This document shows, piece by piece, positions 1-64,000 of a DNA stretch of 64,000 bases. Each line of letters opens with the position of its first letter. Within the stretch, counting starts at the first letter, position 1. The DNA comes from an uncultured Alphaproteobacteria bacterium (GTDB taxonomy: Bacteria > Pseudomonadota > Alphaproteobacteria > Rhizobiales > Aestuariivirgaceae): contig CAWKKP010000003.1 of assembly GCA_963850355.1 (NCBI GenBank), forward strand, positions 394,660 to 458,659. The letters are read 5' to 3'. Both the position numbers and the translations under genes were made by a program. The notes below the pieces were generated by a model. The model was not told the origin of the DNA, made no database searches, and was given only the letters and a program-made list of their open reading frames with translations.

Positions 1-1
1 T

Positions 2-856
2 TTGGATGATAAACAAAACGTCAATCGCGCTTTGTTGCAAAGTGGCGCTGGCATTTCGGAAATGAACACCGTGCGCAAACACCTCTCGCTTATCAAAGGT
101 GGAAAACTTGCGTTGGCCGCTGCACCTGCGAAAGTCGTCACACTTCTGATTTCAGATGTGCCAGGAGACGACCCAGCAATCATTGCTTCTGGCCCAACAG
201 TTGCAGATCAAACAACACAGCGAGACGCACTCGACATTCTGCAACGCTATCATGTTGAGGTCTCAAGTTTGGTTACACAAGTCTTAAGTGCCAAAACGCC
301 AACTCAACAATTGGCCGCCGCTGATGTGCGCATGATTGCGTCACCCCTGATGGCCCTGAATGCAGCCGCAGATTTTTCAGTCCAAAATGGCGTAACGCCC
401 CTCATATTGGGAGATGCGATCGAAGGCGAAGCGAAAGACGTGGGAAAAGCTCTGGCGGGCATTGCCATGTCCTGCCAACGTCATGGTCTCCCCATCAAAG
501 CGCCGTGTGTGTTGCTCAGTGGCGGGGAAACAACTGTCACCATTCGAAACCAGAATCCGGGCAGGGGTGGGCGCAATACTGAATGTCTCCTGTCAGCTGC
601 ATTGACACTGCAGGGTCAAAGTAAAATTTGGGCAATCGCAGGTGACTCTGATGGCATCGACGGAACTGAAAATGCTGCCGGTGCAATTATCGGCCCTGAC
701 ACCTTGCAAAGAGCGCGAGCAGCCCAGGTTGATCCACATATGTTACTTTCGAACCACGACAGCTATGCATTCTTCAGTGCAATCAATGATCTCGTCATCA
801 CCGGGCCAACACTGACGAACGTCAACGACTTTAGAGCATTCCTAATTCTTCCTTGA
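2..856 (+). CDS. Glycerate kinase, MOFRL/TtuD-GckA family (5'-truncated by window edge)
   Basis: Motifs ISDVPGDD, IASGPT, GGETTV, GRGGRN, SDGIDG and C-terminal TGPTLTNVND are typical of class II glycerate kinases; the frame is open from base 2. Confidence 0.9.
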   Translation: MDDKQNVNRALLQSGAGISEMNTVRKHLSLIKGGKLALAAAPAKVVTLLISDVPGDDPAIIASGPTVADQTTQRDALDILQRYHVEVSSLVTQVLSAKTPTQQLAAADVRMIASPLMALNAAADFSVQNGVTPLILGDAIEGEAKDVGKALAGIAMSCQRHGLPIKAPCVLLSGGETTVTIRNQNPGRGGRNTECLLSAALTLQGQSKIWAIAGDSDGIDGTENAAGAIIGPDTLQRARAAQVDPHMLLSNHDSYAFFSAINDLVITGPTLTNVNDFRAFLILP

Positions 857-946
857 GAGAAGGCGTGACTTCAATCAACCCGTGACACGCCACGATAGTT
901 TCAGCTAAATCATTCCCTGATGCCGCCTGTTTGGAGTTGGCTGGAG

Positions 947-1936
947 ATGAATGATTTGAGTAACGTGCCTCACGTCCATGGTAGCAACAGCTTGCCGCGC
1001 AATCCGGGCACGGCGCTGGCGGCGGAATGGTTTGAAACGGCGCAGGTCAACACCTCCGCCGCGGAGCGCCGTGCTGCATCGCTCACCACCCGCCGTACTG
1101 TGAAAAAAGAATACCAAGCCGCATGGCTGGTAAAAGCCTTGCAGTGCATCGACCTCACAACACTGGCAGGTGATGACACGCCTGGTCGCGTGCATCGCTT
1201 GTGCGCAAAAGCCATGCGACCTTTGCGAGATGATATCGTCGATGGCTTGAAACTCGGTGAAATGCCCAAAGTGGGTGCCGTATGTGTGTATCCAACAATG
1301 GTGCCCCACGCTGTCAAGGCCCTAAAGGGATCGGGTATTCCTGTGGCTTCTGTCGCAACAGGGTTTCCCGCTGGCCTCACGCCACTCCCCATGCGACTTG
1401 CAGAAATCAAATATGCCGTGGAAGAAGGAGCACAGGAAATTGACATTGTCATTCACCGTGCTCAGGTTCTAATGCAAGACTGGAACGCACTTTACGATGA
1501 AGTCAAAGCCATGCGCGAAGCCTGTGGTGCGGCACATTTGAAAACCATTCTTGCAACGGGCGATCTGAAAACGCTGCGCAATGTCTACAAGGCTTCAATG
1601 GTGTGCATGCAAGCGGGTGCCGACTTCATCAAAACTTCAACGGGCAAGGAAGACGTGAATGCAACACTGCCTGTCAGCCTGACAATGGTGCGTGCACTGC
1701 GCGACTACGAAACATACACAGGCCATAAAATTGGTTTTAAACCCGCAGGTGGCTTAAAAACATCAAAAGACGCCATGAATTGGTTGATCCTGATGAAAGA
1801 AGAACTCGGCCGCCGTTGGTTGGAGCCCGATCTCTTTCGGATCGGCGCATCTTCCATGTTGGCCGACATTGAACGCCAACTCGAACACTTCCTCACGGGC
1901 CGCTATTCGGCCCTTTCCCACCACCCGATGGCTTAA
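947..1936 (+). CDS. deoC: Deoxyribose-phosphate aldolase
   Basis: IDLTTL, VCVYP, VATGFP, EIDIV, LKTIL, FIKTSTGK, GFKPAGG and FRIGASS motifs. ATG 947 has GGAG at 933-936; 920 is the alternative start. Confidence 0.92.
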   Translation: MNDLSNVPHVHGSNSLPRNPGTALAAEWFETAQVNTSAAERRAASLTTRRTVKKEYQAAWLVKALQCIDLTTLAGDDTPGRVHRLCAKAMRPLRDDIVDGLKLGEMPKVGAVCVYPTMVPHAVKALKGSGIPVASVATGFPAGLTPLPMRLAEIKYAVEEGAQEIDIVIHRAQVLMQDWNALYDEVKAMREACGAAHLKTILATGDLKTLRNVYKASMVCMQAGADFIKTSTGKEDVNATLPVSLTMVRALRDYETYTGHKIGFKPAGGLKTSKDAMNWLILMKEELGRRWLEPDLFRIGASSMLADIERQLEHFLTGRYSALSHHPMA

Positions 1937-1945
1937 GGTTTCTCC

Positions 1946-4342
1946 ATGCCGACAGTGACAGACGTACTTGACACAATGGATTACGGACCAGCGCCTGAGT
2001 CCAATACTCACGTGAAAGACTGGTTGAAAATTCACGAAAAAGGTTTTGGCCATTTCATCAATGGCACTTTTGTCGCTTCAAAGGCTGGTCGCCTCGACGT
2101 GTTCAATCCTGCAACACATGAAAAATTGGCAACTGTGCCAAATGGCAGTGTTGCGGATGTCGATGCGGCAGTTGCCAGCGCGCGTAAAGCATTCAAGTCG
2201 TGGAACAAGTTGACAGGTTTTGAACGCGCAAAGCATCTCTATGCGTTGGCCCGGCATATTCAAAAGTGCGAACGCTTCTTGTCAGTGCTCGAAACCATGG
2301 ACAATGGCAAAACCATTCGTGAGTCACGTGACATCGATATTCCCCTTGTCGCCCGTCATTTCTATCACCATGCAGGATGGGCACAGTTGATGCCCACTGA
2401 ATTTCAAGGCCATGAGGCGCTTGGCGTCTGTGGTCAAATTATTCCGTGGAACTTCCCACTGTTAATGCTGGCATGGAAAATTGCTCCTGCATTAGCTGCC
2501 GGAAACACCGTTGTATTAAAGCCTGCAGAGTTTACGCCCTTGACGGCACTGGCTTTTGGTCAAATCTGCACTGAGGCCGGTCTACCAGATGGCGTCGTAA
2601 ACATCATCACCGGCGATGGCGACACAGGCGCCGCCCTCGTTGCCCATAAAGACGTAAACAAAATCGCCTTCACGGGTTCAACGGATGTTGGTCGATTGAT
2701 CCGTATACAGACGGCTGGATCAGGCAAGAAACTGTCATTGGAGCTTGGTGGAAAATCACCCTTCATAGTGTTCGAAGATGCCGACATGGAAGCGGCCGTC
2801 GAAGGAGTTGTGGACGCCGTCTGGTTCAACCAAGGCCAAGTTTGCTGTGCTGGTACACGTTTATTGGTGCAAGAAGGTGTTTACAGTAAATTTATCGCGC
2901 GCTTGAAAACCCGCATGGCATCATTGCGGGTGGGCGATCCACTCGACAAGTCAAATGATATGGGCCCACTGGTTGACCCCGTGCAGTTGCAACGCGTGAC
3001 CGAACTCGTCAACAAAGGAAAATCCGAAGGTGGCACTTTGGTGCAATCGCCGTGTGACTTGCCAAAGCATGGCAATTACTTCGCACCTTCATTATTCTTG
3101 GATGTCGATACGTCCTCAACAGTCATGCGAGAAGAAATTTTTGGCCCCGTCATTTCGGCGATGACCTTCCGCACACCAGACGAAGCCGCAGCTCTGGCCA
3201 ATCATTCGCGCTATGGACTGGCCGCTTCGATCTGGTCTGAGAATTTGAACGTCGCACTCGAAGCAGCAGCACGGGTGAAGGCAGGCATTGTCTGGATCAA
3301 TTGCACCAACCAGTTTGATGCCGCTGCCGGTTTTGGGGGTTACAAAGAATCAGGGTTTGGTCGTGAAGGGGGCCGCGAAGGCCTGTATGAATACATGCAA
3401 CCCATCGCTGACAAAAGCGTTGGCGTTGCAAAAGCAATCAAACCTGCAACGACCAGGGCAGCACCCGCGATTGTGGAGGCTGCTAACCATTCCCACGCCA
3501 TAGATCGCACCGCAAAACTCTATATCGGCGGCAAACAAACGCGCCCCGACAGCGGCTATTCCTACGCTATTCAAAACACCAAAGGAAAGCTCTTGGGCCA
3601 TGCAGGCCTCGGTAATCGGAAAGATATTCGCAACGCGGTTGAAGCAGCGCTAAAAGCATCGGCGTGGTCCTCGGCTTCCGCCCACAACCGCGCACAGGTG
3701 ATTTACTACATCGCAGAAAATCTTTCCCTACGATCAGATGACTTTGTGAAACGCCTGACTGAAACAGGCGCTAACACCAAACAAGCAAAACGCGAAGTTG
3801 AAACTGCTCTCCAGCGTATCTTCTACTATGCGGCCCATGCCGACAAGTATGATGGTCGTATTCATTCCACCAACACCAAACGCCAAACGACTCTGGCATT
3901 CAACGAGCCCTATGGTGTGATGGGCGTTGTCTGCCCCGATGATCAACCTTTGCTCGGCTTGGTCTCGCTCTTGATGCCGGCCCTCGCCCTTGGCAATCGC
4001 GTGATTATCATTCCTTCACAACAACACGCATTATTGGCGGCAGATTTTTATCAGGTACTCGACACCTCAGATGTACCGGCGGGTGCTGTGAACATCATAA
4101 CGGGCGGGCGTGATGAGCTGGCTAAAACAATTGCGGAGCATGACGAAGTTGCAGCCATGTGGTATCACGGTAGCGCTGTTGGTTCTGCTATGGTTGAGAA
4201 AGCTTCAGCAGGCAATCTTAAACCCACTTGGGTTAATCATGGGCGAGCTGTTGATTGGTACAACCCAGAAACGGGCGAAGGGCCGGAATATCTGCGCCGC
4301 GCCTCGCAAGTAAAGAATATTTGGATTCCCTATGGTGAATGA
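1946..4342 (+). CDS. Aldehyde dehydrogenase, 798 aa ALDH16-like architecture (full ALDH plus second partial ALDH domain)
   Basis: IIPWNFP, LKPAE, FTGS, LELGGK (catalytic Glu), GQVCCAG (catalytic Cys) and EEIFGP. The C-terminal ~270 aa repeat the cofactor-binding domain (KLYIGGKQ...EPYGVMGVV...LKPTW) without a catalytic domain. Confidence 0.92.
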   Translation: MPTVTDVLDTMDYGPAPESNTHVKDWLKIHEKGFGHFINGTFVASKAGRLDVFNPATHEKLATVPNGSVADVDAAVASARKAFKSWNKLTGFERAKHLYALARHIQKCERFLSVLETMDNGKTIRESRDIDIPLVARHFYHHAGWAQLMPTEFQGHEALGVCGQIIPWNFPLLMLAWKIAPALAAGNTVVLKPAEFTPLTALAFGQICTEAGLPDGVVNIITGDGDTGAALVAHKDVNKIAFTGSTDVGRLIRIQTAGSGKKLSLELGGKSPFIVFEDADMEAAVEGVVDAVWFNQGQVCCAGTRLLVQEGVYSKFIARLKTRMASLRVGDPLDKSNDMGPLVDPVQLQRVTELVNKGKSEGGTLVQSPCDLPKHGNYFAPSLFLDVDTSSTVMREEIFGPVISAMTFRTPDEAAALANHSRYGLAASIWSENLNVALEAAARVKAGIVWINCTNQFDAAAGFGGYKESGFGREGGREGLYEYMQPIADKSVGVAKAIKPATTRAAPAIVEAANHSHAIDRTAKLYIGGKQTRPDSGYSYAIQNTKGKLLGHAGLGNRKDIRNAVEAALKASAWSSASAHNRAQVIYYIAENLSLRSDDFVKRLTETGANTKQAKREVETALQRIFYYAAHADKYDGRIHSTNTKRQTTLAFNEPYGVMGVVCPDDQPLLGLVSLLMPALALGNRVIIIPSQQHALLAADFYQVLDTSDVPAGAVNIITGGRDELAKTIAEHDEVAAMWYHGSAVGSAMVEKASAGNLKPTWVNHGRAVDWYNPETGEGPEYLRRASQVKNIWIPYGE

Positions 4343-5337
4343 GGATTTGTCTTCCCATCTGAATATGTTGTTCGAAGTCGCCACCAAGGCGACTTCATTT
4401 TATGACCTACCCGATGATCTAAAAATAACACTCATTAATCTCACAGAGAACGCGACTTATAAAGTGGAAGCTCCTGATGGCCAACGCTGGGCTTTGCGCG
4501 TCCATCGTCGGGGATACCATGCGCGAGACGCCATTGCCTCTGAACTCGCGTGGCAACAGGATTTGCGAAACACGGGCGTCGTCACCACACCAAAAACCGT
4601 AACGGGTAAAAACAGCGAACTGATCCAAGATATTTCAGATGGCAAATCGCAAGCGCCCCACCATGTCGTTCTATCCGAATGGGAAGCGGGTCTCGAACCC
4701 GGTATAGGTGAAAATCTCATCGTAACCTTCCAACAGCTTGGTGAAATCGCTGCGCGCATGCACCGTCATGCCCGGCAATGGCAGCGCCCCACAGTGGTTT
4801 CAACGCCACACTTGGGATTTTGAAACAAGTCTGGGCGAGACCAACCCCCATTGGGGGCGCTGGCGCGAAGGCATGGGGGTCGACGCCCAAAAGCAGAAAC
4901 TTTTTGGTCGCGCCGTTGATGTGATCTCAAAACGCCTCAACGCCTACGGCAAGACCCGTGAGAATTTTGGCCTTGTGCATGGTGACCTGCGACTTGCTAA
5001 CCTGTTGATAGATGGCGCAACCGTAAAAGTGCTGGATTTCGACGACTGTGGATTTGGATGGTTCATGTCAGACGCAGTAACGCCCGTGTCATTCTACGAA
5101 CACGAACCGCAAGTTCTGGATTTGATCGAAGCCTGGAAATATGGCTATCGCAAAATCGCCCCCATTTCACCGCGAGACGAAGCTGAAATTCCAACTTTTA
5201 TGATGCTGCGTCGATTGTTGCTTGTGGCTTGGCTTGGCTCCCATGCCGACACCGAACTCGCCCGGTCGATGGGCTTGGAATACTCAGATCAGACCGTTGA
5301 TCTCTGCGAACACTACCTTTCCAAGACCAACCCATAG
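4332..5337 (+). CDS. Aminoglycoside phosphotransferase / homoserine kinase type II-like kinase (1-base frameshift near 4790)
   Basis: ORF 4332..4823 (SENATY-like TENATY, ALRVHR) joins ORF 4738..5337 (HGDLRLAN, LDFDDCG). Removing one C of the CCCC run at 4787-4790 gives a continuous 334 aa protein (..WQRPQWFQRHTWD..). Confidence 0.82.
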
Positions 5338-5392
5338 CGCATTTTCAGGCTTCATTTTTTAGCGCTTGCGGACATCTCGAAAGTCAGCAATG

Positions 5393-5408
5393 AATTGATA
5401 TATCAGTT
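5393..5408. promoter_or_regulatory. Near-perfect palindrome, candidate operator
   Basis: AATTGATATATCAGTT (14 of 16 positions symmetric) in the intergenic region upstream of the SBP gene. Confidence 0.35.
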
Positions 5409-5523
5409 GGCCGGACGAATGTTGCACGACAGACCAGCAACACTCGTAACAGAGCCTGAAAACAATTCGGCGTCCATGTTTTGGCAAGGGCACGGATAAG
5501 TAAATGTAATGGGAGGATACCAT

Positions 5524-7002
5524 ATGAAAATGAAATCTATTGTAACCGGTGCATTGTTTGCCGGTGTGGCCTTGGGCGGCCTTGCCGCTTCGGCCTCAGC
5601 TGGTGAGTATGATGGTGTAACCATCAATATTCTCACACGGCCAGGTCCAGTTATTGCTGGCCGTTTGGCTGAACGCGGCAAAGAATTTGAAGCGATGACA
5701 GGTGCCAAGATTGTTGTCAGCGAAGTTCCATTTGCCGAAATCTTCCAAAAAATTCAAACCGACTGGACGACAGGCACCAACTCGATTGACGTTGGCGTGT
5801 TTGCAGCAGGTTGGGGCGTTGAATTGGATGCCGCTGGTTTGCTGACAGACCTTGATCCATATGTCGCCAAGGACACCAAAATCGACCTCGCTGACGTTGC
5901 GGGATATTTCCGCGAATTCGGCCAAAAAATCGGTGGCAAAACCAAGCTGCTGATGGTCGATGGCGACTTCCAGATGGTATACTATCGTAAGGACGTTCTG
6001 GAAGCCAATGGCCAAGCTGTTCCAAAAACATGGGACGACTATCTCGCTGTTGCTGCTGCGATTCATGGCAAAGACATGAACGGCGACGGTGTTGCTGATT
6101 ACGGCTCTTGCATCTTCAAGAAACGTAACGCCCAATCCTATTTCGCCATTCAAACAGTTGCTGCTTCCTATGTGCAAACCATGGGAACGGCCCAAGGCTT
6201 CCACTTCGACGGCAAGACCATGAAGCCAGTCATCAACAATGCTGCATGGAAGAAGGCGTTCGAAGTTTATAAAGAAACTGGCAAGTATGGCCCAGCTGAA
6301 GAACTCAATATGGATATCGGCGATACCCGTGGTCTGTTCAAAGCAGGACGTTGCGGTTTAATCATTGAATGGGGCGATCCAGGCCCGATGTCGATTGAAA
6401 AAGATGCAGGCGCTATTAAGGACAAGCTCTATGCCATTTCGGCTCTGGGCACCAAGGAAGTGCTTGACCGTGCAACGGGTGCTTTGGTTCCAGTAACCAA
6501 GGAAAATTCACCTCATTCGATTGATGGCATCAACTATGCGCCATTCGCAGCCTTCGGTGGCTGGGCTGGTGCAGTTAATGCCAAGCTTGATGACAAGAAG
6601 AAGCAGGCTTCCTACGACTTCCTGTCTTACATGAATCAAGCTGCACAATCGAACGTGGACGTGACGTTGGGTTGGACGGGCTACAACGCCTATCGCACAT
6701 CGCAGCTCACCAGCATTGACGGTTGGGTGAAGGCTGGCTTCTCACCCGAAGCAGCCAAGAACTACCTTGACGCCATCAACGGTGCTTTGGCCAACCCGAA
6801 CATGGCTTCAGACTTCAAGATCCCCGGTGCGAATGGTTATTCGTCGGTGGTTCTGGACCGCGAACTCGCCCGCTATCTCGCAGGCGAAATCACGGTTGAT
6901 GAAGCTTTGAAGAATATCGAAGCAGGTTGGGAAGAAATCACGGAAGACTTTGGTCGTGATGCGCAAATCAAGGCACAGGGCTTGGCCTTGGGTGGTGGTT
7001 GA
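5524..7002 (+). CDS. Sugar ABC transporter substrate-binding protein (family 1)
   Basis: GGAGG RBS at ~5512, signal peptide MKMKSIVTGALFAGVALGGLAASASA, and YYRKD and PKTWDD motifs; lies upstream of two permeases and an ATPase. Confidence 0.92.
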   Translation: MKMKSIVTGALFAGVALGGLAASASAGEYDGVTINILTRPGPVIAGRLAERGKEFEAMTGAKIVVSEVPFAEIFQKIQTDWTTGTNSIDVGVFAAGWGVELDAAGLLTDLDPYVAKDTKIDLADVAGYFREFGQKIGGKTKLLMVDGDFQMVYYRKDVLEANGQAVPKTWDDYLAVAAAIHGKDMNGDGVADYGSCIFKKRNAQSYFAIQTVAASYVQTMGTAQGFHFDGKTMKPVINNAAWKKAFEVYKETGKYGPAEELNMDIGDTRGLFKAGRCGLIIEWGDPGPMSIEKDAGAIKDKLYAISALGTKEVLDRATGALVPVTKENSPHSIDGINYAPFAAFGGWAGAVNAKLDDKKKQASYDFLSYMNQAAQSNVDVTLGWTGYNAYRTSQLTSIDGWVKAGFSPEAAKNYLDAINGALANPNMASDFKIPGANGYSSVVLDRELARYLAGEITVDEALKNIEAGWEEITEDFGRDAQIKAQGLALGGG

Positions 7003-7018
7003 TATCTAGGAACAATGC

Positions 7019-7049
7019 GGGGCCGGACATACGTTCGGCCCTGTTTTTT
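7019..7049 (+). terminator. Hairpin plus U-tract after the SBP gene (terminator or mRNA stabiliser)
   Basis: GGGGCCGGAC-ATAC-GTTCGGCCCT followed by GTTTTTT. Confidence 0.65.
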
Positions 7050-7157
7050 AGTAACGAATTTCCGGGGCTACCGTGACAACAGAAGTCGCCACATACACTG
7101 AAATCCTGGGGTGAATGGTTTGATCGCCACGCGCGCACATTTTTTATTGCGCCAGCT

Positions 7158-8198
7158 GTGACGCTGATTTTAATCTTTGCAATTTTCCCGACATTTTATT
7201 CCGTCGTCTTCGCGCTCAGTCGCGTTAAATTCTCCCCTGACGGACTGAAATTCCGTTTTGTTTGGTTCCAAAACTTCCAAAAGCAATTTGCGGGTAATGA
7301 ACAAGTCCACTTTCTAGGCCGCTTGGGCGACATCAGTGTTATCGGCTGGTTGCTCATCGCCGTTGCTGCAGCAGCCACAATCTGGTGGCTTTATCGCTAC
7401 GCGATGCGCGAGTTTTGGTGGTTGGGTTTTATTGGCCGCTTGATTTCAGCTGCGGGCTTTATGTTCATTGCTTACCTGCTGGCCGCAACGCTTTTGTCAG
7501 GTAACCAGTGGGGCACGTTGCTGACTACACTGTTTTACGTGCTTGTGGGCTGTAGTTTACAATTTGTCATCGGCACGGGACTCGCATTCCTCTGTTCGCA
7601 ACCCGTCGTCGGTAAAAACTTCTTCCGAGTGTTGTTCTTCATTCCCCTAATGATCACGCCACTGGGCGTTGGTTATGCATTTAAAATGATCCTCGACATT
7701 ACCAAAGGCCCCTTCCAACCTTTCTGGAATTGGATTGGATTGCAGGATTGGGCGTGGTCCACCGATGCGTGGGCCGCGCGCTGGTTTGTCGTGGTGGGTG
7801 ACTCTTGGCAGTGGATTCCCTTTATCTTCATCTGCATGTTGGCCGCATTGGAAAATGTGCCCAAAGACCATGTGGAAGCAGCAGAAGTTGATGGTGCGTC
7901 AAGCGTACAAATTTTCCGCGAAATCATTTGGCCGCAAATTGTTCCCGTCGCTGCAACGGTGTTTTTGATCCGTATGATTGAAGGGTTCAAGATCGTTGAT
8001 CTACCCAACATCATGACTTCCGGTGGTCCCGGCATTGCAACGGAATCCATGTCGCTGCATTCCTTTTTCGTCTGGCGCGCCAATGACTATGGCCAATCAG
8101 CCGCCGTTGCCTATCTCTTGCTCATCATCACGGTTTTGGTGTGCTCTTCCTTCTTCAACTATGTAGTGTTGAAGCAATTGCGGAGGGCGCACGCATGA
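7158..8198 (+). CDS. Carbohydrate ABC transporter permease (MalF/UgpA-like); true start probably upstream
   Basis: Multiple TM segments and the EAA loop EAAEVDGAS. The frame is open back to 7077 (..KSWGEWFDRHARTFFIAPAV) but has no in-frame ATG; a GTG at 7073 is one base out of frame. Confidence 0.88.
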   Translation: MTLILIFAIFPTFYSVVFALSRVKFSPDGLKFRFVWFQNFQKQFAGNEQVHFLGRLGDISVIGWLLIAVAAAATIWWLYRYAMREFWWLGFIGRLISAAGFMFIAYLLAATLLSGNQWGTLLTTLFYVLVGCSLQFVIGTGLAFLCSQPVVGKNFFRVLFFIPLMITPLGVGYAFKMILDITKGPFQPFWNWIGLQDWAWSTDAWAARWFVVVGDSWQWIPFIFICMLAALENVPKDHVEAAEVDGASSVQIFREIIWPQIVPVAATVFLIRMIEGFKIVDLPNIMTSGGPGIATESMSLHSFFVWRANDYGQSAAVAYLLLIITVLVCSSFFNYVVLKQLRRAHA

Positions 8199-9271
8199 GC
8201 AATCAAACCTTCAAACTCGACAAAACCAACCGCACACTGATGCAGCGCCTGTTTGAGCCACCGACGGTTGGCAAAATGTCGCCCGTCGCCAAAGTGGTTG
8301 CTTACTCAATTCTGATTTTCTGGTCGGCCTTCGTGATTTTCCCACTCTATTGGGTGGTGATTACGTCATTCAAAGATGCGCAGATTGTCAACGAAGGTCC
8401 CTATTATATTCCCTTCATTGATTTCCAACCAACCTTAGACGGTTGGCGCCGACAGTTTGTCGACGATGCCGCCAAAGTTTTTCCGGCCTTTTTCAATTCA
8501 GTGATTATCGCTATTGCGTCAACTGCACTCTGTATCGTCATTGGTTCTATGGCGGCCTATGCGTTGGCGCGGATTCAATACAAGCCCAAGTTCGGCAACG
8601 TGATCTTGTTTGTGATCATGTCACTCGCAGCCATTTTAGCCTCGACCTATGCAGGTGTGCATTGGTTCTTTGCAGCAGCCATTGCTTTGGCTTTGTTCTT
8701 TCTTCTTGCGCGCGCTTTTGGCAAACACTTCAAAGGCCAACTTGGCAATGGCGACATTTTGTTCTGGATCATCTCCCAACGCATTTTACCGCCCGTCGTA
8801 GTGGTTATTCCGGTTTACATGATGTTCCAGGCTGTTGGCATGATTGACACCCATGCGGCATTGATCCTGGTTTATGCCGTCGCCAATTTGCCCATTGTTG
8901 TTTGGCTGATGCATGACTTCTTCGCCAATCTGCCCATTGAATTGGAAGAGTCGGCCCAGCTTGATGGTGCCACCCGATTTGGTATTTTCTGGGATATTGT
9001 GTTGCCGCTCACCAGACCCGGTCTCGCAGCAACAACACTTCTCACACTCATTCTCAACTGGAATGAATATCTCTTTGCTGTGTTTCTCTCGACCTCTAAA
9101 GCCCAGACAATGCCTATCATGGTGGCGGCGAAAAACGCAGGCGAGCGCGGCATTCTCTGGTGGGAAATGTGCGCCATCATCGTGGTTATGATCATACCTG
9201 TAATCATCATGGCGATTATTCTACAACGCTTTATTGCCAAGGGTGTTCTCCTTGGTGCAGTCAAAGGTTAG
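8195..9271 (+). CDS. Carbohydrate ABC transporter permease (MalG-like)
   Basis: ATG 8195 overlaps the upstream TGA; EESAQLDGA EAA loop, WNEYLFA and C-terminal QRFIAKGVLLGAVKG. Confidence 0.92.
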   Translation: MSNQTFKLDKTNRTLMQRLFEPPTVGKMSPVAKVVAYSILIFWSAFVIFPLYWVVITSFKDAQIVNEGPYYIPFIDFQPTLDGWRRQFVDDAAKVFPAFFNSVIIAIASTALCIVIGSMAAYALARIQYKPKFGNVILFVIMSLAAILASTYAGVHWFFAAAIALALFFLLARAFGKHFKGQLGNGDILFWIISQRILPPVVVVIPVYMMFQAVGMIDTHAALILVYAVANLPIVVWLMHDFFANLPIELEESAQLDGATRFGIFWDIVLPLTRPGLAATTLLTLILNWNEYLFAVFLSTSKAQTMPIMVAAKNAGERGILWWEMCAIIVVMIIPVIIMAIILQRFIAKGVLLGAVKG

Positions 9272-9277
9272 AAACTC

Positions 9278-10348
9278 ATGTCTTCCGTGAAACCCGGCGT
9301 CCCCGTCTCATTTGACAAGGTGCAAAAATCCTTCGGCAACGTGCGTGTGCTAGAGGAGTTTGATCTGAGCGTGAAGCCGGGCGAATTCCTTGTTCTGTTG
9401 GGCGCGTCGGGCTCAGGTAAAACCACGGCCCTCCGCATTCTGTCTGGCTTGGAACAAGCCACGTCAGGCCGCGTCAGTATTGGCGACCGTGATGTGACCG
9501 ACGTCTTGCCGAAGTATCGTGACATCTCCATGGTGTTCCAGTCCTATGCGCTTTACCCACACAAAACCGTGGGTGAAAACATCGGCTTCCCGCTGAAAGT
9601 GCGCAAGGTCAATCCGGCTGAAATGGACGTGGCGATCCGTGAAGCCGCAGCTCAAGTTGAGCTGGAGCAATTGCTGCATCGTTACCCCCGTGAGTTATCG
9701 GGCGGTCAACGGCAACGTGTCGCCTTGGCCCGCGCAATCATCCGTCGCCCTTCAGTGTTTTTGATGGACGAACCGCTGTCAAACCTTGATGCAAAACTGC
9801 GTGGCCATATGCGCGCTGAACTCAAACACATGCAGCAGTCGCTTGGCATCACGACAATCTATGTTACGCATGATCAGATTGAAGCCATGACACTGGCCCA
9901 CCGTGTGGCCATTCTCGAAAAAGGTGTACTGCAACAACTCGCCTCACCTTCCGAAATTTATAACGACCCCGCCAATTTGTTTGTGGCTCAGTTCATTGGT
10001 TCACCGCCCATGAACATCATCAAAGGTGAATTGGAAGGCGACAGCTTCACGGCCCATGGCAGCACTGTGAAAGTCCCGGTAAAGGGGCGTGTTGCCAAAG
10101 CCGTGTTGGGTGTCCGCCCGGAAGATTGTGAAATCACATCCGTAGCCAAAGGCGCATTGAAAGGCGAAATATTCACCACCGAATTGATTGGTGACCACAC
10201 TCTCGTTACTCTGAAATTGGGTCAAGACTTCGTAGTGGTAAAAGCCGCTAAGGACTTCACGGCCAAACGTGGCGAGGCCATTGGCGTTACATTTGCCAAA
10301 ACTGCATCATATGTCTTCGAGGCCGAGTCTGGTAAGAGACTGCGCTAA
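9278..10348 (+). CDS. Sugar ABC transporter ATP-binding protein (MalK-like)
   Basis: Walker A GASGSGKT, VFQSYALYPH, LSGGQRQR, LMDEP, VTHDQ and a C-terminal TOBE region. Confidence 0.95.
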   Translation: MSSVKPGVPVSFDKVQKSFGNVRVLEEFDLSVKPGEFLVLLGASGSGKTTALRILSGLEQATSGRVSIGDRDVTDVLPKYRDISMVFQSYALYPHKTVGENIGFPLKVRKVNPAEMDVAIREAAAQVELEQLLHRYPRELSGGQRQRVALARAIIRRPSVFLMDEPLSNLDAKLRGHMRAELKHMQQSLGITTIYVTHDQIEAMTLAHRVAILEKGVLQQLASPSEIYNDPANLFVAQFIGSPPMNIIKGELEGDSFTAHGSTVKVPVKGRVAKAVLGVRPEDCEITSVAKGALKGEIFTTELIGDHTLVTLKLGQDFVVVKAAKDFTAKRGEAIGVTFAKTASYVFEAESGKRLR

Positions 10349-10374
10349 ACTATCCTCATTCAAAGTTGAAATTC

Positions 10375-11796
10375 ATGTCGCAAGCAGAAATCGGATTAAT
10401 TGGCCTTGGAGTCATGGGGGCCAATCTGGCGCTCAACATTGCTGAGAAGGGCTTCACCATAGCAGTCTACAACCGCACCTGGTCGACGACTGAAAAATTC
10501 ATCGCTGAAGCTGGAGCGCTAAGACCGAAGATTATTGCCTTTCGTACGCTTGCTGAACTCGCGGCAGCCATTCGTCCACCGCGCCCTGTCATCATCATGG
10601 TCAAAGCCGGTGACGCTGTTGACGAGCAGATTGCAAATCTTTGTGAAGTTCTGGATCGCAACGACATCATCATTGACGCCGGCAACGCCAATTTCCATGA
10701 CACCATCAGGCGCGACAAAGATTTGGCACAGACGGGCCTCACCTTTATCGGCATGGGTGTGTCGGGCGGTGAAGAGGGCGCACGCCACGGCCCATCCATC
10801 ATGGTGGGTGGTTTGGAGGCATCCTACCAACGCGTCGAAAAAGTGCTGAATGCCATCGCGGCCAAATACAAGAAGCAGTCCTGCTGCGCATGGATGGGGC
10901 CTGACGGTGCGGGACACTTTGTCAAAACCGTTCACAACGGCATTGAATATGCAGACATGCAAATGATTGCTGAAATCTATGGCGTGATGCGCGATGGCCT
11001 CGGCATGAAGGCAGCAGATATTTCCAAAGTATTCGCCAAATGGAACGAGGGCAAACTCAATTCATACTTGATTGAAATCACTGCGAAGGTTTTGGCAAAG
11101 GTTGATGCCAAAACCAAAAAACCACTGGTCGACATCATCGTGGACCGCGCTGGCCAAAAAGGCACAGGCAAGTGGTCCGTCATCGAAGCACAAATGATGG
11201 GTGTTCCCGCCACAACACTCGAAGCTGCAGTGGCAGCGCGCATATTGTCGTCCATGAAAGACGAACGCGGCGTTGCCGAAACAACTTACAAAATACCTCG
11301 TAAAAAGCTTACCGTTTCCTCACGCGCGGCCATACTGCGCCAACTTAAATCGGCGCTCTACGCCGGGAAGATCGCTGCCTATGCACAAGGCTTTGAAATG
11401 ATGCAGCAGGCATCCATAGATCGTAATTGGAATTTGCCGCTTGGCACAATCGCCAGCATTTGGCGTGAAGGCTGTATCATCAGGTCGCAGTTTCTCGATC
11501 TGATCACTTCATCATTCAGAAAGAGCAGTGGTAAAGGCAACTTGCTGCTCTTCCCTGACTTTTCGAAAATGATGAAAGCCAATCATGTGGCACTCAGAAA
11601 AACAGTTGCTGAAGCGGCAATGGCAGGACTGCCAATGCCTGCCTTATCATCTGCACTGAATTACTTCGACGCTTACAGACAAGCGCGCGGCACCGCAAAC
11701 CTCATTCAAGGCCAGCGTGATTTTTTTGGCGCACATGGCTTTGAACGCACTGGTGAGTCAGGTGAACACCACGGCAACTGGTCATCAAAAGATTAA
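10375..11796 (+). CDS. gnd: 6-phosphogluconate dehydrogenase, NADP-dependent, decarboxylating
   Basis: GLIGLGVMG, YNRT, VSGGEEGA, GHFVKTVHNGIEY, GQKGTGKW and QRDFFGAH motifs. Confidence 0.96.
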   Translation: MSQAEIGLIGLGVMGANLALNIAEKGFTIAVYNRTWSTTEKFIAEAGALRPKIIAFRTLAELAAAIRPPRPVIIMVKAGDAVDEQIANLCEVLDRNDIIIDAGNANFHDTIRRDKDLAQTGLTFIGMGVSGGEEGARHGPSIMVGGLEASYQRVEKVLNAIAAKYKKQSCCAWMGPDGAGHFVKTVHNGIEYADMQMIAEIYGVMRDGLGMKAADISKVFAKWNEGKLNSYLIEITAKVLAKVDAKTKKPLVDIIVDRAGQKGTGKWSVIEAQMMGVPATTLEAAVAARILSSMKDERGVAETTYKIPRKKLTVSSRAAILRQLKSALYAGKIAAYAQGFEMMQQASIDRNWNLPLGTIASIWREGCIIRSQFLDLITSSFRKSSGKGNLLLFPDFSKMMKANHVALRKTVAEAAMAGLPMPALSSALNYFDAYRQARGTANLIQGQRDFFGAHGFERTGESGEHHGNWSSKD

Positions 11797-11804
11797 ACCG
11801 ACAT

Positions 11805-12867
11805 TCAATTGATCCGCAGACCTTCAGCATCAAACACATGAAGCTGTGACGGATTTATAGCCACAGCACACTTCACCACCCTCACCACGTGGTGGTTCGC
11901 CCCGCACCTCGACAACCAACATTTGATTGTCTGGCAATCGCACATGGGCATATCCAGTCTCACCAAGCCGCTCAATAATATCAATCGTTCCCGCAATGCC
12001 CTTGTCCGACAAACTCAGATGTTCAGGCCTGCAGCCCACCTTCAACTTATCGCCGACTTTAACGCGGGCAGGCAAATTGACCTTGATGGCAAACCCATTA
12101 CCGACTTCCAATGTATTCTTGCCCTTAACAATCGCAGGCAAAATGTTCATGGCGGGAGAGCCGATGAACTGCGCCACAAACAAATTTGCAGGCTTGTAGT
12201 AAAGCTCCAGCGGTTTTCCAGTTTGTTCGATGCGGCCTTGATTCATCACGACAATGACATCAGCCAGGGTCATCGCTTCCACTTGGTCGTGCGTCACATA
12301 AAGTATGGTGGCCTTTAACAGCTTATGCAGTTTTGCAATCTCAACGCGCGTGTTAATGCGAAGCGCGGCGTCCAAGTTGGACAGCGGCTCATCAAACAAA
12401 AACACTTTGGGTTTGCGAACAATTGCACGACCAATGGCAACCCGTTGGCGCTGGCCACCTGAAAGTTCCTTGGGCCTGCGTTTGAGGAGGGAGTCGAGCT
12501 GCAAAATACGAGACGCTTCCGCCACACGCCTTGCAATTTCGTCCTTTGGCGTACCTGCAAATTTCAATCCGAAGGCCATGTTGTTTTCAACATTCATATG
12601 GGGATAAAGCGCATAGGACTGAAACACCATGGCGATTTCCCGCTGTGCCGGTGCAAGATCACTGACAGTGCGATGATCAATCGAAATGCTGCCACCGCCA
12701 ATAGGTTCGAGCCCCGCGACTGCGCGCAGCAGTGTAGACTTCCCGCAGCCCGATGGCCCCACGAGCACCACAAACGACCCGTCGGCCACCGTCAAATTGA
12801 TATCATTCAACACATCAACGGTACCGTAAGACTTGTGCAGTTTGGTGATTTCAACACTGGCCATCAT
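11805..12867 (-). CDS. Sugar ABC transporter ATP-binding protein (frameshift near 11880)
   Basis: GPSGCGKS, LSGGQRQR, LFDEP and VTHDQ. The typical C-terminus AVAINPSQLHVFDAEGLRIN is in the adjacent frame ending at 11805, 8 nt from the gnd stop. Confidence 0.9.
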
Positions 12868-12871
12868 GCAC

Positions 12872-13702
12872 TCATTTCACGGCACCCGACGTTAAACCGC
12901 GGATGAGTTGGCGGGAGAAAATAACATAAAGGATCAAGACCGGGATGATGGCCGTCGAAAGTGCAGCGAGCACGGCATTCCAATCCGTAATATATTGACC
13001 AAGAAATTGCTGCACGCCCAAGGTGATGGTTTGTTTGCCGCCGGTTGGTGCCAAAAGCAGCGGGAACCACAAATCATTCCACACGGGGATCATCGTAAAC
13101 ACAGCCACAGTCGCCATGGCCGGGCGCAACAGCGGCAGGATGATAAAAAAGAAAATGTTATACTCCGAAAGCCCATCGCAGCGCCCTGCCTCGCGCAAAT
13201 CCCTTGGAATCTGCTGAATGAATTCTGACAGGATAAACACTGCCAAAGGCAAATTTTGCGCCACATACACCATCACCAACGCAGTGAGTGTATTGATCAA
13301 GTTCAACTCTGACACCATTTGAATGATAGACACAGACCCCAAACGTATCGGCACCATGATACCGAGAGACAAGAAACACCGCAAGCAAGGTGTTCCATTT
13401 GAACTTATACTCGGTCAAGTGCCCATGCAGCCATGGCACCTAACAAAAGCGTTACAAAAATTGTGCCCAACCGTCACCACAATCGAATTGAGGTAATAGG
13501 TACCAATCGCCCCATCGCCGAACACTTTGTAATAGCCAATCAGATCGACGTTCGAAGGCATAGGCGGTTGCAGTGGCGTGTTAAAAATTGCCCGCTTTGC
13601 CTTGAAGGAATTCATAATCACGAGAATGATTGGAAACAGTGCGAGTGCTGTATAGAGGCCCAAGATGGCGTGCACAAAAAAGGATGACACAGGCTTCCGC
13701 AT
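12872..13702 (-). CDS. Carbohydrate ABC transporter permease (three 1-base insertions at ~13467, 13418, 13375)
   Basis: Pieces 13415..13702, 13158..13439 and 12872..13384 join as ..VVTVGTIFVTLLLGAMAAWALTEYKFKWNTLLAVFLSLGIMVPIRL..; EAGRCDG EAA loop and WNDLWFP. Confidence 0.86.
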
Positions 13703-14670
13703 CAGAATGAATACCTCTGCATGCGCCGCTGGATCAAAAAGAGATAAACCATCAACCCGCAGAGAATAATCAGCAACATCATGGTCGCAATAGTAGCACC
13801 CATTGATACATCACCGATTTGTAACTGATTGCCAAAGAACACGCGATAAAACAGCGTACCCATAATATCAGCTGAATAATTGGGTCCCGCCAACGCGCCC
13901 TTCATTGCATAGATCAGATCAAAAGCGTTGAAATTGTTGACGAAGGTCAGCACTGAAACAAGACCTATGGTCGGCCAGATCAACGGCAGCTTCACATAGA
14001 CGAAAGCCTGGAACTGGTTCAATCCGTCCACAGTAGCCGCATCGATCAGCTCATCGGGAATGGCGAGCAAGGCTGTGTAAATCAAGATCATGGGGATACC
14101 CACAAACTGCCACACGGAAATCAATGAAATCGTGAGCAACGCCGTAGACTCTTGTCCAAGCCAGGGCGCGAACAGTGAACCCAGCCCTACGGACTTCAAC
14201 AGTATTTTTGAAATCCCCCACAGCGGCGAAAGTATCAGCTGCCATGAAAAGCCGATCACAACCACGGACAACATCGTCGGCATAAAAATCAGAGTGCGGT
14301 AGGCAGCGCGAAAACGCAGCACAGGCAAACTTAGCAACGCCGCCAACACGAGGCCAATGGGGTTCTGCACAAGCATATGAATGAGGAAGAATTTGCAGTT
14401 GTTCCAAAAAGCATTCCAAAATGGCGCGGACCAAGTGGGGTCTGTCAGCAACGTTTTGAAATTCTGAATTCCAACATAAACCAAAGAGGCGTCGTCTTGC
14501 TTTTGGTAGAATGAAGAAATAATCGTGTCGATCAAAGGATAGATCGAGAACGCGGTGTAAATTAAAATGGCAGGCGCTAAGAAAAACAACAACACACGCG
14601 CATAGGCCATTTGCGTCATACCGACGAGGCCGCTTTGCATCTTTCTGCTGTGTTGATTTTCCATTGCCAC
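13702..14670 (-). CDS. Carbohydrate ABC transporter permease
   Basis: FLAPAILIY N-terminus, DAATVDG EAA loop, FNAFDLIY and several TM helices. Confidence 0.92.
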   Translation of the reverse strand: MAMENQHSRKMQSGLVGMTQMAYARVLLFFLAPAILIYTAFSIYPLIDTIISSFYQKQDDASLVYVGIQNFKTLLTDPTWSAPFWNAFWNNCKFFLIHMLVQNPIGLVLAALLSLPVLRFRAAYRTLIFMPTMLSVVVIGFSWQLILSPLWGISKILLKSVGLGSLFAPWLGQESTALLTISLISVWQFVGIPMILIYTALLAIPDELIDAATVDGLNQFQAFVYVKLPLIWPTIGLVSVLTFVNNFNAFDLIYAMKGALAGPNYSADIMGTLFYRVFFGNQLQIGDVSMGATIATMMLLIILCGLMVYLFLIQRRMQRYSF

Positions 14671-14680
14671 CTAAACAAGA

Positions 14681-14713
14681 AGAGGGGGAAGGTTATGATC
14701 CTCCACCCCATCT
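14681..14713 (-). terminator. Imperfect hairpin between SBP and permease (likely mRNA stabiliser)
   Basis: Minus strand AGATGGGGTGGAGG-ATCATAA-CCTTCCCCCTCT. Confidence 0.4.
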
Positions 14714-14731
14714 ATCATGTCGTTTCAGGGT

Positions 14732-15986
14732 TTATTTCTGTTGTGGTGCATACCACTTCTTGAGTCCGTCCTGCAGTTGGGCCGCAGCAGCATCAGGCGT
14801 GAGTGTGCCATTCAGCACTTGCGCTGAAACGTTCCACATTTCATTTTCAAGATTTGGCGTACCACGCGACAGAATTTGATAGCTGTTGCGTATCGTTGAC
14901 TTACAGGTGCCGCGCCAGTTGATGAACTCTTGCGCCACGTCATCTGTCAACGTCACTTTGCCGTTCGAAAGCGGGAAGAATCCTGGCAGAGCATTGGCAA
15001 AGATATTGGCAAATTCCTCAGAACCAACCCAGTCAAGGAACTTCTTGGCTTCTTCTGAGTTTCCGGACTTCGCATTGAGGCCAATGCCAATATCCGTATG
15101 GTCTGAAATATAACAATCAGAGCCCGCAGGGGGTGGTGCTTTGAAGGCCCCCATATTGACCTTCTGTCCGCGGAACGTCGAAATATCCCATGAACCCGCC
15201 GCATAAATCGCACCCTTGCCAAGGCCAAACAAGTTTTGGCTGTCAGGGTAAGTCTGCGCCTTAAAGCCATCCCCCATATAAGGCGACCACTTGGCCAGAG
15301 CTGCGAAAGTGTCGACATAGGGCTTGTCAGTCAGTTTGGCAGTGCCGTCGATCAGACCTTTGCGGCCTTCTTCACCTTTCCAATAATTGGGTCCAATGTT
15401 CTGGAAGCCCATGGTAGCCGCTTCCCACTGGTCATTGGTGCCCATGACGAGTGGCGTATATGTGCCATTGGCTTTTAACTTTTCCAGTACGCCCAAGAAT
15501 TCTTCTTCCGTCTTCGGTGGCTCAACGCCGACTTCTTTGAAGATGTCTTTGTTGTAGATGAAACCATGGATAACTGATGCCATGGGCACACAGAACGTGC
15601 TTTTGCCGTCGTCTGTTGTCCACGCGCTCTTCGCAACATCGGAGAAGTTTGCCATTGATGCGAGATCATTCAAAGCAGCAAGGTGGCCCTTGTTAAAAAG
15701 TTCCAGCGAAGCATCAAAAGGTCTGACACGTAATAATATCGCCAGCCGTGCCACCTTCAAGCCGAGCATTCAAAGCGGCGTTATATTCTTTCGGCGCAGT
15801 CGGAGTGAATTCAACCTGGATATCAGGATATTTCGCGTTGAAAGCCGGAATGAGTTTTTCCTTCCAAATGGCCGCATCGTCGTTGCGCCAGCTTTCAATC
15901 GTGAGTTTTCCGGCCAGCGCAGCACTTGCCATCGCGGTTGTGGCGACAGCTGCGAGCAGCATTGTCTTCAGAGTGTTTTGTAACAT
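14732..15986 (-). CDS. ABC transporter substrate-binding protein, amino-sugar locus (frameshift near 15726)
   Basis: Signal peptide in 15714..15986. Removing one base joins ..GTAGDIITCRPFDASLEL.. to 14732..15769, giving ~417 aa with FIYNKD. Confidence 0.88.
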
Positions 15987-16032
15987 GGTTTTACGTCTCC
16001 TCCTGTTGAAGAGGTACAGGCTACACCCATGT

Positions 16033-16923
16033 TTAAATCTTCGACAAGGCCAGTCTTAAGTTTCCTTTTGTGGCAGCCAGTAATTTTTGCGCCGCAGCAA
16101 AGTCAGCAACTCCCCTACAGAGTAACACTGCGGGCTTAATCTCATTGCCCGTGGCCTTCAGGGCTGCGGAAGCAGTCACTTCGGAAACCGCCGCAATCTT
16201 CATCACAATCTTCCGCGCCCGCAATGCAAGTTTATCATTGCCCGATTGCACATTCACCATCAACCCATCATGAACCGCACCCAGCCGTGTAAAGGCGAGA
16301 GTGGAGATCAGATTGAGAGTGGCTTTCTGCGCCGTTCCAGCCCCCATGCGCGTCGAACCGGAGATCACTTCGGCCCCAGTGTCAATGAACACTTCAAGAT
16401 CAGCCGCAGCGCCAAGCGGTGAACCGGCATTGTTAACGACAGAAATGACAGCACAGCCATTGGCGCGCGCCTGTTGCGCCGCTGCAATGGTGTAGGGCGT
16501 ACGGCCTGATGCTGCGATTGCGATCAGCACGTCTTTATCAGTGCAAGCTTGAGCAGCCAAACGACCAGCGGCTTCATCATCCTCTGCATCCGCAAGCGTT
16601 TCAAACATCGCGGCGCGACCACCGGCGATAAGATATTCAAGTTTCTCGTCGTCCATGCCAAAAGTTGCTGGCAATTCCGTGCCGTCTTGCGTGCCAACCC
16701 GGATAGAGGTTCCAGCGCCTGCGTAGAAAAGTTTTCCACCATTTCCAATACGTTCGGCAACCACGTTGGCGGCGCCTGCAATCGCGGGCAGGGACCTTTC
16801 AACTGCATCGAGTGCGCGGCGCTGGCCAGCCAGCAGAGTTGTAAGAATGCGCTGGTCGTCCCACGCGTCAAATCCAGACAGGTCTGGAAGGCTGGATTCG
16901 GTTGAAGTCGGTACAAAAGCCAT
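16033..16923 (-). CDS. murQ: N-acetylmuramic acid 6-phosphate etherase
   Basis: TE near the N-terminus, YAGAGTSIR, DGTELPATFG, AEDD, IAASGRTPY, GAEVISGSTRMGAGTAQK and MVNVQSGNDKL match the MurQ family. Confidence 0.88.
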   Translation of the reverse strand: MAFVPTSTESSLPDLSGFDAWDDQRILTTLLAGQRRALDAVERSLPAIAGAANVVAERIGNGGKLFYAGAGTSIRVGTQDGTELPATFGMDDEKLEYLIAGGRAAMFETLADAEDDEAAGRLAAQACTDKDVLIAIAASGRTPYTIAAAQQARANGCAVISVVNNAGSPLGAAADLEVFIDTGAEVISGSTRMGAGTAQKATLNLISTLAFTRLGAVHDGLMVNVQSGNDKLALRARKIVMKIAAVSEVTASAALKATGNEIKPAVLLCRGVADFAAAQKLLAATKGNLRLALSKI

Positions 16924-16931
16924 AGCAAATC

Positions 16932-16938
16932 AATACCA
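16932..16938 (-). promoter_or_regulatory. TGGTATT half-site upstream of murQ (candidate NagQ-type site)
   Basis: Plus strand AATACCA is the reverse complement of TGGTATT and lies 9 nt upstream of the murQ start. Confidence 0.5.
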
Positions 16939-17043
16939 AATCAGCACCGCTTGTCCAGTCAAAATGCAAACTCAGCCAATTTCAACCAATTTAATGCAAG
17001 TATTTCAGCGTGTTAAATATGATTAAAATTGCGCTTTCCAATA

Positions 17044-17061
17044 TGGTATTGTTTTGGTATT
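17044..17061 (+). promoter_or_regulatory. TGGTATT-N4-TGGTATT direct repeat (candidate NagQ-type operator)
   Basis: Exact 7-bp direct repeat with 11-bp period just upstream of the kinase ATG at 17071, next to a GntR/HutC gene. Confidence 0.65.
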
Positions 17062-17070
17062 GTTGTGAGC

Positions 17071-17955
17071 ATGACCACTTCACGTGAGTATTTTTTGGGC
17101 ATTGATGGCGGCGGTTCGAAATGCCGTGCGCGTATCCGAGACGTCCAAGGCGGTTTGCTGGGCGAAGCCATCGGCGGGGCGTCCAATATTTATCAGGACT
17201 TCAAAGGTTCGATTGCCAACATTGTGGCGGCCGCAACTGAAGCCGCCAAACATGCGCAAGTTAATGTGTCGGAACTGCATGCCGGCTTGGGCTTGGCGGG
17301 GATCGTAACGTCTGTTGGCGCTGATAAAATCCAATCTGCGCATCTGCCCTTTGCTTCCGTAACTGCAGACAATGATGCATTCGTCGCTTGCGTTGGTGCC
17401 TTCAGTGGTGAAAACGGCGGGATCGTCATCGCGGGCACCGGCTCCATTGGTTTGGGGATTGTCGACGGACAACGTCACATGGTCGGCGGTTGGGGTTTTC
17501 AACTGGGCGATCATGGCTCTGGCGCTTGGCTCGGCCACCACGCCGTGCGCCGCGCCGCACTGGCCCTCGATGGTTTGTTACAACCAACGGCACTCATTGA
17601 CGCCGTGCTAAAAAAATCAGGTGAGACGCGGCAATCACTCTCGCGCTGGTCAGAAGGAGCTACGCCCAAAGACTACGCGGCATTCGCACCCCTCGTATTT
17701 GAGCATGCCGCGAAAGCTGACGTGCAAGGCATGACGATTGTGATTGAAGGTGCTGCAGCAATTTCAAAACTCGGTCACGCCCTCTTGGTGCGCGGCGCGA
17801 AACGTCTTTGCCTCATGGGTGGACTGTCACAAGTCTACCCTCCCTACTTGGACGCCGACGTGCGCGCTGCATTGGTGCAGCCGCAAGCCGATGCAATGGA
17901 TGGTGCAATTATGCTGGCGCGAAAAGCCCAAGGCTTGCCGGAGCGGTGGTCATGA
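17071..17955 (+). CDS. BadF/BadG/BcrA/BcrD-family sugar kinase (GlcNAc/MurNAc kinase)
   Basis: GIDGGGSKCR, DNDAFVAC, IAGTGS and GGWGFQLGDHGSG motifs; nag gene context. Confidence 0.88.
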   Translation: MTTSREYFLGIDGGGSKCRARIRDVQGGLLGEAIGGASNIYQDFKGSIANIVAAATEAAKHAQVNVSELHAGLGLAGIVTSVGADKIQSAHLPFASVTADNDAFVACVGAFSGENGGIVIAGTGSIGLGIVDGQRHMVGGWGFQLGDHGSGAWLGHHAVRRAALALDGLLQPTALIDAVLKKSGETRQSLSRWSEGATPKDYAAFAPLVFEHAAKADVQGMTIVIEGAAAISKLGHALLVRGAKRLCLMGGLSQVYPPYLDADVRAALVQPQADAMDGAIMLARKAQGLPERWS

Positions 17956-18722
17956 CAACGGCGCGACGCATTTTTGCGCAACACGGCTTTGACGCAAAAG
18001 AAAGCGCACCACTATATGTGCGCCTGAAAGCCTTGGTACATAATGCAATTGCGCAAGGTGAACTAAAACCAGGAGATGCTGTGCCAAGCGAGCGCGACAT
18101 TGCGGAATTGTTAGACATCAGTCGTGTTACCGTTCGCAAGGCCTTTACACAATTGGTGGGTGAAGGATTTCTCATTCAACGGCGTGGTTCCGGCACTTAT
18201 ATCAGCGAACGCACAACGCGAATTGAACAACCCTTATCGCGCCTCACAAGTTTCAGTGATGATATGAAGCTGCGCGGCTTCAAAACAGATGCTGATTGGA
18301 TAGACAGATCATCGGGACTGCCCACACCAGAAGAAGCGTTAAAACTGTCCATCTCGCCGTCTGAATATGTTTATCGCTTCCATCGCCTACGCCGTGCTGA
18401 TGGTGAACCGCTAGCGATTGAATTGGCCGTTGTGCCGCAACGGTTTCTTGATCATCCCATGTCCGTGACCCATTCGCTTTATGATGCACTGGGTGCCAAA
18501 GGTTTTCGCCCCGTACGCGCATTACAACGGCTTCATGCCACTGCACTGTCACCACAAGATGCCGGGTGGTTGGAATTACCTCAAGGCAGCCCGGCACTTT
18601 TCATTGAACGCATATCCTATTTGTCAGACGGCAGAAGTGTCGAATACACCCGCTCACACTATCGCGGTGACAGTTATGATTTCGTCGCCGAACTCACACT
18701 TGCACCGGAACAACAGCCATGA
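17952..18722 (+). CDS. GntR/HutC-subfamily transcriptional regulator (NagQ-like)
   Basis: PLYVRL..PSERDIAELLDISRVTVRKA..RRGSGTY wHTH plus UTRA domain; ATGA overlap with the kinase. Confidence 0.92.
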   Translation: MTTARRIFAQHGFDAKESAPLYVRLKALVHNAIAQGELKPGDAVPSERDIAELLDISRVTVRKAFTQLVGEGFLIQRRGSGTYISERTTRIEQPLSRLTSFSDDMKLRGFKTDADWIDRSSGLPTPEEALKLSISPSEYVYRFHRLRRADGEPLAIELAVVPQRFLDHPMSVTHSLYDALGAKGFRPVRALQRLHATALSPQDAGWLELPQGSPALFIERISYLSDGRSVEYTRSHYRGDSYDFVAELTLAPEQQP

Positions 18723-19723
18723 GCTTGATGAGCCAAGAAGCCCGAGAAGCGCCGGAAGCCGTTCAACGTTTTCTCGAAATGAATAAACTCGTTTTGAGAG
18801 AAATTGGCCAACGTCTTTCTGCAACACCGCCCACATTAGTCCTCACATCAGCACGCGGCAGTTCCGACAATGCAGCTGCATATTTAAAGTACCTGACTGA
18901 AATTGTGACAGGCACTCCCGTCGCGTCAATCGGTGCTTCGGTTGTCAGTGTCTATGGCGCAAAACTGAAAGCCCAAAATAGTTTGGCCGTAACAATTTCG
19001 CAGTCAGGAAAAAGCCCGGATATCGTGGCATTGCAACAGGCCGCGCGGCAGGCAGGTGCCTTCACAGTTGCAATCGTCAATGTCGAAAACTCTCCAGCAG
19101 CTCATGCCGCTGACCTGTGCTTGCCCTTGTATGCCGGTGTTGAGCAAAGCGTTGCCGCCACAAAGTCATTTATCGTTTCACTTGTCGCCGCCGCGTCATT
19201 GGTCGCGGCATGGTCGAAAGACGAAGTACTCTCAAGCGCCATTCAAGACTTGCCTAGGCAATTGCATGAAGCTGCTCAACTGCAATGGCCGAGTTTCGTA
19301 GATTCCGTCGCCACGAAAGGGTCGCTCTATGTCTTAGGGCGCGGTCCTTCGTTGCCCGTTGCCGCTGAAATTGCACTCAAACTCAAAGAGACATGTGCCA
19401 TCCACGCCGAGGCCTTTTCCACCGCAGAGGTCATGCACGGCCCGCTTGAACTGGTAGAGAATGGCTTCCCCATTCTCGCCTTTGCGCAGCATGATGCCGC
19501 GCGGGAAGGCACGCTGTTGGCAGTCAAGCGCATGCGCAACGCAGGCGCAAATGTGTTGGTTGCAGGTGAAGCAGCTCTACCCACCGTCTCAGCATCCCAT
19601 CCCTTGCTTGAACCCATCGTGATGGTGCAAACGGCCTACCTTGCAGTTGAACGCGTGGCCGCAGCACTAGGACGAAACCCCGATCAACCGCGGCTTCTCA
19701 AAAAAGTAACGGAGACAATGTAA
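18719..19723 (+). CDS. SIS-domain glucosamine-6-phosphate deaminase (NagB-II type)
   Basis: ARGSSDNA, ISQSGKSPD, SVAATKSF, ALKLKET and EVMHGP double SIS domain, with no glutaminase domain. Confidence 0.88.
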   Translation: MSLMSQEAREAPEAVQRFLEMNKLVLREIGQRLSATPPTLVLTSARGSSDNAAAYLKYLTEIVTGTPVASIGASVVSVYGAKLKAQNSLAVTISQSGKSPDIVALQQAARQAGAFTVAIVNVENSPAAHAADLCLPLYAGVEQSVAATKSFIVSLVAAASLVAAWSKDEVLSSAIQDLPRQLHEAAQLQWPSFVDSVATKGSLYVLGRGPSLPVAAEIALKLKETCAIHAEAFSTAEVMHGPLELVENGFPILAFAQHDAAREGTLLAVKRMRNAGANVLVAGEAALPTVSASHPLLEPIVMVQTAYLAVERVAAALGRNPDQPRLLKKVTETM

Positions 19724-20853
19724 TGACTTTCGCATTGATCGGCGCACGCGTGTTTGATGGCAGCGTGTTCCTTGACAACACTGCTGTGTTAATCGAAGGC
19801 AACCGCATTGCAGCCGTTCAGTTGCAATCAACCTTGTCGTCCTCAGTTAAAACTATCCAACTAAATGGCGGACTATTGGCTCCGGGATTTATTGATGTGC
19901 AGGTCAACGGCGGCGGCGGCGCATTGCTCAACAATGAACCTAACGAGCAGAGCGTAAGAAGCATCGCTGAATCCCACCGCCAACATGGTACCGTTGGACT
20001 TCTGCCAACGGTGATTACCGACACGCCGCAAGTGATTGCAAACGCCATCGCTGCAATACGCGCCGCGCGTGCCAGTGGCGTTCCAGGTGTGCTCGGCATT
20101 CACATTGAAGGACCCTTCCTCGACCCCCAAAAAAAAGGCGCACACGAAGCTCAATTCATCAGGCCCTTACAAGAATCAGACATTCAACAACTTGCAAATG
20201 CCGATTGCGGCAAGGTCATGTTAACAGTCGCCCCCAACTGCGTTTCACCTACTGACGTCAATAGACTGGTCGCTGCGGGTGTGAAGGTTAGTCTCGGTCA
20301 TTCCGACGCGACCTATGCAGAAGCGCGCCTTGCACTTGACGCCGGAGCAAGCAGCTTTACGCACTTATTCAACGCTATGAGTCAATTGTCAGGACGCGAA
20401 CCGGGCATGGTCGGCGCTGCATTGACTGACAACGGAAGTTTCATCGGCATCATTGCGGACGGCTATCACGTGCATGACTCCTCATTGAAACTCGCATTGG
20501 CAGCGACATCAACAGATCGATTTATGTTGGTCAGTGATGCTATGCCCACAGCCGCAGGCGGACCAGACCAATTTGAACTGCAAGGTCGCGTCGTAAAGCG
20601 CGTTGGCGATCGCCTCACTTTAAGTGACGGGACTTTGGCAGGCTCCAACCTAACCATGGATGCAGCCGTGCGTTATTGCGTCAACGCACTAGGCGTCGAC
20701 GTGGCGACAGCCCTGCGCATGGCCTCATTAAATCCCGCCCGTTTTTTAGGCCTTCACACCGAGATCGGCCATATCAGCGTCGGAGCCAAGGCAAGCTTGG
20801 TCCACCTCGATAATGACCTTAACGTTAAGCAAACATGGATTGATGGACAATGA
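19723..20853 (+). CDS. nagA: N-acetylglucosamine-6-phosphate deacetylase
   Basis: PGFIDVQVNG, GIHIEGPF, LGHS, THLFNAM, IADGYHV, LVSDAM and LAGS motifs. Confidence 0.96.
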   Translation: MTFALIGARVFDGSVFLDNTAVLIEGNRIAAVQLQSTLSSSVKTIQLNGGLLAPGFIDVQVNGGGGALLNNEPNEQSVRSIAESHRQHGTVGLLPTVITDTPQVIANAIAAIRAARASGVPGVLGIHIEGPFLDPQKKGAHEAQFIRPLQESDIQQLANADCGKVMLTVAPNCVSPTDVNRLVAAGVKVSLGHSDATYAEARLALDAGASSFTHLFNAMSQLSGREPGMVGAALTDNGSFIGIIADGYHVHDSSLKLALAATSTDRFMLVSDAMPTAAGGPDQFELQGRVVKRVGDRLTLSDGTLAGSNLTMDAAVRYCVNALGVDVATALRMASLNPARFLGLHTEIGHISVGAKASLVHLDNDLNVKQTWIDGQ

Positions 20854-21914
20854 GTAAGATACAAGTCTTGGTCGTAGGTGTCGGAAACATGGGCCTATCG
20901 CATGCTCGCGCCTATGCCGCCAACAGTGGTTTTGAACTCGTCGGATTATGCAGCAGAAACATTTCGAGCAGGAAAGATTTGGAAGCGGAGTTTCCAACCG
21001 TCTCTAAGTTCGACGACTACAACACCGCATTGCAAGCGACAAAACCTGATGCCGTCTCCATCAACACCTGGCCCGACACCCATGCGGAATATGCCATCAA
21101 GGCCTTGAATGCGGGATGCCATCTCTTCGTCGAAAAGCCACTGGCAGTGACTGTTGCCGGGGCAGAAGACATTGCGCAATTGGCACGGCGTAAAAATCTC
21201 AAGATTGTCATTGGCTATATACTGCGTGTGCACCCATCATGGGTGAAATTTGTTGAGGTTGGAAAGACGTTGGGCAAGCCCCTTGTCATGCGCATGAACC
21301 TCAATCAGCAATCGTCTGGCCCACAATGGGATGTGCACAAACACCTGATGAATTCGATTTCTCCCATCGTCGATTGTGGCGTTCATTATGTTGATGTCAT
21401 GTGCCAAGTCACAGGCGCAAAACCCAAACAGGTGCATGCCGTCGGCGTGCGCCTCACTGAAGACATCCACGAGAGCATGTACAACTATGGCCACCTCCAC
21501 GTCAGCTTCGATGACGGTTCCGTTGGCTGGTATGAAGCGGGCTGGGGCCCGATGATGAGTGAGACTGCCTTCTTTGTAAAAGACATGATCGGACCCAAAG
21601 GCTCCGTGTCAATTGCCATGGATAAGTCAAAGGCTGATTCATCTGACGTGGACGCCCACACAAAAACCTCGGCACTCCGCGTGCACCACAGCGGCTTGAA
21701 ATCTGACGGAACCTTCGCGCTTCAAGACGATGTCATACGCATGGATGATGAACCCGGCCATCAAGAACTCTGCAATCGCGAGCAAGCGCTTTTCCTTGAC
21801 GCCATCACAAATGATCGCGACATGACGCGACACGTCGAAGAGGCGATCAACTCCCTCCGCATTGTGCTTGCAGCCGATGAAAGTGTGCGGACAGGCAGAG
21901 TTGTTGAGTTATGA
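20850..21914 (+). CDS. Gfo/Idh/MocA family oxidoreductase
   Basis: GVGNMG Rossmann motif, VEKP and DCGVHYVD; ATGA overlap with nagA. Confidence 0.9.
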   Translation: MSKIQVLVVGVGNMGLSHARAYAANSGFELVGLCSRNISSRKDLEAEFPTVSKFDDYNTALQATKPDAVSINTWPDTHAEYAIKALNAGCHLFVEKPLAVTVAGAEDIAQLARRKNLKIVIGYILRVHPSWVKFVEVGKTLGKPLVMRMNLNQQSSGPQWDVHKHLMNSISPIVDCGVHYVDVMCQVTGAKPKQVHAVGVRLTEDIHESMYNYGHLHVSFDDGSVGWYEAGWGPMMSETAFFVKDMIGPKGSVSIAMDKSKADSSDVDAHTKTSALRVHHSGLKSDGTFALQDDVIRMDDEPGHQELCNREQALFLDAITNDRDMTRHVEEAINSLRIVLAADESVRTGRVVEL

Positions 21915-21922
21915 CGGTTTGA

Positions 21923-23406
21923 TCAGGCCCGCAGATAGGCGTCCAGCGCCTCGCGTTGCGATGCTGTTAGCACAAGACCGTGTTTGGTGCGCCGAAACAG
22001 AATATCCTCAGCCGTCTGCGCCCATTCATGTTTGCGCAAATAGGAGACTTCCACCGCATAAAGCAGACCGCCAAAATGCTGTCCCAAATCATCAACACTC
22101 TGAGCGTCCTTCAGGATCAACGCAGCTCGCGTGCCATAAAGCCGCGCATAATGCGTCACCAAGTCTTTCGGAAGTCCGCTGTACCGAGCCAGCAACTTTC
22201 CGAGGAAACCATCGAAATCACCATTCGGAATATCGCCGCCGGGCAGGGCAGCCGTCGCCGTCCAGTCCCCACTCATCTCGGGAAAGTAGGGCATGAGTTT
22301 CTGCAACGCATGCCCAGCCAACTTGCGATAGGTCGTGATCTTTCCACCAAACACAGAAAGCAGTGGCGGCTCACCTTCAACCTCGAAAACATAGTCACGG
22401 GTCACAGCCGAAGGATTGTCAGCATTGTCGTCATAAAGCGGGCGCACACCGGAGAATGAATGTAAAACATCCGCACGCACCAACTGCTTGCGGCTGTAAC
22501 GGTTCACCGCATCAAGCAGATATGAAATTTCAGTCTCAGCGATTGCGACTGTCTCAGCCTCGCCTTCATGCGGAATATCAGTTGTACCAATGAGTGCCAA
22601 ATTGCCTTGATAGGGGTTTACAAAAATCACTCGCTTATCAGTGTTCTGAAACAAATAAGCGTTAGGGCCGTCCCAAAATTTCTCAACAATGATGTGAGAG
22701 CCTTTCACCAGTCGCACTTTGCGCTTTGAGTTTGAACCCGTAACCGCCGTCAGAACTTTCTCAACCCAAGGCCCCGCTGCATTGGCAATTGCTTTGGCAT
22801 TTACATGTCGCACAGTGCCATTTGCGATTTCAATTCCACATCCCACACGCCATCAACACGACGAGCCGAAACTGCGCGTGTGCGCGTGTAAATCGTTGCA
22901 CCGCGTTCTTGAGCGTCCATCACATTCAATATAACAAGCCGCGCGTCGTCAACCCAACAATCTGAATATTCGAAAGCCTTGCGATACTTTTGTTGTATCG
23001 CATTTCCTTCGGGGTCGAGTGACAGATCAAGTGTCCGCGTACCAGGTAAATTTACCCGTCCACCTAAGTGGTCATACAGAAAAAGCCCAAGGCGGATCAG
23101 CCACGCTGGGCGTTGTTCGGGCGAGTGCGGAATGACAAAGCGCAGAGGCCAAACAATATGTGGTGCCGCATTGAGCAGCACTTCGCGTTCTATGAGAGCC
23201 TCACGCACCAATCGAAATTCATAATACTCGAGATAGCGCAACCCACCGTGAATGAGTTTGCCTGATCGCGAAGACGTGCCTTGTGCAAAGTCATCTTTTT
23301 CACAGAGCGCGACACGAAGTCCGCGACCTGCTGCATCGCGCGCGATGCCAGCACCGTTAATGCCGCCGCCAATGACGAGAAGATCAACTATCGCACTGTC
23401 TTTCAT
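21923..23406 (-). CDS. eryB: FAD-dependent polyol-phosphate dehydrogenase, GlpD/EryB type (1-base deletion near 22830)
   Basis: GGGINGAGIARDAAGRG, GTSSRSGKLIHGGLRYLEYYEFRLVREAL, DPEG, LVKGSH and GGKITTYR. Adding one A joins ..VELKIANGTVR..; ~494 aa, downstream of an eryA-like kinase. Confidence 0.8.
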
Positions 23407-23415
23407 AACAACACC

Positions 23416-24459
23416 TCAGCAGCGATTTATGGCAGGTTCACCCGCTAGATAACGTCGCACTTCTTCTGCTGCCAGTCCCGCTGCATATCTCACCGTATGA
23501 ACAGATGCGCCTGCAATATGCGGCGTCAACGTCACATTCGGCAATTGCAGCAACGGCAAATCCGGTGGAACAGGTTCGACGTTGAAAGTTTCCAGCATGG
23601 CACCGCGCAAATGCCCCTCCGACATCACACGATACAATGCGTCATAATCCAACAGCGGACCACGCGCGGTATTGATCAACGTGGCATCAGGTTTCATACG
23701 GCGCAGCATTTCTTCATTGATCATTTTAGTGGTTTCAGGCGTAACGCGCGCATGCAGAGAAATGACGTCTGCCTCGTCCAACACCTTATCAAGCGATGCA
23801 TGAACAACACCGTCGCGTAAATCTTCGGCAGTCAACTGCACATAGGGATCGCTGACGAGAATACGACAGCCGAACGCTTTCAGGAACTTCACAACCCGGC
23901 GTCCCACTTCGCCGTAGCCGACCAGCCCCACCGTCATTTCGTGTAACTCGCGGCCTGCAACATCAGCGCGATACAGGTCTCCGCGGTAGTTCCCCTTACG
24001 CAACGCGTCATGACCTCGCGTGATATTGCGCGTTTCCGAGAGGATCGCACCAATTGTAAACTCCGCAACTGCCGATGCATTGCGGCCCGGTGTATTAACG
24101 ACTGTAATGCCACGTTCACGCGCCGCGTTCATATCAATGTTCACAGGGCCACCACGCGAAACCGCCACAAATCTGAGATGTGGCAAACGTTCCATGATTT
24201 GGGCTGACAATGGGGCAAGATGTGTCACTAGAATTTCAGCATCAGCGACCAATGCCACAACCTCATCCGCCGTCCCCATGTATTCCTTGAGTCCATCCAT
24301 ACCAGGCGCCGCATAACCATGTTCCATCGGCTGATCCGGCCATTGTAAGTCATGGACAGAAATATCGAATTCGTAAAGTTTGCAGCGGTCGCGCAAGGCT
24401 TCTTCAAACATCTGGGAAAGCATGAACAAATCACCAATCACAGCGACTTTGCGTTTCAT
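23416..24459 (-). CDS. D-isomer-specific 2-hydroxyacid dehydrogenase family protein
   Basis: NTPGRNASAVAE, VGLVGYGEVG, LHAR, INTARG and TPHIAG; start overlaps the kinase stop. Confidence 0.9.
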   Translation of the reverse strand: MKRKVAVIGDLFMLSQMFEEALRDRCKLYEFDISVHDLQWPDQPMEHGYAAPGMDGLKEYMGTADEVVALVADAEILVTHLAPLSAQIMERLPHLRFVAVSRGGPVNIDMNAARERGITVVNTPGRNASAVAEFTIGAILSETRNITRGHDALRKGNYRGDLYRADVAGRELHEMTVGLVGYGEVGRRVVKFLKAFGCRILVSDPYVQLTAEDLRDGVVHASLDKVLDEADVISLHARVTPETTKMINEEMLRRMKPDATLINTARGPLLDYDALYRVMSEGHLRGAMLETFNVEPVPPDLPLLQLPNVTLTPHIAGASVHTVRYAAGLAAEEVRRYLAGEPAINRC

Positions 24460-26011
24460 CTCGTTGCTCCAAGTCCACGCCAAATGGGTCGCATGGCTTT
24501 GCGGGATTCGACGTAATGGGGAAATACCTTTTCATATCGCGCCGTCAATGCTTGTTCCGGTGCGGTCGTGTCACCAAGATGCGGCTCTACCCAAACCTCA
24601 GCACACTCCGTCATGTTGGAATAGAGCTTCTGCTGCACGGCAGCGATCATCGCGGCTCCTGCCGCACCTGATTCTTCTCGCGACACACTGCGTATGCCGG
24701 CATCGAGAACATTGGCGAGGATCGCGCGCAATGCTTTGGAACGTGCTGCACCACCCGTCACACGGATTTCCATGGGCATGGGCCCCATAGCCAGATAACA
24801 ATCACGCGCGGCAAATGCCAAGCCCTCAAACACACTGCGCATCATGTCGTAGTAATCCGTCGTCGTATCGAGACCATTAAACATTGCGCGAGCTGACGGC
24901 TCCATAAAGGGGCCACGTTCACCGGCCTTCGAGATATAGGGATGAAAAAGCAGTTTGGCCGGTTCGCGTGACAAGATTTTGTCGTCAATAGATTTAAGCA
25001 AATCAGCACGCGATTTTTCTACACCACTGTCTTGCAATATGCCGCGTGCCACATCAAGCCACCAGTCAATGTTTAATGTCGAGGCCATATTGGACTGGAT
25101 TTGCGCCACCATGCCAGGTGCGGGAAAAGCCATGGTGTAACCTGATTTTTCAGCATTCAATTGCACTTTCAACACATCAGACTGCAACCGCATATGCATG
25201 CCCGTCGATCCAACAATCGTACAACCAGACTGTCCCGTGGGATCATACTAGACCTCCACCAAGGCCAGTACAGAGAACATCGACATAGCCCAGGCAAACC
25301 GGAGTGCCCTTTTTCAAACCTGTGGCTTTTGCAGCTGCAGCGAGTGAGTTGCCCGCAAACATCAGTGCCATCGACAATCGGTGTTAACACTGATTTTGCA
25401 TTCGGGGCGCCAAGCTGATCGAGAATGTCAGGCAGATACGATCCTGACTTTTATAATCACCGAAAGTGAAGTTCGCTTCAGAAGGATCAGTCACCCTTTC
25501 GCCAGTGAGATTAAAATAGATCCAATCCTTGCAATGAAACGCATGGGTTGCCTTGGCCAAAACTTCAGGGCGGTGTCGATGCATCCACGCCAACTGCACA
25601 CTCATTTGACAGACATTCACGCCAGTTCCGGTGCGCGCATAATGCGCCGCATAATTCCCCCGACGTCGTGAACTCTTCGACGATTTCAGCAGCGCGCGCG
25701 TCAAGCCACAACCATGCGGGCGCTACCGGTGCCCCCGACTTATCAATCAGCCACATACCGTCACCTTGTCCCGTGACCGAGATTGCGATGAGCCGTGACG
25801 CAAGGTCGGGAATCTGTTCTGTGAGCTGCTTCAACGTGGCTGCCGTATCGCGCCATGTCCGCTGCATATCCTGTTCTACGCCACCATCAGGTAGTGTTTC
25901 GTAACTGTTGGTAACTGCGGCTGCAGCAAGCTGCGTGCCATCAGTTGAAAATGCAACGGACTTGATAACGGATGTACCCGCGTCAATACCAATAATTATG
26001 CCGTCCGTCAT
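24456..26011 (-). CDS. eryA: FGGY-family polyol kinase, erythritol kinase-like (four frameshifts at ~25659, 25440, 25342, 25249)
   Basis: IIIGIDAGTSVIK, VTGQGDG, WLDARA, HCKDW..LTGERVTDPSEANFTFG, GSTGMHMR and GERGPF. The pieces reassemble to ~517 aa and resemble Brucella EryA as I recall it. Confidence 0.75.
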
Positions 26012-26027
26012 TATCGCTCCAACGCAA

Positions 26028-27526
26028 TTAGCCCATGACCTTGGTGCCAAGGCTGTGGCCCACGTTGGCAACAGTTACAGGCTTCGCAACGCGCATTTCT
26101 TCTACGCTGCGCACATGTTGACGTGCAGCACCCGCCCAATCGCGTGTCTTCACTTTTGGATTGCGCATCCGTTCTTTTGCAGCTGGAATTGCGTGTGCGT
26201 ATTGAGGCAACCACTGGGCCTGCGCCACTATCATTTCATCAACCATCTGCCACACTTCATCCGGTGTACAAATGGCGCCAACAAGTGGATCATGCAACAC
26301 CGCTAGCTTCAGCAATTCCACATCACCCGTCATGGCGGCCTGTACCGACATGCGCTGCACGTTAATTGAAGACATGCAGGTTGCAGCACAGGCCAATGGC
26401 AATTCAATACCTTCCATCATATTGATTCCGAAATCGATCAACATATCCAGGTGATTCAACAATGCAATCTGTAGGAAGATTCTTGATCGTGCCGCTATTC
26501 TTAACATTGAAGTGGCCGCGATAGCCGCGTCCCGTTTCCATCGCTTCGATGATCCAGGACGCATGCTCATCCGTGCGTTGATAGTCCGCAAGCATTTTTC
26601 CAGCCTGTTCTAGAAACTGTGGAAAGTCTTGCTCAAACCAGTTCCGATTTTCAGTGCTGTAGCGCAGATATCCACCCGTCTCGCCGTGGATCCAGTCTGT
26701 CAACGAAATCCATTTGGTAATGTCCTCTGGGCGCTTGCGGTACCACGGCAGATATTCGGACAAATGCCCATTGGATTCCGTCGAATAAAATCCAAATCGT
26801 TTCAATACATCAATGCGGACTTTTTCTTGATCGGCAAATAACGGATGACTTCTCGAATGCCGCCACCAATTCATCCTTTGAAATCGTGCGTCCCTTGTGA
26901 TTGAGGCCAACATACCAAGTCTGGTGATTGATGCCCGAACAGATGATATCAAGTTCCGTGTGGTCTTTGATCTTCAGAGCCTGTGCAATCTGCCGCCATC
27001 CATTTTGTACGCCGTGACACAAACCAACGGTGTTGACCTTCCCGTAATCGATACAAGCCCAGGTGTTCATGGCCATGGGGTTGGCATAGTTGAGATGAAG
27101 CAAATCGCTATGGGCGAGTTCACGCATGTCTTTGCAGAAGTCCATCATGGCAGCCATGGTGCGCTGGCCATACATGATGCCGCCTGCGCAAATGGTGTCG
27201 CCGACGCATTGGTCAACGCCATACTTCAAAGGAATGTTGACATCAGTGGCATAGGCCTCAAGCCCACCAATGCGCACGCAGTTCATGATATATTTAGCAC
27301 CATCAAAAGCTTTGCGGCGGTCCGTTGTGGCCGTCACTTTCGTTGGCAACTTGTTCACATCAACAATGCGTTGAATGATTTGGGTGGCCATATCCAAGTT
27401 CTTGGCACTGATGTCTGTAAGTGCGATCTCAATGCCAGCGAATTCAGGGACTTTCAAAATATCACTGACAAGTTTCTTGGTAAACCCAATAGAACCCGCA
27501 CCAATGATTGCAATCTTGAAAGTCAT
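26028..27526 (-). CDS. Family 4 glycoside hydrolase, alpha-galactosidase-like second paralogue (frameshifts at ~26848, 26432)
   Basis: KIAIIGAGS, DTICAGG, NYANP, GLCHG, GINHQTW, TESNGHLSEY, VESP and DPLVGA. Removing two bases gives ~498 aa. Confidence 0.88.
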
Positions 27527-27536
27527 GACACGTACC

Positions 27537-29045
27537 TCATAAACTCCGTAAAAATGCTGCGTGTCCCAAAGCTTGTGGCGCGGCAGCGCGATATTCCCGC
27601 GTCAAACTATCAGCTGCAGCCTTAGCCTTCTTCTTCAATTCAGGCATGGCTTCCATCTGCTTTTGTGCAACGTCGCGATTGAGCAATCCCAATCCATCCA
27701 ATACCGGATAATGCAATTGCTGTTCAGTGTGGGCAAATCGACCCGGCAGGGGTGTGAAATCAGAGTAGTCAGGCATTTTGTTTTGCCAGGCCGCAAGGCG
27801 ATCTTTCGTCGGATTTCCAATGCAATGCTCGGCGACATGTTTCCAGAACGGCGTATCGCGCCGCGTTGTGACATAGTGCAGATTAATGAAATCGCGAAAG
27901 TCATCGACCTGGCGGCTTACAAAGGCGTTGTAAGTCTCGCGGTCTTGCACAACGCGGTTCATATGGAAATTTGTGAACACCATCATCTGCACCACGGTTC
28001 CGTGGATAGAAGTGGCTTCCAAGGGTTCTAGAAATGATGACGACAAGCCCAACGACAAGCAATTGTTGATCCAGGCATCTTTCTGGCGTCCCACATCAAA
28101 GCGCAAATCATTGCGCGGCTCAATCTTGTGTCCGAGAGTTTTCTCAATCTCGGCCTGAGCCTGCTCCGGATTCAAAAACGCATCGGAATAGACATAGCCA
28201 CAGCCAAAACGGGTTTGCGTGGGGATGGACCACAACCATCCGGAGTTTTGTGCCCAAGCCAGCGTATAGGGCGGAATTTCTTCCCCCTCTTTTAGATCAA
28301 TCCAAAATGGCATGGCCCGGTTGACAGGCAGTTGATCGCGGTAGGATACCCATTCGCCACCTAGCTCTTTGCCAATCAAGCTTTTGCGAAAACCAGTGCA
28401 GTCAAAGAAAAATTCGCCTTCAACCGGTTCACCATCGGTGAGCAGTTTTGTAATGTCTCCAGTTTCCGAACTGCGTTCCACGCCCATCACCTGCGCATCA
28501 ACCGTCACAACGCCTTTAGACTTTTTGCGCAACCATTTGCCCGCAAGCGCCTGATCAAAATGATAGGCATGGTGATAGGGACTCATGGCAATCAGATCGC
28601 CATTTGTTTTGCGCGCAAAAGGCGATTTATTCTGATCTAGCAGATAGCCGAACAAATGAGTGTCCGATACTTTTCGGCCTGCTGCTACAGAAAATATGTC
28701 GATGTAACTCTGCGGCACGCCACCTTGCGTCTCTAACACTAAATGCGGATCATCGATAGGACCGTCATACTGATGGCCCACCGCCTTCCAATCTTTATGC
28801 CTTATGCCGAATTTGATTGTCGCTTCCGTCTGGTGCAGAAACTCAAATTCGTCGAGGCCCAAGTGTTTCAACAATTGCCGAAACACTGCCGTTGTGCCTT
28901 CGCCCACACCGATGGTCGGAATCTTCGAGGATTCGACAACGGTGATCGTCGCATCCAACTTCTGACGCTTTGCCGCATCTTGCAACATTAACGCTGCAAG
29001 CCAACCCGCCGTTCCACCACCAACGATGACGTACCGCATTGTCAT
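27537..29045 (-). CDS. Tryptophan halogenase family flavin-dependent enzyme
   Basis: GGGTAGW FAD motif, IGVGEGT, ATIK78FG (position of PrnA K79), DCTGF, GWLWSIP (WxWxIP) and FLEPLEATSI; intact 502 aa. Confidence 0.9.
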   Translation of the reverse strand: MTMRYVIVGGGTAGWLAALMLQDAAKRQKLDATITVVESSKIPTIGVGEGTTAVFRQLLKHLGLDEFEFLHQTEATIKFGIRHKDWKAVGHQYDGPIDDPHLVLETQGGVPQSYIDIFSVAAGRKVSDTHLFGYLLDQNKSPFARKTNGDLIAMSPYHHAYHFDQALAGKWLRKKSKGVVTVDAQVMGVERSSETGDITKLLTDGEPVEGEFFFDCTGFRKSLIGKELGGEWVSYRDQLPVNRAMPFWIDLKEGEEIPPYTLAWAQNSGWLWSIPTQTRFGCGYVYSDAFLNPEQAQAEIEKTLGHKIEPRNDLRFDVGRQKDAWINNCLSLGLSSSFLEPLEATSIHGTVVQMMVFTNFHMNRVVQDRETYNAFVSRQVDDFRDFINLHYVTTRRDTPFWKHVAEHCIGNPTKDRLAAWQNKMPDYSDFTPLPGRFAHTEQQLHYPVLDGLGLLNRDVAQKQMEAMPELKKKAKAAADSLTREYRAAAPQALGHAAFLRSL

Positions 29046-30418
29046 TCAGCAGCTTGCCGTGGTTTATGCACGCGGGCAAATTCCGGCAACCAGTCTCCGT
29101 GGGCGGCCAGCAAATCATCGGTCAGATCCCAAATTTGTTGGAGATCCAATTCTGCCGCTGTGTGTGGGTCCATCATAGCGGCGTGGTAAATGTGTTCCCG
29201 ATTTTGGTCCACCAATGCACGCACTGTAAGCTCCTGCACATTGATGTTGGTGCGGATCAGCGCTGTTAACTGTGGTGGCAGAGCGCCCACGTAAGTCGGT
29301 TGGATGCCGCGATCATCTACCAGACAGGGTACCTCTGCTGCACAATCATCCGGCAGTGAAGTGATGCAACCATTGTTGCGCTGGTTGCCGTAGATGACAG
29401 ACGGTTCACCAGTCCAGACCGAGTTAACAATGGAGGATGCATATTCGTGCGACGCTTCAACTTTGATGGTTTCTGCAGCTTTGAAATCAGCCGAGTTTTT
29501 TTTCCAACGGGCAATTTGTTCGATGCAGCGCTTTGGATACTCGTCCAGTGGAATACCAAATTTCTCGATCAAGTCCTCGCGGCCCTCTTTGATAAAGTAC
29601 GGCGTGTACTCTGCGAAATGCTCTGAACTTTCAGTAACGAAATAACCAAGCCGCTTCAACATTTCATAACGCACCTTGTTGGGGCAACGCAGATTCCAGT
29701 GGGATGGCTTGGGGAATCGGCCTTCTTCATAGCCACGCAATAAATCAGGATACAAGTTGCGATACGAACCGTCTTTCTGGCGGTGCTCGAAATTCAAGTA
29801 GAACGCCATGTGGTTAATACCTGCCGCACGGTAGCGGATTTCCTCAACCGGGATGTCAAGATCACGCGCCAGTTCGTAAGCCGTGCCCTGTACGGAATGA
29901 CACAAGCCCACTTGTTTGATCTTGGGGTATTTCTGCGAAATGGCCCAGGTGTTAATTGCCATGGGGTTCACATATTGCAGCAAATGCGCGTCAGGGCAGA
30001 TTTGCATCATGTCCTCGCAAATCTTCCAAAGATGCGGCACGGTACGGAGGCCGCGCATAATGCCACCGACGCCCAAGGTGTCGGCAATGGTTTGGCGCAA
30101 ATTGTATTTCTTTGGCACTTCAAAGTCAGTGACAGTGCACGGTTCGTAACCACCAATTTGAAATGCAACCACCACGAAGTTTGCACCTTGTAGCGCATTC
30201 TTTTGATTGGTGTGGGTTTCAACCTTGGCTTTCACACCAAGCGTCTTGATGATTTTTCCAGCAACAATTTCAAACTCACTCAAACGCTCAGGGTTGATAT
30301 CCATCAAAGCGATGGTAGCGCCCGACGTAGCGGGACGTTGAAGTATATCGCCGATGATATTTTTCATGAACACTGTTGAGCCAGCGCCGATGAACGTAAT
30401 ACGTGGATTTGCGGACAT
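29042..30418 (-). CDS. melA: Alpha-galactosidase, GH4 (MelA-like)
   Basis: RITFIGAGSTVF, QTIADTLGVGG, QYVNPM, GLCHSVQG, AGINHMA, TESSEHFAEY and AMMDPHTAAEL; intact 458 aa. Confidence 0.92.
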   Translation of the reverse strand: MSANPRITFIGAGSTVFMKNIIGDILQRPATSGATIALMDINPERLSEFEIVAGKIIKTLGVKAKVETHTNQKNALQGANFVVVAFQIGGYEPCTVTDFEVPKKYNLRQTIADTLGVGGIMRGLRTVPHLWKICEDMMQICPDAHLLQYVNPMAINTWAISQKYPKIKQVGLCHSVQGTAYELARDLDIPVEEIRYRAAGINHMAFYLNFEHRQKDGSYRNLYPDLLRGYEEGRFPKPSHWNLRCPNKVRYEMLKRLGYFVTESSEHFAEYTPYFIKEGREDLIEKFGIPLDEYPKRCIEQIARWKKNSADFKAAETIKVEASHEYASSIVNSVWTGEPSVIYGNQRNNGCITSLPDDCAAEVPCLVDDRGIQPTYVGALPPQLTALIRTNINVQELTVRALVDQNREHIYHAAMMDPHTAAELDLQQIWDLTDDLLAAHGDWLPEFARVHKPRQAAE

Positions 30419-30435
30419 GGTTTATTCCTCTTTCG

Positions 30436-32058
30436 TCAAGCAGCAATGTCAAATGCTGCGCGCACAAGGCGCTTGGTGTAGTCGGTTTTAGGGTTGGTCA
30501 ATACATCGGCCACGGGACCGTGTTCCATGATTTTTCCGTTCTGCATGACGATGACGCGGTGGCACAAAGCCCGCACCACTTTCAAATCATGGGAGATGAA
30601 TAGATAAGAGAGCCCGCGCTCGCGTTGCAGTTTGCGCAAAAGTTCAATGATCTGGGCCTGCACCGATAGATCCAGCGCCGACGTCGGTTCATCCAACATG
30701 ATGAATTCTGGTTCCATGGCAATGGCGCGGGCGATGGCCAAGCGTTGACGTTGTCCCCCTGAAAATTCATGGGGGAAGCGCGAGAGAATATCCGTGGGCA
30801 TGCCGGAATCGGTGAGGGCCTGCTTCACCCGTTCCAGTCGATCTGCATCGCTGCTGCCAATACTGTTGACGATCAATCCCTCTTCAATAATTTGCCGCAC
30901 ACTCATGCGCGGGTTCATGGATGAGAAGGGATCTTGAAACACAATCTGCATGCGTTTGCGGAAAGGGCGGAGGCCATCTCGGTCAAGTTTTTCAATGCGA
31001 CGACCATCAAAACTGATCTCGCCCTCTTGCGGATTGAGCAATCGAATAAGGGCTTGGCCAAAGGTGGTTTTGCCCGAGCCAGACTCACCCACGAGCCCTA
31101 AGGTTTCGCCGCGCTTCAAATCTAAACTCAATCCATCAACGGCTTGCAGCGGGTGATAGGTGGCATTGAAAAATCCACCCTTCTTGAGTGTGTAAGTCAC
31201 CCGCACATTGTTGCCCACCAGAATGCTGGGTTGTTCACCCACCAGCGGATTGGCAATGCCTTTGGGGTCTGACGACAACAAACGTTTGGTGTAAGGGTGC
31301 TGCGGTTTTTCAAACAGTGCTTTGGTGAGGTTATGCTCTTTCACCTCGCCATGCTGCATCACGTAAACACGATCCGCAAATTGGCGCACCACCGTCAAAT
31401 CATGGGTGATCAGAATCACAGCCATGCCGTACTTGTCTTTGAGGTCTTTGATCAGGTTTAGAATTTGCGCCTGCACAGTCACGTCCAGCGCCGTCGTTGG
31501 TTCATCGGCAATCAAAATATCGGGGCGATTTGCCAGTGCCATGGCAATCATCACGCGTTGGCGCTGACCACCAGAGAGTTGATGCGGATATTGCTTGATG
31601 CGCGATTCAGGATCAGGAATTTGCACTTCACGCAAAAGCTCCAGCGCCTTGGCTTGGGCGTCCTTCCGAGAGATTTTATTGTGGAGGTGCAGCACTTCGC
31701 AGATTTGCGAACCGATGGTGTAAACTGGATTGAGGGAACTCATTGGTTCCTGAAAAATCATAGATACACGCGAGCCGCGCAGCTTCCGCATTTCGTTTTC
31801 CGGCAGTTTCAAAACATCTTGCCCCGCCATGATGATTTGTGCGTCTTTGCCAACTGTCGCGCGCTTGGTCAGCAGCCGCATGATGGCGCGGGCGGTGACG
31901 GATTTACCTGAACCTGACTCCCCCACAATCGCGATCGTCTCACCTTTGCGCAAAGCAAAGCTGACGTTCTTAACCGCATTCACAACGCCGCCCTCCACTT
32001 TGAAGGACACGGCCACATTGCGGGCTTCGAGGATAATGTCGTTGGTGTTTTCCATCAT
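30436..32058 (-). CDS. agpD: ABC transporter ATP-binding protein with two NBDs (peptide/nickel family), alpha-galactoside importer
   Basis: Two GESGSGK Walker A motifs, LSGGQRQR and FSGGQRQR, two DEPT motifs; start at 32058 or 32055. Confidence 0.9.
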   Translation of the reverse strand: MMENTNDIILEARNVAVSFKVEGGVVNAVKNVSFALRKGETIAIVGESGSGKSVTARAIMRLLTKRATVGKDAQIIMAGQDVLKLPENEMRKLRGSRVSMIFQEPMSSLNPVYTIGSQICEVLHLHNKISRKDAQAKALELLREVQIPDPESRIKQYPHQLSGGQRQRVMIAMALANRPDILIADEPTTALDVTVQAQILNLIKDLKDKYGMAVILITHDLTVVRQFADRVYVMQHGEVKEHNLTKALFEKPQHPYTKRLLSSDPKGIANPLVGEQPSILVGNNVRVTYTLKKGGFFNATYHPLQAVDGLSLDLKRGETLGLVGESGSGKTTFGQALIRLLNPQEGEISFDGRRIEKLDRDGLRPFRKRMQIVFQDPFSSMNPRMSVRQIIEEGLIVNSIGSSDADRLERVKQALTDSGMPTDILSRFPHEFSGGQRQRLAIARAIAMEPEFIMLDEPTSALDLSVQAQIIELLRKLQRERGLSYLFISHDLKVVRALCHRVIVMQNGKIMEHGPVADVLTNPKTDYTKRLVRAAFDIAA

Positions 32059-32062
32059 CACC

Positions 32063-33214
32063 TCAATAGGGGTCAATCGCATCGCGTAAGCCATCGCCCA
32101 GCGCATTGAATGCGAAGACGGCGAGCAGCACGAAACCAACGGGTGAGAGAATCCACGGATAGGAGCCGATGACCGAGAAGGTGCCAGTATCTTGCAACAT
32201 CAACCCCCAGGAAATCAGCGGTGGCTTCACGGCAAATCCTAAGAAGCCAAGGAAAGATTCCAACAACACGATGGCCGGTATGCCAAGTGTGACCGCCACG
32301 ATCACATGCGACATGACGTTTGGCAGAATGTGCCGCAAGATAATGCGCTTGTCGCTGGCACCCACAGCTTGTGCCGCACGCACATATTCAATGCGGGCCA
32401 GCGACAAGGTTTTGGCGCGCACTTCAACCGACAATCGGGCCCAGCGAATAAGCGCCATGACGATGACCACAAATATCAGAAACACGGATGTTGGTGCCGT
32501 AACAGGAATGAGGGTTGTTAAAGTGAGGAAGAGCGGCAGTTCAGGGAAGGCCAGAAAGATTTCCACAACACGTTGCGTCCAAGTGTCAAAGCGCCCACCC
32601 AAATAGCCTGATGTCATACCCACCAAGGTTCCAACGATGGTGATAAAAGCCACTGTCACCAAGGCAATGGCCAATGAAATCCGTGAGCCGACAATCCCTC
32701 GTGATAAAATATCGCGACCGAATTTGTCAGTGCCCAGCAGATGAAAAGGTTTGCCATCATCGGTTCCAAATAAATGCAAGTCGGATGGAATGAGCCCAAG
32801 TGTCTTATACTTATAACCCCGCACAAAGAACTTGATGGGACGCGGATTATCATAGTCCGGCCCGATGAGGGGTTGGAACGTTATGGGGTCCAACTCTGTG
32901 CCTTCTTTCATGGCATAGGTTTGTGGGCGGAGCGTATAACCGTCTTTGCCAGAAAAGCCTGACGGATCAGGTGGCGCATAGGCAATGAACGGCGTCTTTG
33001 GTTCGACGGGTGCCACAAAATCCGCGAATACGGCGATCAGCAACAACAAGCCAACCAATATCAATCCCAACATGCCAGTGACGGAACGGCGCAACTTGCG
33101 CCACACCAGTGTGGCGTAGCCTTCGCTTTTAGCAAAACGAGATGAAGCGGGTGCTGCATCAAGGTAGGATGCATCTTCTTGCTTCACGAAGGGTGCGAAC
33201 AGATCTTTGCTCAT
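32063..33214 (-). CDS. agpC: ABC transporter permease (OppC-like)
   Basis: LGTDKFGRD, RIEYVRAAQAVGA and ILRHILPN; synteny with agpA. Confidence 0.88.
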   Translation of the reverse strand: MSKDLFAPFVKQEDASYLDAAPASSRFAKSEGYATLVWRKLRRSVTGMLGLILVGLLLLIAVFADFVAPVEPKTPFIAYAPPDPSGFSGKDGYTLRPQTYAMKEGTELDPITFQPLIGPDYDNPRPIKFFVRGYKYKTLGLIPSDLHLFGTDDGKPFHLLGTDKFGRDILSRGIVGSRISLAIALVTVAFITIVGTLVGMTSGYLGGRFDTWTQRVVEIFLAFPELPLFLTLTTLIPVTAPTSVFLIFVVIVMALIRWARLSVEVRAKTLSLARIEYVRAAQAVGASDKRIILRHILPNVMSHVIVAVTLGIPAIVLLESFLGFLGFAVKPPLISWGLMLQDTGTFSVIGSYPWILSPVGFVLLAVFAFNALGDGLRDAIDPY

Positions 33215-34212
33215 GCCGCATCTCCCAAACGAATGCGGGGGTCCATCCAGGCCAGCAACATATCTGCGAGGATATTGCCAAGTATGAGTGTTGCACCCAA
33301 TATCAACATCAAGGTGCCCGTCACCAAAACATCGCCGCGATACATGGAGCCGACAATGGCAGGGCCAATAGTTGGCAGTGAAAAAATAATGGCAACTTCA
33401 ATTTCGCCCGTGAGCATGTAAGGCAACACAACAGCCTGATAGCCGATCAGCGGATGCAACGCATTCGGCACGGCATGTTTCATGATGACGCCGGCTTCGC
33501 TCATGCCCTTGGCGCGCGCGGTTTCAACATATTGGGCGTTCAAAGTGTCAAGCAAGTTGGCGCGCATGACCCGCATGTTATAAGCGAGGCCGCCAATGGT
33601 TGCGATCAACACAACAGGCCAAATGTGTCTCACCAAATCCAGAAATTTTGCCCACGACATGGGCTGGCCACCATACTTCGTCGAGTAAAATGAACCCAGT
33701 TCCTGCACATTGAAGTGGAATGCCATGAAGTAAAGAATGATCAGCGCCATAAGGAAACGCGGGATGGTCATGCCGAGGAATGTGAAAATCGAGAGAATTG
33801 TATCAACCCAGGAATACTGTTTGGTGGCTGCCAAAATACCGAGGCCGATGCCAAACAGTGTTGCCAAGAAATGGCAAACCAAAGCGATGCCAAGCGTTGC
33901 AGGCAAACGTTGCCACACTACTTCTGAAACCGGCCTGTTGTAAAAATAACTGTGCCCGAAATCACCGACAAAAAAGCCTTTAATCCAGCGAAAATATTGG
34001 AAGACAATGGGGTCATTCAGGCCATTATCGATACGGAATTTTTCTGCAGCGGCACGCGCCACTTCGTCAGACACATTGTTGAACAGCAACATGCCCTCAA
34101 TATAGTCTGCGTAATCGCCAGGCGGCGCCTGAATGATGCCATAGGTCAGCACGCTCATCACGAAGAGAACGGGAATGGCGGAGAAAATGCGTATGGTGAA
34201 ATAGCGGAGCAT
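33211..34212 (-). CDS. agpB: ABC transporter permease (OppB-like)
   Basis: APPGD, GDFGHS, YVETARAKG and HAVPNA; ATG 34212 preferred. Confidence 0.88.
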   Translation of the reverse strand: MLRYFTIRIFSAIPVLFVMSVLTYGIIQAPPGDYADYIEGMLLFNNVSDEVARAAAEKFRIDNGLNDPIVFQYFRWIKGFFVGDFGHSYFYNRPVSEVVWQRLPATLGIALVCHFLATLFGIGLGILAATKQYSWVDTILSIFTFLGMTIPRFLMALIILYFMAFHFNVQELGSFYSTKYGGQPMSWAKFLDLVRHIWPVVLIATIGGLAYNMRVMRANLLDTLNAQYVETARAKGMSEAGVIMKHAVPNALHPLIGYQAVVLPYMLTGEIEVAIIFSLPTIGPAIVGSMYRGDVLVTGTLMLILGATLILGNILADMLLAWMDPRIRLGDAA

Positions 34213-34232
34213 GGGGATTCTGAGAAAAGAAC

Positions 34233-34358
34233 GAAGAGACCTCACCCACCACTGCTTCGCAGCGGTCCCCCTCTCCAGAGGAGAGGGAGAGGCTTAATGC
34301 GCTCCCAGTCGCTTCTCCTCCGGAGAAGCTGGCGCGCAGCGCCTGATGAGGTCTCTTC
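34233..34358. repeat. RIME/REP-like palindromic intergenic element
   Basis: 12-bp terminal inverted repeat GAAGAGACCTCA..TGAGGTCTCTTC enclosing internal hairpins (CCCTCTCC..GGAGAGGG, CTTCTCC..GGAGAAG, GGCGC..GCGCC) typical of alphaproteobacterial mosaic repeats. Confidence 0.8.
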
Positions 34359-34365
34359 CTTTTCG

Positions 34366-36435
34366 TTACTTCATCACACCCTTGCCACCTGGCACATCAG
34401 CCAGTGTGTTCGGGTACACTTCGTGTGACGCTTGCTTGTCCTTTGGCACATACACGCGCTCACGGATGATGTTATCTTCAGCCCAGTTGTACATGAAGAT
34501 TGGAGCGCCCGGCGCAATATTGGCAAAGCGCTTGTTCATGATGAGTGCACCTGGATACTGGGTCAGACCAGCCCAGTAGACATTCTCAGTCGCGATCTTC
34601 TGGTAGTCCTTCATCAAAGCAATACGTTCAGCTGTGTCTTTCGACGCGATGAACTTGTTGACGATCTCTACCAACTGCTTTTCGAAGTCGAGCAAATCAA
34701 CCTCACCCTTGCCGTCACCCGACTGATGGAACTCGCTGGTTGTTGGTCCGATTGGTGCCAGTCGTGCGGTGTTTTGCACAGCGGTCGACAGCTCCTGATT
34801 GGCGCGCCAGACGTGCCAGTCAAACTTGCCGGACTTGCGGGCGTTGTCGCGGTCATTGCCAGCCATCAGGTTGGGAATGATGCGCAGGCCGACTTGCTCA
34901 CCCATGGCGACGATGCCTTCGGCAAGAGACTTGTCTGAACCATAGTCCAAATTGCTCAACACTGTGATTTCAACATCCTTGCCACCATCTGGGTGGTTCA
35001 GAATACCGTTACCATCAGTGTCTTTCAAACCGGCGAGGGCAAATTCAGCTTTTGCGGCTTCCACATCGAACGGATAATAAACCGTCGAAGCTTTGTCGTA
35101 GTAGGTATTGTCGCCGTAAAGGCCGCCGGGATAAATCGCGGTGAACGGACCTTTCACCAATGACTCGCCCAAGCGTTGACGATCCAACATTGAGGTCACG
35201 CCTTTGCGGAAGTTCAGGTTGCGGTTCAACTTGCGCATCGACTTGGCGCGATCATCGGGTTCACCCCAGGCATTGTCGCTCAGGTTAAAGTGCAACACAT
35301 AGCCGATGGTGCGTTGGCCAAATTCAAGTCGGGCTGGTGAAGCAGGGTCAGCCGCTTTCTTGAGAGCTTCAACATAGTTTTCAGCTTGCTCAAGGTTTGA
35401 GAAGTCGCCTGTGCCTGCAACGGCTTGCACGTCACGATCGCCCCATGTGGACAAACGGTAATGCATTTCATTGAGGTAGGGCAGCTGCTGGCCAGTTTCG
35501 TCCACTTTCCAATAATAGGGATTGCGGCGCAGAATCACGATGTCATCGGGGCGGTGTTCAACCACAACCCAAGCACCCAGTGTTGGCATGCCCATATAGG
35601 ACGGACCAAAAGCATTCTTATACTGCTCATAGGTGTTCTTGGAATTCTTCGGATGCTGCGGCGCCAAGATATGCGACGGGCCAGGGCAGAAGTTCATGTA
35701 GGACATGGAATACAGAACTTGCGTCGGGAAGGCGTCCTTGAACGTCCACTTGATGGTGTAGGCATCAACTTTTTCAAGTTCGGTTCCAGCACCAAATGTT
35801 TCAACCGACTCACCACCCAAAGGATTGACCTCAGGATCTTTGATGTTGAATTCCCAGTGATACATGATGTCATCGGCGTCAAAAGCGTCACCGTCAGACC
35901 ATTTGGCACCTTCGATCAGCTTCATCGTCAATTGTTTGCCGTCAGCCGACCATTCCCAAGATTTGGCAACGTTTGGCAGCGGGGCCAATTCTTCAGCCTT
36001 CACCTGGAACAACGGTCCGGTGCGCGTCAGGCATTCCTGCAAACCAATGTCGATGCCGCCCCAACCTTGTGATTGACCAGCCCAATAGTTCCAACCCTCA
36101 GGACGACCACCAATGACGTGGCGCATAACATCGCCATAGACGCCAACGCCGTCTTTCATGTTGCCGGTTTTGTAAACCATTGGCTCTTTTGGCAGGCGGT
36201 CTTTCACAGCGGGCAGCTTGCCAGCGTCAACCAAAGCTTTCACAAAGTCTGGCTCGCTATAGGCAGGCAGCGCTTTATATTCGAGAATGTCGTTGATGCC
36301 GACAAAAGTGACTTTGCCTTGGGCATCGAACGCAGGCGCATCCGGCACGGCTGTCATCATGGCATCGGCCATGACAGCAGTTGCCGAAACACCCAACGCC
36401 AGCATGCCGGCGACAAGGGTTGTAATTTTTTTCAT
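34366..36435 (-). CDS. agpA: Alpha-galactoside-binding periplasmic protein (SBP family 5)
   Basis: Signal peptide; GVYGDVMRHVIGGRPEGWNY, QGWGGIDIG, CPGPSHIL and NWAEDNIIRERV closely match Sinorhizobium AgpA as I recall it; lies upstream of GH4 genes. Confidence 0.9.
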   Translation of the reverse strand: MKKITTLVAGMLALGVSATAVMADAMMTAVPDAPAFDAQGKVTFVGINDILEYKALPAYSEPDFVKALVDAGKLPAVKDRLPKEPMVYKTGNMKDGVGVYGDVMRHVIGGRPEGWNYWAGQSQGWGGIDIGLQECLTRTGPLFQVKAEELAPLPNVAKSWEWSADGKQLTMKLIEGAKWSDGDAFDADDIMYHWEFNIKDPEVNPLGGESVETFGAGTELEKVDAYTIKWTFKDAFPTQVLYSMSYMNFCPGPSHILAPQHPKNSKNTYEQYKNAFGPSYMGMPTLGAWVVVEHRPDDIVILRRNPYYWKVDETGQQLPYLNEMHYRLSTWGDRDVQAVAGTGDFSNLEQAENYVEALKKAADPASPARLEFGQRTIGYVLHFNLSDNAWGEPDDRAKSMRKLNRNLNFRKGVTSMLDRQRLGESLVKGPFTAIYPGGLYGDNTYYDKASTVYYPFDVEAAKAEFALAGLKDTDGNGILNHPDGGKDVEITVLSNLDYGSDKSLAEGIVAMGEQVGLRIIPNLMAGNDRDNARKSGKFDWHVWRANQELSTAVQNTARLAPIGPTTSEFHQSGDGKGEVDLLDFEKQLVEIVNKFIASKDTAERIALMKDYQKIATENVYWAGLTQYPGALIMNKRFANIAPGAPIFMYNWAEDNIIRERVYVPKDKQASHEVYPNTLADVPGGKGVMK

Positions 36436-36625
36436 CTATAGTCCTCCCAAAAGGTACCCGTTTTTTATGTGCACACGCGTTGTCCGCGATTTTAGATTAT
36501 AGTCGTGCTTGGACAGCGCGATGCGACCATGATCGCGCCAATAACGGCGAGCGACAATCCGAAAAACAAAACATTGGTTCCGGGTTTTTAAGATTGACAA
36601 AAATCTCCACCCAGCCGCTAATGTC

Positions 36626-37575
36626 GTGGTGAAGAAGCCAACACCCTCAACCGAAGTCATGTCGCCGGAGCGGCGGTTCTATTCCCGCAGCAAGGCGTTT
36701 GGCCGTTTCGGCATGCGTATTTTCAAGCCAACATTGATGGCTCATCCTCATTGGCATGGTCATGTCGAGGCAAACTTCGTCCGCAATGCCCGCTTACATT
36801 ATATCGTCGATGGTGAGCGCTTGGTTGTCGAGCCAAACCAATTGGTTTTATTTTGGGCTGGCGTGCCGCATCAACTGGTTGCTGTCGAAAACCTCGAAAA
36901 ATCAGAAGCTGAACTTTGCAATATCTACCTGCCGCTCGACACATTTCTGTTCATGCCCCACATCGCAAATTTGCAAGTCGCATTGCTCACTGGCGGCATG
37001 GTGGTTTTTCCGCACGATCTTTGTGTTTCGGACATTTTAAGCGATGGTACATTGATTACCGCGCCAATGATCCAGAACGATTGGACATTTTGAAACTGGA
37101 ACTCAGTGCCGTGTTTCGCCGCGTTGGTTTGGCTCCCTTGGAGTTTCTGAAAAAACCCTGGCAGCTCCAATCTGAATCCAACAGCTTGCATTCACCCCAT
37201 GTGCGCCATGTGGTAGCGATGGTGCGCCATGTGTTGGAAAATATTGCCGAGCCATTGCGCAATGAAAATGTGACCCGCGTTACGGGCCTTCATACCAACT
37301 ACGCACTGGTGCTTTTCACCCGCACCATGAACATTTCCTTGAAACAATTCATCATCCGCATGCGACTTCTAAAGGCCCGCGGCATGCTACTCGAAAGCGA
37401 TTTGGCCATTACGACGATTGCTGCTGAAAGCGGCTTTGGTTCAACAAGCCAGTTTTATGCGCATTTTTCAGCGGCCTATGATACCTCACCGCAACAATTG
37501 CGCGACAACTACCTGAAGTCCTCGGTCAAAGCGGCGTTGATAAACGCGCAACCCAGAAACGCGATTCCAGCCTGA
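36626..37575 (+). CDS. AraC-family regulator, MelR/AgpT-like (1-base deletion near 37035)
   Basis: Cupin HWHGHVEANF..FWAGVPHQL in 36626..37093; C-terminal HTH (GLHTNY..MRLLKAR..SGFGSTSQFY) in 36916..37575; divergent from agpA. Confidence 0.88.
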
Positions 37576-37582
37576 AGAACTT

Positions 37583-38335
37583 TCACGCCACCAATTGCGC
37601 AACGAGGGCATCAATCATGCGTGGCAGGTCATAGGGAAACCGTGCCGTGATCAAATTGCCATCCACCACGCAAGGTTCATCGATGACCGTGGCACCAGCA
37701 TTTTCGATATCAATTTGAATGTTCCAAACGGCAGTGGCCTTTTTGCCCTTCAGCATTTTTGCACTCACCATCACCCAAGGCCCATGGCAAATGCCGCACG
37801 TTGGTTTTCCAGCGGCATGCATATCTCGTACAAAATCTTGAGCAAGTTTATCGGCGCGCAGAAAATCGGGGTTCCAACAACCGCCCGGTAAAATAACAGC
37901 GTCGTAGTCTTTGACTTTCGCTTCATCCAGATAGGTATCAATTTTCAACCATCCCGCATTTTCCATCAGGCGTATGGCAAGCACATGGGTTTTGGTTTGT
38001 TCCGGAAAGCGCAAACCCAGCGTGGCCGGAAACTCACCAATACGTGGTGCAACAATATGAACAACAGCGCCATGCTCAGTCAGCCAACGCATCGACCCCA
38101 GAATTTCCACTTCTTCCACACCATTGGTGCAGCAGATCGCAATTTTCTTGCCTTTGAGCAAATTTGGATTGCTCGGCGGATCAAACAAAAAGCGATGCAG
38201 TTCCTGATTGAGATTGCCATCGGCCGTTGCCAACAATTCGGTCGATATGGAAGGCACTGGCGATGTGGACATGAACTGCTGCATGCGATGTAAAATAGCT
38301 TCGGTGGCCGTGGTGGGTGCGACTGGCTTGTTCAT
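37583..38335 (-). CDS. DJ-1/PfpI family protein (type 1 glutamine amidotransferase fold, glyoxalase/deglycase-like)
   Basis: NGVEEVE, YDAVILPGG, GICHGP (nucleophile Cys-His), DGNLITAR; ~60 aa N-terminal extension. Confidence 0.88.
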   Translation of the reverse strand: MNKPVAPTTATEAILHRMQQFMSTSPVPSISTELLATADGNLNQELHRFLFDPPSNPNLLKGKKIAICCTNGVEEVEILGSMRWLTEHGAVVHIVAPRIGEFPATLGLRFPEQTKTHVLAIRLMENAGWLKIDTYLDEAKVKDYDAVILPGGCWNPDFLRADKLAQDFVRDMHAAGKPTCGICHGPWVMVSAKMLKGKKATAVWNIQIDIENAGATVIDEPCVVDGNLITARFPYDLPRMIDALVAQLVA

Positions 38336-38428
38336 GGCAAACTCCCGTTTTTGAGATAGCGCAGCTTCCGATGTTTACGTGCTGTCGTCCAGAGAATTCA
38401 TTGACAAGTCAGCCATTCCGGATTGAAC

Positions 38429-38443
38429 TTTGATTCAATCAAA
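38429..38443. promoter_or_regulatory. Perfect 7-1-7 palindrome, candidate operator
   Basis: TTTGATT-C-AATCAAA between a TTGACA (38401-38406) and the GGGAG RBS of the epimerase gene. Confidence 0.45.
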
Positions 38444-38456
38444 AGCGGGAGTCGTC

Positions 38457-39305
38457 ATGAAATTTGGGTTCAACCTGTTGCTGTGGACACCCCACGTCAC
38501 GGCAGAGCATTTGCCAATTTTGCGCGCCCTGAAAAAGGCAGGTTATGACGGCGTGGAGATTCCAGTATTTGAAGGAACGCCCGAACATTATGCATGGCTG
38601 GGGGGCGAACTTGACAAGTTGGGGTTGGGGCGCACCACCGTCAGTGTGCTCGGTCCCGGTAATAATCCATTGTCATCTGACAAGGCCCAACAGAAGGCGG
38701 CCCTTGACCGGGCAAAGTGGGTCATTGATTGTAACGCCGCTTTGGGGTCCGAGATTCTAGGTGGACCCATGCATTCCGAACTTGGGTATTTTTCAGGAAA
38801 CCCCGCGACCAAGCAGGAGCGTGCCCGAGCCATTTCGTTCCACCGCAAAGCTGGTGACTATGCTGCCAAGAAAAACGTGCGCTTCGCCCTAGAAGCTCTC
38901 AATCGCTTTGAGTGCTATTTATTGAACACCATGGAACAACTGGGTGACTATCTCGACGAGGTTGACCACCCTGCAGTGAAAGCCATGTACGACACGTTTC
39001 ATTCTAACATCGAAGAAAAAGATCCAATTGCTGCCATCAAAACCATCAAGCGGCACCTCATCCATGTTCACATCTCAGAAAACGATCGCGGCACGCCCGG
39101 TCGCGGTCATTTGCCATTGGACGCAACTTACAAAGCTTTGAAGTCCGCCAAATACGATGGCTACATGACCATCGAAGCCTTTGGTCGTGCAATGCCTGCA
39201 TTGGCCGCAGCAACCCGCGTCTGGCGTGACTTCTTTCCAAACCGAGAACAAGTGTACCGCGAAGGCCTGAAAAACATGAAGCAGGGTTGGGCCAAAGCCC
39301 GATGA
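38457..39305 (+). CDS. Sugar phosphate isomerase/epimerase, D-psicose/D-tagatose 3-epimerase family
   Basis: GYDGVEIP, EALNRFECY, YDTFHSNIEE, HVHISENDRG and IEAF metal-binding pattern. Confidence 0.88.
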   Translation: MKFGFNLLLWTPHVTAEHLPILRALKKAGYDGVEIPVFEGTPEHYAWLGGELDKLGLGRTTVSVLGPGNNPLSSDKAQQKAALDRAKWVIDCNAALGSEILGGPMHSELGYFSGNPATKQERARAISFHRKAGDYAAKKNVRFALEALNRFECYLLNTMEQLGDYLDEVDHPAVKAMYDTFHSNIEEKDPIAAIKTIKRHLIHVHISENDRGTPGRGHLPLDATYKALKSAKYDGYMTIEAFGRAMPALAAATRVWRDFFPNREQVYREGLKNMKQGWAKAR

Positions 39306-40505
39306 CATTCCAAAGCCGTTTATGTTGTGGGAACCTTTGATACCAAAGGGGCCGAACTGACATATGCGGCAGAGCGGGTAGTCGCTGCAGGTGCCAAGGT
39401 CGTAACCGTTGATGTATCAACGACAACAAGTTCAACAATCTGCGATGTGTCGGCAGCGCAAATCGCATCCCATCATCCCGCGGGTTCTTCTGCAGTTTTG
39501 GGCCTAAGCGATCGTGGTGCTGCAGTAACGGCAATGGCCGAAGCGCTGACCGCATTTATGCTTCAGCAAAAAGACATTGGAGCAGTTTTGGGGCTTGGCG
39601 GATCTGGTAACACTGCCATCGTGACGGCTGCCATGCGGGCTCTGCCGGTGGGATTGCCTAAAATCATGGTCTCAACTTTGGCCTCTGGCAATGTTGCCCC
39701 TTTTGTTGGGCCGAGCGACATCATGATGATGCATGCCGTCGCAGATATTGCCGGGCTGAATACCATTACGAGGGCCGTGATAGGCAATGCCGCCCATGCT
39801 GCGGCGGGCATGGTGTTGAATGCAGTTCCGCAGTTTCCTCAATCCAAACCCTGCCTCGGCCTCACCATGTTTGGGGTCACAACCCAAGCCATCACACAAA
39901 TTCGTAATCACCTTGAAAACGATAACGAGTGTTTCGTGTTTCATGCCACGGGCACTGGCGGTCAGTGTTTTGAGAAACTGGTTGATTCAGGTTTTCTGAC
40001 GTCCGCTATTGATCTGACAACAACCGAAGTGGCTGATTATCTATTCGGTGGCATTCTTCCTTGTACAGATGATCGATTTGGATCTTTCATTCGCAAGAAA
40101 ATCCCTTACGTGGGCTCAGTCGGCGCGTTAGACATGATCAACTTTGGTCCGCGAGACACTGTTCCGGCACAACACCATGCCCGTAACCTCTACGTTCACA
40201 ATCCCGTGGTTACTCTGATGCGCACAAGCGTTGAAGAAAATGACGCAATTGGAAAGTGGATTGTCCAGCGATTGAACAAGATGGAGGGACCTGTGCGTTT
40301 TCTGCTGCCTCTCAAAAGCGTCTCAGCCATTGATGCACCGGGAAAGCCATTTCATGATCCCGAAGCAGATGCAGCACTTTTTGCGGCCATTCGAAAAGGC
40401 TGGAAATCCGCTGCCAATCGACAATTGATTGAAGTCGATGCCCACATCAACGATCTTGCATTCACGGACAGTGTTGTTGATGCTTACAATGAAATTCTGA
40501 AATGA
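39302..40505 (+). CDS. Tm-1-like ATP-binding domain protein (UPF0261) (1-base insertion near 39308)
   Basis: VVGTFDTKGAE, GLGGSGNT, LPVGLPKIMVST, TMFGVTT, FHATGTGG, DLTTTE and GALDMINF. ATG 39302 overlaps the upstream TGA and gives MTSKAVYVVGT after removing one T. Confidence 0.88.
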
Positions 40506-40511
40506 GGTCAC

Positions 40512-41342
40512 ATGCCAAAGTTTGAACGCAAAACGCTGCTTTCTAAATTCCAAGCCATGGTCAAGGCACGAAAGCCCATCATCGGCGGCGGGGCAGGGAC
40601 CGGCCTTTCCGCAAAATGCGAAGAAGCCGGAGGCATTGATCTTATCGTGATTTATAATTCGGGCCGCTACCGCATGGCAGGCCGTGGTTCACTCGCGGGC
40701 TTGCTGGCCTATGGCAACGCCAATGAGATCGTCAAGGAAATGGCCTACGAAGTTTTACCTGTCGTTTCGCACACCCCCGTGTTGGCTGGTGTTAATGGTA
40801 CCGACCCGTTCATGATAGTGGATCATTTTCTTGATGAGCTGAAAGCGCTGGGTTTTGCAGGGGTGCAAAATTTTCCAACGGTGGGATTGTTCGATGGCGT
40901 GTTTCGCAAAAACTTGGAAGAGACGGGCATGGGCTTTGGACTCGAAGTTGATATGATCAAAGCCGCGAATGCAAAAGACATGCTTACAACGCCTTACGTT
41001 TTCTCTGCTGACGAAGCTGTGGCGATGGCGAAAGCTGGTGCTGATATCATTGTGCCGCATATGGGCCTTACAACGGGCGGTGCCATTGGTGCAGAAACCG
41101 CACTGAAGCTCAAGGATTGTCCAGCTCTGATTGAGAAGTGGGCTGAGGCTGCACGTAAAGTTCGGAAAGACATCATTGTGTTATGTCATGGTGGACCCAT
41201 CTCTTCGCCGGAGGACGCCGCCTACATTTTGAAGAACACCGCAAACGTGCATGGCTTCTACGGTGCAAGTTCCTTGGAACGATTGCCAACCGAGACCGCA
41301 CTCATCCACCAAACCAAGGCCTTCAAGGCCATTTCATTCTAG
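40512..41342 (+). CDS. Phosphoenolpyruvate hydrolase-like TIM-barrel protein (TBST family)
   Basis: [50 protein letters not shown] and GASSLER; typical partner of UPF0261. Confidence 0.9.
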
Positions 41343-41351
41343 GGAAATATC

Positions 41352-42299
41352 ATGGCCCGTGCCTATGCCAGTGCAATAATCGATGCCCCCATTGAAACGG
41401 TATGGGGCGTTATTCGAGACTTTAACGGGCTGCCAAATTGGACGCCCTTTGTTGCAAAGTCGAAAATTGAAAGCGGCCTCGATGCCGATGTTGTTGGCTG
41501 CATCAGGTCATTTCATTTGCACAATGGCACCCATATTCGCGAACGCCTGCTGACGCTCGACGATGCGCGTCACACACTCACCTATAATTTCGAAAAACCC
41601 GCATTCCCGGTGAAGAACTACATCGCCACCATGCACTTGATGCCGGTGACCCAGAGTAACAAAACTTTTGCTGAATGGGAGGCGGTGTTTGACGAGGCCC
41701 CCGAAGAGCATGGCAAATATGAGAAAATCATTTCGAAAGAGGTCTTTGCAGCGGGATGGGCTGCCCTTAACGCTAAGCTGAAGCGGGAAAAACCAAAACC
41801 TCCAACTGGTGCCGTCCGCTGGAAAGGCGGCCAACCCAACAAGGTGTGGACCTCACGCGTTATCAAAGTCCCAAGTGAAAAAGTATGGGCCGTGATGCGT
41901 AACTTTGCGGGCATGGGCGCTTGGCACAGTGACATCACCAAAATGCACATGTTGAAACGCGCGCGTTCTGACAAGGTATCTGGCATTCGGGACTTTTATT
42001 TCGGTGCAGGGCATTTGAATGAAGAATTGCTGCACCTCTGCGACATCACCAAATCCTTCTCCTATCGGATCACCAAAAGTGAATTGCCATGGATCAATTA
42101 TGTGTCGGGTCCGCGGCTATGGCCCGTGACATCGAGCAACACAACATTTGGTGTTTGGACCGGGGATTGGCAGGCCAGTCCGCAAGATGATTTAACGCTG
42201 ATGCCCAACACCGAGCAGAATGTTTACCAACGGGCCTTTGCCGGGGTGGAGCAACTCATCGCGGGGAAAAGCAAGAACCGGACGGCGAAGTTAGGATAG
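41352..42299 (+). CDS. Protein with two tandem SRPBCC (START/Bet v1-like) domains
   Basis: Domain 1 IDAPIETVWGVIRDFNGLPNW..GCIRSF..IRERL..LTY; domain 2 IKVPSEKVWAVMRNFAGMGAW..GIRDF..LNEEL..FSY. Confidence 0.8.
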   Translation: MARAYASAIIDAPIETVWGVIRDFNGLPNWTPFVAKSKIESGLDADVVGCIRSFHLHNGTHIRERLLTLDDARHTLTYNFEKPAFPVKNYIATMHLMPVTQSNKTFAEWEAVFDEAPEEHGKYEKIISKEVFAAGWAALNAKLKREKPKPPTGAVRWKGGQPNKVWTSRVIKVPSEKVWAVMRNFAGMGAWHSDITKMHMLKRARSDKVSGIRDFYFGAGHLNEELLHLCDITKSFSYRITKSELPWINYVSGPRLWPVTSSNTTFGVWTGDWQASPQDDLTLMPNTEQNVYQRAFAGVEQLIAGKSKNRTAKLG

Positions 42300-42443
42300 G
42301 CGTTTAAACCCATAATAAGAACCGCAGAGACGGATCTGTTGGTTCGGCCAGGGGGTAGTAGCGTAGGATTTAAAAGCTTCTGTAGGACGACGCCAGGTAC
42401 CCTGCCGGTCATTTCAATCGTAGGTTTAAAGACCTACGTCATC

Positions 42444-42773
42444 TCAATCTGTATGAAACACACTTTCCGCGCTCGCCCACCACTCCCCAGCCTTGCGCGT
42501 TTCAAGCGGCACCTGCATCGGGTCGGTGATATCCCACCATTCCTGCATGCGCGGCGCTGATTTGATGCGCTCCATATCACCGTCATAGTCCGTACCCACA
42601 TACTCCCAATAGGAGATCAGCAAGTTTTCAGGCTCTTTGAGAAAAATACTGTAGTTGCGCACATTGCTGTCGGCGATGGCTTTAAGAATTTCAGGCCATA
42701 CTGCGGCATGTATGCGTTTGTACTCAGGAATGATCTCTGGTTTCACAGCGATAATGCGGCACATTCTTTCCAT
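42444..42773 (-). CDS. L-rhamnose mutarotase family protein
   Basis: EYKRIHAAVWPE, NYSIFL and QEWW motifs; ATG 42773 with GAGG RBS; 109 aa. Confidence 0.88.
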   Translation of the reverse strand: MERMCRIIAVKPEIIPEYKRIHAAVWPEILKAIADSNVRNYSIFLKEPENLLISYWEYVGTDYDGDMERIKSAPRMQEWWDITDPMQVPLETRKAGEWWASAESVFHTD

Positions 42774-42783
42774 AGGCAGTCCC

Positions 42784-43476
42784 TCAATAGGTGGCGCGAC
42801 CGCCTGAAATGTCAAACACAGCACCCGTGGAGAATGAGCATTCCTCACTGGCAAGCCAGCAAATCAAACTGGCCACTTCGTCTACCGTGCCAAATCGCGG
42901 CTTTGGAATTTTGGCCAGCATGAAGTCGATATGCGCTTGCGGCATCTGATCAAATATCGGCGTGCGCACAGCAGCAGGTGTTACGGCATTCACGGTGATA
43001 TTGGTTTTAGCAAGTTCCTTGGCCAATGATTTGGTAAATCCAATCACCCCAGCCTTTGACGCGGAATAGGCGGAGGCATTGGGGTTGCCTTCCTTTCCTG
43101 CAATCGACGCCACATTGACGATGCGGCCATAATTCTGCGCCACCATGATCGGCACCACAGCTTTGTTGGTAAAGAATGTTCCATTCAAATTGATGGCGAT
43201 GGTCTGCATCCATCCGTCAACAGGAAACTCGGTCACCGGCACAGTTGGCCCAGTGATGCCCGCACTGTTTACCAGAATATCAATGCCACCAAGTTGCTTC
43301 AAAGTCTGTGAAACGGCATTCGCAACTGAAGTGACATCGGAAATATCGGTGATGATAGCGCCATTCATATCCCAAATGGCCACACGACCACCTTCGCTTT
43401 CAATGCGTTGAGCAACGGCTTCACCGATGCCTGAAAGCCCCCCTGTGACGACCGCACGCTTACCTGTAAATCTCAT
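42784..43476 (-). CDS. SDR oxidoreductase, similar to 2-keto-3-deoxy-L-rhamnonate 4-dehydrogenase (LRA5) type
   Basis: TGGLSGIG, NSAGITG, ASIAGKEGNPNASAYSASK (YxxxK) and C-terminal DISGGRATY. Confidence 0.82.
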   Translation of the reverse strand: MRFTGKRAVVTGGLSGIGEAVAQRIESEGGRVAIWDMNGAIITDISDVTSVANAVSQTLKQLGGIDILVNSAGITGPTVPVTEFPVDGWMQTIAINLNGTFFTNKAVVPIMVAQNYGRIVNVASIAGKEGNPNASAYSASKAGVIGFTKSLAKELAKTNITVNAVTPAAVRTPIFDQMPQAHIDFMLAKIPKPRFGTVDEVASLICWLASEECSFSTGAVFDISGGRATY

Positions 43477-43510
43477 AACTCAGTTTCCCATTTTCTCATG
43501 GAGTAACAGT

Positions 43511-43942
43511 TCAGCTTTTCTTGGATCGCATCCAAATCAAAAGTGCGAGAACTGTTGCAACGCCAGCAACACTCCACACAAAGGGATGTGCATAAAACTT
43601 CGTCGCAGCCAACATTGCCTTTCCGGAAGTTGTGTTCGGATCAGGTGGTTTCAGGAAAAACACGCCATAAAGATGCGCCGCTGCAATCGACACAACGAGC
43701 ACAATGCAAAACACCATGGCCACCACCATGGCGATCGTAATGACGGAACGCGTTTGCACACCAGGTTGTGCCAAAGGCAAAAGATTATTGATCAAACCCG
43801 CAAGTACCACAAGAATGGCACCCAATGAAAACAGGCCGATGCTGAAGGGTTGAAAAATCAGGATCAACGCCACAATGCCAAGACCGATGATTGAATACTC
43901 CATGCGCCGTGCGCCCACATTGCTCAATGCACCATTGCTCAT
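43511..43942 (-). CDS. Small integral membrane protein of unknown function
   Basis: 143 aa with ~4 hydrophobic segments; ATGA overlap with the upstream ATPase stop. Confidence 0.78.
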   Translation of the reverse strand: MSNGALSNVGARRMEYSIIGLGIVALILIFQPFSIGLFSLGAILVVLAGLINNLLPLAQPGVQTRSVITIAMVVAMVFCIVLVVSIAAAHLYGVFFLKPPDPNTTSGKAMLAATKFYAHPFVWSVAGVATVLALLIWMRSKKS

Positions 43943-45027
43943 GCGCGCACCGCCTTTCCATCTTGCCCAAAGACATGAGTTTGCGAGGGGTCTAGCTTGA
44001 GCGTCAACGCCTCACCCGTTTTCACCTTTTTCTCACGCGCCACTACAACACGAATGTCATTGCCCTGTTTTGTGCGCGCGTGAATGAGGGTTTCGGCCCC
44101 CATGGGTTCAATCAATTCCGCAACGGCTGAAATTGTATCGGAACCTTTTACTGAAACCGGAATAAACGCGCGCGGACGAATGCCGATGGTAATTTTTCCA
44201 CGCTCCAATTTGCCAACTGCTGGGTTAGCTGCGAGTTTGATTTGTTGATCGCCCAATCGTAAATCTGCAACGCCACTGTTGTAAGCGCTGAAGTCTGCTT
44301 CAACCAAATTCATTTGCGGTGTGCCAATAAAGCTGGCCACAAACACATTGGCAGGTTTTGCAAACACTTCATGTGGCGAGCCAACTTGTTCAATCAATCC
44401 ATCGCGCATGATGGCGATGCGATCTGCCATCGTCAGCGCCTCGAGCTGATCGTGTGTTACGATCACCGTAGCCTTCGACAGATTAGACAGCACCTGTTTG
44501 ATTTGTCCACGCATGGAATGCCGCAACTCTACATCGAGACGCGACAGTGGTTCATCGAACAGAAAGCAATTGGGATCGCGCACAATCGCACGCGCAACGG
44601 CAACACGTTGCTTTTCGCCCTCGGACACTTGCCCGGGCAAACGGCCTAACACGTCCTTGAGATGCAGAATGTCAGCGACTTTGTTGACTCGCGCTTCGAC
44701 CTCTGCTGCTCCAAGTTTTTCATAGTGCAGAGGCATGGCAATGTTTTCGCCAACGGTTAGCGCGGGATAGAGCGCATAGAATTGGAACACCATGGCGATG
44801 TCTCGTTTTTCAGGCGGCAGCGCATTCATGTTATGACCACCAATGATCACTTCACCTGACGTCGCGCGTTCAAGTCCTGCGATCATCCGCAGTGTGGTTG
44901 TTTTGCCGCAGCCTGATGGCCCGAGCAGGCATACGACTTCGCCAGCATTCACCGACAAATCAGCATCGCGCACGGCGGTAAACTCACCGAATTTCTTTGT
45001 GATCTTTTTGATTTCGATTGTCGACAT
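43939..45027 (-). CDS. Sugar ABC transporter ATP-binding protein (degenerate signature)
   Basis: GPSGCGKT, LFDEP and VTHDQ are canonical, but the signature reads VSEGE. Confidence 0.93.
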   Translation of the reverse strand: MSTIEIKKITKKFGEFTAVRDADLSVNAGEVVCLLGPSGCGKTTTLRMIAGLERATSGEVIIGGHNMNALPPEKRDIAMVFQFYALYPALTVGENIAMPLHYEKLGAAEVEARVNKVADILHLKDVLGRLPGQVSEGEKQRVAVARAIVRDPNCFLFDEPLSRLDVELRHSMRGQIKQVLSNLSKATVIVTHDQLEALTMADRIAIMRDGLIEQVGSPHEVFAKPANVFVASFIGTPQMNLVEADFSAYNSGVADLRLGDQQIKLAANPAVGKLERGKITIGIRPRAFIPVSVKGSDTISAVAELIEPMGAETLIHARTKQGNDIRVVVAREKKVKTGEALTLKLDPSQTHVFGQDGKAVRA

Positions 45028-45028
45028 G

Positions 45029-45973
45029 TCAGCGCTTTACCGTTCCGAATGTAACGCCGCGCAGCAATTGGTCCTGCAGGAAGAACGTCACGAAAAACAC
45101 CGGGATCAAAAACAGCGTTTCGATGGCTGCAAGCAATCCCCACAACACACCAATACCACCACCACCCACAGCCTGACTCATGCCCACAGGTACGGTGCGC
45201 GTATCAACGCCTGTGAGGAGGAGGGCGAACAGAAACTCGTTCCACGTGAGAATAAGTCCGAACACAAATGTTGCTGCAAGGCCCGCCAAGACTTGAGGCA
45301 GACAAATTTTAAAGAAGACTTTGATGTCAGATGAACCATCAATGCGTGCAGCATCTTCAACATCCAATGAAAGTTCATCAAAGAAACTCTTCATCATCCA
45401 GATCGTGAATGGTAAATTGAATGCGGTGTAAAGCAGAATAATGCCGATGTATGATCCCGATAGACCTGTCACCCGGAACATCAAGATGACAGGAATGATC
45501 ACAACGATGGCAGGTAACATGCGCGTTGTCAGGATGATAAAGAGATAAGTGTCATTGCCTTTTAAGGGATAACGCGAAAAGCCAAAAGCCGCGAGTGTGC
45601 CGATGACGAGAGCCAGAAAAACCGACACGCCTGCAATCACAAGAGAATTGAAAAAATACTTTGCAAAGCCAGTATTCTCAACCACGCCACCCGATGTCAT
45701 GGCACGTGAAAACACCGATGTGTAATTTTCCAGTGTCGGCGTGAAGGTAAGATGTTCAGGGATCAATCCAAAGAACGTAGTGGGGAAGAACTTAGGCGGA
45801 ATGGCCAGCGCTTCAGTCTGAACTTTGAAGCTGGTGATGATGATCAACAGAACGGGCAAAAAGTAAATCAAGCTGATGACACCAGCAAACAGAGTCTGCC
45901 CCCAGCCAGCTTCGCTCACGCCAGAGGCTTTGCGAAAGCCAAGCTTTTCCCAGAGGGATGAAGACGCAGCCAT
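45029..45973 (-). CDS. Carbohydrate ABC transporter permease (MalG-like)
   Basis: EDAARIDG EAA loop, WNEFLFA and TM helices. Confidence 0.92.
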   Translation of the reverse strand: MAASSSLWEKLGFRKASGVSEAGWGQTLFAGVISLIYFLPVLLIIITSFKVQTEALAIPPKFFPTTFFGLIPEHLTFTPTLENYTSVFSRAMTSGGVVENTGFAKYFFNSLVIAGVSVFLALVIGTLAAFGFSRYPLKGNDTYLFIILTTRMLPAIVVIIPVILMFRVTGLSGSYIGIILLYTAFNLPFTIWMMKSFFDELSLDVEDAARIDGSSDIKVFFKICLPQVLAGLAATFVFGLILTWNEFLFALLLTGVDTRTVPVGMSQAVGGGGIGVLWGLLAAIETLFLIPVFFVTFFLQDQLLRGVTFGTVKR

Positions 45974-47037
45974 CAGTTTGCTCCTTCGCTGCGCCGATTG
46001 GCGATGTAGAGGTAAAGATTGGTGAGCACGATCACAATGAACAGCATGACGTAGGATATTGCAGCGCTTTCGCTGGTTTTGTTTTGCTCACTGGCAAGAC
46101 GTTGGAGATGATAGGCAATGGTCATCGTATCATTGCCGCCCTTGGTGAGCAGCTGCACCATGTCGGAAAGTTTAAACGCTTCAATGGTGCGGAACAATAG
46201 TGCGAGCATGAGAAGGCTGCGGATATAGGGGAACGTGATGCTCCAAAACCGACGCCAACTTGAAACCCGGTCGATGGCAGCTGCTTCATAAAGATATTTC
46301 GGCACCGACACGAGACCAGCAAGCACGAGCAGCATGACGAAGGGCGACCACATCCACGCGTCAGCAAACACGATACCCGCAACGGCACCGGCCTTATTGT
46401 CCATCAAGATAAACTGTTGGTCAGTGAAAAGACGAATAAAATAACTGAGCAATCCAAATGTGGGATCGTAATAGTATGAAAAGAACACACCCGCAGCGAC
46501 AACCGACAGCATCATCGGTGTCAGCACGAGAATAAGAAGATACTTGCGCAACGGAAACTGTTTGGAGAACAGCAACGCCAGCAGAAATCCAACAATCATT
46601 TGAGCTGCAACCGTCAGCACCACGAACATTGCTGTGTTGACAAGGTTGGCCCAGTTCTCAGGTGCCTTCAAATCATCGGTCAACACTTTGGTGTAATTGG
46701 TAAGACCAACAAAGCGAATGGTCTGCTGGTTGGATTGATAGGCGAAGAAAGAAAGGCCCAAAGACCAGAGCAACGGAAAGATGTTCATCACAAACAAAAC
46801 CGCAATAGCGGGAGCGACCAAGAGGCCACCATAATTATGCCTGCGAAAGGCGTTGACGGTGATAGCTGCAGCAACAAGTGCGGCCATGGCACCCACTGTC
46901 CAAAAGGAAGCAGCAGCGGGGAGTGTTGCAATAGCAACGGCTGAAACAACGAGCCCTGCCAAAATGGCGAGCTTCCAGTTGTCGGGCCGCAGCGTGAAAA
47001 GACTTTGCGTTGGTGCGATGTCGAGTGTTGCGGTCAT
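45973..47037 (-). CDS. Carbohydrate ABC transporter permease (MalF-like)
   Basis: EAAAIDR EAA loop, WMWSPF and RTIEAFK. Confidence 0.92.
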   Translation of the reverse strand: MTATLDIAPTQSLFTLRPDNWKLAILAGLVVSAVAIATLPAAASFWTVGAMAALVAAAITVNAFRRHNYGGLLVAPAIAVLFVMNIFPLLWSLGLSFFAYQSNQQTIRFVGLTNYTKVLTDDLKAPENWANLVNTAMFVVLTVAAQMIVGFLLALLFSKQFPLRKYLLILVLTPMMLSVVAAGVFFSYYYDPTFGLLSYFIRLFTDQQFILMDNKAGAVAGIVFADAWMWSPFVMLLVLAGLVSVPKYLYEAAAIDRVSSWRRFWSITFPYIRSLLMLALLFRTIEAFKLSDMVQLLTKGGNDTMTIAYHLQRLASEQNKTSESAAISYVMLFIVIVLTNLYLYIANRRSEGAN

Positions 47038-47120
47038 GCGACGGTAAAATGCCTAAAGATGAAATGTTCCCCGACGTTGCCGAAGTGCGCGGGGAATTCG
47101 ACGACAATTTGAGTGACGAA

Positions 47121-47154
47121 CAAATGTGCGCAGCACGATCACTGCGCACATTTG
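47121..47154. terminator. Perfect 13-bp hairpin downstream of the SBP gene
   Basis: CAAATGTGCGCAG-N8-CTGCGCACATTTG; a second TTCCCCG..CGGGGAA stem lies at ~47067-47097. Confidence 0.65.
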
Positions 47155-47162
47155 CAAGAGTG

Positions 47163-48596
47163 TTACTTGATCAATCCAGCTTCCGTCAGCAAGTTCTGTT
47201 GGAACTTGGCAACATTGTCCAAAGTGGTCTTGGCGTCTTGTTTGCCGGTGATGGCAAGGTCGAACTGGTCTTGCTGTTGCGTCAGCAGTTCAAAGAACTG
47301 TGGCACGTGCCACACGTCTTTTTGCCAATCCAGCGAGGCCGCCCAAGCGCGGTTCCAAGGACGATACGTCACATACTTTGGATCGGTAAACACCGACTTC
47401 ATGGCAGACTGACCACCTGATGCAGCAAACTGATGCTGAATTTCAGGCGACAACCACCACTTCACGAAGCCCATGGCTTCGGTCAGCTGTTCTGGTGTGG
47501 TCCATGTGGTGAGCACGAATGGCTGACCACCGATGTTGGACCAACGCACCATCTTGCCATCAGCACCCATTGTGCCGGGAGCCATGCCGAACACCAACTT
47601 GTCAGAGACTTTTGACGTCTTCGGATCAAGCGAGGCTTCGCCAAGACCAATCCAGTCAATGTTCATGGCAACTTTGCCTTCACGGAACAATTCGTCTGAC
47701 TTGAAAATGTCCATCGTGCCGGTTTTTGCCACAGGCGGCATCAGATCAATGAAGCTCAAGTAGCTTTCCAAAGCCTTCACTGCTTCTGGTGAGTTCACAA
47801 CGCCTTCAGCTTGTCCTGTTGGTTGCTTGGTTTCATCCCACGTGCCACCACCCATTTGCCAAATGAAGCCGTTGATCTGCATCGACGAGAAGTCGTAGCC
47901 TTTACCGGCTTGGAATGCGATGCCGTAGAAATCATCATCGGCAGGTTTGCCTGCAAGCATTTCACCTTTTTTGCGTTTGAAGAAAACGCCAACATTCTTG
48001 AAGTCGTCCCAAGTCATGGCGTCAAGTTCTTCGCCCGTGCAGGGAAGCTTCTTGCTGAACTTTGCCATGAAGGCTTTCTGTTCGTCTTCATTGCAAAGAA
48101 TGTCAGAGCGGCCAAAATTCACCAAAACGTCGGGGAATTGTGGGAAGCCATAATAGTTCGGCGTCGAGTTTGGATAGGTCGAATAGGCATTCAGCGGCGC
48201 TGGATGCATATCAGCCATGGTCTTTTGCAATTCAGGATCGGCATCAATCAAGTCGTTCACTTTGCGGAAATAACCACCTTCAACAAAGGCACCCAACCAT
48301 TGCGAATCCGAAACGGCGAAATTGTATTTCTGTTCGCCCGATGTCAGCGATGCGTTGACGCGCGTATAGAAATCTGGCCATGGAATGAAATCGACTTCGA
48401 GTTTAACGGTGTTGCCGGTTTTCGATTTGTACTGCTCGTCGAACATCTTTTTCATGATGCGCGTTGGTGGCCAATCCGGCACAGCCATTGTCAATGTCAC
48501 TTCGCCAGCAAACGCGTTCAGCGCGCCGCCAACGGTCAGCGATGCAGCAAAGGCAATCCCCGCCACAATGCTTTTGGTTTTTGTCATATAGCTCAT
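47163..48596 (-). CDS. Sugar ABC transporter substrate-binding protein
   Basis: ATG 48596 with GGAGG RBS; signal peptide MSYMTKTKSIVAGIAFAASL..AFA; family 1 SBP features. The ORF-track start at 48788 overlaps the ATPase and is over-called. Confidence 0.9.
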   Translation of the reverse strand: MSYMTKTKSIVAGIAFAASLTVGGALNAFAGEVTLTMAVPDWPPTRIMKKMFDEQYKSKTGNTVKLEVDFIPWPDFYTRVNASLTSGEQKYNFAVSDSQWLGAFVEGGYFRKVNDLIDADPELQKTMADMHPAPLNAYSTYPNSTPNYYGFPQFPDVLVNFGRSDILCNEDEQKAFMAKFSKKLPCTGEELDAMTWDDFKNVGVFFKRKKGEMLAGKPADDDFYGIAFQAGKGYDFSSMQINGFIWQMGGGTWDETKQPTGQAEGVVNSPEAVKALESYLSFIDLMPPVAKTGTMDIFKSDELFREGKVAMNIDWIGLGEASLDPKTSKVSDKLVFGMAPGTMGADGKMVRWSNIGGQPFVLTTWTTPEQLTEAMGFVKWWLSPEIQHQFAASGGQSAMKSVFTDPKYVTYRPWNRAWAASLDWQKDVWHVPQFFELLTQQQDQFDLAITGKQDAKTTLDNVAKFQQNLLTEAGLIK

Positions 48597-48645
48597 ACTC
48601 TGTTTCCTCCATTGATGAACTGTATTTGCTTCCTGCCGCTGTTCG

Positions 48646-49731
48646 TCATGTGAGAGCCTGACCATTTGCAGCATTGAAGATGTGGAACTTTTTGGGATCA
48701 ATATAAATGTCAGCCATTTGGCCGGGTTGAATGGCAAGCGCGCTGCTTTCCGGCACCACCATGCGTAATGTTTCGCCTGCAGCTTCAACAGAGATCACGG
48801 TGATATCGCCCAGTGGCTCCAGCATTTGTACGCGAGACTTGGTTGCAGCTTCGCCTTTTTGGGCAAAGCGAATATCACTGGGCCGGATGCCAAGGAATGC
48901 CGCTTCGCCAGTTTGAACAGATTTCAGTTTCGCTTTCGGCACTATGGTACCGAGTGACGTCTCAAACGCGCCCTTGTTGGCTTTGGCCTTGATCATATTC
49001 ATGTGCGGCGAACCAATTTTTCCGGCCACATAAATATCGCTCGGGTTTTCATAAAGCTCGTCCGGCGTGCCCTGTTGGACAACAGCCCCATCCCGCATGA
49101 CGGCAATTTCTTCACCCATCGACAATGCTTCAAGCTCGTCAGGTGTTGCATAAACAATCGTCATGCCAAACTGGCGGTGTAAGCGTTTCAACTCGGCGCG
49201 CATGTCGTGGCGGAGTTTCGCATCAAGATTTGTCAGAGGTTCATCAAGCAGCAGAATTTTAGGACGGCGGATGAGCGAGCGACCCAAAGCCACGCGTTGT
49301 TGTTCACCACCTGATAAGGTGCTGGGCTTGCGTTCTAACCTTGGCAGAAGCTTTAGCATGGTGGCGGTTTCTTTCACCCGCTTGTCGATGTCTTCACGCG
49401 CTACACCTTCTTCGCGCAAAGGATAGGCGAAATTCTCATAGACGGTGAGATGCGGATAAAGCGCAAAAGACTGAAACACCATCGACACCCCGCGACCCGC
49501 GATAGGTGCCGCCGTGTGGTCTTGTCCAAATATATCAACGCGGCCAACATCGGGGCGCACCAATCCTGCAATTGTTCTTAAGGTCGTGGTTTTGCCAACA
49601 GAGCTTGGTCCAAACAGCACGAAGAAGCGGCCATCAGCAACTTCGAAGGAGAGGTTCTCAAGTGCGCGCACCGAACCATAGGATTTGGAAACCCCTGATA
49701 ATCGTAACGCTGGTGTCGTCGCTTCAGACAT
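48646..49731 (-). CDS. Sugar ABC transporter ATP-binding protein (degenerate Walker A and H-loop)
   Basis: GPSSVGKT, LSGGEQQR and LLDEP, with H-switch YATPD; ATG 49731 with GAGG RBS. Confidence 0.92.
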   Translation of the reverse strand: MSEATTPALRLSGVSKSYGSVRALENLSFEVADGRFFVLFGPSSVGKTTTLRTIAGLVRPDVGRVDIFGQDHTAAPIAGRGVSMVFQSFALYPHLTVYENFAYPLREEGVAREDIDKRVKETATMLKLLPRLERKPSTLSGGEQQRVALGRSLIRRPKILLLDEPLTNLDAKLRHDMRAELKRLHRQFGMTIVYATPDELEALSMGEEIAVMRDGAVVQQGTPDELYENPSDIYVAGKIGSPHMNMIKAKANKGAFETSLGTIVPKAKLKSVQTGEAAFLGIRPSDIRFAQKGEAATKSRVQMLEPLGDITVISVEAAGETLRMVVPESSALAIQPGQMADIYIDPKKFHIFNAANGQALT

Positions 49732-49803
49732 CAAACCATCCTCGATGCAACTGGAAGCAATTGAGACTAACCCGCCGTTTGAAACATGCAAGCCCTGAGT
49801 TGA

Positions 49804-50943
49804 TCACTTTGCGGTCTCCCATTTTCCGGAGGCAGCAGATTTCAGAACCGCATCTGTCACCAGATCTGTTGCCAATGCATCACGGAAGGTTGGGGCAGCG
49901 GCTTTGCCCGTTTCAAGCCCTTCGATAAAGTCGGCGGCTTGGTGCACAAAACTGTGTTCGTATCCGATTTGCAAACCCGGCACCCACCACTTGGACATAT
50001 AGGGATGATCGCCGTCTGTGACGTGAATAGAGCGCCAACCGCGCGTTCGGCCTTCATCCCGGTGATCGAAATATTGCAAGCGGTGCAGATCGTGAAGGTC
50101 CCATTGGATCGAGGCCTTCTCACCATTGATCTCCAAAGTGTAGAGCGCTTTGTGACCACGGGCGTAGCGCGTAGCTTCAAAATTTGCGAGTGAACCATTG
50201 TCAAAGCGCGCCAAAAACAAACTGGCGTCGTCGATGCCCACTTTTTCTAATTTGCCTGTAAGGGTGTGCTCTCGTTCCTTGATAAACGTTTCTGTCATGC
50301 CGATGACGGTGTTGATGCCGCCGTTGAGCCACATGGCTGTATCAATGCAATGGGCCAGCAAGTCGCCAGTCACACCGCTGCCAGCAACATTCACATCAAG
50401 CCGCCAAAGGCCTTGGCCACCTTGGGGCAAGTCTGCTGAAATTGTCCAATCCTGTAGAAACTTGGCACGATAGTGAAAAATCTTGCCGAGCTTTCCCTCA
50501 TCAATAAATTGTTTGGCAAGCGTAACAGCTGGAATACGCCGATAGTTATACCAGACCATGTTGGCGACTTTGGCTGCCTCAACGGCCTTCACCATTGCGG
50601 CTGATTCCTTGGCATTGCGACCAAGCGGTTTTTCACACATCACCATCTTGCCAGCAGCTGCGGCAGCCATCGCAATGTCCATATGCATGTCGTTCGATGC
50701 GGCAATATCAATAACGTCGATGTCTTTGCGCTCGACAAGTTTGCGCCAATCAGTTTCCGTTAACTCATAGCCCCACTGATCAGCGAAGGCTTTGAGTTTG
50801 CCTGCATCGCGGGCGCAGGCCGCTTTCAAAACAGGTTTGTGTTGCAGATCAAAAAAATGTCCTGCTTGTGAAAACGCATTGGAATGTGCACGACCCATGA
50901 AGCCATAGCCGACCATGCCAATGTTAAGAGGTTTCTTGCTCAT
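49804..50943 (-). CDS. Gfo/Idh/MocA family oxidoreductase
   Basis: [22 protein letters not shown] and GYEHSF; ATG 50943 overlaps the upstream stop. Confidence 0.92.
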
Positions 50944-51995
50944 CACGCTTGCCAACCGTGTTTGTCGCGCACCTTGATCATGGCCGCGAGAATGTCGTTC
51001 CAAGTTTTCTGTTGCAGCATCACATCATTGGGGAACATGCAGCCATCCCAGCAAATATGGCGGAAGGCTTTGGTCAGTGCGCCGTCGCGATCGCGCAACC
51101 AATAGCCAGCATGCTTCGGCACATCGAGTTTACCGTTCTTATCGGTGATCATGCAGTGCTTACCAGTCTTGTCATGATAGCCAAGACCCTTCACCGTGCC
51201 GTCGTTCTGTGCGACATGGAAGTCAATTGTCCACGGTCGCAGCGCATCGGTCATTTTCTTCAATGCTTCGTCGAGAGTTTTCTTGCTCTTCCAATCAAAC
51301 TTGGCAGGAAGCAGACGCGACTTTGGCGCGTTGTAACCCATCGTATATAAAAGCGTGTGCGCCATATCGGCTTGGAAACCAATGGTCTGCGGGCGATCCG
51401 TTTCTTCAAGGGTGTTGATCATATCGCGCCAAGAATGCATGCCGCCCCAGCAAATTTCACCTTCAGCTGCGAGGCGTTCGCCATAGTCAGAGGCCACGCT
51501 GCATGCTTCGCGGAAAGTTTTTGCGATCTTTTTTGTATTGCCAACAGGGTCTTTGGCCCAATCGGCAGGACCAGCAGCCGAGTCAATGCGAACAACGCCA
51601 TAGTGCCTAACTCCGAGATCGCGCAATCGCTTGCCGAGCTTGCAAGACTTTTCAACATTGGCCACGAACTTCTTGCGATCAGCTAGCGACCCCATTGCCG
51701 ATCCCCCGCCGACGGGCGGCCAAACGGGGGCCACGATTGAGCCGATGTTTAAGTTTTTCGCACGCACCTTGTCGGCAAGCCGTTTCACTTCATCATCTGT
51801 GAAATCAAGATTGGTGTGGGGTGCAACATGGAAAATGTCGATGCCGTCAAACTTGACACCGTCGACGCTGGCATTGGCTGTGAGGTCTATCAAAGTGTCG
51901 AGTGCAATGCCCGGTTCCGATTCTGATCCCTTGCCCACAAGTCCGGGCCACATTGCGTTATGGAGTTTGGGATAGTTGTTTTTCCCGGCCATCAT
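50943..51995 (-). CDS. Xylose isomerase-like TIM barrel protein (sugar phosphate isomerase/epimerase superfamily)
   Basis: [41 protein letters not shown] and HICWDG acidic/His metal-ligand pattern. Confidence 0.8.
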
Positions 51996-52053
51996 GTCCT
52001 CGCAGATTGTGCAACTCCATCCACAGTAGGACGACTTTAGGCTTGCTGTCTAC

Positions 52054-52077
52054 AACTGTTATATTAGTATGACAGTT
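52054..52077. promoter_or_regulatory. Imperfect 24-bp palindrome, candidate GntR/FadR operator
   Basis: AACTGTTATATTAGTATGACAGTT (20 of 24 symmetric), directly upstream of the GntR ATG in the divergent promoter region. Confidence 0.55.
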
Positions 52078-52771
52078 ATGCAAAAACTACTCCGCGAAAC
52101 CCGGCTTGATCGTAAAGCGCCGCTTGCGAGAGCAAATTTACACCTTGATTAGAAGCCTGATTTTAACAGGGAAAATCGGCCCCAGCGAAGTCATTGACGA
52201 GAAAGAAATTGCTTCACTCCTGAAGATTTCACGAACGCCCGTGCGCGAAGCCGTGAAAAAACTGAGTGACGAACACCTTGTCGACGTTGTCGCGCAATCG
52301 GGTACGCGCGCGTCTCGCATTGACCGCCATGAAGTGGAGCAAGCCTTCTTGATTCGCCGCGCATTGGAAATGGAAATCGCGGGACTGGCGGCCCTTCGCA
52401 TGTCGCAAATTCATGTCGATGCTTTGTCGGACATATTGATTGCTCACGCACGAGCCATTGAACGCAAAGACTTTATTGAGGCCATTGCCATTGACGATCG
52501 GTTTCACCGCACAATTGCTGAGATCAGCAATATGCCACGCCTGTGGCGTGCAATTGAAATTTCAAAAGCCCAACTTGACCGTTGCCGTTACATGATGCTG
52601 CCGCGCTCAGGCGAAGCTGAAGCAACACTTGAACAACATCGTGAAATCATCCGTGCATTGAACAGTAGAGATCCTGAACGCGCAAGACTTGCCATGGGTT
52701 CTCATCTTGAAAAGGCATATAGCAATGCGGCCAAAGTGCTTGATGCCGAATTGAAGAAGACCGGCAACTAA
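52078..52771 (+). CDS. GntR/FadR-family regulator with FCD domain (1-base insertion near 52125)
   Basis: ISRTPVREA wHTH, DDRFH and EQHREI; ATG 52078 gives MQKLLRETRLDRKAPLREQIY after removing one T. Confidence 0.9.
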
Positions 52772-54406
52772 CCTCGACTGGCCAAGCCTTCAAACAGCAT
52801 CGCAACGGCCTCGGCACCGGGATCGGTCACTCCATTCAAGTTTGACTCTGAAACGTAACTCGAGCGACCAGCACGGGCGCGTTTCATCTTTGCAGTCGCA
52901 TCAGCACCTTTGCGAGCGGCGCGTGCGGCATCCTCCACGATTCCGCCACGAGACAATACAGTCGAGGGCAGGCACCAAGGCATCAAGCATCGTGCGGTCG
53001 CCGGGCTTTGCCCCACCATAGGCCATCATCTTTTCAAGGCCAGCGTGCAACGCATTCTGCCATGACTGCCCCGAAGCGGCGGCTTGGCCTGCAGCCGTGA
53101 ACATGATGGCCATTAACACGCCGCTCGAACCACCCATGCTGCGCATGAAGCTGGCGCTGGCTGACGAAAAGAATGCATCAAGTCTGGCCAATGGCAATTT
53201 ATGAAGGTTGGCTTTCAAGTGCCGTGCTGCTGTTGCAATGGTTGATCCTGTATCCCCATCGCCGACTTTGGCATCGAGTGCATTCAGTTTTTGTTCCGCT
53301 CCAAGCAGAATATCGCAACTGCTTCCAACCAATGCAGCCAAAGCATCGTTTTTGCTGGCTCGTACCGGTTTCACTTTCATCGCGCGCGGCAGTTTTACCA
53401 ATTTCGGTTGCACGTGTGTGTGCATGCCTGGCCACACCAATGGGGCTGCAGGTGATTTGAGCGCAACTTCAAAGTCAGGTGTCAATGGCAACAGGCTCAA
53501 TGAAAAGCCGTGCATATCCAGCGAAGTCACAAGTGCTGCAGGTCCACACACAAGTTTGATCTTTTTGCCGTGGCGACTTTTCAAAACCTCATTCGCCAAT
53601 AAATTCATTTCGAGCGGCGTAGCAGAACCAAGATTGTTGATCATTAAGGCATAGCTGCGGGCAGGTTTCACTTTCTTAAACAGGCGATCAGTGACGAGAG
53701 CGACGGAGTGTTGCGCACCTTGGAATGTGACCAAATCCGCGCCCGGTTCTCCGTGAATGCCAAGTCCCAGTTCGGCTTTGCCATCGGGTATGCGGTCTTC
53801 ACGGCCAATGCCGGGCAAGGTGCAAGACGTCAACGCAATGCCCAATGAAACCAGCCCGTCTGCGGCGCGCTGAGCGATATGAGCGACCTTTTTGAGCGGC
53901 CAACCCTTGGCCGCATAATGGCCGGCGATCTTTTCAACAAACAACACACCTGCAATGCCGCGTGGTTGTTCAATCCCTGGAATTGCGATGTCTTCTTTCA
54001 CGATAATAATTTCGACCTGCTTGCCAAGGGCACGCGCGCGTTCCGCCGCAAGACCAAAGTTCAAGCGATCGCCAGTGTAGTTTTTGAAAATCAACAAGCA
54101 GCCACCCTTGCCAGTCACAGACATAATGGCTGCAAACACGGCATCCACACTTGGGGAGGCAAAAACTTCACCGCATACAGCGGCCGTCAAAAGTCCCGGA
54201 CCCACAAACCCTGCATGGGCTGGCTCGTGTCCAGAACCCCCGCCAGCCACAAGGGCCACGTGTTTGGCATTATGATCGGTGCGCAAGATCACTTTGATGC
54301 CGGGATAGCCATCAAGCCGCGCCAAATTTGCACCACCAGACGATCGCAACAGCCCATCCAGCGCGTCAACGACGAGTTTTTCCTTGCTGTTGATGAATTG
54401 CGCCAT
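52768..54406 (-). CDS. dhaK: Dihydroxyacetone kinase family, fused DhaK-DhaL (ATP-dependent) (1-base insertion near 52960)
   Basis: GGGSGHEPAHAG, KNYTGDRLNF, GIHGEPG, DGDTGST, MGGSSG, GDRTMLDAL and C-terminal AGRSSYV..DPGA in the adjacent frame; ~545 aa. Confidence 0.88.
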
Positions 54407-54597
54407 TGCAGAGTTCTCCTAGAGATTTTGCTTGGCGTATTGTTACGCATAACTGTGATGTGGAGCACAAGGATGTCGCTCGGAGCCGCATATGATTACC
54501 CAGAATGTCGGAAATCGATTGATGCATGGCGAAAACGGATGCGATAAACAAGCACTCAGCTTTCAGAATGGGAGCACAAACAAAGGGACCGACGAAA

Positions 54598-55848
54598 TTG
54601 AAATATTCAGGTTGGCGGGTCATCGCTGAGGCATTGACAGGTCACAAGGGGTGGAAGCCAGTTTGGCGCGATCCTGTTCCGCAGGCTGAATATGATTATA
54701 TTATCGTCGGTGGCGGTGGGCATGGACTTGCAACGGCCTATTATCTCGCCAAGGAGTTTGGCCAAGCCCGCATTGCGGTGTTGGAAAAGGGTTATCTGGG
54801 TGGCGGCAATGTGGGGCGCAATACCACGATTATCCGGTCTAACTATCTGCTCGATGGCAATGAGCCGTTCTATGAGTTTTCATTGAAGTTGTGGGAAGGC
54901 TTGGAGCAAGACTTCAATTACAATGCAATGGTAAGCCAACGCGGCATTATGAACTTGATCCACACCGACGCGCAACGCGATGCGTTTACACGGCGCGGCA
55001 ATGGCATGATCCTCAATGGTGCTGATGCGGAGCTGCTGAACCGTGATCAAGTGAAAGCGATTTATCCCTTCCTGAATTTTGATAATGCGCGTTTCCCCAT
55101 CAAAGGTGCACTGGCACAAAAGCGTGGCGGCACAGTGCGCCATGATGCCGTAGCCTGGGGCTATGCCCGTGGTGCCGACATACGCGGCGTCGATCTCATT
55201 CAAAATTGCGAAGTCACAGGTTTCAAGATTGCAGATGGCCGCGTGCGTGGCGTTGAAACAACGCGCGGCTTTATTGGTGCTAAAAAAATTGGCGTTGCTG
55301 TGGCGGGCTCATCGTCAAAAGTCATGGCCCATGCTGGCATGCGCTTGCCAATCGAAAGTCATGTGTTGCAGGCTTTCGTGTCTGAAGGTTTAAAACCGTT
55401 GATTGACGGCGTGATGACTTTTGGTGCCGGGCACTTCTACGTCAGTCAATCCGACAAGGGCGGCCTCGTGTTTGGAGGCGACATAGATGGTTACAATTCT
55501 TACGCCCAACGCGGCAACTTGCCTGTGATCGAGGATGTAGCGGAAGGCGGCATGGCACTGATGCCAATGATTGGCAGGGCCAGATTATTGCGCGCTTGGG
55601 GTGGCATCATGGACATGTCGATGGATGGTTCACCCATTATAGATAAAACACATATCGACGGCCTCTACTTCAACGGCGGTTGGTGCTACGGTGGCTTTAA
55701 AGCAACGCCTGCCAGCGGCTGGTGCTTTGCACATTTGCTCGCAAAAGACGAACCTCACAAAACAGCCACCGCCTATCGTTTTGATCGCTTCCTGAAAGGA
55801 TTGATGATCGACGAAAAAGGCATGGGCGCAACACCGAATTTGCATTGA
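54598..55848 (+). CDS. soxB: Sarcosine oxidase beta subunit family (possibly MgdA)
   Basis: GGGGHGLATAY, GNVGRNT, HDAVAWG and GGWCYGGFKATP; TTG 54598 with AAGGGA RBS gives 416 aa. Confidence 0.92.
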   Translation: MKYSGWRVIAEALTGHKGWKPVWRDPVPQAEYDYIIVGGGGHGLATAYYLAKEFGQARIAVLEKGYLGGGNVGRNTTIIRSNYLLDGNEPFYEFSLKLWEGLEQDFNYNAMVSQRGIMNLIHTDAQRDAFTRRGNGMILNGADAELLNRDQVKAIYPFLNFDNARFPIKGALAQKRGGTVRHDAVAWGYARGADIRGVDLIQNCEVTGFKIADGRVRGVETTRGFIGAKKIGVAVAGSSSKVMAHAGMRLPIESHVLQAFVSEGLKPLIDGVMTFGAGHFYVSQSDKGGLVFGGDIDGYNSYAQRGNLPVIEDVAEGGMALMPMIGRARLLRAWGGIMDMSMDGSPIIDKTHIDGLYFNGGWCYGGFKATPASGWCFAHLLAKDEPHKTATAYRFDRFLKGLMIDEKGMGATPNLH

Positions 55849-55855
55849 GAACGCC

Positions 55856-56143
55856 ATGATCATCAACCATCCCCTCCTAGGTCCACGTGATGCGCAAGAG
55901 TTCGTTTATCTCGGCGACGCGAGCTTGATGAACAGGCCCGATGGCATGGCGCCTGATGCCATCGCCGCATTTCATGACTATGCCTATCAACGCAACAACC
56001 CGGCTGGCGAGCACCGTGAGCTTTGGTATCACGAACAAGGTGATCGCAGTTGGCTTGTGGTCACGCGCAACACCGTGACGCATGAGATTACCAAAGTTGA
56101 GATGGCGCGCGACGTTGCCCGCAGTTTGGGGCGTTCAACATGA
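55856..56143 (+). CDS. soxD: Sarcosine oxidase delta subunit family (cysteine-free variant)
   Basis: GPRDAQEFVYLG, RNNPAGEHRELWYH and RNTVTHEI; sits between soxB and soxA. Confidence 0.88.
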   Translation: MIINHPLLGPRDAQEFVYLGDASLMNRPDGMAPDAIAAFHDYAYQRNNPAGEHRELWYHEQGDRSWLVVTRNTVTHEITKVEMARDVARSLGRST

Positions 56144-59091
56144 GTCAGAGCAATCGCATCACAGGCGGCCAGATTGATCGCAGCAAAACGCTTTCCTTCA
56201 CGTTCGATGGCAAGTCTTTCACCGGTCACCCCGGTGATACGCTAGCATCTGCTTTGCTCGCCAATGGCGTGCAGTTGATGGGGCGGAGCTTCAAGTATCA
56301 TCGTCCGCGTGGACCATTGTCGGCAGGTTCAGAAGAACCCAACGCGCTGGTTGAATTGCGAACGGGTGCAAGACTTGAACCCAACACACGGGCTACCGTC
56401 GCAGAATTATTCGACGGACTTGAAGCCAACAGCCAAAATCGTTGGCCGTCATTGGCCTTCGATGCCTTGTCAATTAATGATCGTCTCTCAAGTTTTTTCG
56501 CCGCTGGTTTTTACTACAAAACCTTCATGTGGCCTGCGGCTTTCTGGGAGAAGCTCTATGAGCCAATCATTCGCCGGGCGGCGGGCTTGGGCTCGATGTC
56601 GAAACACGAAGACCCTGATCAATATGACAAAGGCTTTCTGCATTGTGACCTATTGATCATTGGTGCTGGTCCCGCTGGTTTGATGGCCGCGCTCACGGCG
56701 GGACGCGCCGGTGCGCGTGTGATTTTAGCAGATGAAGATTTCCGAATGGGTGGGCGGTTAAATGCCGAGACCTATGACGTTGGTGGCGCGACTGGCACTG
56801 AATGGGCGGCGGCTGTTGTCTCCGAATTGGCAAGCCTGCCCAACGTGCGGCTTATGTCTCGTACTACAGTCATTGGCGCATTTGACCATGGCATTTACAG
56901 CGCAGTGGAACGGGTGAGTGATCATTTGACCGTACCACTCCCCGGAAGGCCACGGCAGACGCTGTGGCGGATATATTCACAACACGCCATTCTAGCTGGT
57001 GGTGCCACGGAACGCCCCATCGCGTTTGAAAATAATGATCGTCCCGGCATTATGTTGGCGGGCAGCTTGCGCGCCTATGCCAATCGTTGGGCTGTGACTG
57101 TGGGTGATCGCGTTGCGGTGTTTACGAACAACGATGACGGATTGCGAACCGCGACGGATTTGCAAGCCAAAGGCGCTGATGTTGTTGCACTGATAGACAG
57201 TCGCGAAGGCGGCGCATTGTTGCCGGGCATTCGGCATTTGCGCGGGGCCGAAGTCATCGATACCGAAGGTCGGCTTGGTTTGAAGTCGATCACTGTGCGG
57301 CATGCCAATGGAAAAACCGAAACCATCAACGCGAACGCACTGGGTGTTTCGGGTGGATGGAATCCCAATGTCAACATCACCTCGCACCATCGTTCGAAGC
57401 CAAATTGGGATGAAGGCATCGCAGCCTTTGTACCGGGTGAGGGTGGTCCTGCCAATCTCGCCGCCGCAGGTGCCGCAAACGGTGCAATGTCAACCCATGC
57501 CGCTTTGGTGACAGGGAAATCGCAGGCCGTGCAGGTTCTTTCTGCGCTTGGTATCAAGGTCGCCGAAAGTGCATTGCCCAAAGCCGAAGACGCACCTGTT
57601 GCCATCAAGCCGCTCTGGTATGTGAAATCAGGCAAGGGTCGTGCATGGATTGATTTCCAGAATGATGTGACTGTCAAAGATGTGAAACTGGCGCATCAGG
57701 AAAATTTCTCATCCGTCGAACACTTGAAACGCTACACCACGCTTGGCATGGCGACGGACCAGGGCAAGACGGGCAATGTCGTTGGACTTGCTGTAATGGC
57801 GGAATTAACCGGTCGATCAATTCCCGAAACCGGAACAACAATTTATCGCCCACCTTATACACCAGTGGCCATGGGTACCCTCGCTGGTCGATCACGCGGC
57901 AAAGAGTTCAAACCATTTCGCCTCACGCCATCGCACAAGTGGGCGACAGAGCAGGGCGCAATCTTTGTCGAAGTCGGCATGTGGTTGCGCACGCAATGGC
58001 TGCCGCGCGCAGGCGAAACCCATTGGCGGCAATCGGTTGATCGCGAAGTTTTGGCGACAAGAAAATCCGTTGGCATTTGCGATGTCACAACTCTGGGCAA
58101 AATTGACATCCAAGGCACGGACGCTGGCAAATTTCTGGATCGCGTTTACGCCAATACATTTTCATCATTGGCCGTTGGCAAGTGTCGTTATGGCTTAATG
58201 TTGCGCGAAGACGGCATCGTCTTCGACGACGGCACCACGGCGCGTATGGGTGAACATGAATATGTGATGACGACGACGACAGCGAATGCTGTCACCGTAT
58301 TCCGCCATCTCGAATTTGTGCGGCAATGCCTCTATCCCGATTTGGATGTACAACTGATTTCGACAACGGAAGCTTGGGCGCAGTATTCTGTTGCAGGTCC
58401 GAATGCGCGAAAGCTGCTTGCGAAGATTGTGGATCAGGACATTTCTGATGAGGTATTCCCTTACATGGGAGCAGGCAACATCACTGTCTGTGGCGGCTTG
58501 CGCGCGCGGCTATTCCGCATCAGTTTCTCCGGCGAATTGGCATTCGAGATTGCTGTGCCCACACGCTACGGCGATGCGATGATCCGCAAGCTCGTCGAGG
58601 TTGGCAAAGAGTTTGATGCAGTTGTTTATGGCACTGAAACTTTAGGCGTCATGCGTATCGAAAAGGGCCATGTGGCAGGCAATGAATTGAATGGCCAATC
58701 GACTGCACTCAACATGGGCCTTGGCAAAATGGTGTCGAAAAAGAAAGACTCCATTGGCATGGTGCTGTCGCAACGCGAAGGAATGAACGCCCCTAACGGC
58801 TATCGCCTGGTTGGTGTCAAACCTGTTGATGCGTCGCAACCCTTGACGGCAGGGCAGTCATTTTTTGGAGATCGGCGCCGCGCCTGTTTTGGAAAGTGAT
58901 GGTGGTTGGTTGACATCGATGGTTTACTCGCCACATATCGGATCACAATTGCGCTTGGATATTTGAAAGCCGGTGACAAGAAAATGGGCCAGCGCATGCG
59001 GGCGGTCAATTTCCTCAACAAGACGGATGTGGAGATTGAAATAGTCAGCCCGCATTTCTTTGATCCAGAGGGAGAACGTCTCCGTGGCTAA
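56140..59091 (+). CDS. soxA: Sarcosine oxidase alpha subunit family (compensating frameshifts at ~58853 and ~58948)
   Basis: RSFKYHRPRG, GAGPAG, KRYTTLGMATDQGK and GcvT-like DVTTLGK..MLREDG. The C-terminus ..VSPHFFDPEGERLRG is in the same frame, ending at 59091. Confidence 0.92.
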
Positions 59092-59652
59092 TTCTCCATT
59101 GAAGTCGCTCACGGCACTGGGCAATGATGATCCGAAAATTGTTGAGATCGGAAGCTATCGCATCGCCGAACGGTTTGACGTCGCACTTGCGTCAGTCGCC
59201 GCGCGTAAGGGCCGCCAGAGGGCTATGGCAAAAGCAGCTAAAGCCGCCAAAGTGCCACTTCCAGGTCCTGCACAGTCTGCGTCGTCGGCAATCTTATAGC
59301 GCATTTTGGCTATCAGCCGATCAGTGGATGGTCGAAGCCCCATTTGCCACTTACGAAGACATCGCAGCGCATTTGAAAACCTTGTTTGGTGATGCAGCGT
59401 CGATCACTGAACAAACCGATGCGTGGGTTCGCCTTGATGTGTCAGCCCCAAATTTGCATCCGCTATTCGAACGACTTTGCAATGTTGATCTGTCCAACTG
59501 CTCCGATAGGTTTTGCTTCGCGCACGGTGATCGAGCATTTGGGCTGTTATCTCATCAAGCACAGCAAGAGTGATGTAACACTTTACGGTCCACGTTCGTC
59601 TGCGGCCAGTCTCTTGCATGTTCTCGAAGTCGCAGCGCAATCTGTGGTTTGA
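59084..59652 (+). CDS. soxG: Sarcosine oxidase gamma subunit family (insertions at ~59291 and ~59502)
   Basis: GTG 59084 overlaps the soxA end; the pieces give LKSLTALG, AFWLSADQWMV, EQTDAW, RLCNVD, RTVIEHL and RSSAASL; ~188 aa. Confidence 0.82.
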
Positions 59653-59726
59653 TTGATCCGGCCCTTGTCGGCTCTCATGTTTCCCTGTAGTGAAAAAATT
59701 GATTTTGACATTCACAGGCATGAGAC

Positions 59727-60397
59727 ATGAGCAACGCGAAAGAAACCGATTGAAATTCCGCGTGGCAAGCCCGCCTTCGATCAAGACCCCCACCGGGTGC
59801 GTGAAATTTCCGAGCGTAACCTTGAAGCCGCCATCGGCCGTGAAGTACGAAATTTCCGCCGCCAACAAGGCATGACGGTTGCTGATCTCTCAAGTGTGAC
59901 AGGAATTTCCATTGGCATGTTGTCGAAGATTGAAAACGGCAATACGTCACCGTCACTCACCACACTGCAAGTGCTCAGCCATGCATTCTCGGTGCCCGTC
60001 ACTGCATTTTTCAAAAGCTATGAAGAACGCCGCGAAGCGGTGCACGTCAAAGCCGGTGAACATATTGAAATTGAAAGACGCGGCACGAGGGCCGGTCATC
60101 AATATAATCTGTTGGGCCACATCGGCTCAAACTCGTCAGGCGTTGTCGTTGAACCTTACATTATCACGCTGACCACCGAGAGTGACACATTCCCCGCTTT
60201 TCAACACGAAGGCTTGGAACTGCTCTATATGCTGGAAGGTGAAGTAGATTATCGCCACGGCGACCAGGTCTATAAATTGAAGCCCGGTGATAGCTTGTTC
60301 TTCGACGCGGATTCGCCGCACGGCCCAGAAAACTTTAGCCAAATTGCCTGCGCGCTATTTGTCGGTCATTTCCTATCCACAAGGCAAGAACACTTAA
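59727..60397 (+). CDS. XRE-family HTH plus cupin transcriptional regulator (insertions at ~59740 and ~60335)
   Basis: MLSKIENGNTSPSL HTH and cupin HEGLE..GDSLFFDADSPHG. Corrected ends are MSNAKKPIEIPRG.. and ..LPARYLSVISYPQGKNT. Confidence 0.86.
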
Positions 60398-60551
60398 GGT
60401 AATGTGCTGCACTGCATCATGACTTGTTCTTGACAATCCCAGATATCGGACGTTTCCTGACAGACAACAAAATTGCCCCGTTGCAAATCGAATCAATGGG
60501 CGGACTGGTCGTGACGGGAAAAAAAGTACCAGGCCTGCGGGAGGAACGTCG

Positions 60552-60839
60552 ATGTCTGACCTCAATCAAAGGATTGAGGCCATGTACCGCTCAGATGTGC
60601 GCGGTGCTTGGTCTTTTGTCGCGGCTCTATGGATTGCCGTGCTATTTGTACTTTTCATGTCTTGGCCGCATATTCCCGACAGCACAGTGCGCATCGTCGC
60701 TTTGATTGCAGCGGCTGCAGTTCTCATTTTCAATACGGCCTCAATCGCTGCGATGGTGAAAAACTACGCTGCTGACAAACACTTCATCTACGGCCTTGAT
60801 ATCAAGACGTTGGATGAAGTCCGCAAGCATAAAGTCTGA
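60552..60839 (+). CDS. Small membrane protein of unknown function
   Basis: GGAGG RBS, 95 aa, two hydrophobic segments. Confidence 0.78.
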   Translation: MSDLNQRIEAMYRSDVRGAWSFVAALWIAVLFVLFMSWPHIPDSTVRIVALIAAAAVLIFNTASIAAMVKNYAADKHFIYGLDIKTLDEVRKHKV

Positions 60840-60850
60840 GGGGGCGCATC

Positions 60851-61231
60851 ATGGCAAAATACAATCCACCAGAACAAGCCAAGGCGATGCAATGGTTCGA
60901 TATCGTTGTTATTGTCGGCGCGATATTTTTGGCGTTGTGGTTCCCGCTCTATATGGGCTGGGCTGGCAATACCAAAGTTGTTGAAAAAATTGAAAACCCG
61001 ACTTGGGAATTGCTGAAGCAAACGCCAGCGCAAGTCGAGCAATGGGTGAAGCTTGGTTACGCTGATGCAGCGGCGGCCCATGACGTCATTCAAAGCAAAT
61101 GGGACTACTCCATTAACTGGGTGCAGTTGATTTTGTTGACCATCGCATTGGTTGGATATTTCGTCTTTCTGTTCCGGGCCTCTGACAAAGAGTATCGCGA
61201 TGTGATCGACGAAAAGTTCAACGGCAAATAG
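60851..61231 (+). CDS. Small membrane protein of unknown function
   Basis: GAGG RBS, 126 aa, two TM segments around a soluble loop. Confidence 0.78.
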   Translation: MAKYNPPEQAKAMQWFDIVVIVGAIFLALWFPLYMGWAGNTKVVEKIENPTWELLKQTPAQVEQWVKLGYADAAAAHDVIQSKWDYSINWVQLILLTIALVGYFVFLFRASDKEYRDVIDEKFNGK

Positions 61232-61243
61232 GAGCTCACGATC

Positions 61244-61405
61244 ATGTGGATGACCATCGCAAATATCGGTTGGGCTGTGTCGGCGCTGTTTGCAGCCTGG
61301 ATGCTCTACGACTGGTTCACAACGGACTCGAAATATTCAGAAGCTGAGCTGACATCATCGCGTGAAGGCGAGATCGAAGCCATGACTGAAAAACATCGGA
61401 TTTAA
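61244..61405 (+). CDS. 53-aa small membrane protein (absent from the ORF track)
   Basis: GGAG RBS at ~61231; MWMTIANIGWAVSALFAAWMLYDWFTTDSKYSEAELTSSREGEIEAMTEKHRI; fills the gap exactly and its stop abuts the permease RBS. Confidence 0.72.
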   Translation: MWMTIANIGWAVSALFAAWMLYDWFTTDSKYSEAELTSSREGEIEAMTEKHRI

Positions 61406-61415
61406 GGAGGACAAA

Positions 61416-62807
61416 ATGGCAAACACACCAACAGCCTCCAACCACATCTCACTCTCGCGCGTGTTAGGCCCCGCTCATGTTTGGGCCTTGGGCGTCGGCA
61501 TTGTTTTGGTCGGTGAGTACACCGGCTGGAATTTCTCGGCTGATAAAGGCGGCGCGCTCGCTGCTCTCATCATCTGCTGGGTAGTAGGGCTACTTTACAC
61601 CTCAGTGGCCATGATCGATTCCGAAGTCACATCGACCGTTGCCGCCGCTGGTGGCCAGTACGCGCAAGCCAAGCACATTGTTGGCCCGCTGATGGCCTTC
61701 AACGTGGCACTTTATCTGGTCTTCGCTTACACCATGCTTGAAGTCTCAAACGCAATTGTGGTGGCGGACACGATCAAAGCCTATGCAGGAGAGGGCTTTA
61801 CCGATTGGCATTATCGAGGGGTGATTGCGACCATCATCATGGTGCTCGCAGCGCTCAATTATCGCGGCGTGTTGATGACGCTGAATGTCAACTTGGTCAT
61901 CACAGCATTTGCCTATCTGGCCATCATCGTGTTGTTCTTCTCCGTGCAACCTTGGTCACAAGGCGAAGTCCTGAAGCTTGGACAAATGATTACTCCGGAG
62001 AATGCGTTGCCCTATGGCTGGCTGGGCGTGATCGCGGGTTTCCATTGGGGCATCTGGTATTACCTCGGCATTGAAGGCACCACGCAAGCTGCTGAGGAAG
62101 TGCGTTCACCGGCCCGTTCACTGCCTTATGGCACGATGGCTGGCATGATCACGCTGCTGATTGGTGCGTCATTAACGTGGTATGTCTGTGCATCGCTAAT
62201 GCCGTGGCAGTATCTGGGCTTCACCTATTTCCCCTTGTTGGATGCAGGCAAACTCACCGGCAGCAAGTCGCTGGAGATGTTGATGTTTGCTGCAACAGTT
62301 CTTGCCGCCACGGCTTCGGCCAATGGTTGCATTAACGATGCGGCACGCGCTTGGTTCTCGCTCGGTCGTGACCGCTATATTCCGACATGGTTCTCGGCTG
62401 TTCATCCAAAGTATCGCACACCCTATCGTTCAATCCTGTTCTTGGTGCCAATTGCATTGGCTTTTGCCTTCACGGCAAATCTGGGTCAGGCGATTACATT
62501 CTCGATCCTGTCGGGCGTGTTGCACTACACGTTTATGTCGCTGAATATCATCATGTTCCGCAACAAATGGCCGCTGGGGTCAATACGGCGCGGTTACACC
62601 CACCCGTTTCATCCCTTGCCCGCAATCGTGCTGTTCATCCTCTGTGTGGTCACGTTCTTCGCGATCTTCTTGGGCTATGGCGCACAGCTTACGGCGATGG
62701 TGGTGTTCTACATTATCATGTCCCTTTGGTTCCATTTCTACCGCTACCAATATGTAAAGCGTGGCGCACAGTTCACCATGCCTTGGCCAAAACCCAAGGG
62801 CTATTGA
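61416..62807 (+). CDS. APC-family amino acid/amine permease (ethanolamine permease-like)
   Basis: LGVGIVLVG, AGGQY, WYYLGIEG and AEEVRSP; ~12 TM segments; AAGGAGG RBS. Confidence 0.92.
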   Translation: MANTPTASNHISLSRVLGPAHVWALGVGIVLVGEYTGWNFSADKGGALAALIICWVVGLLYTSVAMIDSEVTSTVAAAGGQYAQAKHIVGPLMAFNVALYLVFAYTMLEVSNAIVVADTIKAYAGEGFTDWHYRGVIATIIMVLAALNYRGVLMTLNVNLVITAFAYLAIIVLFFSVQPWSQGEVLKLGQMITPENALPYGWLGVIAGFHWGIWYYLGIEGTTQAAEEVRSPARSLPYGTMAGMITLLIGASLTWYVCASLMPWQYLGFTYFPLLDAGKLTGSKSLEMLMFAATVLAATASANGCINDAARAWFSLGRDRYIPTWFSAVHPKYRTPYRSILFLVPIALAFAFTANLGQAITFSILSGVLHYTFMSLNIIMFRNKWPLGSIRRGYTHPFHPLPAIVLFILCVVTFFAIFLGYGAQLTAMVVFYIIMSLWFHFYRYQYVKRGAQFTMPWPKPKGY

Positions 62808-62825
62808 TGAACAACTTTCGACTTC

Positions 62826-62852
62826 ATGGCCCGCTGAAAGGCGGGCCATTTT
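62826..62852 (+). terminator. Rho-independent terminator
   Basis: ATGGCCCGC-TGAAAG-GCGGGCCAT followed by TTT, 19 nt after the permease stop. Confidence 0.7.
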
Positions 62853-62859
62853 AATTGTC

Positions 62860-63540
62860 ATGAGTACATTACAAACCATTCTCGGATTGGTTGTTGCCAC
62901 GGCTCTGGCTGCGGTGCTGTGGCGTCAGTACCACCGACAAGATGCCAAACGCGCTGATCAAGGGCGAGTTTTGTTTGAACCCATCGTGTCGCTGTTTGAT
63001 GCACCCGAAATTGAGCGCGATATGACAGCAGGTGTTTGGTCGCTCAACGGACGATATCGTGACCAGAACTTTCAATTCAAAACGGTTGCTGACACATTGG
63101 CGACGCGCAAACTTCCTAGCCTTTGGCTCATGGTCACATTGCCAGAGCCGCAGCCTGTAAGTTCAACGACAGATATGATGATGCGTGCAGCAGGCGTTTC
63201 TTCTTTCTCCAATTTTGATTTTCTGCCGCACACACTTTCCTTGCCCGCCGGCTTTCCGGAACAAGCGACGATCCGTAGTGACGTTGAAAAAGGCAGTGAA
63301 GCGGTTCCAATGATGGCGCGTCATCTCGAACTTTTTCATCGTGGTCGAGGTAAAGAGTTTTTGATTTCGCCAAAGGGACTGCGCATCGTAGTGCAACTCG
63401 CCGAAGGAGATCGCGCACGCTACGGTGTTTTCCGCGAAGCCAACTTCGAAGGCACATCGATAGATGTTGAACTCGCAAAACAGCTGATGGACACACTCAT
63501 CAATCTACGGAATGATATTCGCGATCATGTCACAGCGTAA
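62860..63540 (+). CDS. Hypothetical protein with N-terminal membrane anchor
   Basis: 226 aa from ATG 62860 with a hydrophobic N-terminus; its stop overlaps the next gene. Confidence 0.7.
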   Translation: MSTLQTILGLVVATALAAVLWRQYHRQDAKRADQGRVLFEPIVSLFDAPEIERDMTAGVWSLNGRYRDQNFQFKTVADTLATRKLPSLWLMVTLPEPQPVSSTTDMMMRAAGVSSFSNFDFLPHTLSLPAGFPEQATIRSDVEKGSEAVPMMARHLELFHRGRGKEFLISPKGLRIVVQLAEGDRARYGVFREANFEGTSIDVELAKQLMDTLINLRNDIRDHVTA

Positions 63541-63766
63541 AAAACCAATTCTCGTGCTTGCGGCGTCTCTTGTGCCAGGCGCTGGCCATGTTTTGCTGGG
63601 TCAGGCCCAGCGCGGACTGATGTTCATTTTCTTCATGACGATTTTAGGATGGATCAGCACAAAAATCATGCCGGAGACCGCAAGTTTTGTGGGGCGGCAC
63701 ATTGGCGGCGTTTTCATCTGGGGAATGTCAATTATTGATGCCTATCGCCTGAATCGAGCCCCGTAA
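63527..63766 (+). CDS. Small membrane protein of unknown function
   Basis: 79 aa; LVPGAGHVLLG motif (TM2-like) and three hydrophobic segments. Confidence 0.7.
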   Translation: MSQRKKPILVLAASLVPGAGHVLLGQAQRGLMFIFFMTILGWISTKIMPETASFVGRHIGGVFIWGMSIIDAYRLNRAP

Positions 63767-63784
63767 CCCAGTGAAAAAAGTTTC

Positions 63785-63812
63785 TTGACAGTTGAAATGC
63801 TAGAACTACGTT
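63785..63812 (+). promoter_or_regulatory. Putative sigma70 promoter
   Basis: TTGACA (63785-63790), 16 nt spacer, TACGTT; upstream of an AGGAGA RBS. Confidence 0.45.
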
Positions 63813-63848
63813 ATATGCAGCAGAGCTTGTGAAGCAGGAGAAAATACC

Positions 63849-64000
63849 ATGTGCGGCATCGTTGGGTTGTTCCTAAAAGACCCGAAATTGGAACCAAAAC
63901 TAGGCGCCATGTTAACGGACATGCTCATTACCATGACGGACCGTGGCCCCGACTCAGCGGGCATTGCGATTTATGGACGCCCCGTGAAGGGACATGCAAA
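63849..64000 (+). CDS. Class II glutamine amidotransferase, GlxB/MgsA-like (3'-truncated by window edge)
   Basis: MCGIVGLFLKDPKLEPKLGAMLTDMLITMTDRGPDSAGIAIYG: N-terminal nucleophile Cys and RGPDSAG motif; not in the ORF track. Confidence 0.85.
   Translation, partial: MCGIVGLFLKDPKLEPKLGAMLTDMLITMTDRGPDSAGIAIYGRPVKGHA

Follow-up and report, generated by a model that had tools for sequence, protein, structure and literature searches.

Polyol catabolic genes behind an alpha-galactoside locus in one Aestuariivirga species: a probable composite operon of two known modules

Why would genes for polyol-phosphate oxidation stand directly behind genes for the import and cleavage of alpha-galactosides? 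This arrangement appears in an uncultured alphaproteobacterium whose host lineage is one Aestuariivirga species, within a stretch of 64,000 nucleotides (the window), where ten minus-strand genes fill positions 21923-36435 in the order agpA-B-C-D, GH4a, halogenase-like, GH4b, kinase, 2-hydroxyacid dehydrogenase (2-HADH) and GlpD-like (Table 1). A sequence-only reading of the window had proposed a single operon and a candidate galactosyl-polyol (heteroside) pathway; we recovered its gene count, strand, order and coordinates, and its gene calls were borne out by family models that match all ten genes, with intact ORFs for 6 of the 10 in this assembly. On balance we favor, with moderate confidence, the explanation that the cluster is a composite operon of two known modules, specific to one Aestuariivirga species.

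Table 1. Predicted features of the locus, with positions counted from the first nucleotide of the window.
Feature	Position	Strand	Basis
AraC-family regulator, AgpT-like, cupin + HTH_18	36626..37575	+	Pfam matches on both pieces; divergent from agpA
agpA, periplasmic alpha-galactoside-binding protein, SBP_bac_5	34366..36435	-	PF00496, 182 bits
Structured intergenic mosaic repeat, three GC-rich hairpins, agpA/agpB	34246..34365	-	Folding energy and repeated modules
agpB permease	33211..34245	-	Opp/Nik-type permease models
agpC permease	32063..33214	-	Permease family model; R. etli comparison
agpD, fused double ABC ATPase	30436..32139	-	YejF-type model, 658 bits
GH4a alpha-galactosidase, orthologue of R. 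etli agaL2	29042..30418	-	NF011657, 684 bits
Flavin-dependent-halogenase homologue, intact	27537..29045	-	PF04820, 357 bits
GH4b alpha-galactosidase, orthologue of R. etli agaL1	26028..27526	-	Read-through NF011657, 573 bits
Fusion junction, GH4b stop to eryA ATG, 16 nt with GGAG	26012..26027	-	Homology limits; spanning contigs
eryA-like FGGY polyol kinase	24456..26011	-	Three-frame translation; homology
D-2-hydroxyacid dehydrogenase (rbtA-like), intact	23416..24483	-	PF02826/PF00389
eryB/GlpD-type FAD dehydrogenase	21923..23406	-	Read-through NF009906, 809 bits

Judged by sequence similarity, the first module (36435-26028 and the divergent AraC regulator) is a rhizobial alpha-galactoside locus that also includes a flavin-halogenase homologue, with the order agpABCD–agaL2(GH4)–halogenase-like–agaL1(GH4) after the regulator. 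Across 94% of its length, AgpA is 63-64% identical to the agpA products of S. meliloti pSymB and R. etli, agpB is 67% identical to the R. etli gene 3' of agpA, and agpC and agpD are 70% and 71% identical to their R. etli counterparts, while GH4a reaches 82% identity to agaL2 and GH4b 71% to agaL1. The start of agpB is probably the ATG at ~34212, and that of agpD is probably at 32058. The gene features that mark rhizobial agp/mel loci were all found here (an AgpA orthologue, two permeases and a fused ATPase downstream, GH4 genes and a divergent AraC regulator), and the gene set is the same as that of R. etli pA, where an AraC gene adjoins agaL1-agpABCD-agaL2. GH4 alpha-galactosidases are NAD+/Mn2+-dependent enzymes. 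AgpA would bind alpha-galactosides in the periplasm, AgpBCD would import them, and the two GH4 enzymes would release galactose. The likeness extends to the S. meliloti agpT-melA-agpABCD locus (described in PMC4254191), which shares the AraC regulator, AgpA, the two permeases and the fused ATPase with the R. etli agp locus and our cluster, to the two GH4 genes of R. etli, and to a structured repeat after agpA. In contrast to R. etli pA, where the GH4 genes flank agpABCD, both lie 3' of agpABCD here; unlike the rhizobial locus, the cluster also holds a halogenase homologue between the GH4 genes and, in this species, three added polyol genes. The agp, GH4a, halogenase-like and GH4b genes are present in all five relatives compared (G007, G020, G021, G006 and G031), and it is this seven-gene unit (agpABCD, two GH4, halogenase-like) that is kept in relatives, the module being conserved across at least three Hyphomicrobiales families. 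The AraC regulator orthologue of G020 is intact, with 268 aa and Pfam matches.

The halogenase-like gene is a putative member of the flavin-dependent halogenase family, as judged from PF04820 and its motifs. When aligned to SttH (5hy5), its product keeps GxGxxG, the catalytic Lys, WxWxIP and the EPLE Glu, family motifs that it has in common with the Trp halogenases PrnA, SttH and RebH, and it matches solved Trp halogenases at a similarity level of ~35%. Unlike the genes for those enzymes, it lies in an operon for sugar catabolism that includes neither biosynthetic genes nor a flavin reductase. Of 401 order-level genomes, 15 from 3 families have an orthologue, and of 13 further loci, 12 have it next to GH4 or agpA.

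The gap between agpA and agpB (120-150 nt) holds a three-hairpin element with a minimum free energy of -68.9 kcal/mol (z -4.84), whose hairpin modules recur at ~8 other sites in the genome; a search of Rfam gave no match. The gap had been described as RIME-filled. A repeated, palindromic, structured element is indeed there, and it is REP/RIME-like by its palindromes and genomic repetition. Like RIME/REP mosaic elements it is short, intergenic, strongly structured and made of GC-rich palindromes with modules scattered genome-wide, but its host lies outside the Rhizobiaceae, the family of the RIME1/RIME2 consensus.

The second module (26011-21923) is assigned, again by homology, as eryA–rbtA-like–eryB, genes of the erythritol/adonitol/L-arabitol type whose predicted products are a polyol kinase and two dehydrogenases acting on polyol phosphates. 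The kinase is 54% identical over 503 aa to the S. meliloti ery-locus kinase and 81-83% identical to congener proteins, and the GlpD-like protein is 63% identical to the S. meliloti ery-locus G3P-dehydrogenase. The 2-HADH is 64% identical to the product of the S. meliloti gene directly after eryA, which we take to be rbtA from the published gene order (Geddes 2010). Against the published homologue cut-offs (EryA 46%, RbtA 50%, EryB 65%; PMC3599248), the kinase passes, as does the 2-HADH if its S. meliloti match is rbtA, while the GlpD-like protein falls just below and also scores very strongly on a generic G3P-dehydrogenase model (NF009906, 809 bits). The S. meliloti-type locus comprises eryD, mptABCDE, eryA, rbtA, fucA1, eryB, rbtBC, eryC, eryR, tpiB and rpiB (Geddes et al., PMC3599248), and in our comparison the S. 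meliloti ery locus likewise held a SorC regulator, two ATPases, an eryC-type isomerase, and DeoR and TIM genes. Kinase, 2-HADH and GlpD-type dehydrogenase follow the same order there as here. Unlike that locus, our cluster has no importer, regulator, eryC, tpiB, rbtBC or lalA beside the trio, which sits instead behind an alpha-galactosidase gene.

The join between the two modules is real: contigs from public runs X2, X3, X5 and X9, which are independent metagenomes, span the GH4b-eryA junction. Homology to GH4b of relative G007 ends ~7 nt past the GH4b stop, and homology to eryA of relative L015 begins a few nt before the ATG. Strains that are ~3% diverged carry the same join, and their differences fall at third codon positions in 29 of 34 cases for eryA and 12 of 14 for the rbtA-like gene, showing purifying selection on both genes.

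One explanation for the join is a heteroside pathway, in which AgpABCD would import an alpha-galactosyl polyol (candidates being galactosyl-ribitol, -arabitol or -erythritol, or a floridoside-like compound), the GH4 enzymes would free galactose, EryA would phosphorylate the polyol, and the RbtA-like enzyme or EryB would oxidize the resulting polyol phosphate, giving a ketose phosphate. We consider this rather unlikely. Linkage of agp/GH4 with eryA/eryB in relatives, the check proposed with that pathway, was not found: although orthologues of eryA and the rbtA-like gene sit side by side in 76 of 80 related loci, with eryB next in 50 of the 71 that have enough downstream sequence, a homologue of agpA, GH4 or the halogenase lay near the trio in 0 of the 80 (54 with at least 8 kb upstream). 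Conversely, the trio followed the agp-GH4-halogenase locus in 0 of 5 congeneric or ordinal loci with usable flanks, where the 3' neighbors are xylBA, cco, an antiporter or GH51. A degenerate junction pattern run against metagenome contigs gave seven hits, none of which shows another GH4b-eryA case. The GH4b-eryA join is specific to one Aestuariivirga species, and no relative has it. The earlier statement that ery genes normally occupy a separate locus is right, and in three congeners whose agp locus could be identified the two modules lie on separate contigs.

In relatives the trio usually comes with its own regulator, ABC importer, eryC and tpiB. The native architecture in A. litoralis and the genus is normally tpiB<-eryC on one side and eryD, a CUT1 importer with two ATPases, eryA, the rbtA-like gene and eryB on the other; congeners resemble S. 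meliloti in having a SorC regulator, such an importer, and eryC-like and TIM-like genes beside the trio. Our genome keeps pepN<-tpiB...hemY but lacks the eryC/eryA/rbtA segment that L015 has in between, and its tpiB-like gene is 70 kb from the cluster (pepN also looked fragmented). Searches of this genome found no Mpt-type binding protein (best match 25%), no EryD orthologue (best match 31%) and no EryC orthologue, only a 57% paralogue. Since this genome is missing the transporter and regulator of the trio as well as an eryC orthologue, the trio has been relocated, and both this relocation and the lineage restriction of the join are shown by the comparison. The trio would have been cut from the genus's own erythritol/pentitol locus and pasted 16 nt behind agaL1, leaving its importer, regulator and eryC behind. 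The heteroside pathway draws some support here: with its own importer and regulator lost from the genome, the trio must obtain substrate and induction from elsewhere, and, by homology to S. meliloti (PMC3599248), pentitol use could need no more than a kinase and an NAD-dependent dehydrogenase, with eryC/tpiB dispensable.

Several genes of the cluster are broken in this assembly, which raises a second explanation, namely that genuine decay has made pseudogenes of GH4b, eryA, eryB and the AraC regulator and that the relocated trio is a non-functional remnant being lost. GH4b is spread over 3 frames by extra bases at ~26850 and ~26434, as located by alignment to the intact genes of G007 and G020; the kinase has four frame changes (25654, 25444, 25343 and 25248), and the GlpD-like gene lies in 2 frames with one base missing at 22825. 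These seven indels cluster in 4.7 kb, compared with 0 across 9 kb of upstream module 1 sequence, and none is in a homopolymer run. The AraC regulator is also split, into 2 frames, with reads showing indels at 37024-37038. This clustering, the split regulator and the absence of an EryC orthologue, Mpt importer and EryD from the genome would fit decay. However, none of the seven catabolic-gene indels recurs in 97-99%-identical contigs of the public runs spanning these positions (up to six runs, two studies), and at 22825 all four runs carry the extra base relative to the assembly. Six of the seven events are extra bases, whereas the usual bias is toward deletions. No in-frame stop occurs, non-synonymous changes are not in excess and, once the frame is corrected, all 6 GH4b substitutions relative to run X1 fall at third positions. 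Across the genome, 13 of 123 sampled genes were split (~10%), implausible as true decay in a 97.7%-complete free-living genome. Because about a tenth of sampled genes are split alike, we think it likely that the seven frameshifts are assembly consensus errors, and we regard decay of the trio as very unlikely.

We then consider how the relocated trio would be expressed in the composite operon. The tight junctions of the sequence-only reading held up when spacings were recomputed: agpB/agpC and GH4a/halogenase-like are 4-nt overlaps, the kinase and 2-HADH genes overlap, and the remaining spacings are ~4 nt (agpC/agpD), 17 nt (agpD/GH4a), 10 nt (halogenase-like/GH4b), 16 nt (GH4b/kinase, with the GGAG acting as Shine-Dalgarno) and 9 nt (2-HADH/GlpD-like). 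The GH4b-eryA join leaves no space for an intergenic promoter; promoter and terminator scans performed no better than chance. Co-transcription of the trio with the agp genes is likely, given that the join is present in the diverged strains and that their differences indicate purifying selection. We infer that read-through transcription starting at the AraC-controlled agp promoter would reach the trio, so that polyol-phosphate oxidation would be induced along with galactoside use.

Within such an operon, the trio may act on the aglycone of the imported galactoside or on a free polyol. That the short join carries its own Shine-Dalgarno looks more like selected coupling than a neutral accident, as do the absence of the trio's former transporter and regulator and the lasting purifying selection, and the persistence of the join across strains with third-position-biased differences also speaks for the heteroside pathway. 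In contrast, AgpA, AgaL1 and AgaL2, at 63-82% identity, do not stand out from their orthologues in the melibiose/raffinose system, no gene in the cluster points to a candidate natural substrate, and glycerol, the floridoside aglycone, is already served by a canonical glpD-glpK pair (C3, 252.7-255.7 kb). It is doubtful that a recent natural operon fusion created an alpha-galactosyl-polyol route in which AgpABCD and GH4 feed the trio via a heteroside aglycone and, as the linkage is not conserved in relatives, a galactosyl-polyol substrate should be read as a species-specific hypothesis and not as a conserved pathway. In the composite operon that we favor, both modules are already known and the new element is the trio appended behind agaL1, in this species only. 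Were the galactosyl-polyol route true, the cluster would represent pathway assembly by gene relocation caught in the act, and would offer the first genetic handle on galactosyl-polyol catabolism in bacteria.

Between 36435 and 21923, ten minus-strand genes follow one another in the order claimed by the sequence-only reading (here called agpA, agpB, agpC, agpD, GH4a, a halogenase-like gene, GH4b, eryA, an rbtA-like gene and eryB), and its gene assignments were correct by family and locus homology; the observation as a whole was largely right, apart from frameshifts that it had overlooked. We refer to the first seven genes as module 1 and to the last three as module 2, or the trio. Neighboring genes overlap or are separated by 4–17 nt throughout, except at agpA/agpB, where a three-hairpin element (MFE −68.9 kcal/mol; z −4.8) sits in the gap. 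Its modules also occur at about eight other sites in the genome; several copies lie inside 1.5 kb at 307370–308860 of contig C8. An Rfam search of 21000–38500 (E ≤ 0.1) returned zero matches, and megablast against plasmids gave only partial, ~73% matches to Rhizobium melA/agp. A convergent GntR/SIS/NagA/Gfo operon stops 8 nt from the last gene of the cluster.

Features of the cluster and its surroundings (window coordinates)
Feature	Position	Strand	Assignment	Evidence
AraC regulator gene	36626-37575		Divergent, upstream of agpA	
agpA		-	SBP_bac_5 binding protein	Family search
agpB, agpC		-	Two permeases, Opp/Nik type	Family searches
agpD		-	Double ATPase, fused	Family search
GH4a (agaL2)		-	GH4 alpha-galactosidase	NF011657, 684 bits
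Halogenase-like gene	27537-29045	-	Trp_halogenase family	PF04820, 357 bits
GH4b (agaL1)		-	Second GH4, after halogenase-like gene	Family search
Fusion junction	26012-26027	-	Between GH4b stop and eryA ATG	
eryA		-	FGGY kinase	Family search
rbtA-like gene		-	D-2-hydroxyacid dehydrogenase	Family search
eryB		-	GlpD-type FAD dehydrogenase	Family search

AgpA showed 63–64% identity to AgpA of S. meliloti and R. etli, and GH4a and GH4b showed 82% and 71% identity to agaL2 and agaL1 of R. etli, respectively, where plasmid pA has the layout AraC, then agaL1-agpA-B-C-D-agaL2. Module 1 is predicted to be the same melibiose/raffinose system as in S. meliloti, for which a description has been published (PMC4254191). 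In five relatives agpABCD, GH4a, the halogenase-like gene and GH4b stay together (with a different orientation in genome G031), and the genes that follow vary: xylB-xylA, hemerythrin and cco genes, a cation antiporter, or a GH51 arabinofuranosidase gene. In two relatives of different families, a GH51 alpha-L-arabinofuranosidase gene stands immediately behind the module or at a distance of a few kb (G006: locus L012, 9517–11028; G031: locus L013, 6160–7743).

The agp loci of R. etli and S. meliloti are without a halogenase homologue, whereas the window locus has one. The homologue was found in 15 of 401 order-level genomes, spanning three families, and GH4a, GH4b or agpA lay within 1.5 kb in 12 of 13 new halogenase loci. 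Besides the window, extracted loci L002–L006 and L096–L108 carry this flavin-halogenase homologue. The protein retains GxGxxG, the catalytic Lys, WxWxIP and the Glu of EPLE. It is the sole non-canonical gene truly conserved with agp/GH4. Publications on halogenase homologues within polysaccharide loci were searched for, and nothing pertinent was returned. The homologue is the element of the alpha-galactoside operon most consistently without an explanation.

Comparing the kinase and the GlpD-like gene as read-through translations, and the dehydrogenase as the intact gene, we found 54%, 63% and 64% identity, respectively, to genes of one S. meliloti locus. That locus starts with a SorC regulator, a permease, two ATPases, a carbohydrate kinase, a 2-hydroxyacid dehydrogenase and a class II aldolase, and continues with a G3P dehydrogenase, an aldolase, an FGGY kinase, a sugar-phosphate isomerase, DeoR and TIM; it is the erythritol/adonitol/L-arabitol locus of Geddes et al. 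(PMC3599248), whose homologue cut-offs were 46% for EryA, 50% for RbtA and 65% for EryB. A PLSDB record (L095; CP090106.1) labelled S. meliloti 'plasmid pSymB' is 3.72 Mb long yet carries an ery/mpt polyol locus, and appears to be a mislabelled chromosome. Assignment of the FGGY gene as a xylulokinase was rejected on the XylB model (222 bits vs. a 380-bit cut-off) and on the locus homology to eryA. In the same genome, contig C1 (58000–62640) carries an intact kinase gene paralogous to the eryA-like one (71% identity). Its neighbors are a 481-aa iron-type alcohol/glycerol-1-phosphate-dehydrogenase-like gene, another FGGY kinase gene, which is split, and a SorC regulator; this region looks like another polyol route.

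With the dehydrogenase as query and a single genome taken for each species, a scan of relatives yielded 80 loci (70–88% identity; mostly Aestuariivirga). The eryA-like kinase adjoins the dehydrogenase in 76 of them, an eryB-like gene follows within 600 nt downstream in 50 of the 71 having enough flank, and eryC-like and TIM-like genes, mostly co-occurring, are each found in 30 of the 80. In the native locus of A. litoralis, eryC-like and TIM genes point away from a SorC regulator, a CUT1 binding protein, two permeases, two ATPases, eryA, rbtA-like and eryB genes.

Conserved linkage of the two modules in relatives, the lack of which the sequence-only reading had named as refuting it, was absent. 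Homologues of agpA, GH4a, GH4b or the halogenase-like gene (≥35% identity) occurred in 0 of the 80 trio loci; in 54 of these, the sequence upstream of eryA was 8 kb or longer. In genomes G007, G020 and G021 the two modules lie on separate contigs, and in G001 the eryA-rbtA contig differs from that of a partial halogenase match. A degenerate junction pattern ('...VMG stop, 20–50 nt, IGIDAGT') run on metagenome contigs matched seven, none with GH4b before the kinase; in two, eryA stood behind ABC ATPases, which is the native arrangement. We conclude that a lineage-specific relocation joined two known modules into this cluster.

The locus with an 88% identical dehydrogenase (L015) has eryC-like, tpiB-like and pepN genes in one direction and, divergent from them, eryA and the rbtA-like gene, with hemY farther on. 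At 345.5–350.7 kb of contig C3 in the genome of the window, pepN and the tpiB-like gene are followed almost directly by hemY, and the segment with eryC, eryA and the rbtA-like gene is absent. Neither an Mpt-type binding protein (best match 25%) nor EryD (31%) was found in this genome, and the search for EryC gave only a 57% paralogue in a different context. At the fusion junction, GH4b homology to a congener extends ~7 nt beyond the stop codon and eryA homology starts a few nt 5' of the ATG, leaving 16 nt with GGAG.

In this assembly GH4b lies in three reading frames, the kinase gene has four frame changes, and the GlpD-like and AraC genes are each spread over two frames; aligned with the intact GH4b of two congeners, GH4b shows two single-base insertions. 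We aligned Logan contigs from public biofilm-metagenome runs on the region: none of the indels at 22825, 25248, 25343, 25444, 25654, 26434 and 26850 was present in contigs 97–99% identical to the window, and the 9 kb that spans agpA through the halogenase-like gene is free of coding indels. Extra bases account for six of the seven events, all of which are outside homopolymers, and indels of the genome are likewise clustered and mostly single extra bases outside homopolymers. Counts of ORF coverage and stop-to-stop overlap were too noisy for a genome-wide census, so a reference-based sample was used, in which 13 of 123 genes (~10%) were split across frames; pepN (C3 345537–348161) was recovered as pieces in differing frames. 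Other split or fragmented examples are an FGGY gene (C1 58020–59566), a TIM gene (C6 38353–39082) and the AraC gene of the window. In corrected frame, all six substitutions between GH4b of the window and of run X1 fall at third codon positions. The seven frameshifts are probably consensus errors of the assembly; otherwise, they would be strain-specific lesions of very recent date. Under both readings GH4b, eryA and eryB are intact in the population. With about a tenth of its genes carrying frameshifts unsupported by reads, ORF-level claims from this assembly need checking against reads.

Contigs of runs X2, X3, X5 and X9 cross the junction, with zero differences over 25887–26061 in X3 and ~3% divergence in X9. 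Differences among strains lie mostly at third codon positions (eryA: 29 of 34; rbtA-like gene: 12 of 14; our count), so the relocated genes are under purifying selection. Within eryA, other strains are ~91% identical over 24546–25448 compared to 97–99% in the flanks, and contigs of three runs leave the alignment exactly at 25448; this stretch may be a recombination tract or an allelic replacement within the kinase gene. Scanning 21500–37800 for sigma-70 promoters and intrinsic terminators gave counts not above shuffles, with none at the GH4b/eryA junction. A search for RNA runs yielded only runs of unspecified library type. Since the genome has no regulator proper to the trio and the join leaves no intergenic space, the simplest route to expression of the trio would be read-through from the agp promoter.

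The sequence-only reading had proposed import of a galactosyl-polyol by AgpABCD, cleavage by GH4 and consumption of the aglycone by the trio. Such a pathway is not conserved; as a hypothesis for this species alone, a galactosyl-polyol substrate is reasonable, if improbable. Glycerol, the aglycone of floridoside, is a less likely substrate of the trio because a canonical glpD-glpK pair lies elsewhere on the same contig. If the rearrangement is neutral or affects regulation only, what is seen here is two well-known pathways lying adjacent. If the fusion is functional, it would be a dated, traceable case of the assembly of a new catabolic operon, in which donor locus, recipient operon, 16-nt junction and left-behind parts are all identifiable, and it would offer a specific candidate for how heterosides are used in phototrophic biofilms.

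What the first reader, a model, noticed from the sequence alone, without database searches (positions are those of the whole stretch)
27537..29045. Tryptophan-halogenase-family gene translationally coupled between two GH4 alpha-galactosidases
Seen: an intact 502 aa ORF whose ATG overlaps the melA stop and whose stop is 10 nt from the second GH4 start. It retains GxGxxG, K78 (PrnA K79 position), WxWxIP and FLEPLE, but has A-T-S where PrnA has S-T-G after the conserved Glu. No flavin reductase or NRPS/PKS gene lies in the window. Known: halogenase-like genes often sit beside TonB receptors and glycosidases, with unresolved function. Inference: a role in sugar or aglycone catabolism or modification rather than natural-product biosynthesis. 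I do not recall this gene in the agp-mel locus.
Basis: partly seen in the sequence, partly recalled or inferred. Interest (0 to 1): 0.8.

Follow-up and report, generated by a model that had tools for sequence, protein, structure and literature searches.

The report
Halogenase-family enzyme inside alpha-galactoside operon
A soil or freshwater alphaproteobacterium carries an intact halogenase-type flavoenzyme wedged between two alpha-galactosidase genes; it belongs to an undescribed branch of the family that almost always sits next to such sugar-splitting genes, which gives a concrete way to test what these orphan halogenases do.

Summary
Window 27537-29045 (- strand) is an intact 502-aa PF04820 protein. 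Its ATG overlaps the stop of a MelA-type GH4 gene, and its stop lies 10 nt before a second GH4 gene. It keeps GxGxxG, K78, WxWxIP and E343.

Near-identical contigs from other runs lack these indels, so I read them as assembly errors.

All 45 orthologous loci (46-86% identity; Hyphomicrobiales, Devosia, Paracoccaceae, Amaricoccus, Roseibium, Pelagimonas) lie in an alpha-galactoside ABC importer/GH4 cluster. A GH4 gene is seen in 43; two contigs are too short. A 38%-identity relative keeps the GH4-halogenase pair beside a different transporter. The GH4-linked loci form one well-supported branch, distinct from Trp halogenases and from BrvH/Xcc4156-type orphans. The catalytic Lys and Glu are conserved. 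The indole/Trp-binding residues are replaced or deleted.

In 151 genomes of the order, 5 carry the gene. All 5 also have both GH4 types, and 10 GH4a-bearing genomes lack it.

Most likely it is a working two-component halogenase acting on a polar, non-indole substrate tied to alpha-galactoside use. The substrate is unknown, and I found no published description. I rate it a new variant of a known kind, of moderately high interest.

The parts
27537..29045 (-). Flavin-dependent halogenase-family gene (502 aa) of the GH4-linked clade
   Evidence: PF04820 at 357 bits. K78, E343 and WxWxIP are conserved across 43 clade members. The AF2 model has pLDDT 91.5 and TM 0.82-0.88 to PyrH, PrnA, BrvH and others. 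No indel appears in other runs.
29042..30418 (-). GH4a, a MelA-type alpha-galactosidase (458 aa); its stop overlaps the halogenase ATG (ATGA)
   Evidence: PF02056 and PF11975. NF011657 at 684 bits against a cut-off of 486. Sequence read.
26028..27526 (-). GH4b, a second GH4 glycosidase (about 498 aa in relatives), starting 10 nt after the halogenase stop; split into three frames in this assembly by +1 insertions near 26850 and 26434
   Evidence: The three pieces match GH4 N- and C-terminal domains in order. Relatives have it in one frame at 494-498 aa. The extra bases are absent in contigs of 3-4 other runs.
30436..32139 (-). Fused double ABC ATPase of the importer
   Evidence: Syntenic in 40 or more loci. 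Pfam labels come from the orthologous locus L071.
32063..34245 (-). Two ABC permease genes (33211-34245 and 32063-33214)
   Evidence: Synteny. BPD_transp_1 in the orthologous locus L071.
34366..36435 (-). Periplasmic alpha-galactoside-binding protein (family 5 SBP, 689 aa)
   Evidence: PF00496. 992 bits over the full length to PDB 6EPY, 'Periplasmic alpha-galactoside-binding protein'.
36626..37575 (+). Divergent AraC-type regulator (cupin + HTH_18), frameshifted in this assembly
   Evidence: Cupin_2 at 36626-37093 and HTH_18 at 36916-37575. Other runs carry one more base at about 37024-37038. The equivalent gene in L071 is intact at 306 aa.
21923..26071 (-). Distal operon genes found only in this lineage: FGGY kinase (frameshifted in the assembly), 2-hydroxyacid dehydrogenase, GlpD-like FAD dehydrogenase (frameshifted in the assembly)
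   Evidence: Pfam. Indels at 25654, 25248 and 22825 are absent or different in other runs. These genes are not conserved next to the halogenase elsewhere.

Best explanation
**What it is.** The gene encodes a functional member of a distinct, so far uncharacterised clade of two-component flavin-dependent halogenases. The clade is an accessory module of alpha-galactoside utilisation loci of the agp/mel type.

**Expression (inferred from gene geometry).** It is made from the same mRNA as the GH4 alpha-galactosidases and is translationally coupled to them.

**Mechanism (inferred by homology).**
- FADH2 comes from a reductase encoded elsewhere in the genome.
- FADH2 reacts with O2 and a halide to give a hypohalous acid.
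- The acid is held as a haloamine on Lys78 and positioned by Glu343.
- It then halogenates an electron-rich carbon of the substrate.

**Substrate (unknown).** The pocket has lost the aromatic residues that clamp indole or tryptophan and has gained His, Asp and Gly. The substrate is therefore not tryptophan. It is probably a more polar molecule supplied by the pathway: the imported galactoside, its released aglycone, or an enolisable keto-sugar made by the NAD-dependent GH4 enzyme.

**Shown versus inferred.** The clade, its conserved linkage to GH4 genes, retention of the catalytic residues and loss of the Trp-binding residues are shown. The halogenating activity, the substrate and co-transcription are inferred.
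For: **Family and fold.** PF04820 at 357 bits. The AF2 model (pLDDT 91.5) superposes on PyrH, BorH, PrnA, Xcc4156 and BrvH at TM 0.82-0.88.

**Catalytic residues.** K78 is kept in 43/43 clade members, E343 in 42/43 and WxWxIP in 42-43/43. dN/dS is 0.03-0.24.

**Context.**
- All 45 loci at 46-86% identity lie in SBP5-permease-permease-ATPase-GH4 clusters. A GH4 gene is seen in 43; the other two contigs are only about 5 kb.
- The stop-to-start gap before the halogenase is -4 to +22 nt in 39 of 45 loci.
- L071 (44% identity) has the same layout.
- L073 (38%) keeps GH4-halogenase inside a different sugar cluster with a CUT1 transporter and a GH2 gene.
- Other arrangements also occur: GH4b-halogenase, and halogenase convergent to GH4a.

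**Tree.** The 43 GH4-linked rows form one side of a branch with SH-aLRT 99, apart from SttH/Tar14 and from BrvH/Xcc4156.

**Census of the same 151 genomes.** The halogenase is in 5, GH4a in 15 and GH4b in 8. All 5 carriers have both GH4 types. By my own hypergeometric arithmetic, the chance that all 5 fall among the 15 GH4a carriers is about 5e-6.

**Transporter.** The binding protein matches the alpha-galactoside-binding protein 6EPY at 992 bits.

**Pocket.** PrnA H101, F103 and F84 are invariant in 13 reference enzymes. In the clade they are G95, I97 and H83. G104 becomes D98, and the Y443-W455 loop is deleted.

**Reductase.** A PF01613 flavin reductase exists elsewhere in the genome.
Against: - No biochemical or expression data exist. 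I could not tell whether any run holding the sequence is RNA.
- 10 of 15 genomes with a GH4a orthologue lack the halogenase, and these are phylogenetically interleaved with carriers. It is therefore not needed for alpha-galactosidase action as such.
- The same branch contains phage-borne copies in a tail-gene module with no GH4, and a stand-alone copy that has lost the catalytic Lys.
- L073 has Gly at the catalytic Glu position.
- No halogenated galactoside-derived metabolite is known to me.
- No flavin reductase is ever adjacent.
- The model is least confident at residues 331-350, the loop carrying E343.
Confidence: 0.45

Rival explanations
1. The clade keeps the halogenase fold but no longer halogenates. 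It would use the flavin for another reaction on a sugar or polyol of the pathway, such as hydroxylation, oxidation or a redox-neutral step.
For: - It sits in a catabolic operon with no natural-product genes.
- The pocket is remodelled towards polar residues.
- L073 lacks the catalytic Glu and P0230 lacks the Lys, so strict halogenase chemistry is dispensable in parts of the branch.
- No reductase is adjacent.
Against: - K78, E343 and WxWxIP are conserved in 42-43 of 43 members. In known enzymes WxWxIP keeps the substrate away from the flavin and so prevents monooxygenation (established knowledge of PrnA/RebH).
- No member of PF04820 with a non-halogenating role is known to me.
Confidence: 0.2
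2. It is a true halogenase whose substrate is unrelated to the sugar, for example a small aromatic or a signal or defence compound. It would simply be co-regulated with alpha-galactoside uptake, using plant or algal galactosides as an environmental cue.
For: - Phage-borne relatives work without a neighbouring GH4.
- Carriers and non-carriers have equally similar GH4a.
- One carrier has the gene convergent to GH4a, not in the operon.
- The related orphans BrvH and Xcc4156 brominate indoles in vitro (PMC5945002, PMC7336383 abstracts).
Against: - The indole-clamping residues H101 and F103 are kept in BrvH/Xcc-type enzymes (10/10) but replaced in this clade.
- Adjacency is to GH4 genes specifically and survives a change of transporter family.
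- Translational coupling is tight in most loci.
- According to earlier notes of this scan (unchecked here), the gene is retained in streamlined genomes. L071, on a 1.3-Mb contig, fits this.
Confidence: 0.2
3. The protein works on or with the GH4 enzyme itself. It would either modify a residue of the GH4 protein or form a physical complex with it, as the flavoproteins LodB, GoxB and QhpG modify a tryptophan of the enzyme encoded next to them.
For: - Coupling to a GH4 gene is conserved and tight.
- There are weak sub-threshold NCBIfam matches to QhpG, LodB and GoxB, at E = 1.6e-7 to 5.5e-5.
Against: - Those matches are far below the cut-offs (25-31 bits against 240-400) and probably reflect only the shared FAD-binding fold.
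- GH4a of carriers and non-carriers is interleaved at 75-86% identity, so there is no sign of a co-adapted GH4.
- The partner can be GH4a, GH4b or a third GH4 type.
- Phage copies have no GH4.
Confidence: 0.07
4. The gene is a passenger with no function in this locus, carried along by chance insertion.
For: - The distribution is patchy: 5 of 151 genomes of the order.
- HAL-less loci have the same remaining gene set.
Against: - Linkage is conserved over 45 loci and at least four different arrangements.
- The gene is under purifying selection.
- Catalytic residues are invariant.
- The gene is intact in several near-identical strains.
Confidence: 0.03

Closest known systems
Tryptophan halogenases PrnA, RebH, PyrH, SttH, Th-Hal, Tar14, AbeH, BorH, Thal (two-component flavin-dependent halogenases)
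   Same: - Same Pfam family and same fold over the full length: TM 0.82-0.88, 27-31% identity. Best sequence match is SttH at 237 bits.
- GxGxxG, the catalytic Lys and Glu, and WxWxIP are all present.
- No fused reductase.
   Different: - The residues that hold tryptophan are replaced or deleted: H101 -> G, F103 -> I, F84 -> H, and the Y443-W455 loop is absent.
- No biosynthetic cluster is nearby; the gene sits in a sugar-catabolic operon.
- It lies on a separate branch of the tree.
Orphan halogenases BrvH (6FRL), Xcc4156 (6Y1W) and Pseudoalteromonas L11 (9LUQ), encoded beside TonB-dependent receptors
   Same: - The native substrate is unknown and they do not use tryptophan.
- The short C-terminal region lacks the Trp loop.
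- S/A-T-S/N follows the catalytic Glu.
- Often found near nutrient-uptake genes. A TonB-dependent receptor is confirmed upstream of the Caulobacter paralogue in L048.
   Different: - This is a different clade. The window protein scores 202-218 bits against them, whereas true members score 420-457.
- They keep H101 and F103 (10/10) and the window clade does not.
- Their partner is an outer-membrane receptor, often with SapC and dioxygenases, and was predicted to make a halogenated siderophore-like compound (PMC2938197). Here the partner is a cytoplasmic GH4 glycosidase with an ABC importer.
Rhizobial/agrobacterial alpha-galactoside utilisation locus (AgpA/MelB-type binding protein, ABC importer, MelA-type GH4, AraC regulator)
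   Same: - The binding protein matches PDB 6EPY at 992 bits.
- There is a MelA-type GH4, two permeases, a fused ATPase and a divergent AraC regulator.
- L082 shows the same set, GH4b-SBP-permease-permease-ATPase-GH4a.
   Different: - The canonical locus has no halogenase (L082; 10 of 15 GH4a genomes).
- Here the halogenase is inserted between the two GH4 genes.
- In this lineage a kinase and two dehydrogenases are appended.
Viral flavin-dependent halogenases (cyanophage VirX1, 6QGM; 'tryptophan halogenase' genes of Synechococcus and Pelagibacter phages)
   Same: Same family. Uncultured marine phage contigs (L076-L078) carry a copy that falls inside the GH4-linked branch and keeps K, E and the Y-x-G-P-x-D-D-P motif.
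   Different: - VirX1 is distant, at 181 bits.
- Cultured-phage homologues are 31-36% identical.
- Phage copies sit in a tail-gene module with no GH4.

Membership tests
Flavin-dependent halogenase family (Pfam PF04820, Trp_halogenase) | Profile match above the curated cut-off over most of the model | tested here: met
   357 bits against a cut-off of 21; residues 6-444 cover model positions 3-429 of 458.
Flavin-dependent halogenase family (Pfam PF04820, Trp_halogenase) | N-terminal GxGxxG FAD-binding motif | tested here: met
   G9-G-G-T-A-G14-W15, invariant in 43 clade members.
Flavin-dependent halogenase family (Pfam PF04820, Trp_halogenase) | WxWxIP motif | tested here: met
   W270, W272 and I274 in 43/43 and P275 in 42/43; aligned to PrnA W272, W274, I276 and P277.
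Flavin-dependent halogenase family (Pfam PF04820, Trp_halogenase) | Catalytic lysine (PrnA K79) and glutamate (PrnA E346) | tested here: met
   K78 in 43/43 and E343 in 42/43. The exception is L073, with Gly. The PrnA sequence used was verified as identical to PDB 2apg.
Flavin-dependent halogenase family (Pfam PF04820, Trp_halogenase) | Two-domain halogenase fold (FAD-binding box plus helical pyramid) | tested here: met
   AF2 model with pLDDT 91.5 and pTM 0.90. Foldseek E of about 1e-40 and TM 0.82-0.88 to PyrH, BorH, PrnA, Xcc4156 and BrvH.
Flavin-dependent halogenase family (Pfam PF04820, Trp_halogenase) | Halide- and FADH2-dependent halogenation of a substrate | not testable with these tools
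   Needs an enzyme assay.
Flavin-dependent halogenase family (Pfam PF04820, Trp_halogenase) | A flavin reductase available to supply FADH2 | tested here: inconclusive
   One PF01613 gene lies elsewhere in the genome (G000:C8:879143-879583). None is adjacent in any locus. Many known halogenases also rely on unlinked reductases.
Tryptophan halogenases in the strict sense (PrnA/RebH/PyrH/SttH type) | Residues that sandwich the indole and bind the amino-acid moiety (PrnA H101, F103, W455, Y443, Y444, E450, F454) | tested here: not met
   H101 -> G95 (42/43) and F103 -> I97 (40/43). E450, F454 and W455 fall in a deletion. Y443 and Y444 align to variable R/G/N and L/F.
Tryptophan halogenases in the strict sense (PrnA/RebH/PyrH/SttH type) | Location in a secondary-metabolite gene cluster | tested here: not met
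   Neighbours are an ABC importer, GH4 glycosidases, a kinase and dehydrogenases. There is no NRPS- or PKS-sized ORF in the 64 kb.
BrvH/Xcc4156-type orphan halogenases next to TonB-dependent receptors | Sequence clustering with BrvH, Xcc4156 and 9LUQ | tested here: not met
   202-218 bits to these, against 420-457 bits for a Caulobacter member. They are separate groups in the tree.
BrvH/Xcc4156-type orphan halogenases next to TonB-dependent receptors | Adjacent TonB-dependent receptor | tested here: not met
   None in the window cluster. One is present upstream of the paralogue in L048.
agp/mel-type alpha-galactoside utilisation locus | Family-5 binding protein homologous to the alpha-galactoside-binding protein, with ABC permeases and ATPase | tested here: met
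   992 bits to 6EPY over residues 20-686. PF00496. Synteny.
agp/mel-type alpha-galactoside utilisation locus | MelA-type GH4 alpha-galactosidase | tested here: met
   NF011657 at 684 bits against a cut-off of 486 for GH4a, and 306 bits for the N-terminal half of GH4b.
agp/mel-type alpha-galactoside utilisation locus | Growth on or transport of melibiose, raffinose or galactinol | not testable with these tools
   The organism is known only from metagenome assemblies.

The most novel reading that the evidence does not exclude
This clade would be the first flavin-dependent halogenase that works in primary carbohydrate catabolism and not in secondary metabolism. It would carry out a halide-dependent step, stable or cryptic, on an imported alpha-galactoside, its aglycone, or a 3-keto/enol sugar produced by the NAD-dependent GH4 enzyme next to it. 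That would explain why it is always attached to a GH4 gene, whatever the transporter.
Probability: 0.25. Interest if true: 0.85.

Novelty: new variant of a known kind. Interest (0 to 1): 0.65.

Why it matters
Flavin-dependent halogenases are valued biocatalysts. A large share of those in genomes are orphans with no known substrate or biological role.

This clade comes with an unusually clear clue: a conserved, translationally coupled GH4 alpha-galactosidase partner and a defined importer. This narrows the candidate substrates to a short, purchasable list: melibiose, raffinose-family sugars, galactinol, galactosyl-glycerols and their aglycones.

If it acts on a sugar-pathway compound, that would extend halogenase chemistry to polar, non-aromatic substrates and to nutrient catabolism. 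It would also point to an unrecognised step in the turnover of abundant plant and algal galactosides by soil, freshwater and marine Alphaproteobacteria.

If instead it proves to be an unrelated, co-regulated halogenase, the clade still adds a remodelled active site for enzyme engineering.

Tried and rejected
- **Literature.** Six full-text searches found no paper describing a halogenase in an alpha-galactoside/GH4 locus. The terms combined halogenase with TonB, glycoside hydrolase, alpha-galactosidase, melibiose/raffinose, SAR11 and BrvH. The mSystems survey of halogenase genomics (PMC8269204) does not mention glycosidases or transporters.
- **Expression.** A search for RNA runs returned only runs of unknown type, so co-transcription could not be tested. 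The promoter/terminator scan gave background numbers: 11 promoter-like sites against 13.6 expected, and 25 terminator-like sites against 18.4.
- **A conserved third partner.** I looked for a flavin reductase or similar downstream of the halogenase or GH4b. The genes there vary: GalE-like epimerase, GH51, a GFO/IDH/MocA oxidoreductase, M48 peptidase, imelysin, an autotransporter, or nothing recognisable.
- **Pseudogenisation of the distal operon.** I considered this and rejected it, because near-identical contigs from other runs lack the indels.
- **Membership in the TonB-linked BrvH/Xcc4156 group.** Rejected on score and tree position.
- **First gene-calling attempt in related loci.** A greedy choice of the longest ORFs picked spurious antisense ORFs in these GC-rich genomes. 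I replaced it with same-strand chains.
- **One look-up found nothing.** P0122 had no record.
Full report
**1. What is in the sequence**

On the - strand, 27537..29045 is an intact 502-aa ORF.
- Its ATG shares bases with the TGA of the upstream 458-aa gene (ATGA at 29042-29045).
- Its own TGA is followed by 10 nt and then the ATG at 27526 of the next gene. A GAGG overlaps the stop codon.
- The protein matches Pfam PF04820 (Trp_halogenase) at E = 2e-106.

The neighbouring genes are as follows.
- The upstream gene is a MelA-type GH4 alpha-galactosidase: NF011657 at 684 bits against a cut-off of 486.
- The downstream gene is a second GH4.
- Further upstream lie a fused ABC ATPase, two permeases and a family-5 binding protein. 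The binding protein matches the solved 'periplasmic alpha-galactoside-binding protein' 6EPY at 992 bits over its full length.
- A divergent AraC-type regulator follows.
- Downstream of the second GH4 lie an FGGY kinase, a 2-hydroxyacid dehydrogenase and a GlpD-like dehydrogenase.
- The window has no NRPS- or PKS-sized ORF.
- The only PF01613 flavin reductase of the 3.15-Mb genome is on another contig.
- This is the only PF04820 gene in the genome.

**2.

Several genes are frameshifted in this assembly.
- The second GH4 is split into three frames.
- The kinase is split into at least three pieces, the GlpD-like gene into two and the AraC regulator into two.
- Alignment with relatives shows that the GH4 breaks are two single-base insertions near 26850 and 26434.

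I laid contigs of four other public runs on the region. Some were more than 99% identical to the window.
- These contigs lack exactly those bases.
- They also differ by one base at 25654, 25248 and 22825 and at about 37030.
- They show no indel in the halogenase.

The runs come from two different studies. I therefore read the breaks as indel errors of this assembly and treat all these genes as intact in nature.

**3. Is the context conserved?**

A scan of one genome per species returned 66 loci. I mapped the window's proteins onto them with tblastn.

The 45 loci at 46-86% identity come from Hyphomicrobiales MAGs, Aestuariivirga, Devosia, Tabrizicola, Rhodobacter, Cypionkella, Albidovulum, Flavimaricola, Amaricoccus, Roseibium and Pelagimonas. 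All lie in a binding protein-permease-permease-ATPase cluster of the same type.
- 31 have GH4a directly upstream.
- 2 have GH4b upstream, and 2 have GH4a at 199-317 nt.
- 8 have the ATPase directly upstream, with a GH4 elsewhere in the cluster in 6 of them.
- The remaining 2 of those 8 are on contigs of about 5 kb, too short to tell.

The gap between the upstream stop and the halogenase start is -4 to +22 nt in 39 of 45 loci. The gap to GH4b is -4 to +12 nt.

More distant representatives extend the pattern.
- A 44%-identity protein on a 1.3-Mb contig has AraC / binding protein / two permeases / ATPase / GH4 / halogenase / HAD hydrolase.
- A 38%-identity protein sits in 2-hydroxyacid dehydrogenase / GH4 / halogenase / GH2, beside a different (CUT1) sugar transporter.

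The constant partner is therefore a GH4 gene and not the transporter. Genes beyond GH4b vary and never include a flavin reductase.

The 21 loci at 31-35% identity (Caulobacter, Sphingomonas, Asticcacaulis) lack this context.

**4. Where it sits in the family**

Sequence scores place it about equally far from the known groups.
- Against solved structures the best match is SttH (237 bits), then other Trp halogenases, PrnA (216) and BrvH (212). Xcc4156 scores 202.
- A Caulobacter paralogue scores 420-457 bits to Xcc4156, 9LUQ and BrvH and has a TonB-dependent receptor upstream. The TonB-linked orphans are thus a different clade.
- Among 1.84 billion cluster representatives, 1423 match at E < 1e-30. 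The scores fall steeply after the first few.
- All 150 listed representatives score at least as high as the best solved structure, SttH at 237 bits.

I built a maximum-likelihood tree of 188 sequences.
- The 43 GH4-linked rows form one side of a branch with SH-aLRT 99.
- Their common ancestor also covers a few unlabelled representatives.
- One of these (P0137, 37% identity) is on marine phage contigs, next to a tail-assembly chaperone.
- Another (P0230, 28% identity) is a stand-alone gene that has Asn for the catalytic Lys.
- The nearest outside representatives (P0129, P0130) are not next to GH4.

**5. Residues**

My PrnA reference was confirmed identical to PDB 2apg. Aligning against it gave the following.
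- K78 (PrnA K79) is present in 43/43 clade members.
- E343 (PrnA E346) is present in 42/43.
- WxWxIP is present in 42-43/43.
- The one exception to E343 is L073. It has Gly there and a Glu at the PrnA H101 position, which may be a relocated acid.

The positions that clamp indole differ from the references. H101, F103 and F84 are invariant in 13 reference enzymes: PrnA, SttH, Tar14, BrvH, Xcc4156, 9LUQ and 7 paralogues. In this clade:
- H101 is G95, F103 is I97 and F84 is H83;
- G104 is D98;
- these changes form an invariant Y-x-G-P-I-D-D-P motif.

The PrnA Y443-W455 loop, which binds the amino-acid part of tryptophan, is deleted, as it is in BrvH.

Two other results bear on function.
- dN/dS between relatives is 0.03-0.24, with saturated dS. 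The amino-acid rate is about twice that of GH4a.
- An AlphaFold2 model is confident (pLDDT 91.5, pTM 0.90). It superposes on all halogenase subgroups at TM 0.82-0.88 and 27-31% identity. Its least confident stretch is 331-350, which carries E343.

**6. Distribution**

I searched the same 151 genomes sampled from the order.
- The halogenase is in 5, GH4a orthologues in 15 and GH4b orthologues in 8.
- All 5 carriers have both GH4 types.
- GH4a of carriers (86, 80, 78, 75% identity) and of non-carriers (81, 81, 81, 70% and lower) is interleaved.

I fetched five of these regions.
- A same-genus carrier has the window's layout.
- A same-genus non-carrier has GH4a only.
- A large-genome non-carrier has GH4b-binding protein-permeases-ATPase-GH4a, which is the canonical locus without the halogenase.
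- One carrier has GH4b-halogenase.
- One carrier has the halogenase convergent to GH4a, 1.25 kb away.

The gene is therefore an accessory that has been attached to alpha-galactoside loci in several geometries and lost or never gained in others.

**7. Interpretation**

The following are shown:
- a real, selected gene;
- a distinct clade;
- a conserved link to GH4 alpha-galactosidase genes;
- retained halogenase catalytic residues;
- lost tryptophan/indole-binding residues.

The following are inferred:
- It works as a two-component halogenase. FADH2 from an unlinked reductase, O2 and halide would give a Lys78 haloamine.
- It acts on a polar substrate supplied by the pathway.

I put about 0.45 on that full statement. 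The parts are more or less secure: about 0.85 for the clade and its functional link, about 0.55 for halogenase chemistry, and less for a pathway-derived substrate.

The main rivals are:
- a non-halogenating flavoenzyme (0.2);
- a halogenase with an unrelated substrate that is merely co-regulated (0.2);
- action on the GH4 protein itself (0.07);
- a passenger gene (0.03).

The phage copies and the interleaving of carrier and non-carrier GH4a argue against an obligate GH4 protein partner.

**8. Novelty**

Six literature searches and two targeted readings found no description of this association.

The known neighbourhood of orphan halogenases pairs them with TonB receptors, SapC and dioxygenases. 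It was predicted to make halogenated siderophore-like compounds (PMC2938197).

Earlier notes of this scan report the same linkage in SAR11-type genomes. I treated those as leads. I re-derived independently the context, the loss of indole-binding residues, the phage relatives and the 6EPY match.

I rate this a new variant of a known kind, with interest 0.65.

Noticed in passing
window 26850, 26434, 25654, 25248, 22825, about 37024-37038: Single-base indels split GH4b, the FGGY kinase, the GlpD-like gene and the AraC regulator in this assembly. Near-identical contigs from four other runs (two studies) lack them, so they look like assembly errors. The 9 kb from the binding protein to the halogenase has none.
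   Followed up: yes
L076:3744-5246, L077:4999-6501, L078:3154-4656: A 500-aa halogenase from inside the GH4-linked branch (37% identity) lies on marine (Tara) phage-like contigs. It overlaps a tail-assembly-chaperone gene and is followed by a weak TNF/C1q-like protein. It keeps K, E and the Y-x-G-P-x-D-D-P motif.
   Followed up: partly
L073:8001-9536 (and L074): The most divergent GH4-linked member has Gly at the catalytic Glu position and a Glu at the PrnA H101 position, possibly a relocated catalytic acid. Its operon is 2-hydroxyacid dehydrogenase / GH4 / halogenase / GH2, next to a CUT1 transporter.
   Followed up: partly
L079:7001-8575: A stand-alone relative (28% identity) among housekeeping genes (Lpt, cytochrome bc1) has Asn for the catalytic Lys and Asp for the Glu. 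It is probably no longer a halogenase.
   Followed up: partly
window 21923-26071: The FGGY kinase, 2-hydroxyacid dehydrogenase and GlpD-like dehydrogenase are appended to the operon only in this lineage. This hints that the imported galactoside carries a polyol or glycerol-type aglycone. A 2-hydroxyacid dehydrogenase also precedes the GH4-halogenase pair in L073.
   Followed up: no
L084:12840-14390: In one complete genome the halogenase is not in the operon. It is convergent to GH4a, 1.25 kb away, with a Ppx/GppA gene on its other side.
   Followed up: partly
L012:9616-10407, L016:9616-10581: In Rhodobacter/Tabrizicola loci a gene of about 264-321 aa with no Pfam match sits between the halogenase and GH4b.
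   Followed up: partly
window 37583-40505: Beyond the regulator lie a DJ-1/PfpI protein, a xylose-isomerase-like TIM-barrel protein and a UPF0261 protein. I did not examine any link to the locus.
   Followed up: no

Follow-up and report, generated by a model that had tools for sequence, protein, structure and literature searches.

Proteins of the UPF0261 and PF09370 families occur widely among bacteria, fungi and plants. According to PMC5028733, UPF0261 and the PF09370 barrel (also called TBST) are the two halves of plant Tm-1. The only activity demonstrated for proteins of these two families is that of the UPF0261 protein MarK ("multiple aromatic kinase", 2025; Saro_1862 of Novosphingobium aromaticivorans, PDB 9MPY), an ATP-dependent aromatic kinase that works without a TIM-barrel partner (PMC12624787). 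An earlier note on this DNA, which gave the bacterial pair no established function, is therefore outdated on this point. MarK is a homodimer for which no PF09370 partner has been reported, and its gene adjoins acetovanillone carboxylase genes, whereas UPF0261 of the present locus is paired with a PF09370 protein. As a working analogy for the pair, the two-component phenol/hydroxyphenylethanone kinases HpeHI and AcvAB, phenylphosphate synthase and PEP synthase suggest how an ATP-binding component and a PEP/pyruvate-type TIM barrel might phosphorylate an enolic or phenolic hydroxyl (PMC12624787). However, this is no more than a resemblance: these enzymes are dikinases that produce AMP and are not homologous to UPF0261, while MarK produces ADP.

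The window, i.e. the whole stretch of 64,000 nucleotides analysed here, comes from an Aestuariivirga-like bacterium of freshwater or soil and carries a sugar locus of about 14 kb. In it, an operon of a 350-aa xylose-isomerase-like TIM barrel (TIM), a Gfo/Idh/MocA oxidoreductase (Gfo), a CUT1 ABC importer, an SDR and a mutarotase, with a GntR regulator gene at its head, converges with four genes for an epimerase (EPI), UPF0261 (UPF in gene orders), a PF09370 PEP_hydrolase-like barrel (PEPH) and a didomain SRPBCC protein (SRP2), which are followed outwards by a DJ-1 gene. The features are as follows.

37583-38335, minus strand: DJ-1/PfpI-family gene, divergent from EPI (PF01965, 140 bits; TIGR01382, 118 bits, below cutoff)
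38401-38406, plus strand: -35-like hexamer TTGACA, about 50 nt upstream of the EPI start
38447-38451, plus strand: ribosome-binding site of EPI, GGGAG
38457-39305, plus strand: EPI, ketose-3-epimerase-type xylose-isomerase-like TIM barrel, 282 aa (PF01261, 137 bits)
39306/39327-40505, plus strand: UPF0261 (Tm-1 N-half/MarK family), ATP-binding, kinase-type (PF06792, 193 bits; PF23189, 287 bits)
40512-41342, plus strand: PEPH (TBST; Tm-1 C-half type), TIM barrel, 276 aa (PF09370, 432 bits)
41352-42299, plus strand: SRP2, didomain SRPBCC protein, a single 315-aa gene (PF10604 in two stretches, 119.8 bits)
42444-42854, minus strand: rhamnose-mutarotase-like gene, at the end of the convergent sugar operon (TIGR02625, 44.6 bits, below cutoff)
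42784-43476, minus strand: SDR gene, tail of the convergent sugar operon (SDR Pfam matches)
within 43511-49791, minus strand: 143-aa ORF without family, before the CUT1 ABC importer
43939-45027, minus strand: CUT1 ABC importer, ATPase
45029-45973 and 45973-47037, minus strand: CUT1 ABC importer, permeases
47163-48788, minus strand: CUT1 ABC importer, binding protein
48646-49791, minus strand: CUT1 ABC importer, second ATPase
49804-51003, minus strand: ORF of Gfo, levoglucosan-dehydrogenase-like (NF052479, 320 bits; PDB 4H3V, 329 bits; PDB 6A3F, 261 bits)
50943-51995, minus strand: TIM (PF01261, 40 bits)
52055-52068: GntR-type operator ACTGTTATATTAGT
52106-52771, plus strand: GntR regulator gene

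The four co-directional genes are as tightly packed as the earlier note had described: the ORFs are confirmed, and the intervals of 6 nt and 9 nt are exact. Its statement that no transporter or regulator belongs to them misleads, because the convergent operon, with its CUT1 ABC importer and GntR regulator, is orthologous to genes that in other genera share one operon with UPF0261-PEPH and EPI. The four-gene cluster is one half of the sugar locus and not a stand-alone operon; nor is it a primary unit, but a composite of a sugar-module epimerase and a portable UPF0261-PEPH-SRPBCC trio. Throughout the genus Aestuariivirga the locus is bordered by the DJ-1/PfpI gene, whose orthologs in relatives (77-87% identity) lie beside EPI or GntR-TIM.

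EPI falls in the same TIM-barrel family as the ketose 3-epimerases, such as the Agrobacterium tumefaciens enzyme DPEase (2HK0), and the D-tagatose/D-allulose 3-epimerases of the PDB match it at 100-115 bits. All four metal/catalytic residues of these enzymes are retained (E146, D179, H205 and E240, invariant among 43 orthologs), and the spacing of the E/D/H/E ligands is identical to that in DPEase, where the counterparts are positions 150, 183, 209 and 244. However, the best NCBIfam match, D-psicose 3-epimerase, scores 148.9 bits against an equivalog cutoff of 300 and thus does not reach it, and EPI forms an orthologous group of its own that is tied to the TIM-Gfo pair. Its substrate is probably a keto-sugar intermediate rather than free psicose.

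TIM and Gfo are the core pair of the sugar module and are conserved across many phyla, with EPI as a regular member of their locus. The CUT1 ABC importer is syntenic in the genus and in loci of Rhodovulum, Amaricoccus and Granulosicoccus. The neighbouring operon shares an ABC importer, xylose-isomerase-like TIM barrels and a Gfo related to levoglucosan dehydrogenase (LGDH) with the levoglucosan (LgdA/LgdB1/LgdB2/LgdC) and ThuAB-type 3-keto-sugar routes, although its 350-aa TIM is without a characterised relative, and UPF0261, PF09370 and SRPBCC proteins are absent from all of the described pathways. The levoglucosan dehydrogenase pathway itself was considered for this operon and rejected: Gfo reaches 320 bits with NF052479, below the LGDH equivalog cutoff of 650, and TIM, which has no PDB or NCBIfam match, does not supply an LgdB-type partner. 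Judging by its relatives, levoglucosan dehydrogenase and the ThuA-like gene that adjoins flavobacterial TIM-Gfo-EPI, the TIM-Gfo pair is predicted to be a module of 3-keto-sugar type oxidation and elimination. Rhodovulum and Amaricoccus, as well as about 65 loci outside the proteobacteria, have the TIM-Gfo-ABC operon with neither UPF0261 nor PEPH within 10 kb; therefore, the pair is not obligatory for the pathway.

Upstream of EPI, the hexamer recurs as (A)TTGACA(A) at the same distance in most relatives. No complete promoter was predicted at it in a scan for consensus promoters. A palindrome previously noticed before EPI, ATTGAA-N6-TTCAAT (38422-38439), exists but is weak, is not conserved in relatives, and was unreported by a repeat finder at a minimum length of 8. 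Relatives have at its position either TCCGGATTGATCT or the operator ACTG-n-TATA-n-CAGT, and the GntR operator palindrome of the TIM-upstream region also lies just upstream of EPI in four of them (G019, G007, G020 and G254). The palindrome may be a decayed remnant of this GntR-type operator; in the window's own genome, no operator match within 2 mismatches was found at that site.

UPF0261 carries both Pfam domains at full length (PF06792 at the N-terminal and PF23189 at the C-terminal side) and scores 573 bits with NF002673, above the cutoff of 520. The previous recognition of UPF0261 and TBST as the two Tm-1 halves is borne out: UPF0261 is most similar to the N-terminal region of tomato Tm-1 and plant Tm-1-like proteins (PDB 3WRV-3WRY), and PEPH corresponds to the C-terminal TBST barrel as set out in PMC5028733. 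UPF0261 shares the two-domain fold with MarK, but it is nearer to Tm-1 (3WRY, 310 bits) than to MarK (9MPY, 204 bits). The D-T-K loop for ATP is present (GTFDTKG; the Lys equals K16 of MarK, where E16K is activating, and K20 of Tm-1), as is the equivalent of His219 (FVFHATG). In MarK numbering, D14, T15, K16, G195, H219, M283, N285 and H304 are invariant in 51 UPF0261 sequences; all but one of these have V at position 196, and I or L occupies position 348. These loop and pocket positions are thus almost invariant whatever the genomic context, and they agree with tomato Tm-1 and not with MarK; the pocket motifs GLTMFGVTT, ALDMINFGP, VHNP and SAIDAPG are nearly identical to their Tm-1 equivalents. 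Among the seven acetovanillone contacts of MarK, G195, H219 and H304 are kept, whereas four differ (T196V, F283M, I285N and H348I), for which reason a MarK-type substrate specificity was rejected. No acvCDEF/hpeCBAD carboxylase genes were found among the neighbours of UPF0261 in the window.

The start of UPF0261 requires comment. The ATGA overlap reported between EPI and UPF0261 is present, with its ATG at 39302, but this ATG is out of frame with UPF0261. EPI ends on a TGA (39303-39305) that lies in the UPF0261 frame, where the earliest start codon is GTG 39327; initiation there would delete the first beta-strand. Position 1 of the Pfam profile aligned already at residue 3 of the stop-to-stop translation. 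In all 11 compared relatives the gene is intact and starts 3-6 codons before a conserved Y/H-V/I-I/V-G motif, the aligned N-terminus being M-x(2-5)-(Y/H)(V/I)(I/V)G. No start codon is followed by an intact N-terminus with the first beta-strand in this assembly, and the break suspected at about 39308 is real in it, as a one-base frame discrepancy in the first codons. Among the 19 kb that could be aligned with relatives, a second frame break was seen 13 kb away, in a neighbouring gene of DAK-like type, which suggests assembly indels. The out-of-frame start is more likely such an indel than a true pseudogene: the 392 remaining codons are open with all conserved motifs intact, and the assembly is in 8 contigs. 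A genuine recent pseudogene, in a cluster decaying in this strain, is possible but clearly the less likely case; it would fit the missing in-frame start and the lost beta-strand, the presence of a single UPF0261 copy in the genome, and the disappearance of the UPF0261-PEPH pair from the locus in three genomes of the genus.

PEPH matches PF09370 over profile positions 3-267 of 267 and is found at 69-84% identity in 109 of 301 genomes from the order Hyphomicrobiales. Its match to the founder structure, Mll9387 of Mesorhizobium loti (PDB 2P10, 413 bits), covers the whole length, and sequence likeness suggests that the two proteins probably share their function, although the structure indicates the fold and not the reaction. 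SRP2 contains the PF10604 (Polyketide_cyc2) domain twice, in halves that share 33% identity. In other Hyphomicrobiales two SRPBCC genes (SRPa, SRPb) come after UPF0261-PEPH, and the N-domain of SRP2 is an ortholog of the leading one (48% identity to SRPa of G046/G200); its C-domain is 31% identical to SRPa and SRPb alike.

A neighbourhood comparison confirmed the four-gene linkage, which is far beyond chance: the exact order is conserved in 16 of 29 genomes of the genus, with partial versions in 9. EPI-UPF-SRP2 is kept with PEPH elsewhere in six genomes, and EPI-SRP2 without UPF-PEPH in three. Outside the genus only trios and pairs were found, not the exact order. UPF0261-PEPH is a portable two-gene unit, a split form of plant Tm-1; the halves joined in one Tm-1 polypeptide are here separate, translationally coupled genes. 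The pair occurs in about 36-39% of sampled Hyphomicrobiales, usually right behind an ABC importer or divergent from one, with SRPBCC genes downstream, and also in many unrelated contexts (e.g. Liv importer/flotillin/Cox-like). It has been recruited to the TIM-Gfo-EPI locus at least twice independently: the UPF0261 tree places copies of the genus among those of Liv/sigma-54-type loci, whereas the remaining sugar-locus copies make up a clade of their own (100/99 in each case). One relative (G023, locus L022) has a single co-directional operon TIM-Gfo-SDR-EPI-UPF-PEPH-SRP2-mutarotase, and two others (G180/G140) have UPF-PEPH-TIM-Gfo-EPI-SDR, where the G180 proteins are 64% (TIM) and 67% (Gfo) identical to those of the window. 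TIM orthologs are present in 12 non-genus genomes of the order sample, and PEPH lies within 3 kb in 8 of the 12 (about 0.02 expected by chance).

From these sequence comparisons, we conclude with moderate confidence that the four-gene cluster is an accessory half within a single sugar-catabolic locus and may form an ATP-dependent, kinase-type metabolic module serving its pathway. The small-molecule pathway proposed earlier stands as to its catabolic setting and is narrowed to the TIM-Gfo (levoglucosan-dehydrogenase-like) sugar locus. EPI would act with the 3-keto-sugar type module. UPF0261, by analogy with MarK, would bind ATP through its D-T-K loop and transfer a phosphoryl group to a hydroxyl of a small molecule with the help of the conserved His, PEPH would be the TIM-barrel partner that binds or further converts this molecule, and the fused SRPBCC didomain would hold or shield the ligand. 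The UPF0261 pocket hardly varies between contexts or from that of Tm-1, and PEPH retains 69-84% identity; most likely, therefore, the pair works on a single shared intermediate, probably a reactive or enolic one, and not on each imported sugar. A more specific version, which we regard as rather improbable, is that UPF0261 and PF09370 constitute a two-component, PEP-synthase-like "enol/phenol kinase" that spends ATP on trapping a single reactive enolic intermediate, such as a 2-hydroxy-3-keto-glycal-type enone or an aglycone released by 3-keto-sugar oxidation and elimination, with the SRPBCC didomain as carrier of a labile or hydrophobic ligand.

The sensing module mentioned in the earlier note survives as a minority reading. 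The pair might sense a metabolite or the energy state and modulate the adjacent ABC importer or transcription without catalysing a pathway step, as suggested by the PF09370 barrel serving as N-terminal sensor of sigma-54 activators in related loci that also hold UPF0261-PEPH-SRPBCC (L051, L053, L055-L057), by the in-frame fusion of UPF0261 to a LivF-type ABC ATPase in most sampled Hyphomicrobiales, and by an ABC importer adjoining the pair almost always. Because the nearly invariant pocket recurs in many unrelated contexts, a generic or regulatory role fits as well as a pathway step. We nevertheless consider this reading unlikely: the window's proteins have no DNA-binding or other output domain, PEPH is conserved to a degree typical of enzymes, MarK as the one characterised UPF0261 protein is a true kinase (PMC12624787), and genomes of types B and C have the pair apart from the importer.

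A chance juxtaposition, in which EPI belongs to the sugar locus and UPF0261-PEPH-SRPBCC is an unrelated portable unit inserted there in the genus, would agree with the diverse neighbourhoods of the pair and with TIM-Gfo operons working without it in other taxa. It becomes quite unlikely in view of the two phylogenetically separate UPF0261 lineages adjoining TIM-Gfo-EPI, the proximity of PEPH in 8 of the 12 non-genus TIM genomes, the single-operon arrangements, and the GntR operator that four relatives have upstream of both TIM and EPI. A role in anti-phage defence, modelled on the inhibition of tobamovirus replication by Tm-1, was previously called possible with nothing supporting it directly, and the present analysis agrees. 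Tm-1 homology is what speaks for it, but Tm-1 has a virus context that UPF0261-PEPH lacks here, and its antiviral action is a derived binding property of one tomato allele (PMC5028733). None of the four proteins has a PADLOC family (one insignificant match of 13 bits), PEPH is highly conserved across the whole order with no diversifying turnover, the genes are constantly inside transport or catabolic operons, and no defence-island or mobile context was found in the window. We regard defence as extremely improbable.

The kinase-type metabolic module thus remains the preferred reading. Through this locus and related ones, the split pair is linked in two independent cases to a defined and very widely conserved module of TIM, Gfo and a ketose-3-epimerase-type protein, which narrows the search for its substrate to the intermediates of one pathway. 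The UPF-PEPH-TIM-Gfo-EPI genes form compact operons suited to genetics and in vitro reconstitution. Tm-1 is a classic plant resistance protein, and the locus gives a testable lead to the role of the UPF0261-PEPH pair. If the enol/phenol kinase proposal were true, the importer-fused LivF::UPF0261 would phosphorylate its compound at the pump, and plant Tm-1 would ancestrally have catalysed this same reaction.

The four co-directional open reading frames (ORFs) listed below fill positions 38457-42299 of the window. The four genes and the 6-nt and 9-nt gaps reported in the earlier note were borne out exactly. Family calls were unambiguous for all four proteins (Pfam and NCBIfam), and three of the four have close homologs with a solved structure.

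ORFs of the cluster.
38457-39305, plus strand: EPI, a 282-aa xylose-isomerase-like TIM barrel of the ketose-3-epimerase type; closest structures D-tagatose and D-allulose 3-epimerases (100-115 bits)
39306-40505 (open frame), plus strand: UPF0261; closest structures tomato Tm-1 (3WRY, 310 bits) and MarK (9MPY, 204 bits)
40512-41342, plus strand: PEPH, a 276-aa PEP_hydrolase-like TIM barrel (PF09370); closest structure Mll9387 (2P10, 413 bits)
41352-42299, plus strand: SRP2, a single 315-aa gene with two SRPBCC domains; closest structures uncharacterised SRPBCC proteins

EPI scored 149 bits against the NCBIfam psicose-epimerase equivalog, below its cutoff of 300 bits, and was therefore classified as a relative of psicose epimerase rather than as psicose epimerase itself. 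Residues E146, D179, H205 and E240 were invariant in an alignment of 43 EPI orthologs, and their spacing equals that of the four metal-binding/catalytic residues of ketose 3-epimerases (DPEase numbering).

The start of UPF0261 is irregular. The ATGA overlap with EPI described previously is present in the sequence, but its ATG (39302) is out of frame with UPF0261, and it is the EPI stop codon (TGA, 39303-39305) that lies in frame. The first in-frame start is a GTG at 39327 (MGTFDTKG), from which the first beta-strand, located before the ATP loop, would be lost. When the frame is translated from stop to stop, the Pfam profile already aligns from its position 1 at residue 3. All 11 aligned relatives have a start codon 3-6 codons 5' of a conserved (Y/H)(V/I)(I/V)G motif, and the window sequence differs from them by a one-base change of frame inside the first few codons. 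Downstream of this region the frame is open with all conserved motifs intact, and the genome holds one copy of UPF0261. An EPI-UPF0261 fusion through TGA read-through was rejected, as the frame relation is not kept in relatives. In the 19 kb of the window covered by relatives, a second frame break, backed by several of them, was found near 52945-52960 in a DAK-like kinase gene (52777-54406, minus strand). This gene, convergent with the GntR gene and with a Dak1/Dak2-like C-terminus, encodes one protein of about 545 aa in relatives and is split into two frames in the window, where the last ~55 residues lie in the other frame. Two breaks within 19 kb of an eight-contig assembly favour assembly indels over two pseudogenes, suggesting at the level of sequence comparison that both breaks are artefacts; a real mutation in UPF0261 seems rather unlikely.

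The cluster was compared across 29 genomes of the genus.

Composition of the cluster in the genus.
EPI-UPF-PEPH-SRP2: 16 of 29 genomes
EPI-UPF-SRP2: 6 of 29 genomes (two inferred from fragmented contigs), PEPH at another site
EPI-SRP2: 3 of 29 genomes, a xenologous UPF-PEPH pair at another site, adjoining resolvase/RepB genes
No UPF0261, PEPH or SRP2: 4 of 29 genomes, three with only weak EPI-family matches

The flanks of the cluster in the genus are constant, with a DJ-1/PfpI gene at one end. At the opposite end lies an operon, divergent from a GntR gene, of a 350-aa xylose-isomerase-like barrel (TIM; 50943-51995, minus strand), a Gfo/Idh/MocA oxidoreductase (Gfo; 49804-51003, minus strand), a CUT1 ABC importer, a 143-aa ORF, an SDR and a mutarotase. 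In one genome (G023, locus L022) the enzyme genes form a single co-directional operon, TIM-Gfo-SDR-EPI-UPF-PEPH-SRP2-mutarotase. One member with an EPI-UPF-SRP2 cluster (G009) carries its sole PEPH on another contig (L036:8846-11500), 34 nt 3' of an adenine-deaminase-like amidohydrolase gene (597 aa). Neither the neighbours of this solitary PEPH nor the resolvase/RepB neighbours of the relocated pair in G001 gave a functional clue.

An ABC importer and a GntR regulator thus adjoin the cluster, which the earlier note described as having no transporter or regulator of its own. The importer includes a 541-aa binding protein (47163-48788) and two MalK-type ATPase genes (43939-45027 and 48646-49791); the non-orthologous CUT1 importers divergent from UPF-PEPH in other genera likewise have two. 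The intergenic region between GntR and TIM contains a GntR-type palindrome, ACTGnTATAnCAGT (52055-52068). The same palindrome occurs directly 5' of EPI in four relatives and is absent there in this genome. A near-perfect second copy, ATTGATATATCAGT, is found at 5394-5407. The palindrome first proposed upstream of the cluster (38422-38439, 6-nt arms) is below repeat-finder length and is not conserved in relatives; it was rejected as an operator on these grounds, and is possibly the decayed remnant of one. A TTGACA hexamer (38401-38406) is conserved in relatives. Promoter and terminator scans gave matches no more numerous than in shuffled sequence, and Rfam detected no riboswitch or non-coding RNA in 36000-53000. 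The AraC gene at 36916-37575 is MelR-like, was judged to be part of the upstream alpha-galactoside operon and was rejected as a cluster member.

A search based on TIM retrieved 80 loci (L067-L146). TIM and Gfo are nearly always adjacent, at 64-78% identity, across Bacteroidota, Planctomycetota, Acidobacteriota, Verrucomicrobiota, Chloroflexi and Poribacteria. For TIM itself, neither PDB nor NCBIfam gave a relative. About one in four non-proteobacterial loci have an EPI ortholog (42-55% identity) within 10 kb of TIM-Gfo; the flavobacterial arrangement is MFS-EPI-ThuA-like, divergent from TIM-Gfo-Zn-ADH-NAD-epimerase-Gfo. Among these loci, the only ones in which UPF0261 or PEPH accompanies TIM-Gfo are those of Alphaproteobacteria and of one Granulosicoccus. 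The TIM-Gfo-ABC-mutarotase operon of Rhodovulum and Amaricoccus is the same but lacks them. EPI belongs to the sugar module, and the UPF0261-PEPH pair is portable. Gfo resembles levoglucosan dehydrogenase, although it scores below the equivalog cutoff, and by this similarity the module looks like a 3-keto-sugar oxidation/elimination route.

Among 301 genomes of the order, PEPH was found in 109 (69-84% identity), UPF0261 in 117 (E ≤ 1e-30, distant paralogs counted), nearly always adjoining PEPH, and close SRPBCC homologs in 88. A separate SRPBCC homolog search returned close relatives only (71-83%) and no distant context. In the commonest arrangement, the LivF ATPase of a Liv-type ABC importer is fused in frame to UPF0261 (ORFs of 740-790 aa). 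PEPH comes next on the 3' side, then a long flotillin/SPFH protein, a pair of SRPBCC genes and a molybdenum hydroxylase set of the CoxMSL-CoxDE type. Such fusions (e.g. L042:6203-8434, L040:7158-9446 and L030:8024-10261) occur in about 65 genomes with the UPF0261 domain complete, and their operon is large and conserved in Hyphomicrobiales, with a flotillin/SPFH protein of 870-1010 aa and CoxM-CoxS-CoxL(split)-CoxD-CoxE. Four genomes in which a LivF-fused UPF0261 occurs alongside a standalone one (G313, G183, G188 and G310) have one close PEPH ortholog only (~70%), adjoining the standalone copy; where checked, the gap 3' of the fused copy is about 2.7-2.9 kb, a size that fits flotillin alone. 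The second arrangement comprises, in order, a sigma-54 activator with an N-terminal PF09370 sensor, a Liv importer, UPF0261 with PEPH, and single or fused SRPBCC. The activator heading this locus is a PF09370 + Sigma54_activat + HTH_8 protein (L055:14976-16901, minus strand; also L051, L053, L056 and L057). This sensor role of the barrel accounts for the old name "TIM-barrel signal transduction protein". In the third arrangement, seen in at least five other genera, a standalone UPF0261-PEPH pair lies beside orthologs of the window's sugar genes. For example, G180 and G140 have a UPF-PEPH-TIM-Gfo-EPI-SDR operon divergent from a CUT1 importer, with TIM 64% and Gfo 67% identical to those of the window. 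TIM orthologs were present in 12 non-genus genomes of the order sample; PEPH lay within 3 kb in eight of them, against a chance expectation of about 0.02, and two more had EPI and/or UPF0261 beside TIM.

In a maximum-likelihood tree of 51 UPF0261 sequences, the genus copies grouped with sigma-54/Liv-type loci that also have a fused SRPBCC (G298 and G233; support 100/99), and the remaining sugar-locus copies formed a separate clade (support 100/99). This points to two or more separate recruitments of the pair to the TIM-Gfo-EPI locus, the strongest argument that this linkage is functional.

MarK, itself a member of the UPF0261 family, phosphorylates phenolic hydroxyls with ATP and forms ADP (PMC12624787). 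A literature search on the UPF0261 and PF09370 families returned only the MarK paper and one on the origin of Tm-1, and none on the pair. In a comparison with MarK, the window UPF0261 carries the activating Lys in its D-T-K loop, together with equivalents of His219, Gly195 and His304 (MarK numbering). It differs from MarK at four of the seven acetovanillone contacts, where it matches tomato Tm-1. In all 51 UPF0261 homologs, whatever their context, D14, T15, K16, G195, H219, M283, N285 and H304 are invariant; 50 of them have V at position 196, and at position 348 the residue is either I or L. This near-invariant pocket, together with the extreme conservation of PEPH, suggests that the pair carries out one and the same reaction in every context, on a common ligand that may be rather hydrophobic or enolic. 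By homology to MarK, UPF0261 would be a kinase. PEPH may bind or convert the substrate or its phosphate ester, as the plant Tm-1 fusion, gene adjacency and fold suggest, and SRPBCC proteins, SRP2 included by its adjacency and fold, may hold the ligand.

The chief alternative reading makes the pair a regulatory or sensing module directed towards the ABC importers. It is favoured by the LivF-UPF0261 fusions and by the sigma-54 activators whose sensor is a PF09370 barrel, and we consider it improbable. A role in defence was rejected; a PADLOC search for defence gave no match, and conservation and context are metabolic. The earlier interpretation, an unknown small-molecule pathway or sensing module, is supported in part and sharpened: the locus is a split Tm-1/MarK-type module with a fused SRPBCC partner, inside a conserved sugar locus. 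TIM-Gfo is a very widespread pair of sugar enzymes, present in at least six phyla, and the locus offers a way into the biochemistry of the UPF0261-PF09370 pair.

Follow-up and report, generated by a model that had tools for sequence, protein, structure and literature searches.

The ten-gene operon at positions 42444-51995 of the window (the whole 64,000-nucleotide stretch of DNA that was analysed) is tentatively read, at slightly less than an even chance, as the part of a GntR(FCD) regulon that carries the transporter genes, the regulon serving the oxidative, non-phosphorylative breakdown of L-6-deoxyhexose-type (fucose- or rhamnose-like) sugars, with a xylose-isomerase-fold barrel (TIM) and a Gfo/Idh/MocA dehydrogenase (GFO) as its front-end module. 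Read in this way, the regulon is an example of a known pathway whose genes are spread across several loci, and a reading confined to operons would miss such cases.

Gene content and the dispersed GntR regulon

All ten genes are co-directional on the minus strand and divergent from an FCD-type GntR gene, an arrangement that an earlier, sequence-only reading had described and that gene calls bore out over the same span. The operon and its neighbours are:

38430..42299, plus strand: convergent operon (ketose-3-epimerase-like barrel, UPF0261, PEP-hydrolase-like, double SRPBCC), syntenic
42444..42773, minus strand: RhaM-family mutarotase, predicted L-fucose-mutarotase type, 109 aa (PF05336, 7BYU/7BYW)
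42784..43476, minus strand: LRA5-like SDR (2-keto-3-deoxy-6-deoxy-aldonate 4-dehydrogenase type), 230 aa (6D9Y, 256 bits)
43511..43942, minus strand: small hydrophobic membrane protein, 143 aa (position-conserved orthologues)
43939..45027, minus strand: ABC ATPase 2 (family-model matches)
45029..45973, minus strand: ABC permease 2 (PF00528)
45973..47037, minus strand: ABC permease 1 (PF00528)
47163..48596, minus strand: periplasmic solute-binding protein, CUT1 type, 477 aa, with signal peptide (PF13416 and PF01547)
48646..49731, minus strand: ABC ATPase 1, MalK/UgpC type (family-model matches)
49804..50943, minus strand: GFO, Gfo/Idh/MocA NAD(P) dehydrogenase, 379 aa counted from ATG (LGDH model and PDB matches)
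50943..51995, minus strand: TIM, xylose-isomerase-fold barrel, 350 aa (weak PF01261 match)
52054..52077, no strand: predicted GntR operator, 24-bp near-palindrome AACTGTTATATTAGTATGACAGTT (conserved in related loci)
52079..52771, plus strand: GntR/FCD-family repressor (PF00392 and PF07729)
52901..54406, minus strand: Dak1+Dak2 ATP-dependent kinase (DAK), glycerone-kinase family (synteny with the operon)

The TIM stop and GFO start overlap as TGATG, the two permease genes overlap, as do those for ATPase 2 and the membrane protein, and the remaining intergenic gaps measure 1-125 nt. The solute-binding protein had a single, weak PDB match (5IAI); the small membrane protein gave zero matches in the Pfam and NCBIfam family searches, and its orthologues (38-73% identical) always lie directly after ATPase 2. 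As the earlier reading held, the operon itself carries no kinase, lactonase, dehydratase, aldolase or FAH gene, the Dak1/Dak2 kinase lying just beyond GntR. A kinase nevertheless belongs to the locus: DAK was found beside GntR in roughly half the related loci, for the most part where a PfkB kinase is lacking, and in many relatives a PfkB kinase gene separates the genes for the membrane protein and the SDR, the two kinases being largely either/or.

A single predicted repressor site controls the ten-gene operon. This operator, AACTGTTATATTAGTATGACAGTT, sits between the GntR start, which is probably the ATG at 52079 abutting it, and the operon promoter, and it is conserved in 17 related loci and present upstream of TIM in 13 of 15 congener genomes; GntR orthologues were divergent from TIM in every case, and GntR is probably autoregulated. 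In the genome of 3.15 Mb, the 14-nt half-operator AACTGTTATATYAG has exactly three occurrences, against an average of 0.015 for shuffled 14-mers: upstream of the ten-gene operon, upstream of an Amidohydro_2 lactonase / UxaA-family dehydratase pair, and upstream of an LldD-like gene with the gene for an LRA6-like FAH hydrolase after it. The full palindrome is present at the ten-gene operon, with one 20/24 match at the lactonase/dehydratase divergon.

In the congener survey the operator also preceded the UxaA/lactonase pair (n = 5 genomes) and LldD or LldD-FAH (n = 3), both counts including the source genome, as well as an MFS transporter (n = 2), an epimerase/UPF0261 operon (n = 1) and a mutarotase with a CUT2 binding protein (n = 1). 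At none of the 80 loci was a gene for a lactonase, UxaA-type dehydratase or FAH found less than 10 kb from TIM, and therefore the link is one of regulation rather than position. A half-site resembling the operator, at contig C8:810446, is flanked by thioredoxin-reductase-like and aminotransferase genes and was taken as chance, and the intergenic region of a paralogous GntR (62% identical) beside a 388-aa FAH-like gene held no clear operator. Several regulon genes, among them those for the lactonase (which spans three frames) and the LldD-like protein, have split reading frames, which may reflect decay or assembly error and count against the favoured reading.

A proposed non-phosphorylative 6-deoxyhexose route

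The SDR matched PDB 6D9Y at about 256 bits; the latter is a putative L-KDR 4-dehydrogenase, for which Lys209 and Arg247 were proposed in the active-site pocket (PMC11199699). Both basic residues are kept (K189 and R227 in the SDR), and a 17-residue deletion is common to the 230-aa orthologues. This close similarity and the retained pocket residues mark the SDR as LRA5-like, as the earlier reading had called it. The mutarotase (PF05336, 107 bits) scored 140 bits with 7BYU/7BYW, against 36 bits with YiiL and 27 bits with RhaU, and is thus a predicted L-fucose mutarotase (FucM); its RhaM family had been named correctly as rhamnose-type, the closest member being the L-fucose mutarotase 7BYU. It lies in the same operon in Rhodobacterales relatives too. 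The FAH hydrolase scored 421 bits against the LRA6 model.

Candidates for five of the six steps of the diketo-hydrolase route (mutarotase, lactonase, dehydratase, 4-dehydrogenase and hydrolase) are encoded and operator-linked, and the SDR and mutarotase map to this characterised non-phosphorylative 6-deoxyhexose route because the missing steps lie elsewhere behind the same half-operator. The sequence-only reading had suggested a non-phosphorylative route for a deoxy-sugar, glycoside or cyclitol, of which the deoxy-sugar route is indicated, and had recognised no pathway, a view given up for the SDR and mutarotase with the lactonase, UxaA-type dehydratase, LRA6-like FAH and L-lactate dehydrogenase-like genes found elsewhere behind that half-operator. 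What it had offered as its own refutation, a known pathway with missing steps encoded elsewhere, largely applies to these two enzymes; TIM-GFO and the importer were assigned to no known pathway.

The L-rhamnose/L-fucose diketo-hydrolase route (LRA1, 2, 3, 5, 6; FucM, FucA, FucB, FucC, FucF, FucG; Watanabe and co-workers, PMC11199699) shares with the regulon a mutarotase, an Amidohydro_2 lactonase, an aldonate dehydratase, an LRA5-like SDR, an LRA6-like FAH and L-lactate oxidation. In contrast to that route, the genes here are scattered over three units joined by one operator, the dehydratase is of the UxaA/GarD type rather than the enolase type, an SDR-type 1-dehydrogenase was not found, and the TIM-Gfo pair, the CUT1 importer and a kinase are additional.

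In the favoured mechanism, the sugar or a derivative would be imported by the ABC system and its anomers equilibrated by the mutarotase; the UxaA-type enzyme would dehydrate the aldonate to a 2-keto-3-deoxy acid, which the SDR would oxidise at C4 and the FAH hydrolase would cleave to pyruvate and L-lactate, the lactate being oxidised by the LldD-like enzyme. A ketose-type side product might be phosphorylated by DAK or PfkB. Two points count against it: the mutarotase is fucose-type whereas the SDR and FAH are rhamnose-type (LRA5/LRA6), and the role of the kinase is unexplained by the classical deoxy-sugar route.

The TIM-GFO pair

GFO matched the NCBIfam levoglucosan dehydrogenase model NF052479 over its full length at 320 bits, half of the curated equivalog cut-off of 650, and is, on its sequence, a branch related to LgdA and not an equivalog. 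Its best solved relative, 4H3V (329 bits, full length), is a structural-genomics Gfo/Idh/MocA 'oxidoreductase domain protein' without known function (PMC5969746), followed by LGDH 6A3F (260 bits) and Pl-scyllo-IDH (154 bits), which puts GFO in the levoglucosan-dehydrogenase / scyllo-inositol-dehydrogenase clade. The levoglucosan-type oxidation to which the earlier reading had tied the Gfo/Idh/MocA gene agrees with levoglucosan dehydrogenase as the nearest characterised relative.

TIM matched PF01261 weakly (40 bits); a sequence search of the PDB gave no match at E<=1, and a protein atlas search returned only generic own clusters. Its AF2 model (pLDDT 94.8) shows a (beta/alpha)8 fold whose strand ends carry acidic and His residues as putative metal ligands, and fold searches gave Z 24-25, tied across IolE, IolI, ketose epimerases, xylose isomerase and AtHYD, with xylose isomerases holding the best Foldseek E-values. 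The Foldseek and VIA searches were a flat tie over the whole xylose-isomerase fold, so the subfamily cannot be named; no 3-keto-sugar enzyme stands out, a point against the favoured reading. The conserved residues are E180, D210, H213, H260, D265 and the nearly invariant D317, with the pattern D210-x-x-H213. TIM belongs to an uncharacterised, very conserved xylose-isomerase-fold family (64-88% identity across phyla); TIM and GFO are 64-70% identical between phyla, and no close relative of either has been characterised or solved.

Of 80 loci drawn from many phyla, 58 have the two genes side by side, often together with DUF1080 ('3-keto-disaccharide hydrolase'), ThuA-like and ketose-epimerase-like genes, with Zn-ADH genes also among the neighbours in other phyla. 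Close homologues are abundant: scoring covered at least 8000 of them, and one scan had matches in 590 species genomes.

In the levoglucosan pathway LgdA-LgdB1-LgdB2-LgdC (PMC7676230, PMC10066097), as here, a Gfo/Idh/MocA enzyme nearest LgdA stands beside xylose-isomerase-fold barrels and an ABC importer, C3 dehydrogenases with barrel partners being the rule (PMC10066097). LgdC, however, is absent here, and the surrounding regulon concerns deoxy-sugar acids rather than glucose. An LgdB1-type barrel of about 275 aa is a neighbour in 253/265 LgdA loci (PMC10066097); here the barrel adjoining GFO is of an apparently separate 350-aa family without detectable sequence link, and a 291-aa ketose-epimerase-like barrel lies 3 kb away. 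The 3-keto-glycoside modules (E. coli YcjS/YcjR/YcjQ; the Bacteroides BT2156-2159 type of the NCBIfam models; A. tumefaciens AtHYD, 8RO4) likewise combine a Gfo dehydrogenase with a TIM-barrel enzyme acting on a keto-sugar, but matches to the BT_2158/2159 models were only weak and partial (32-36 bits), and the structural match of TIM to AtHYD/YcjR is no better than to other fold members.

From this context we infer that TIM-GFO is a front-end module of the 'oxidise then rearrange' kind that supplies the deoxy-sugar route: GFO would use NAD+ to oxidise a C3-type ring hydroxyl on the pyranose or pyranoside taken up, and TIM, metal-dependent, would enolise the keto-sugar via elimination, hydration or epimerisation, so that a deoxy-sugar that is modified or bound in a glycoside could enter that route. 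A wider version, which we regard as unlikely, sees a phylum-spanning pair that oxidatively unlocks bound or modified 6-deoxy-L-sugars (rhamnosides, fucosides, ether/anhydro forms) or epimerises them via a 3-keto intermediate, with the co-regulated UPF0261, PEP-hydrolase-like and SRPBCC proteins handling the released partner molecule. Planctomycetota, Bacteroidota, Acidobacteriota and Verrucomicrobiota genomes are full of orphan oxidoreductase/barrel pairs of this kind, and if such two-enzyme unlocking were true, thousands of orphan homologues would gain, from the Aestuariivirga regulon, the first context to name their substrate class. TIM-GFO lies in a compact regulon of recognisable deoxy-sugar enzymes, and therefore the substrates to test narrow to a short list.

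Possible other roles for the pair and the operon

A separate sugar 1-dehydrogenase was absent from the lactonase locus in the source genome and most congeners, and therefore GFO could itself be the 1-dehydrogenase, which counts against the favoured reading. In this somewhat unlikely alternative, GFO would be the missing LRA1/FucA equivalent, turning the beta-anomer from the mutarotase into a 1,5-lactone, and TIM an accessory isomerase or epimerase, possibly two-metal, that widens the sugar range or opens a ketose branch for DAK/PfkB. The strand-end residues of TIM, which we take to resemble the ligands of two-metal isomerases, and its Foldseek ranking would suit such a role, although its profile gave zero alignment with the genome's own L-rhamnose isomerase. 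The lactonase and aldonate dehydratase in the regulon and the mutarotase in the operon, Rhodobacterales relatives included, would also fit, and one clade member, Pl-scyllo-IDH, is an L-glucose 1-dehydrogenase (PMC5969746); GFO is, however, far closer to the C3 enzyme levoglucosan dehydrogenase (260 vs 154 bits). The only congener with an AKR as 1-dehydrogenase candidate has TIM-GFO as well, and the obligate coupling of the pair in phyla without lactonase or dehydratase at their loci is left unexplained.

It is improbable that the pair is an iol/moc-type cyclitol module, in which GFO would oxidise an inositol isomer or inosamine, TIM would be an inosose dehydratase or isomerase, and the SDR and mutarotase would serve a separate neighbouring function. 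The scyllo-inositol dehydrogenase in GFO's clade, IolE and IolI among the tied fold matches, and the relatives' PfkB kinase, which scores best on the IolC model, speak for it; myo-inositol IolG/IolE membership was nevertheless rejected, with GFO at 102 bits against the IolG model (cut-off 355) and TIM without a match to the IolE model. Moreover, the genome has its canonical iolD and iolB at other positions, TIM-GFO-SDR-MUT is one contiguous unit in a congener with its ABC genes apart, a mutarotase has no role on cyclitols, and the regulon partners would produce pyruvate and lactate from deoxy-sugar acids.

Equally doubtful is a polyol/ketose pathway, with GFO converting a polyol to a ketose, TIM and the ketose 3-epimerase interconverting ketoses, DAK/PfkB phosphorylating them, and the deoxy-sugar genes sharing only the regulator. 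The importer with two ATPases and a small membrane protein, which we presume to be akin to rhizobial glycerol/polyol systems, the either/or kinases, the epimerase (ketose-3-epimerase family) and an additional L-xylulose-reductase-like SDR in congeners are compatible with it. Against this, the mutarotase and LRA5-like SDR stay with TIM-GFO where the transporter moves, and half-operator matches in the source genome fall only at the operon and two sugar-acid/lactate units.

A complete rhizobial-type rhamnose locus and the iolD/iolB genes elsewhere in the genome mean that the operon is not a simple copy of either, and a simple rhamnose or iol variant was rejected. The T. maritima IolG/M/N/O and Luteolibacter L-galactose routes were also considered; both have chemistry in common with the epimerase and UxaA steps, with TIM as a ring-opening hydrolase unsupported. 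The convergent operon is conserved downstream of the mutarotase in congeners and lies behind the same operator in one of them, and an epimerase homologue accompanies TIM-GFO in 15 loci of other lineages.

Gene content of the operon and the adjacent kinase

Ten genes were found at 42444-51995, all on the minus strand and running in one direction, with a divergent regulator of the GntR type carrying an FCD domain, in agreement with the gene list of the sequence-only reading. TIM and GFO overlap in a TGATG that holds the stop codon of the first and the start codon of the second, and the remaining junctions are mostly overlaps or gaps of a few bases.

Features of the operon and its flank
50943-51995, minus: barrel protein of 350 aa with a weak PF01261 match (TIM)
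49804-50943, minus: Gfo/Idh/MocA oxidoreductase by family search (GFO)
within 42444-51995, minus: CUT1-type ABC importer (in order, an ATPase, a binding protein of 477 aa that carries a signal peptide, a pair of permeases and another ATPase)
within 42444-51995, minus: hydrophobic protein of 143 aa, without any family match
42784-43476, minus: LRA5-like protein of 230 aa by family search (SDR)
42444-42773, minus: RhaM-family protein of 109 aa by family search (MUT)
52054-52077: predicted operator, a 24-bp near-palindrome in the GntR-TIM spacer
52901-54406, minus: Dak1/Dak2 kinase (DAK)

The same reading had described the operon as lacking a kinase, which holds for its ten genes but not for the locus, as DAK lies beyond the GntR gene on the operon strand, and in related loci a PfkB kinase is encoded between the membrane protein and SDR. 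Across the related loci and ten regions from related genomes (congeners), DAK alone was present in the window and about six others, PfkB alone in about ten and both in two. The two kinases are thus mostly alternatives, which suggests that they do the same job.

The operator and the predicted 6-deoxyhexose route

The operator was kept in all of the related proteobacterial loci examined (n = 17/17), and the true GntR start is probably the in-frame ATG at 52079, which abuts it, rather than the TTG at 52106 chosen by the ORF lister. One further match to the full operator (20/24) was detected in the 3.15 Mb genome, between an Amidohydro_2 gene, whose sole curated match was a weak one to L-fucono-1,5-lactonase, and the gene for a 523-aa dehydratase of the UxaA/GarD family. 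The 14-mer half-site AACTGTTATATYAG has exactly three copies in the genome (shuffled 14-mers average 0.015), the third of them about 35 nt upstream of an LldD-like gene; the FAH-family hydrolase gene that follows scored 421 bits against the 2,4-didehydro-3-deoxy-L-rhamnonate hydrolase (LRA6) model, with a cut-off of 500. The operator or a variant preceded TIM in 13 of 15 congener genomes, a UxaA-type dehydratase and lactonase in five genomes including this one (in one of the five an aldo-keto reductase separates the two), and LldD or LldD-FAH in three, again including this one. Among the congeners it was also placed before an MFS transporter (two genomes), an epimerase/UPF0261 operon (one) and a mutarotase with a CUT2 binding protein (one). 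Regulon membership rests on the motif and its conserved placement, and the sites are predicted ones.

MUT scored 140 bits against the solved L-fucose mutarotase (7BYU/7BYW) and 27-36 bits against L-rhamnose mutarotases. SDR matched 6D9Y, a putative L-KDR 4-dehydrogenase of the LRA5 type, with about 256 bits, and its K189 and R227 align in sequence with the basic pocket residues Lys209 and Arg247. Despite the absence of 17 residues of 6D9Y, SDR is an intact gene, since its orthologues are likewise 230 aa long. Together, MUT, the lactonase, the aldonate dehydratase, SDR, the LRA6-like hydrolase and the L-lactate dehydrogenase-like enzyme are predicted to form a non-phosphorylative 6-deoxyhexose route; the characterised one yields pyruvate and L-lactate (PMC11199699). 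SDR and MUT would thus not be orphans, because their partner steps are encoded elsewhere in the genome and tied in by the operator, and the earlier view that the operon belongs to no recognised pathway largely fails for these two enzymes.

The route departs from the textbook version in its UxaA-type dehydratase, in combining a fucose-type MUT with a rhamnose-type SDR and FAH hydrolase, and in that no SDR-type 1-dehydrogenase was found in this genome, whose best counterpart to the aldo-keto reductase of the one congener is only 30% identical. A complete rhizobial phosphorylative L-rhamnose locus (RhaS, fused RhaD, RhaI and RhaU) and canonical iolD and iolB are present elsewhere in the genome.

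The TIM-GFO pair

By sequence, TIM resembled no PDB entry at E<=1. Its structure model (pLDDT 94.8) is a xylose-isomerase-type barrel, with tied fold matches (Z 24-25) to IolE, IolI, ketose 3-epimerases, xylose isomerases and the 2-hydroxy-3-keto-glucal hydratase AtHYD, so that the modelled fold is certain, with no subfamily singled out. Significance was reached by all of the 8000 scored candidates, and the best 120 listed were at least 70% identical; clustering at 50% gave mostly one cluster plus a few full-length relatives at 33-47%, and the family appears compact and unusually conserved. In the alignment and the model, the strand ends bear conserved acidic residues and histidines (E180, D210-x-x-H213, H260, D265 and D317), a set which we take to resemble the ligands of two-metal sugar isomerases.

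Among the family models, GFO scored best on levoglucosan dehydrogenase, reaching 320 bits or half of the cut-off, with IolG far lower (102 bits). Against the PDB it scored 329 bits with 4H3V and 260 bits with the levoglucosan dehydrogenase 6A3F, the scyllo-inositol/L-glucose dehydrogenase of Paracoccus being more distant (154 bits); the paper that puts these proteins in one clade still describes 4H3V as uncharacterised (PMC5969746).

Among the species genomes scanned, 590 TIM relatives were confirmed, and 80 loci were kept. GFO directly followed TIM in 58 of the 80, in Pseudomonadota, Bacteroidota, Planctomycetota, Acidobacteriota, Verrucomicrobiota, Chloroflexota and Poribacteria, with identities to the window proteins of 64-88% (TIM) and 60-89% (GFO) across the paired loci. 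The ABC importer and small membrane protein were joined to the pair only in Alpha- and Gammaproteobacteria. In other phyla, a DUF1080 or '3-keto-disaccharide hydrolase' protein lay immediately downstream (23 loci), and a protein of about 405 aa, with no Pfam or NCBIfam match, immediately upstream of TIM (26 loci in Bacteroidota, Acidobacteriota and Planctomycetota, e.g. L057:8756-9973); the latter is a further orphan partner of the pair. Other neighbours there were DUF4432, ThuA-like and cytochrome c proteins and an MFS transporter, with a Zn-ADH and a second Gfo enzyme in flavobacteria. In 15 loci from other lineages, the pair was accompanied by a ketose-3-epimerase-like barrel that shares 42-55% identity with the one encoded at 38430-39305 of the window.

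In congener G006, TIM, GFO, SDR and MUT are contiguous, the ABC genes forming an inverted unit about 8-14 kb off that adjoins the epimerase/UPF0261 operon, and MUT also lies downstream of the operon in Rhodobacterales relatives; these arrangements link TIM-GFO functionally with the deoxy-sugar enzymes. Tentatively, we favour a reading in which the pair feeds the deoxy-sugar route: GFO would be a C3-type dehydrogenase oxidising a ring hydroxyl, as its nearest characterised relative does, TIM would then work on the resulting keto-sugar, and a bound or modified deoxy-sugar would be turned into a form usable by the route. In the levoglucosan pathway, barrel partners act on the keto-sugar (PMC10066097). 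This proposal agrees with the presence of DUF1080, ThuA and epimerase genes beside the pair in other phyla. An alternative, in which GFO itself supplies the 1-dehydrogenase step and TIM is an accessory isomerase, seems rather unlikely: it would agree with the mutarotase inside the operon and with the failure to find another 1-dehydrogenase, but would leave the universal coupling of TIM to GFO unexplained. Readings in which the pair acts on a cyclitol, or on a polyol or ketose, are weaker.

Related sites and genes outside the operon

Several catabolic genes of this genome (C1:148800-149545, C1:72647-72941 and C3:480152-483115) are split over two or three frames or carry an internal stop, namely the Amidohydro_2 lactonase (three frames), RhaU, a second IolD (internal TGA) and a Gfo paralogue, which may reflect indel error of the 8-contig assembly rather than decay. 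The window lacks an extra SDR that was observed, on the opposite strand between SDR and MUT, at L004:13149-13919 and at the same position in several congeners, with a best PDB match annotated as L-xylulose reductase (219 bits).

A paralogous GntR of this genome (contig C3:249769-251730; L083:9752-11731), 62% identical to the window GntR and 74% to the one beside TIM at locus L001, is encoded divergently from a protein of 388 aa whose FAH-domain match is weak, and the spacer between them has no clear operator. An operator-like near-palindrome that may belong to the same or the paralogous GntR regulon, AATTGATATATCAGTT, lies at 5393-5408 of the window; about 100 nt downstream of it comes another CUT1 ABC importer, with the binding protein at 5509-7002 and the permeases at 7158-9271.
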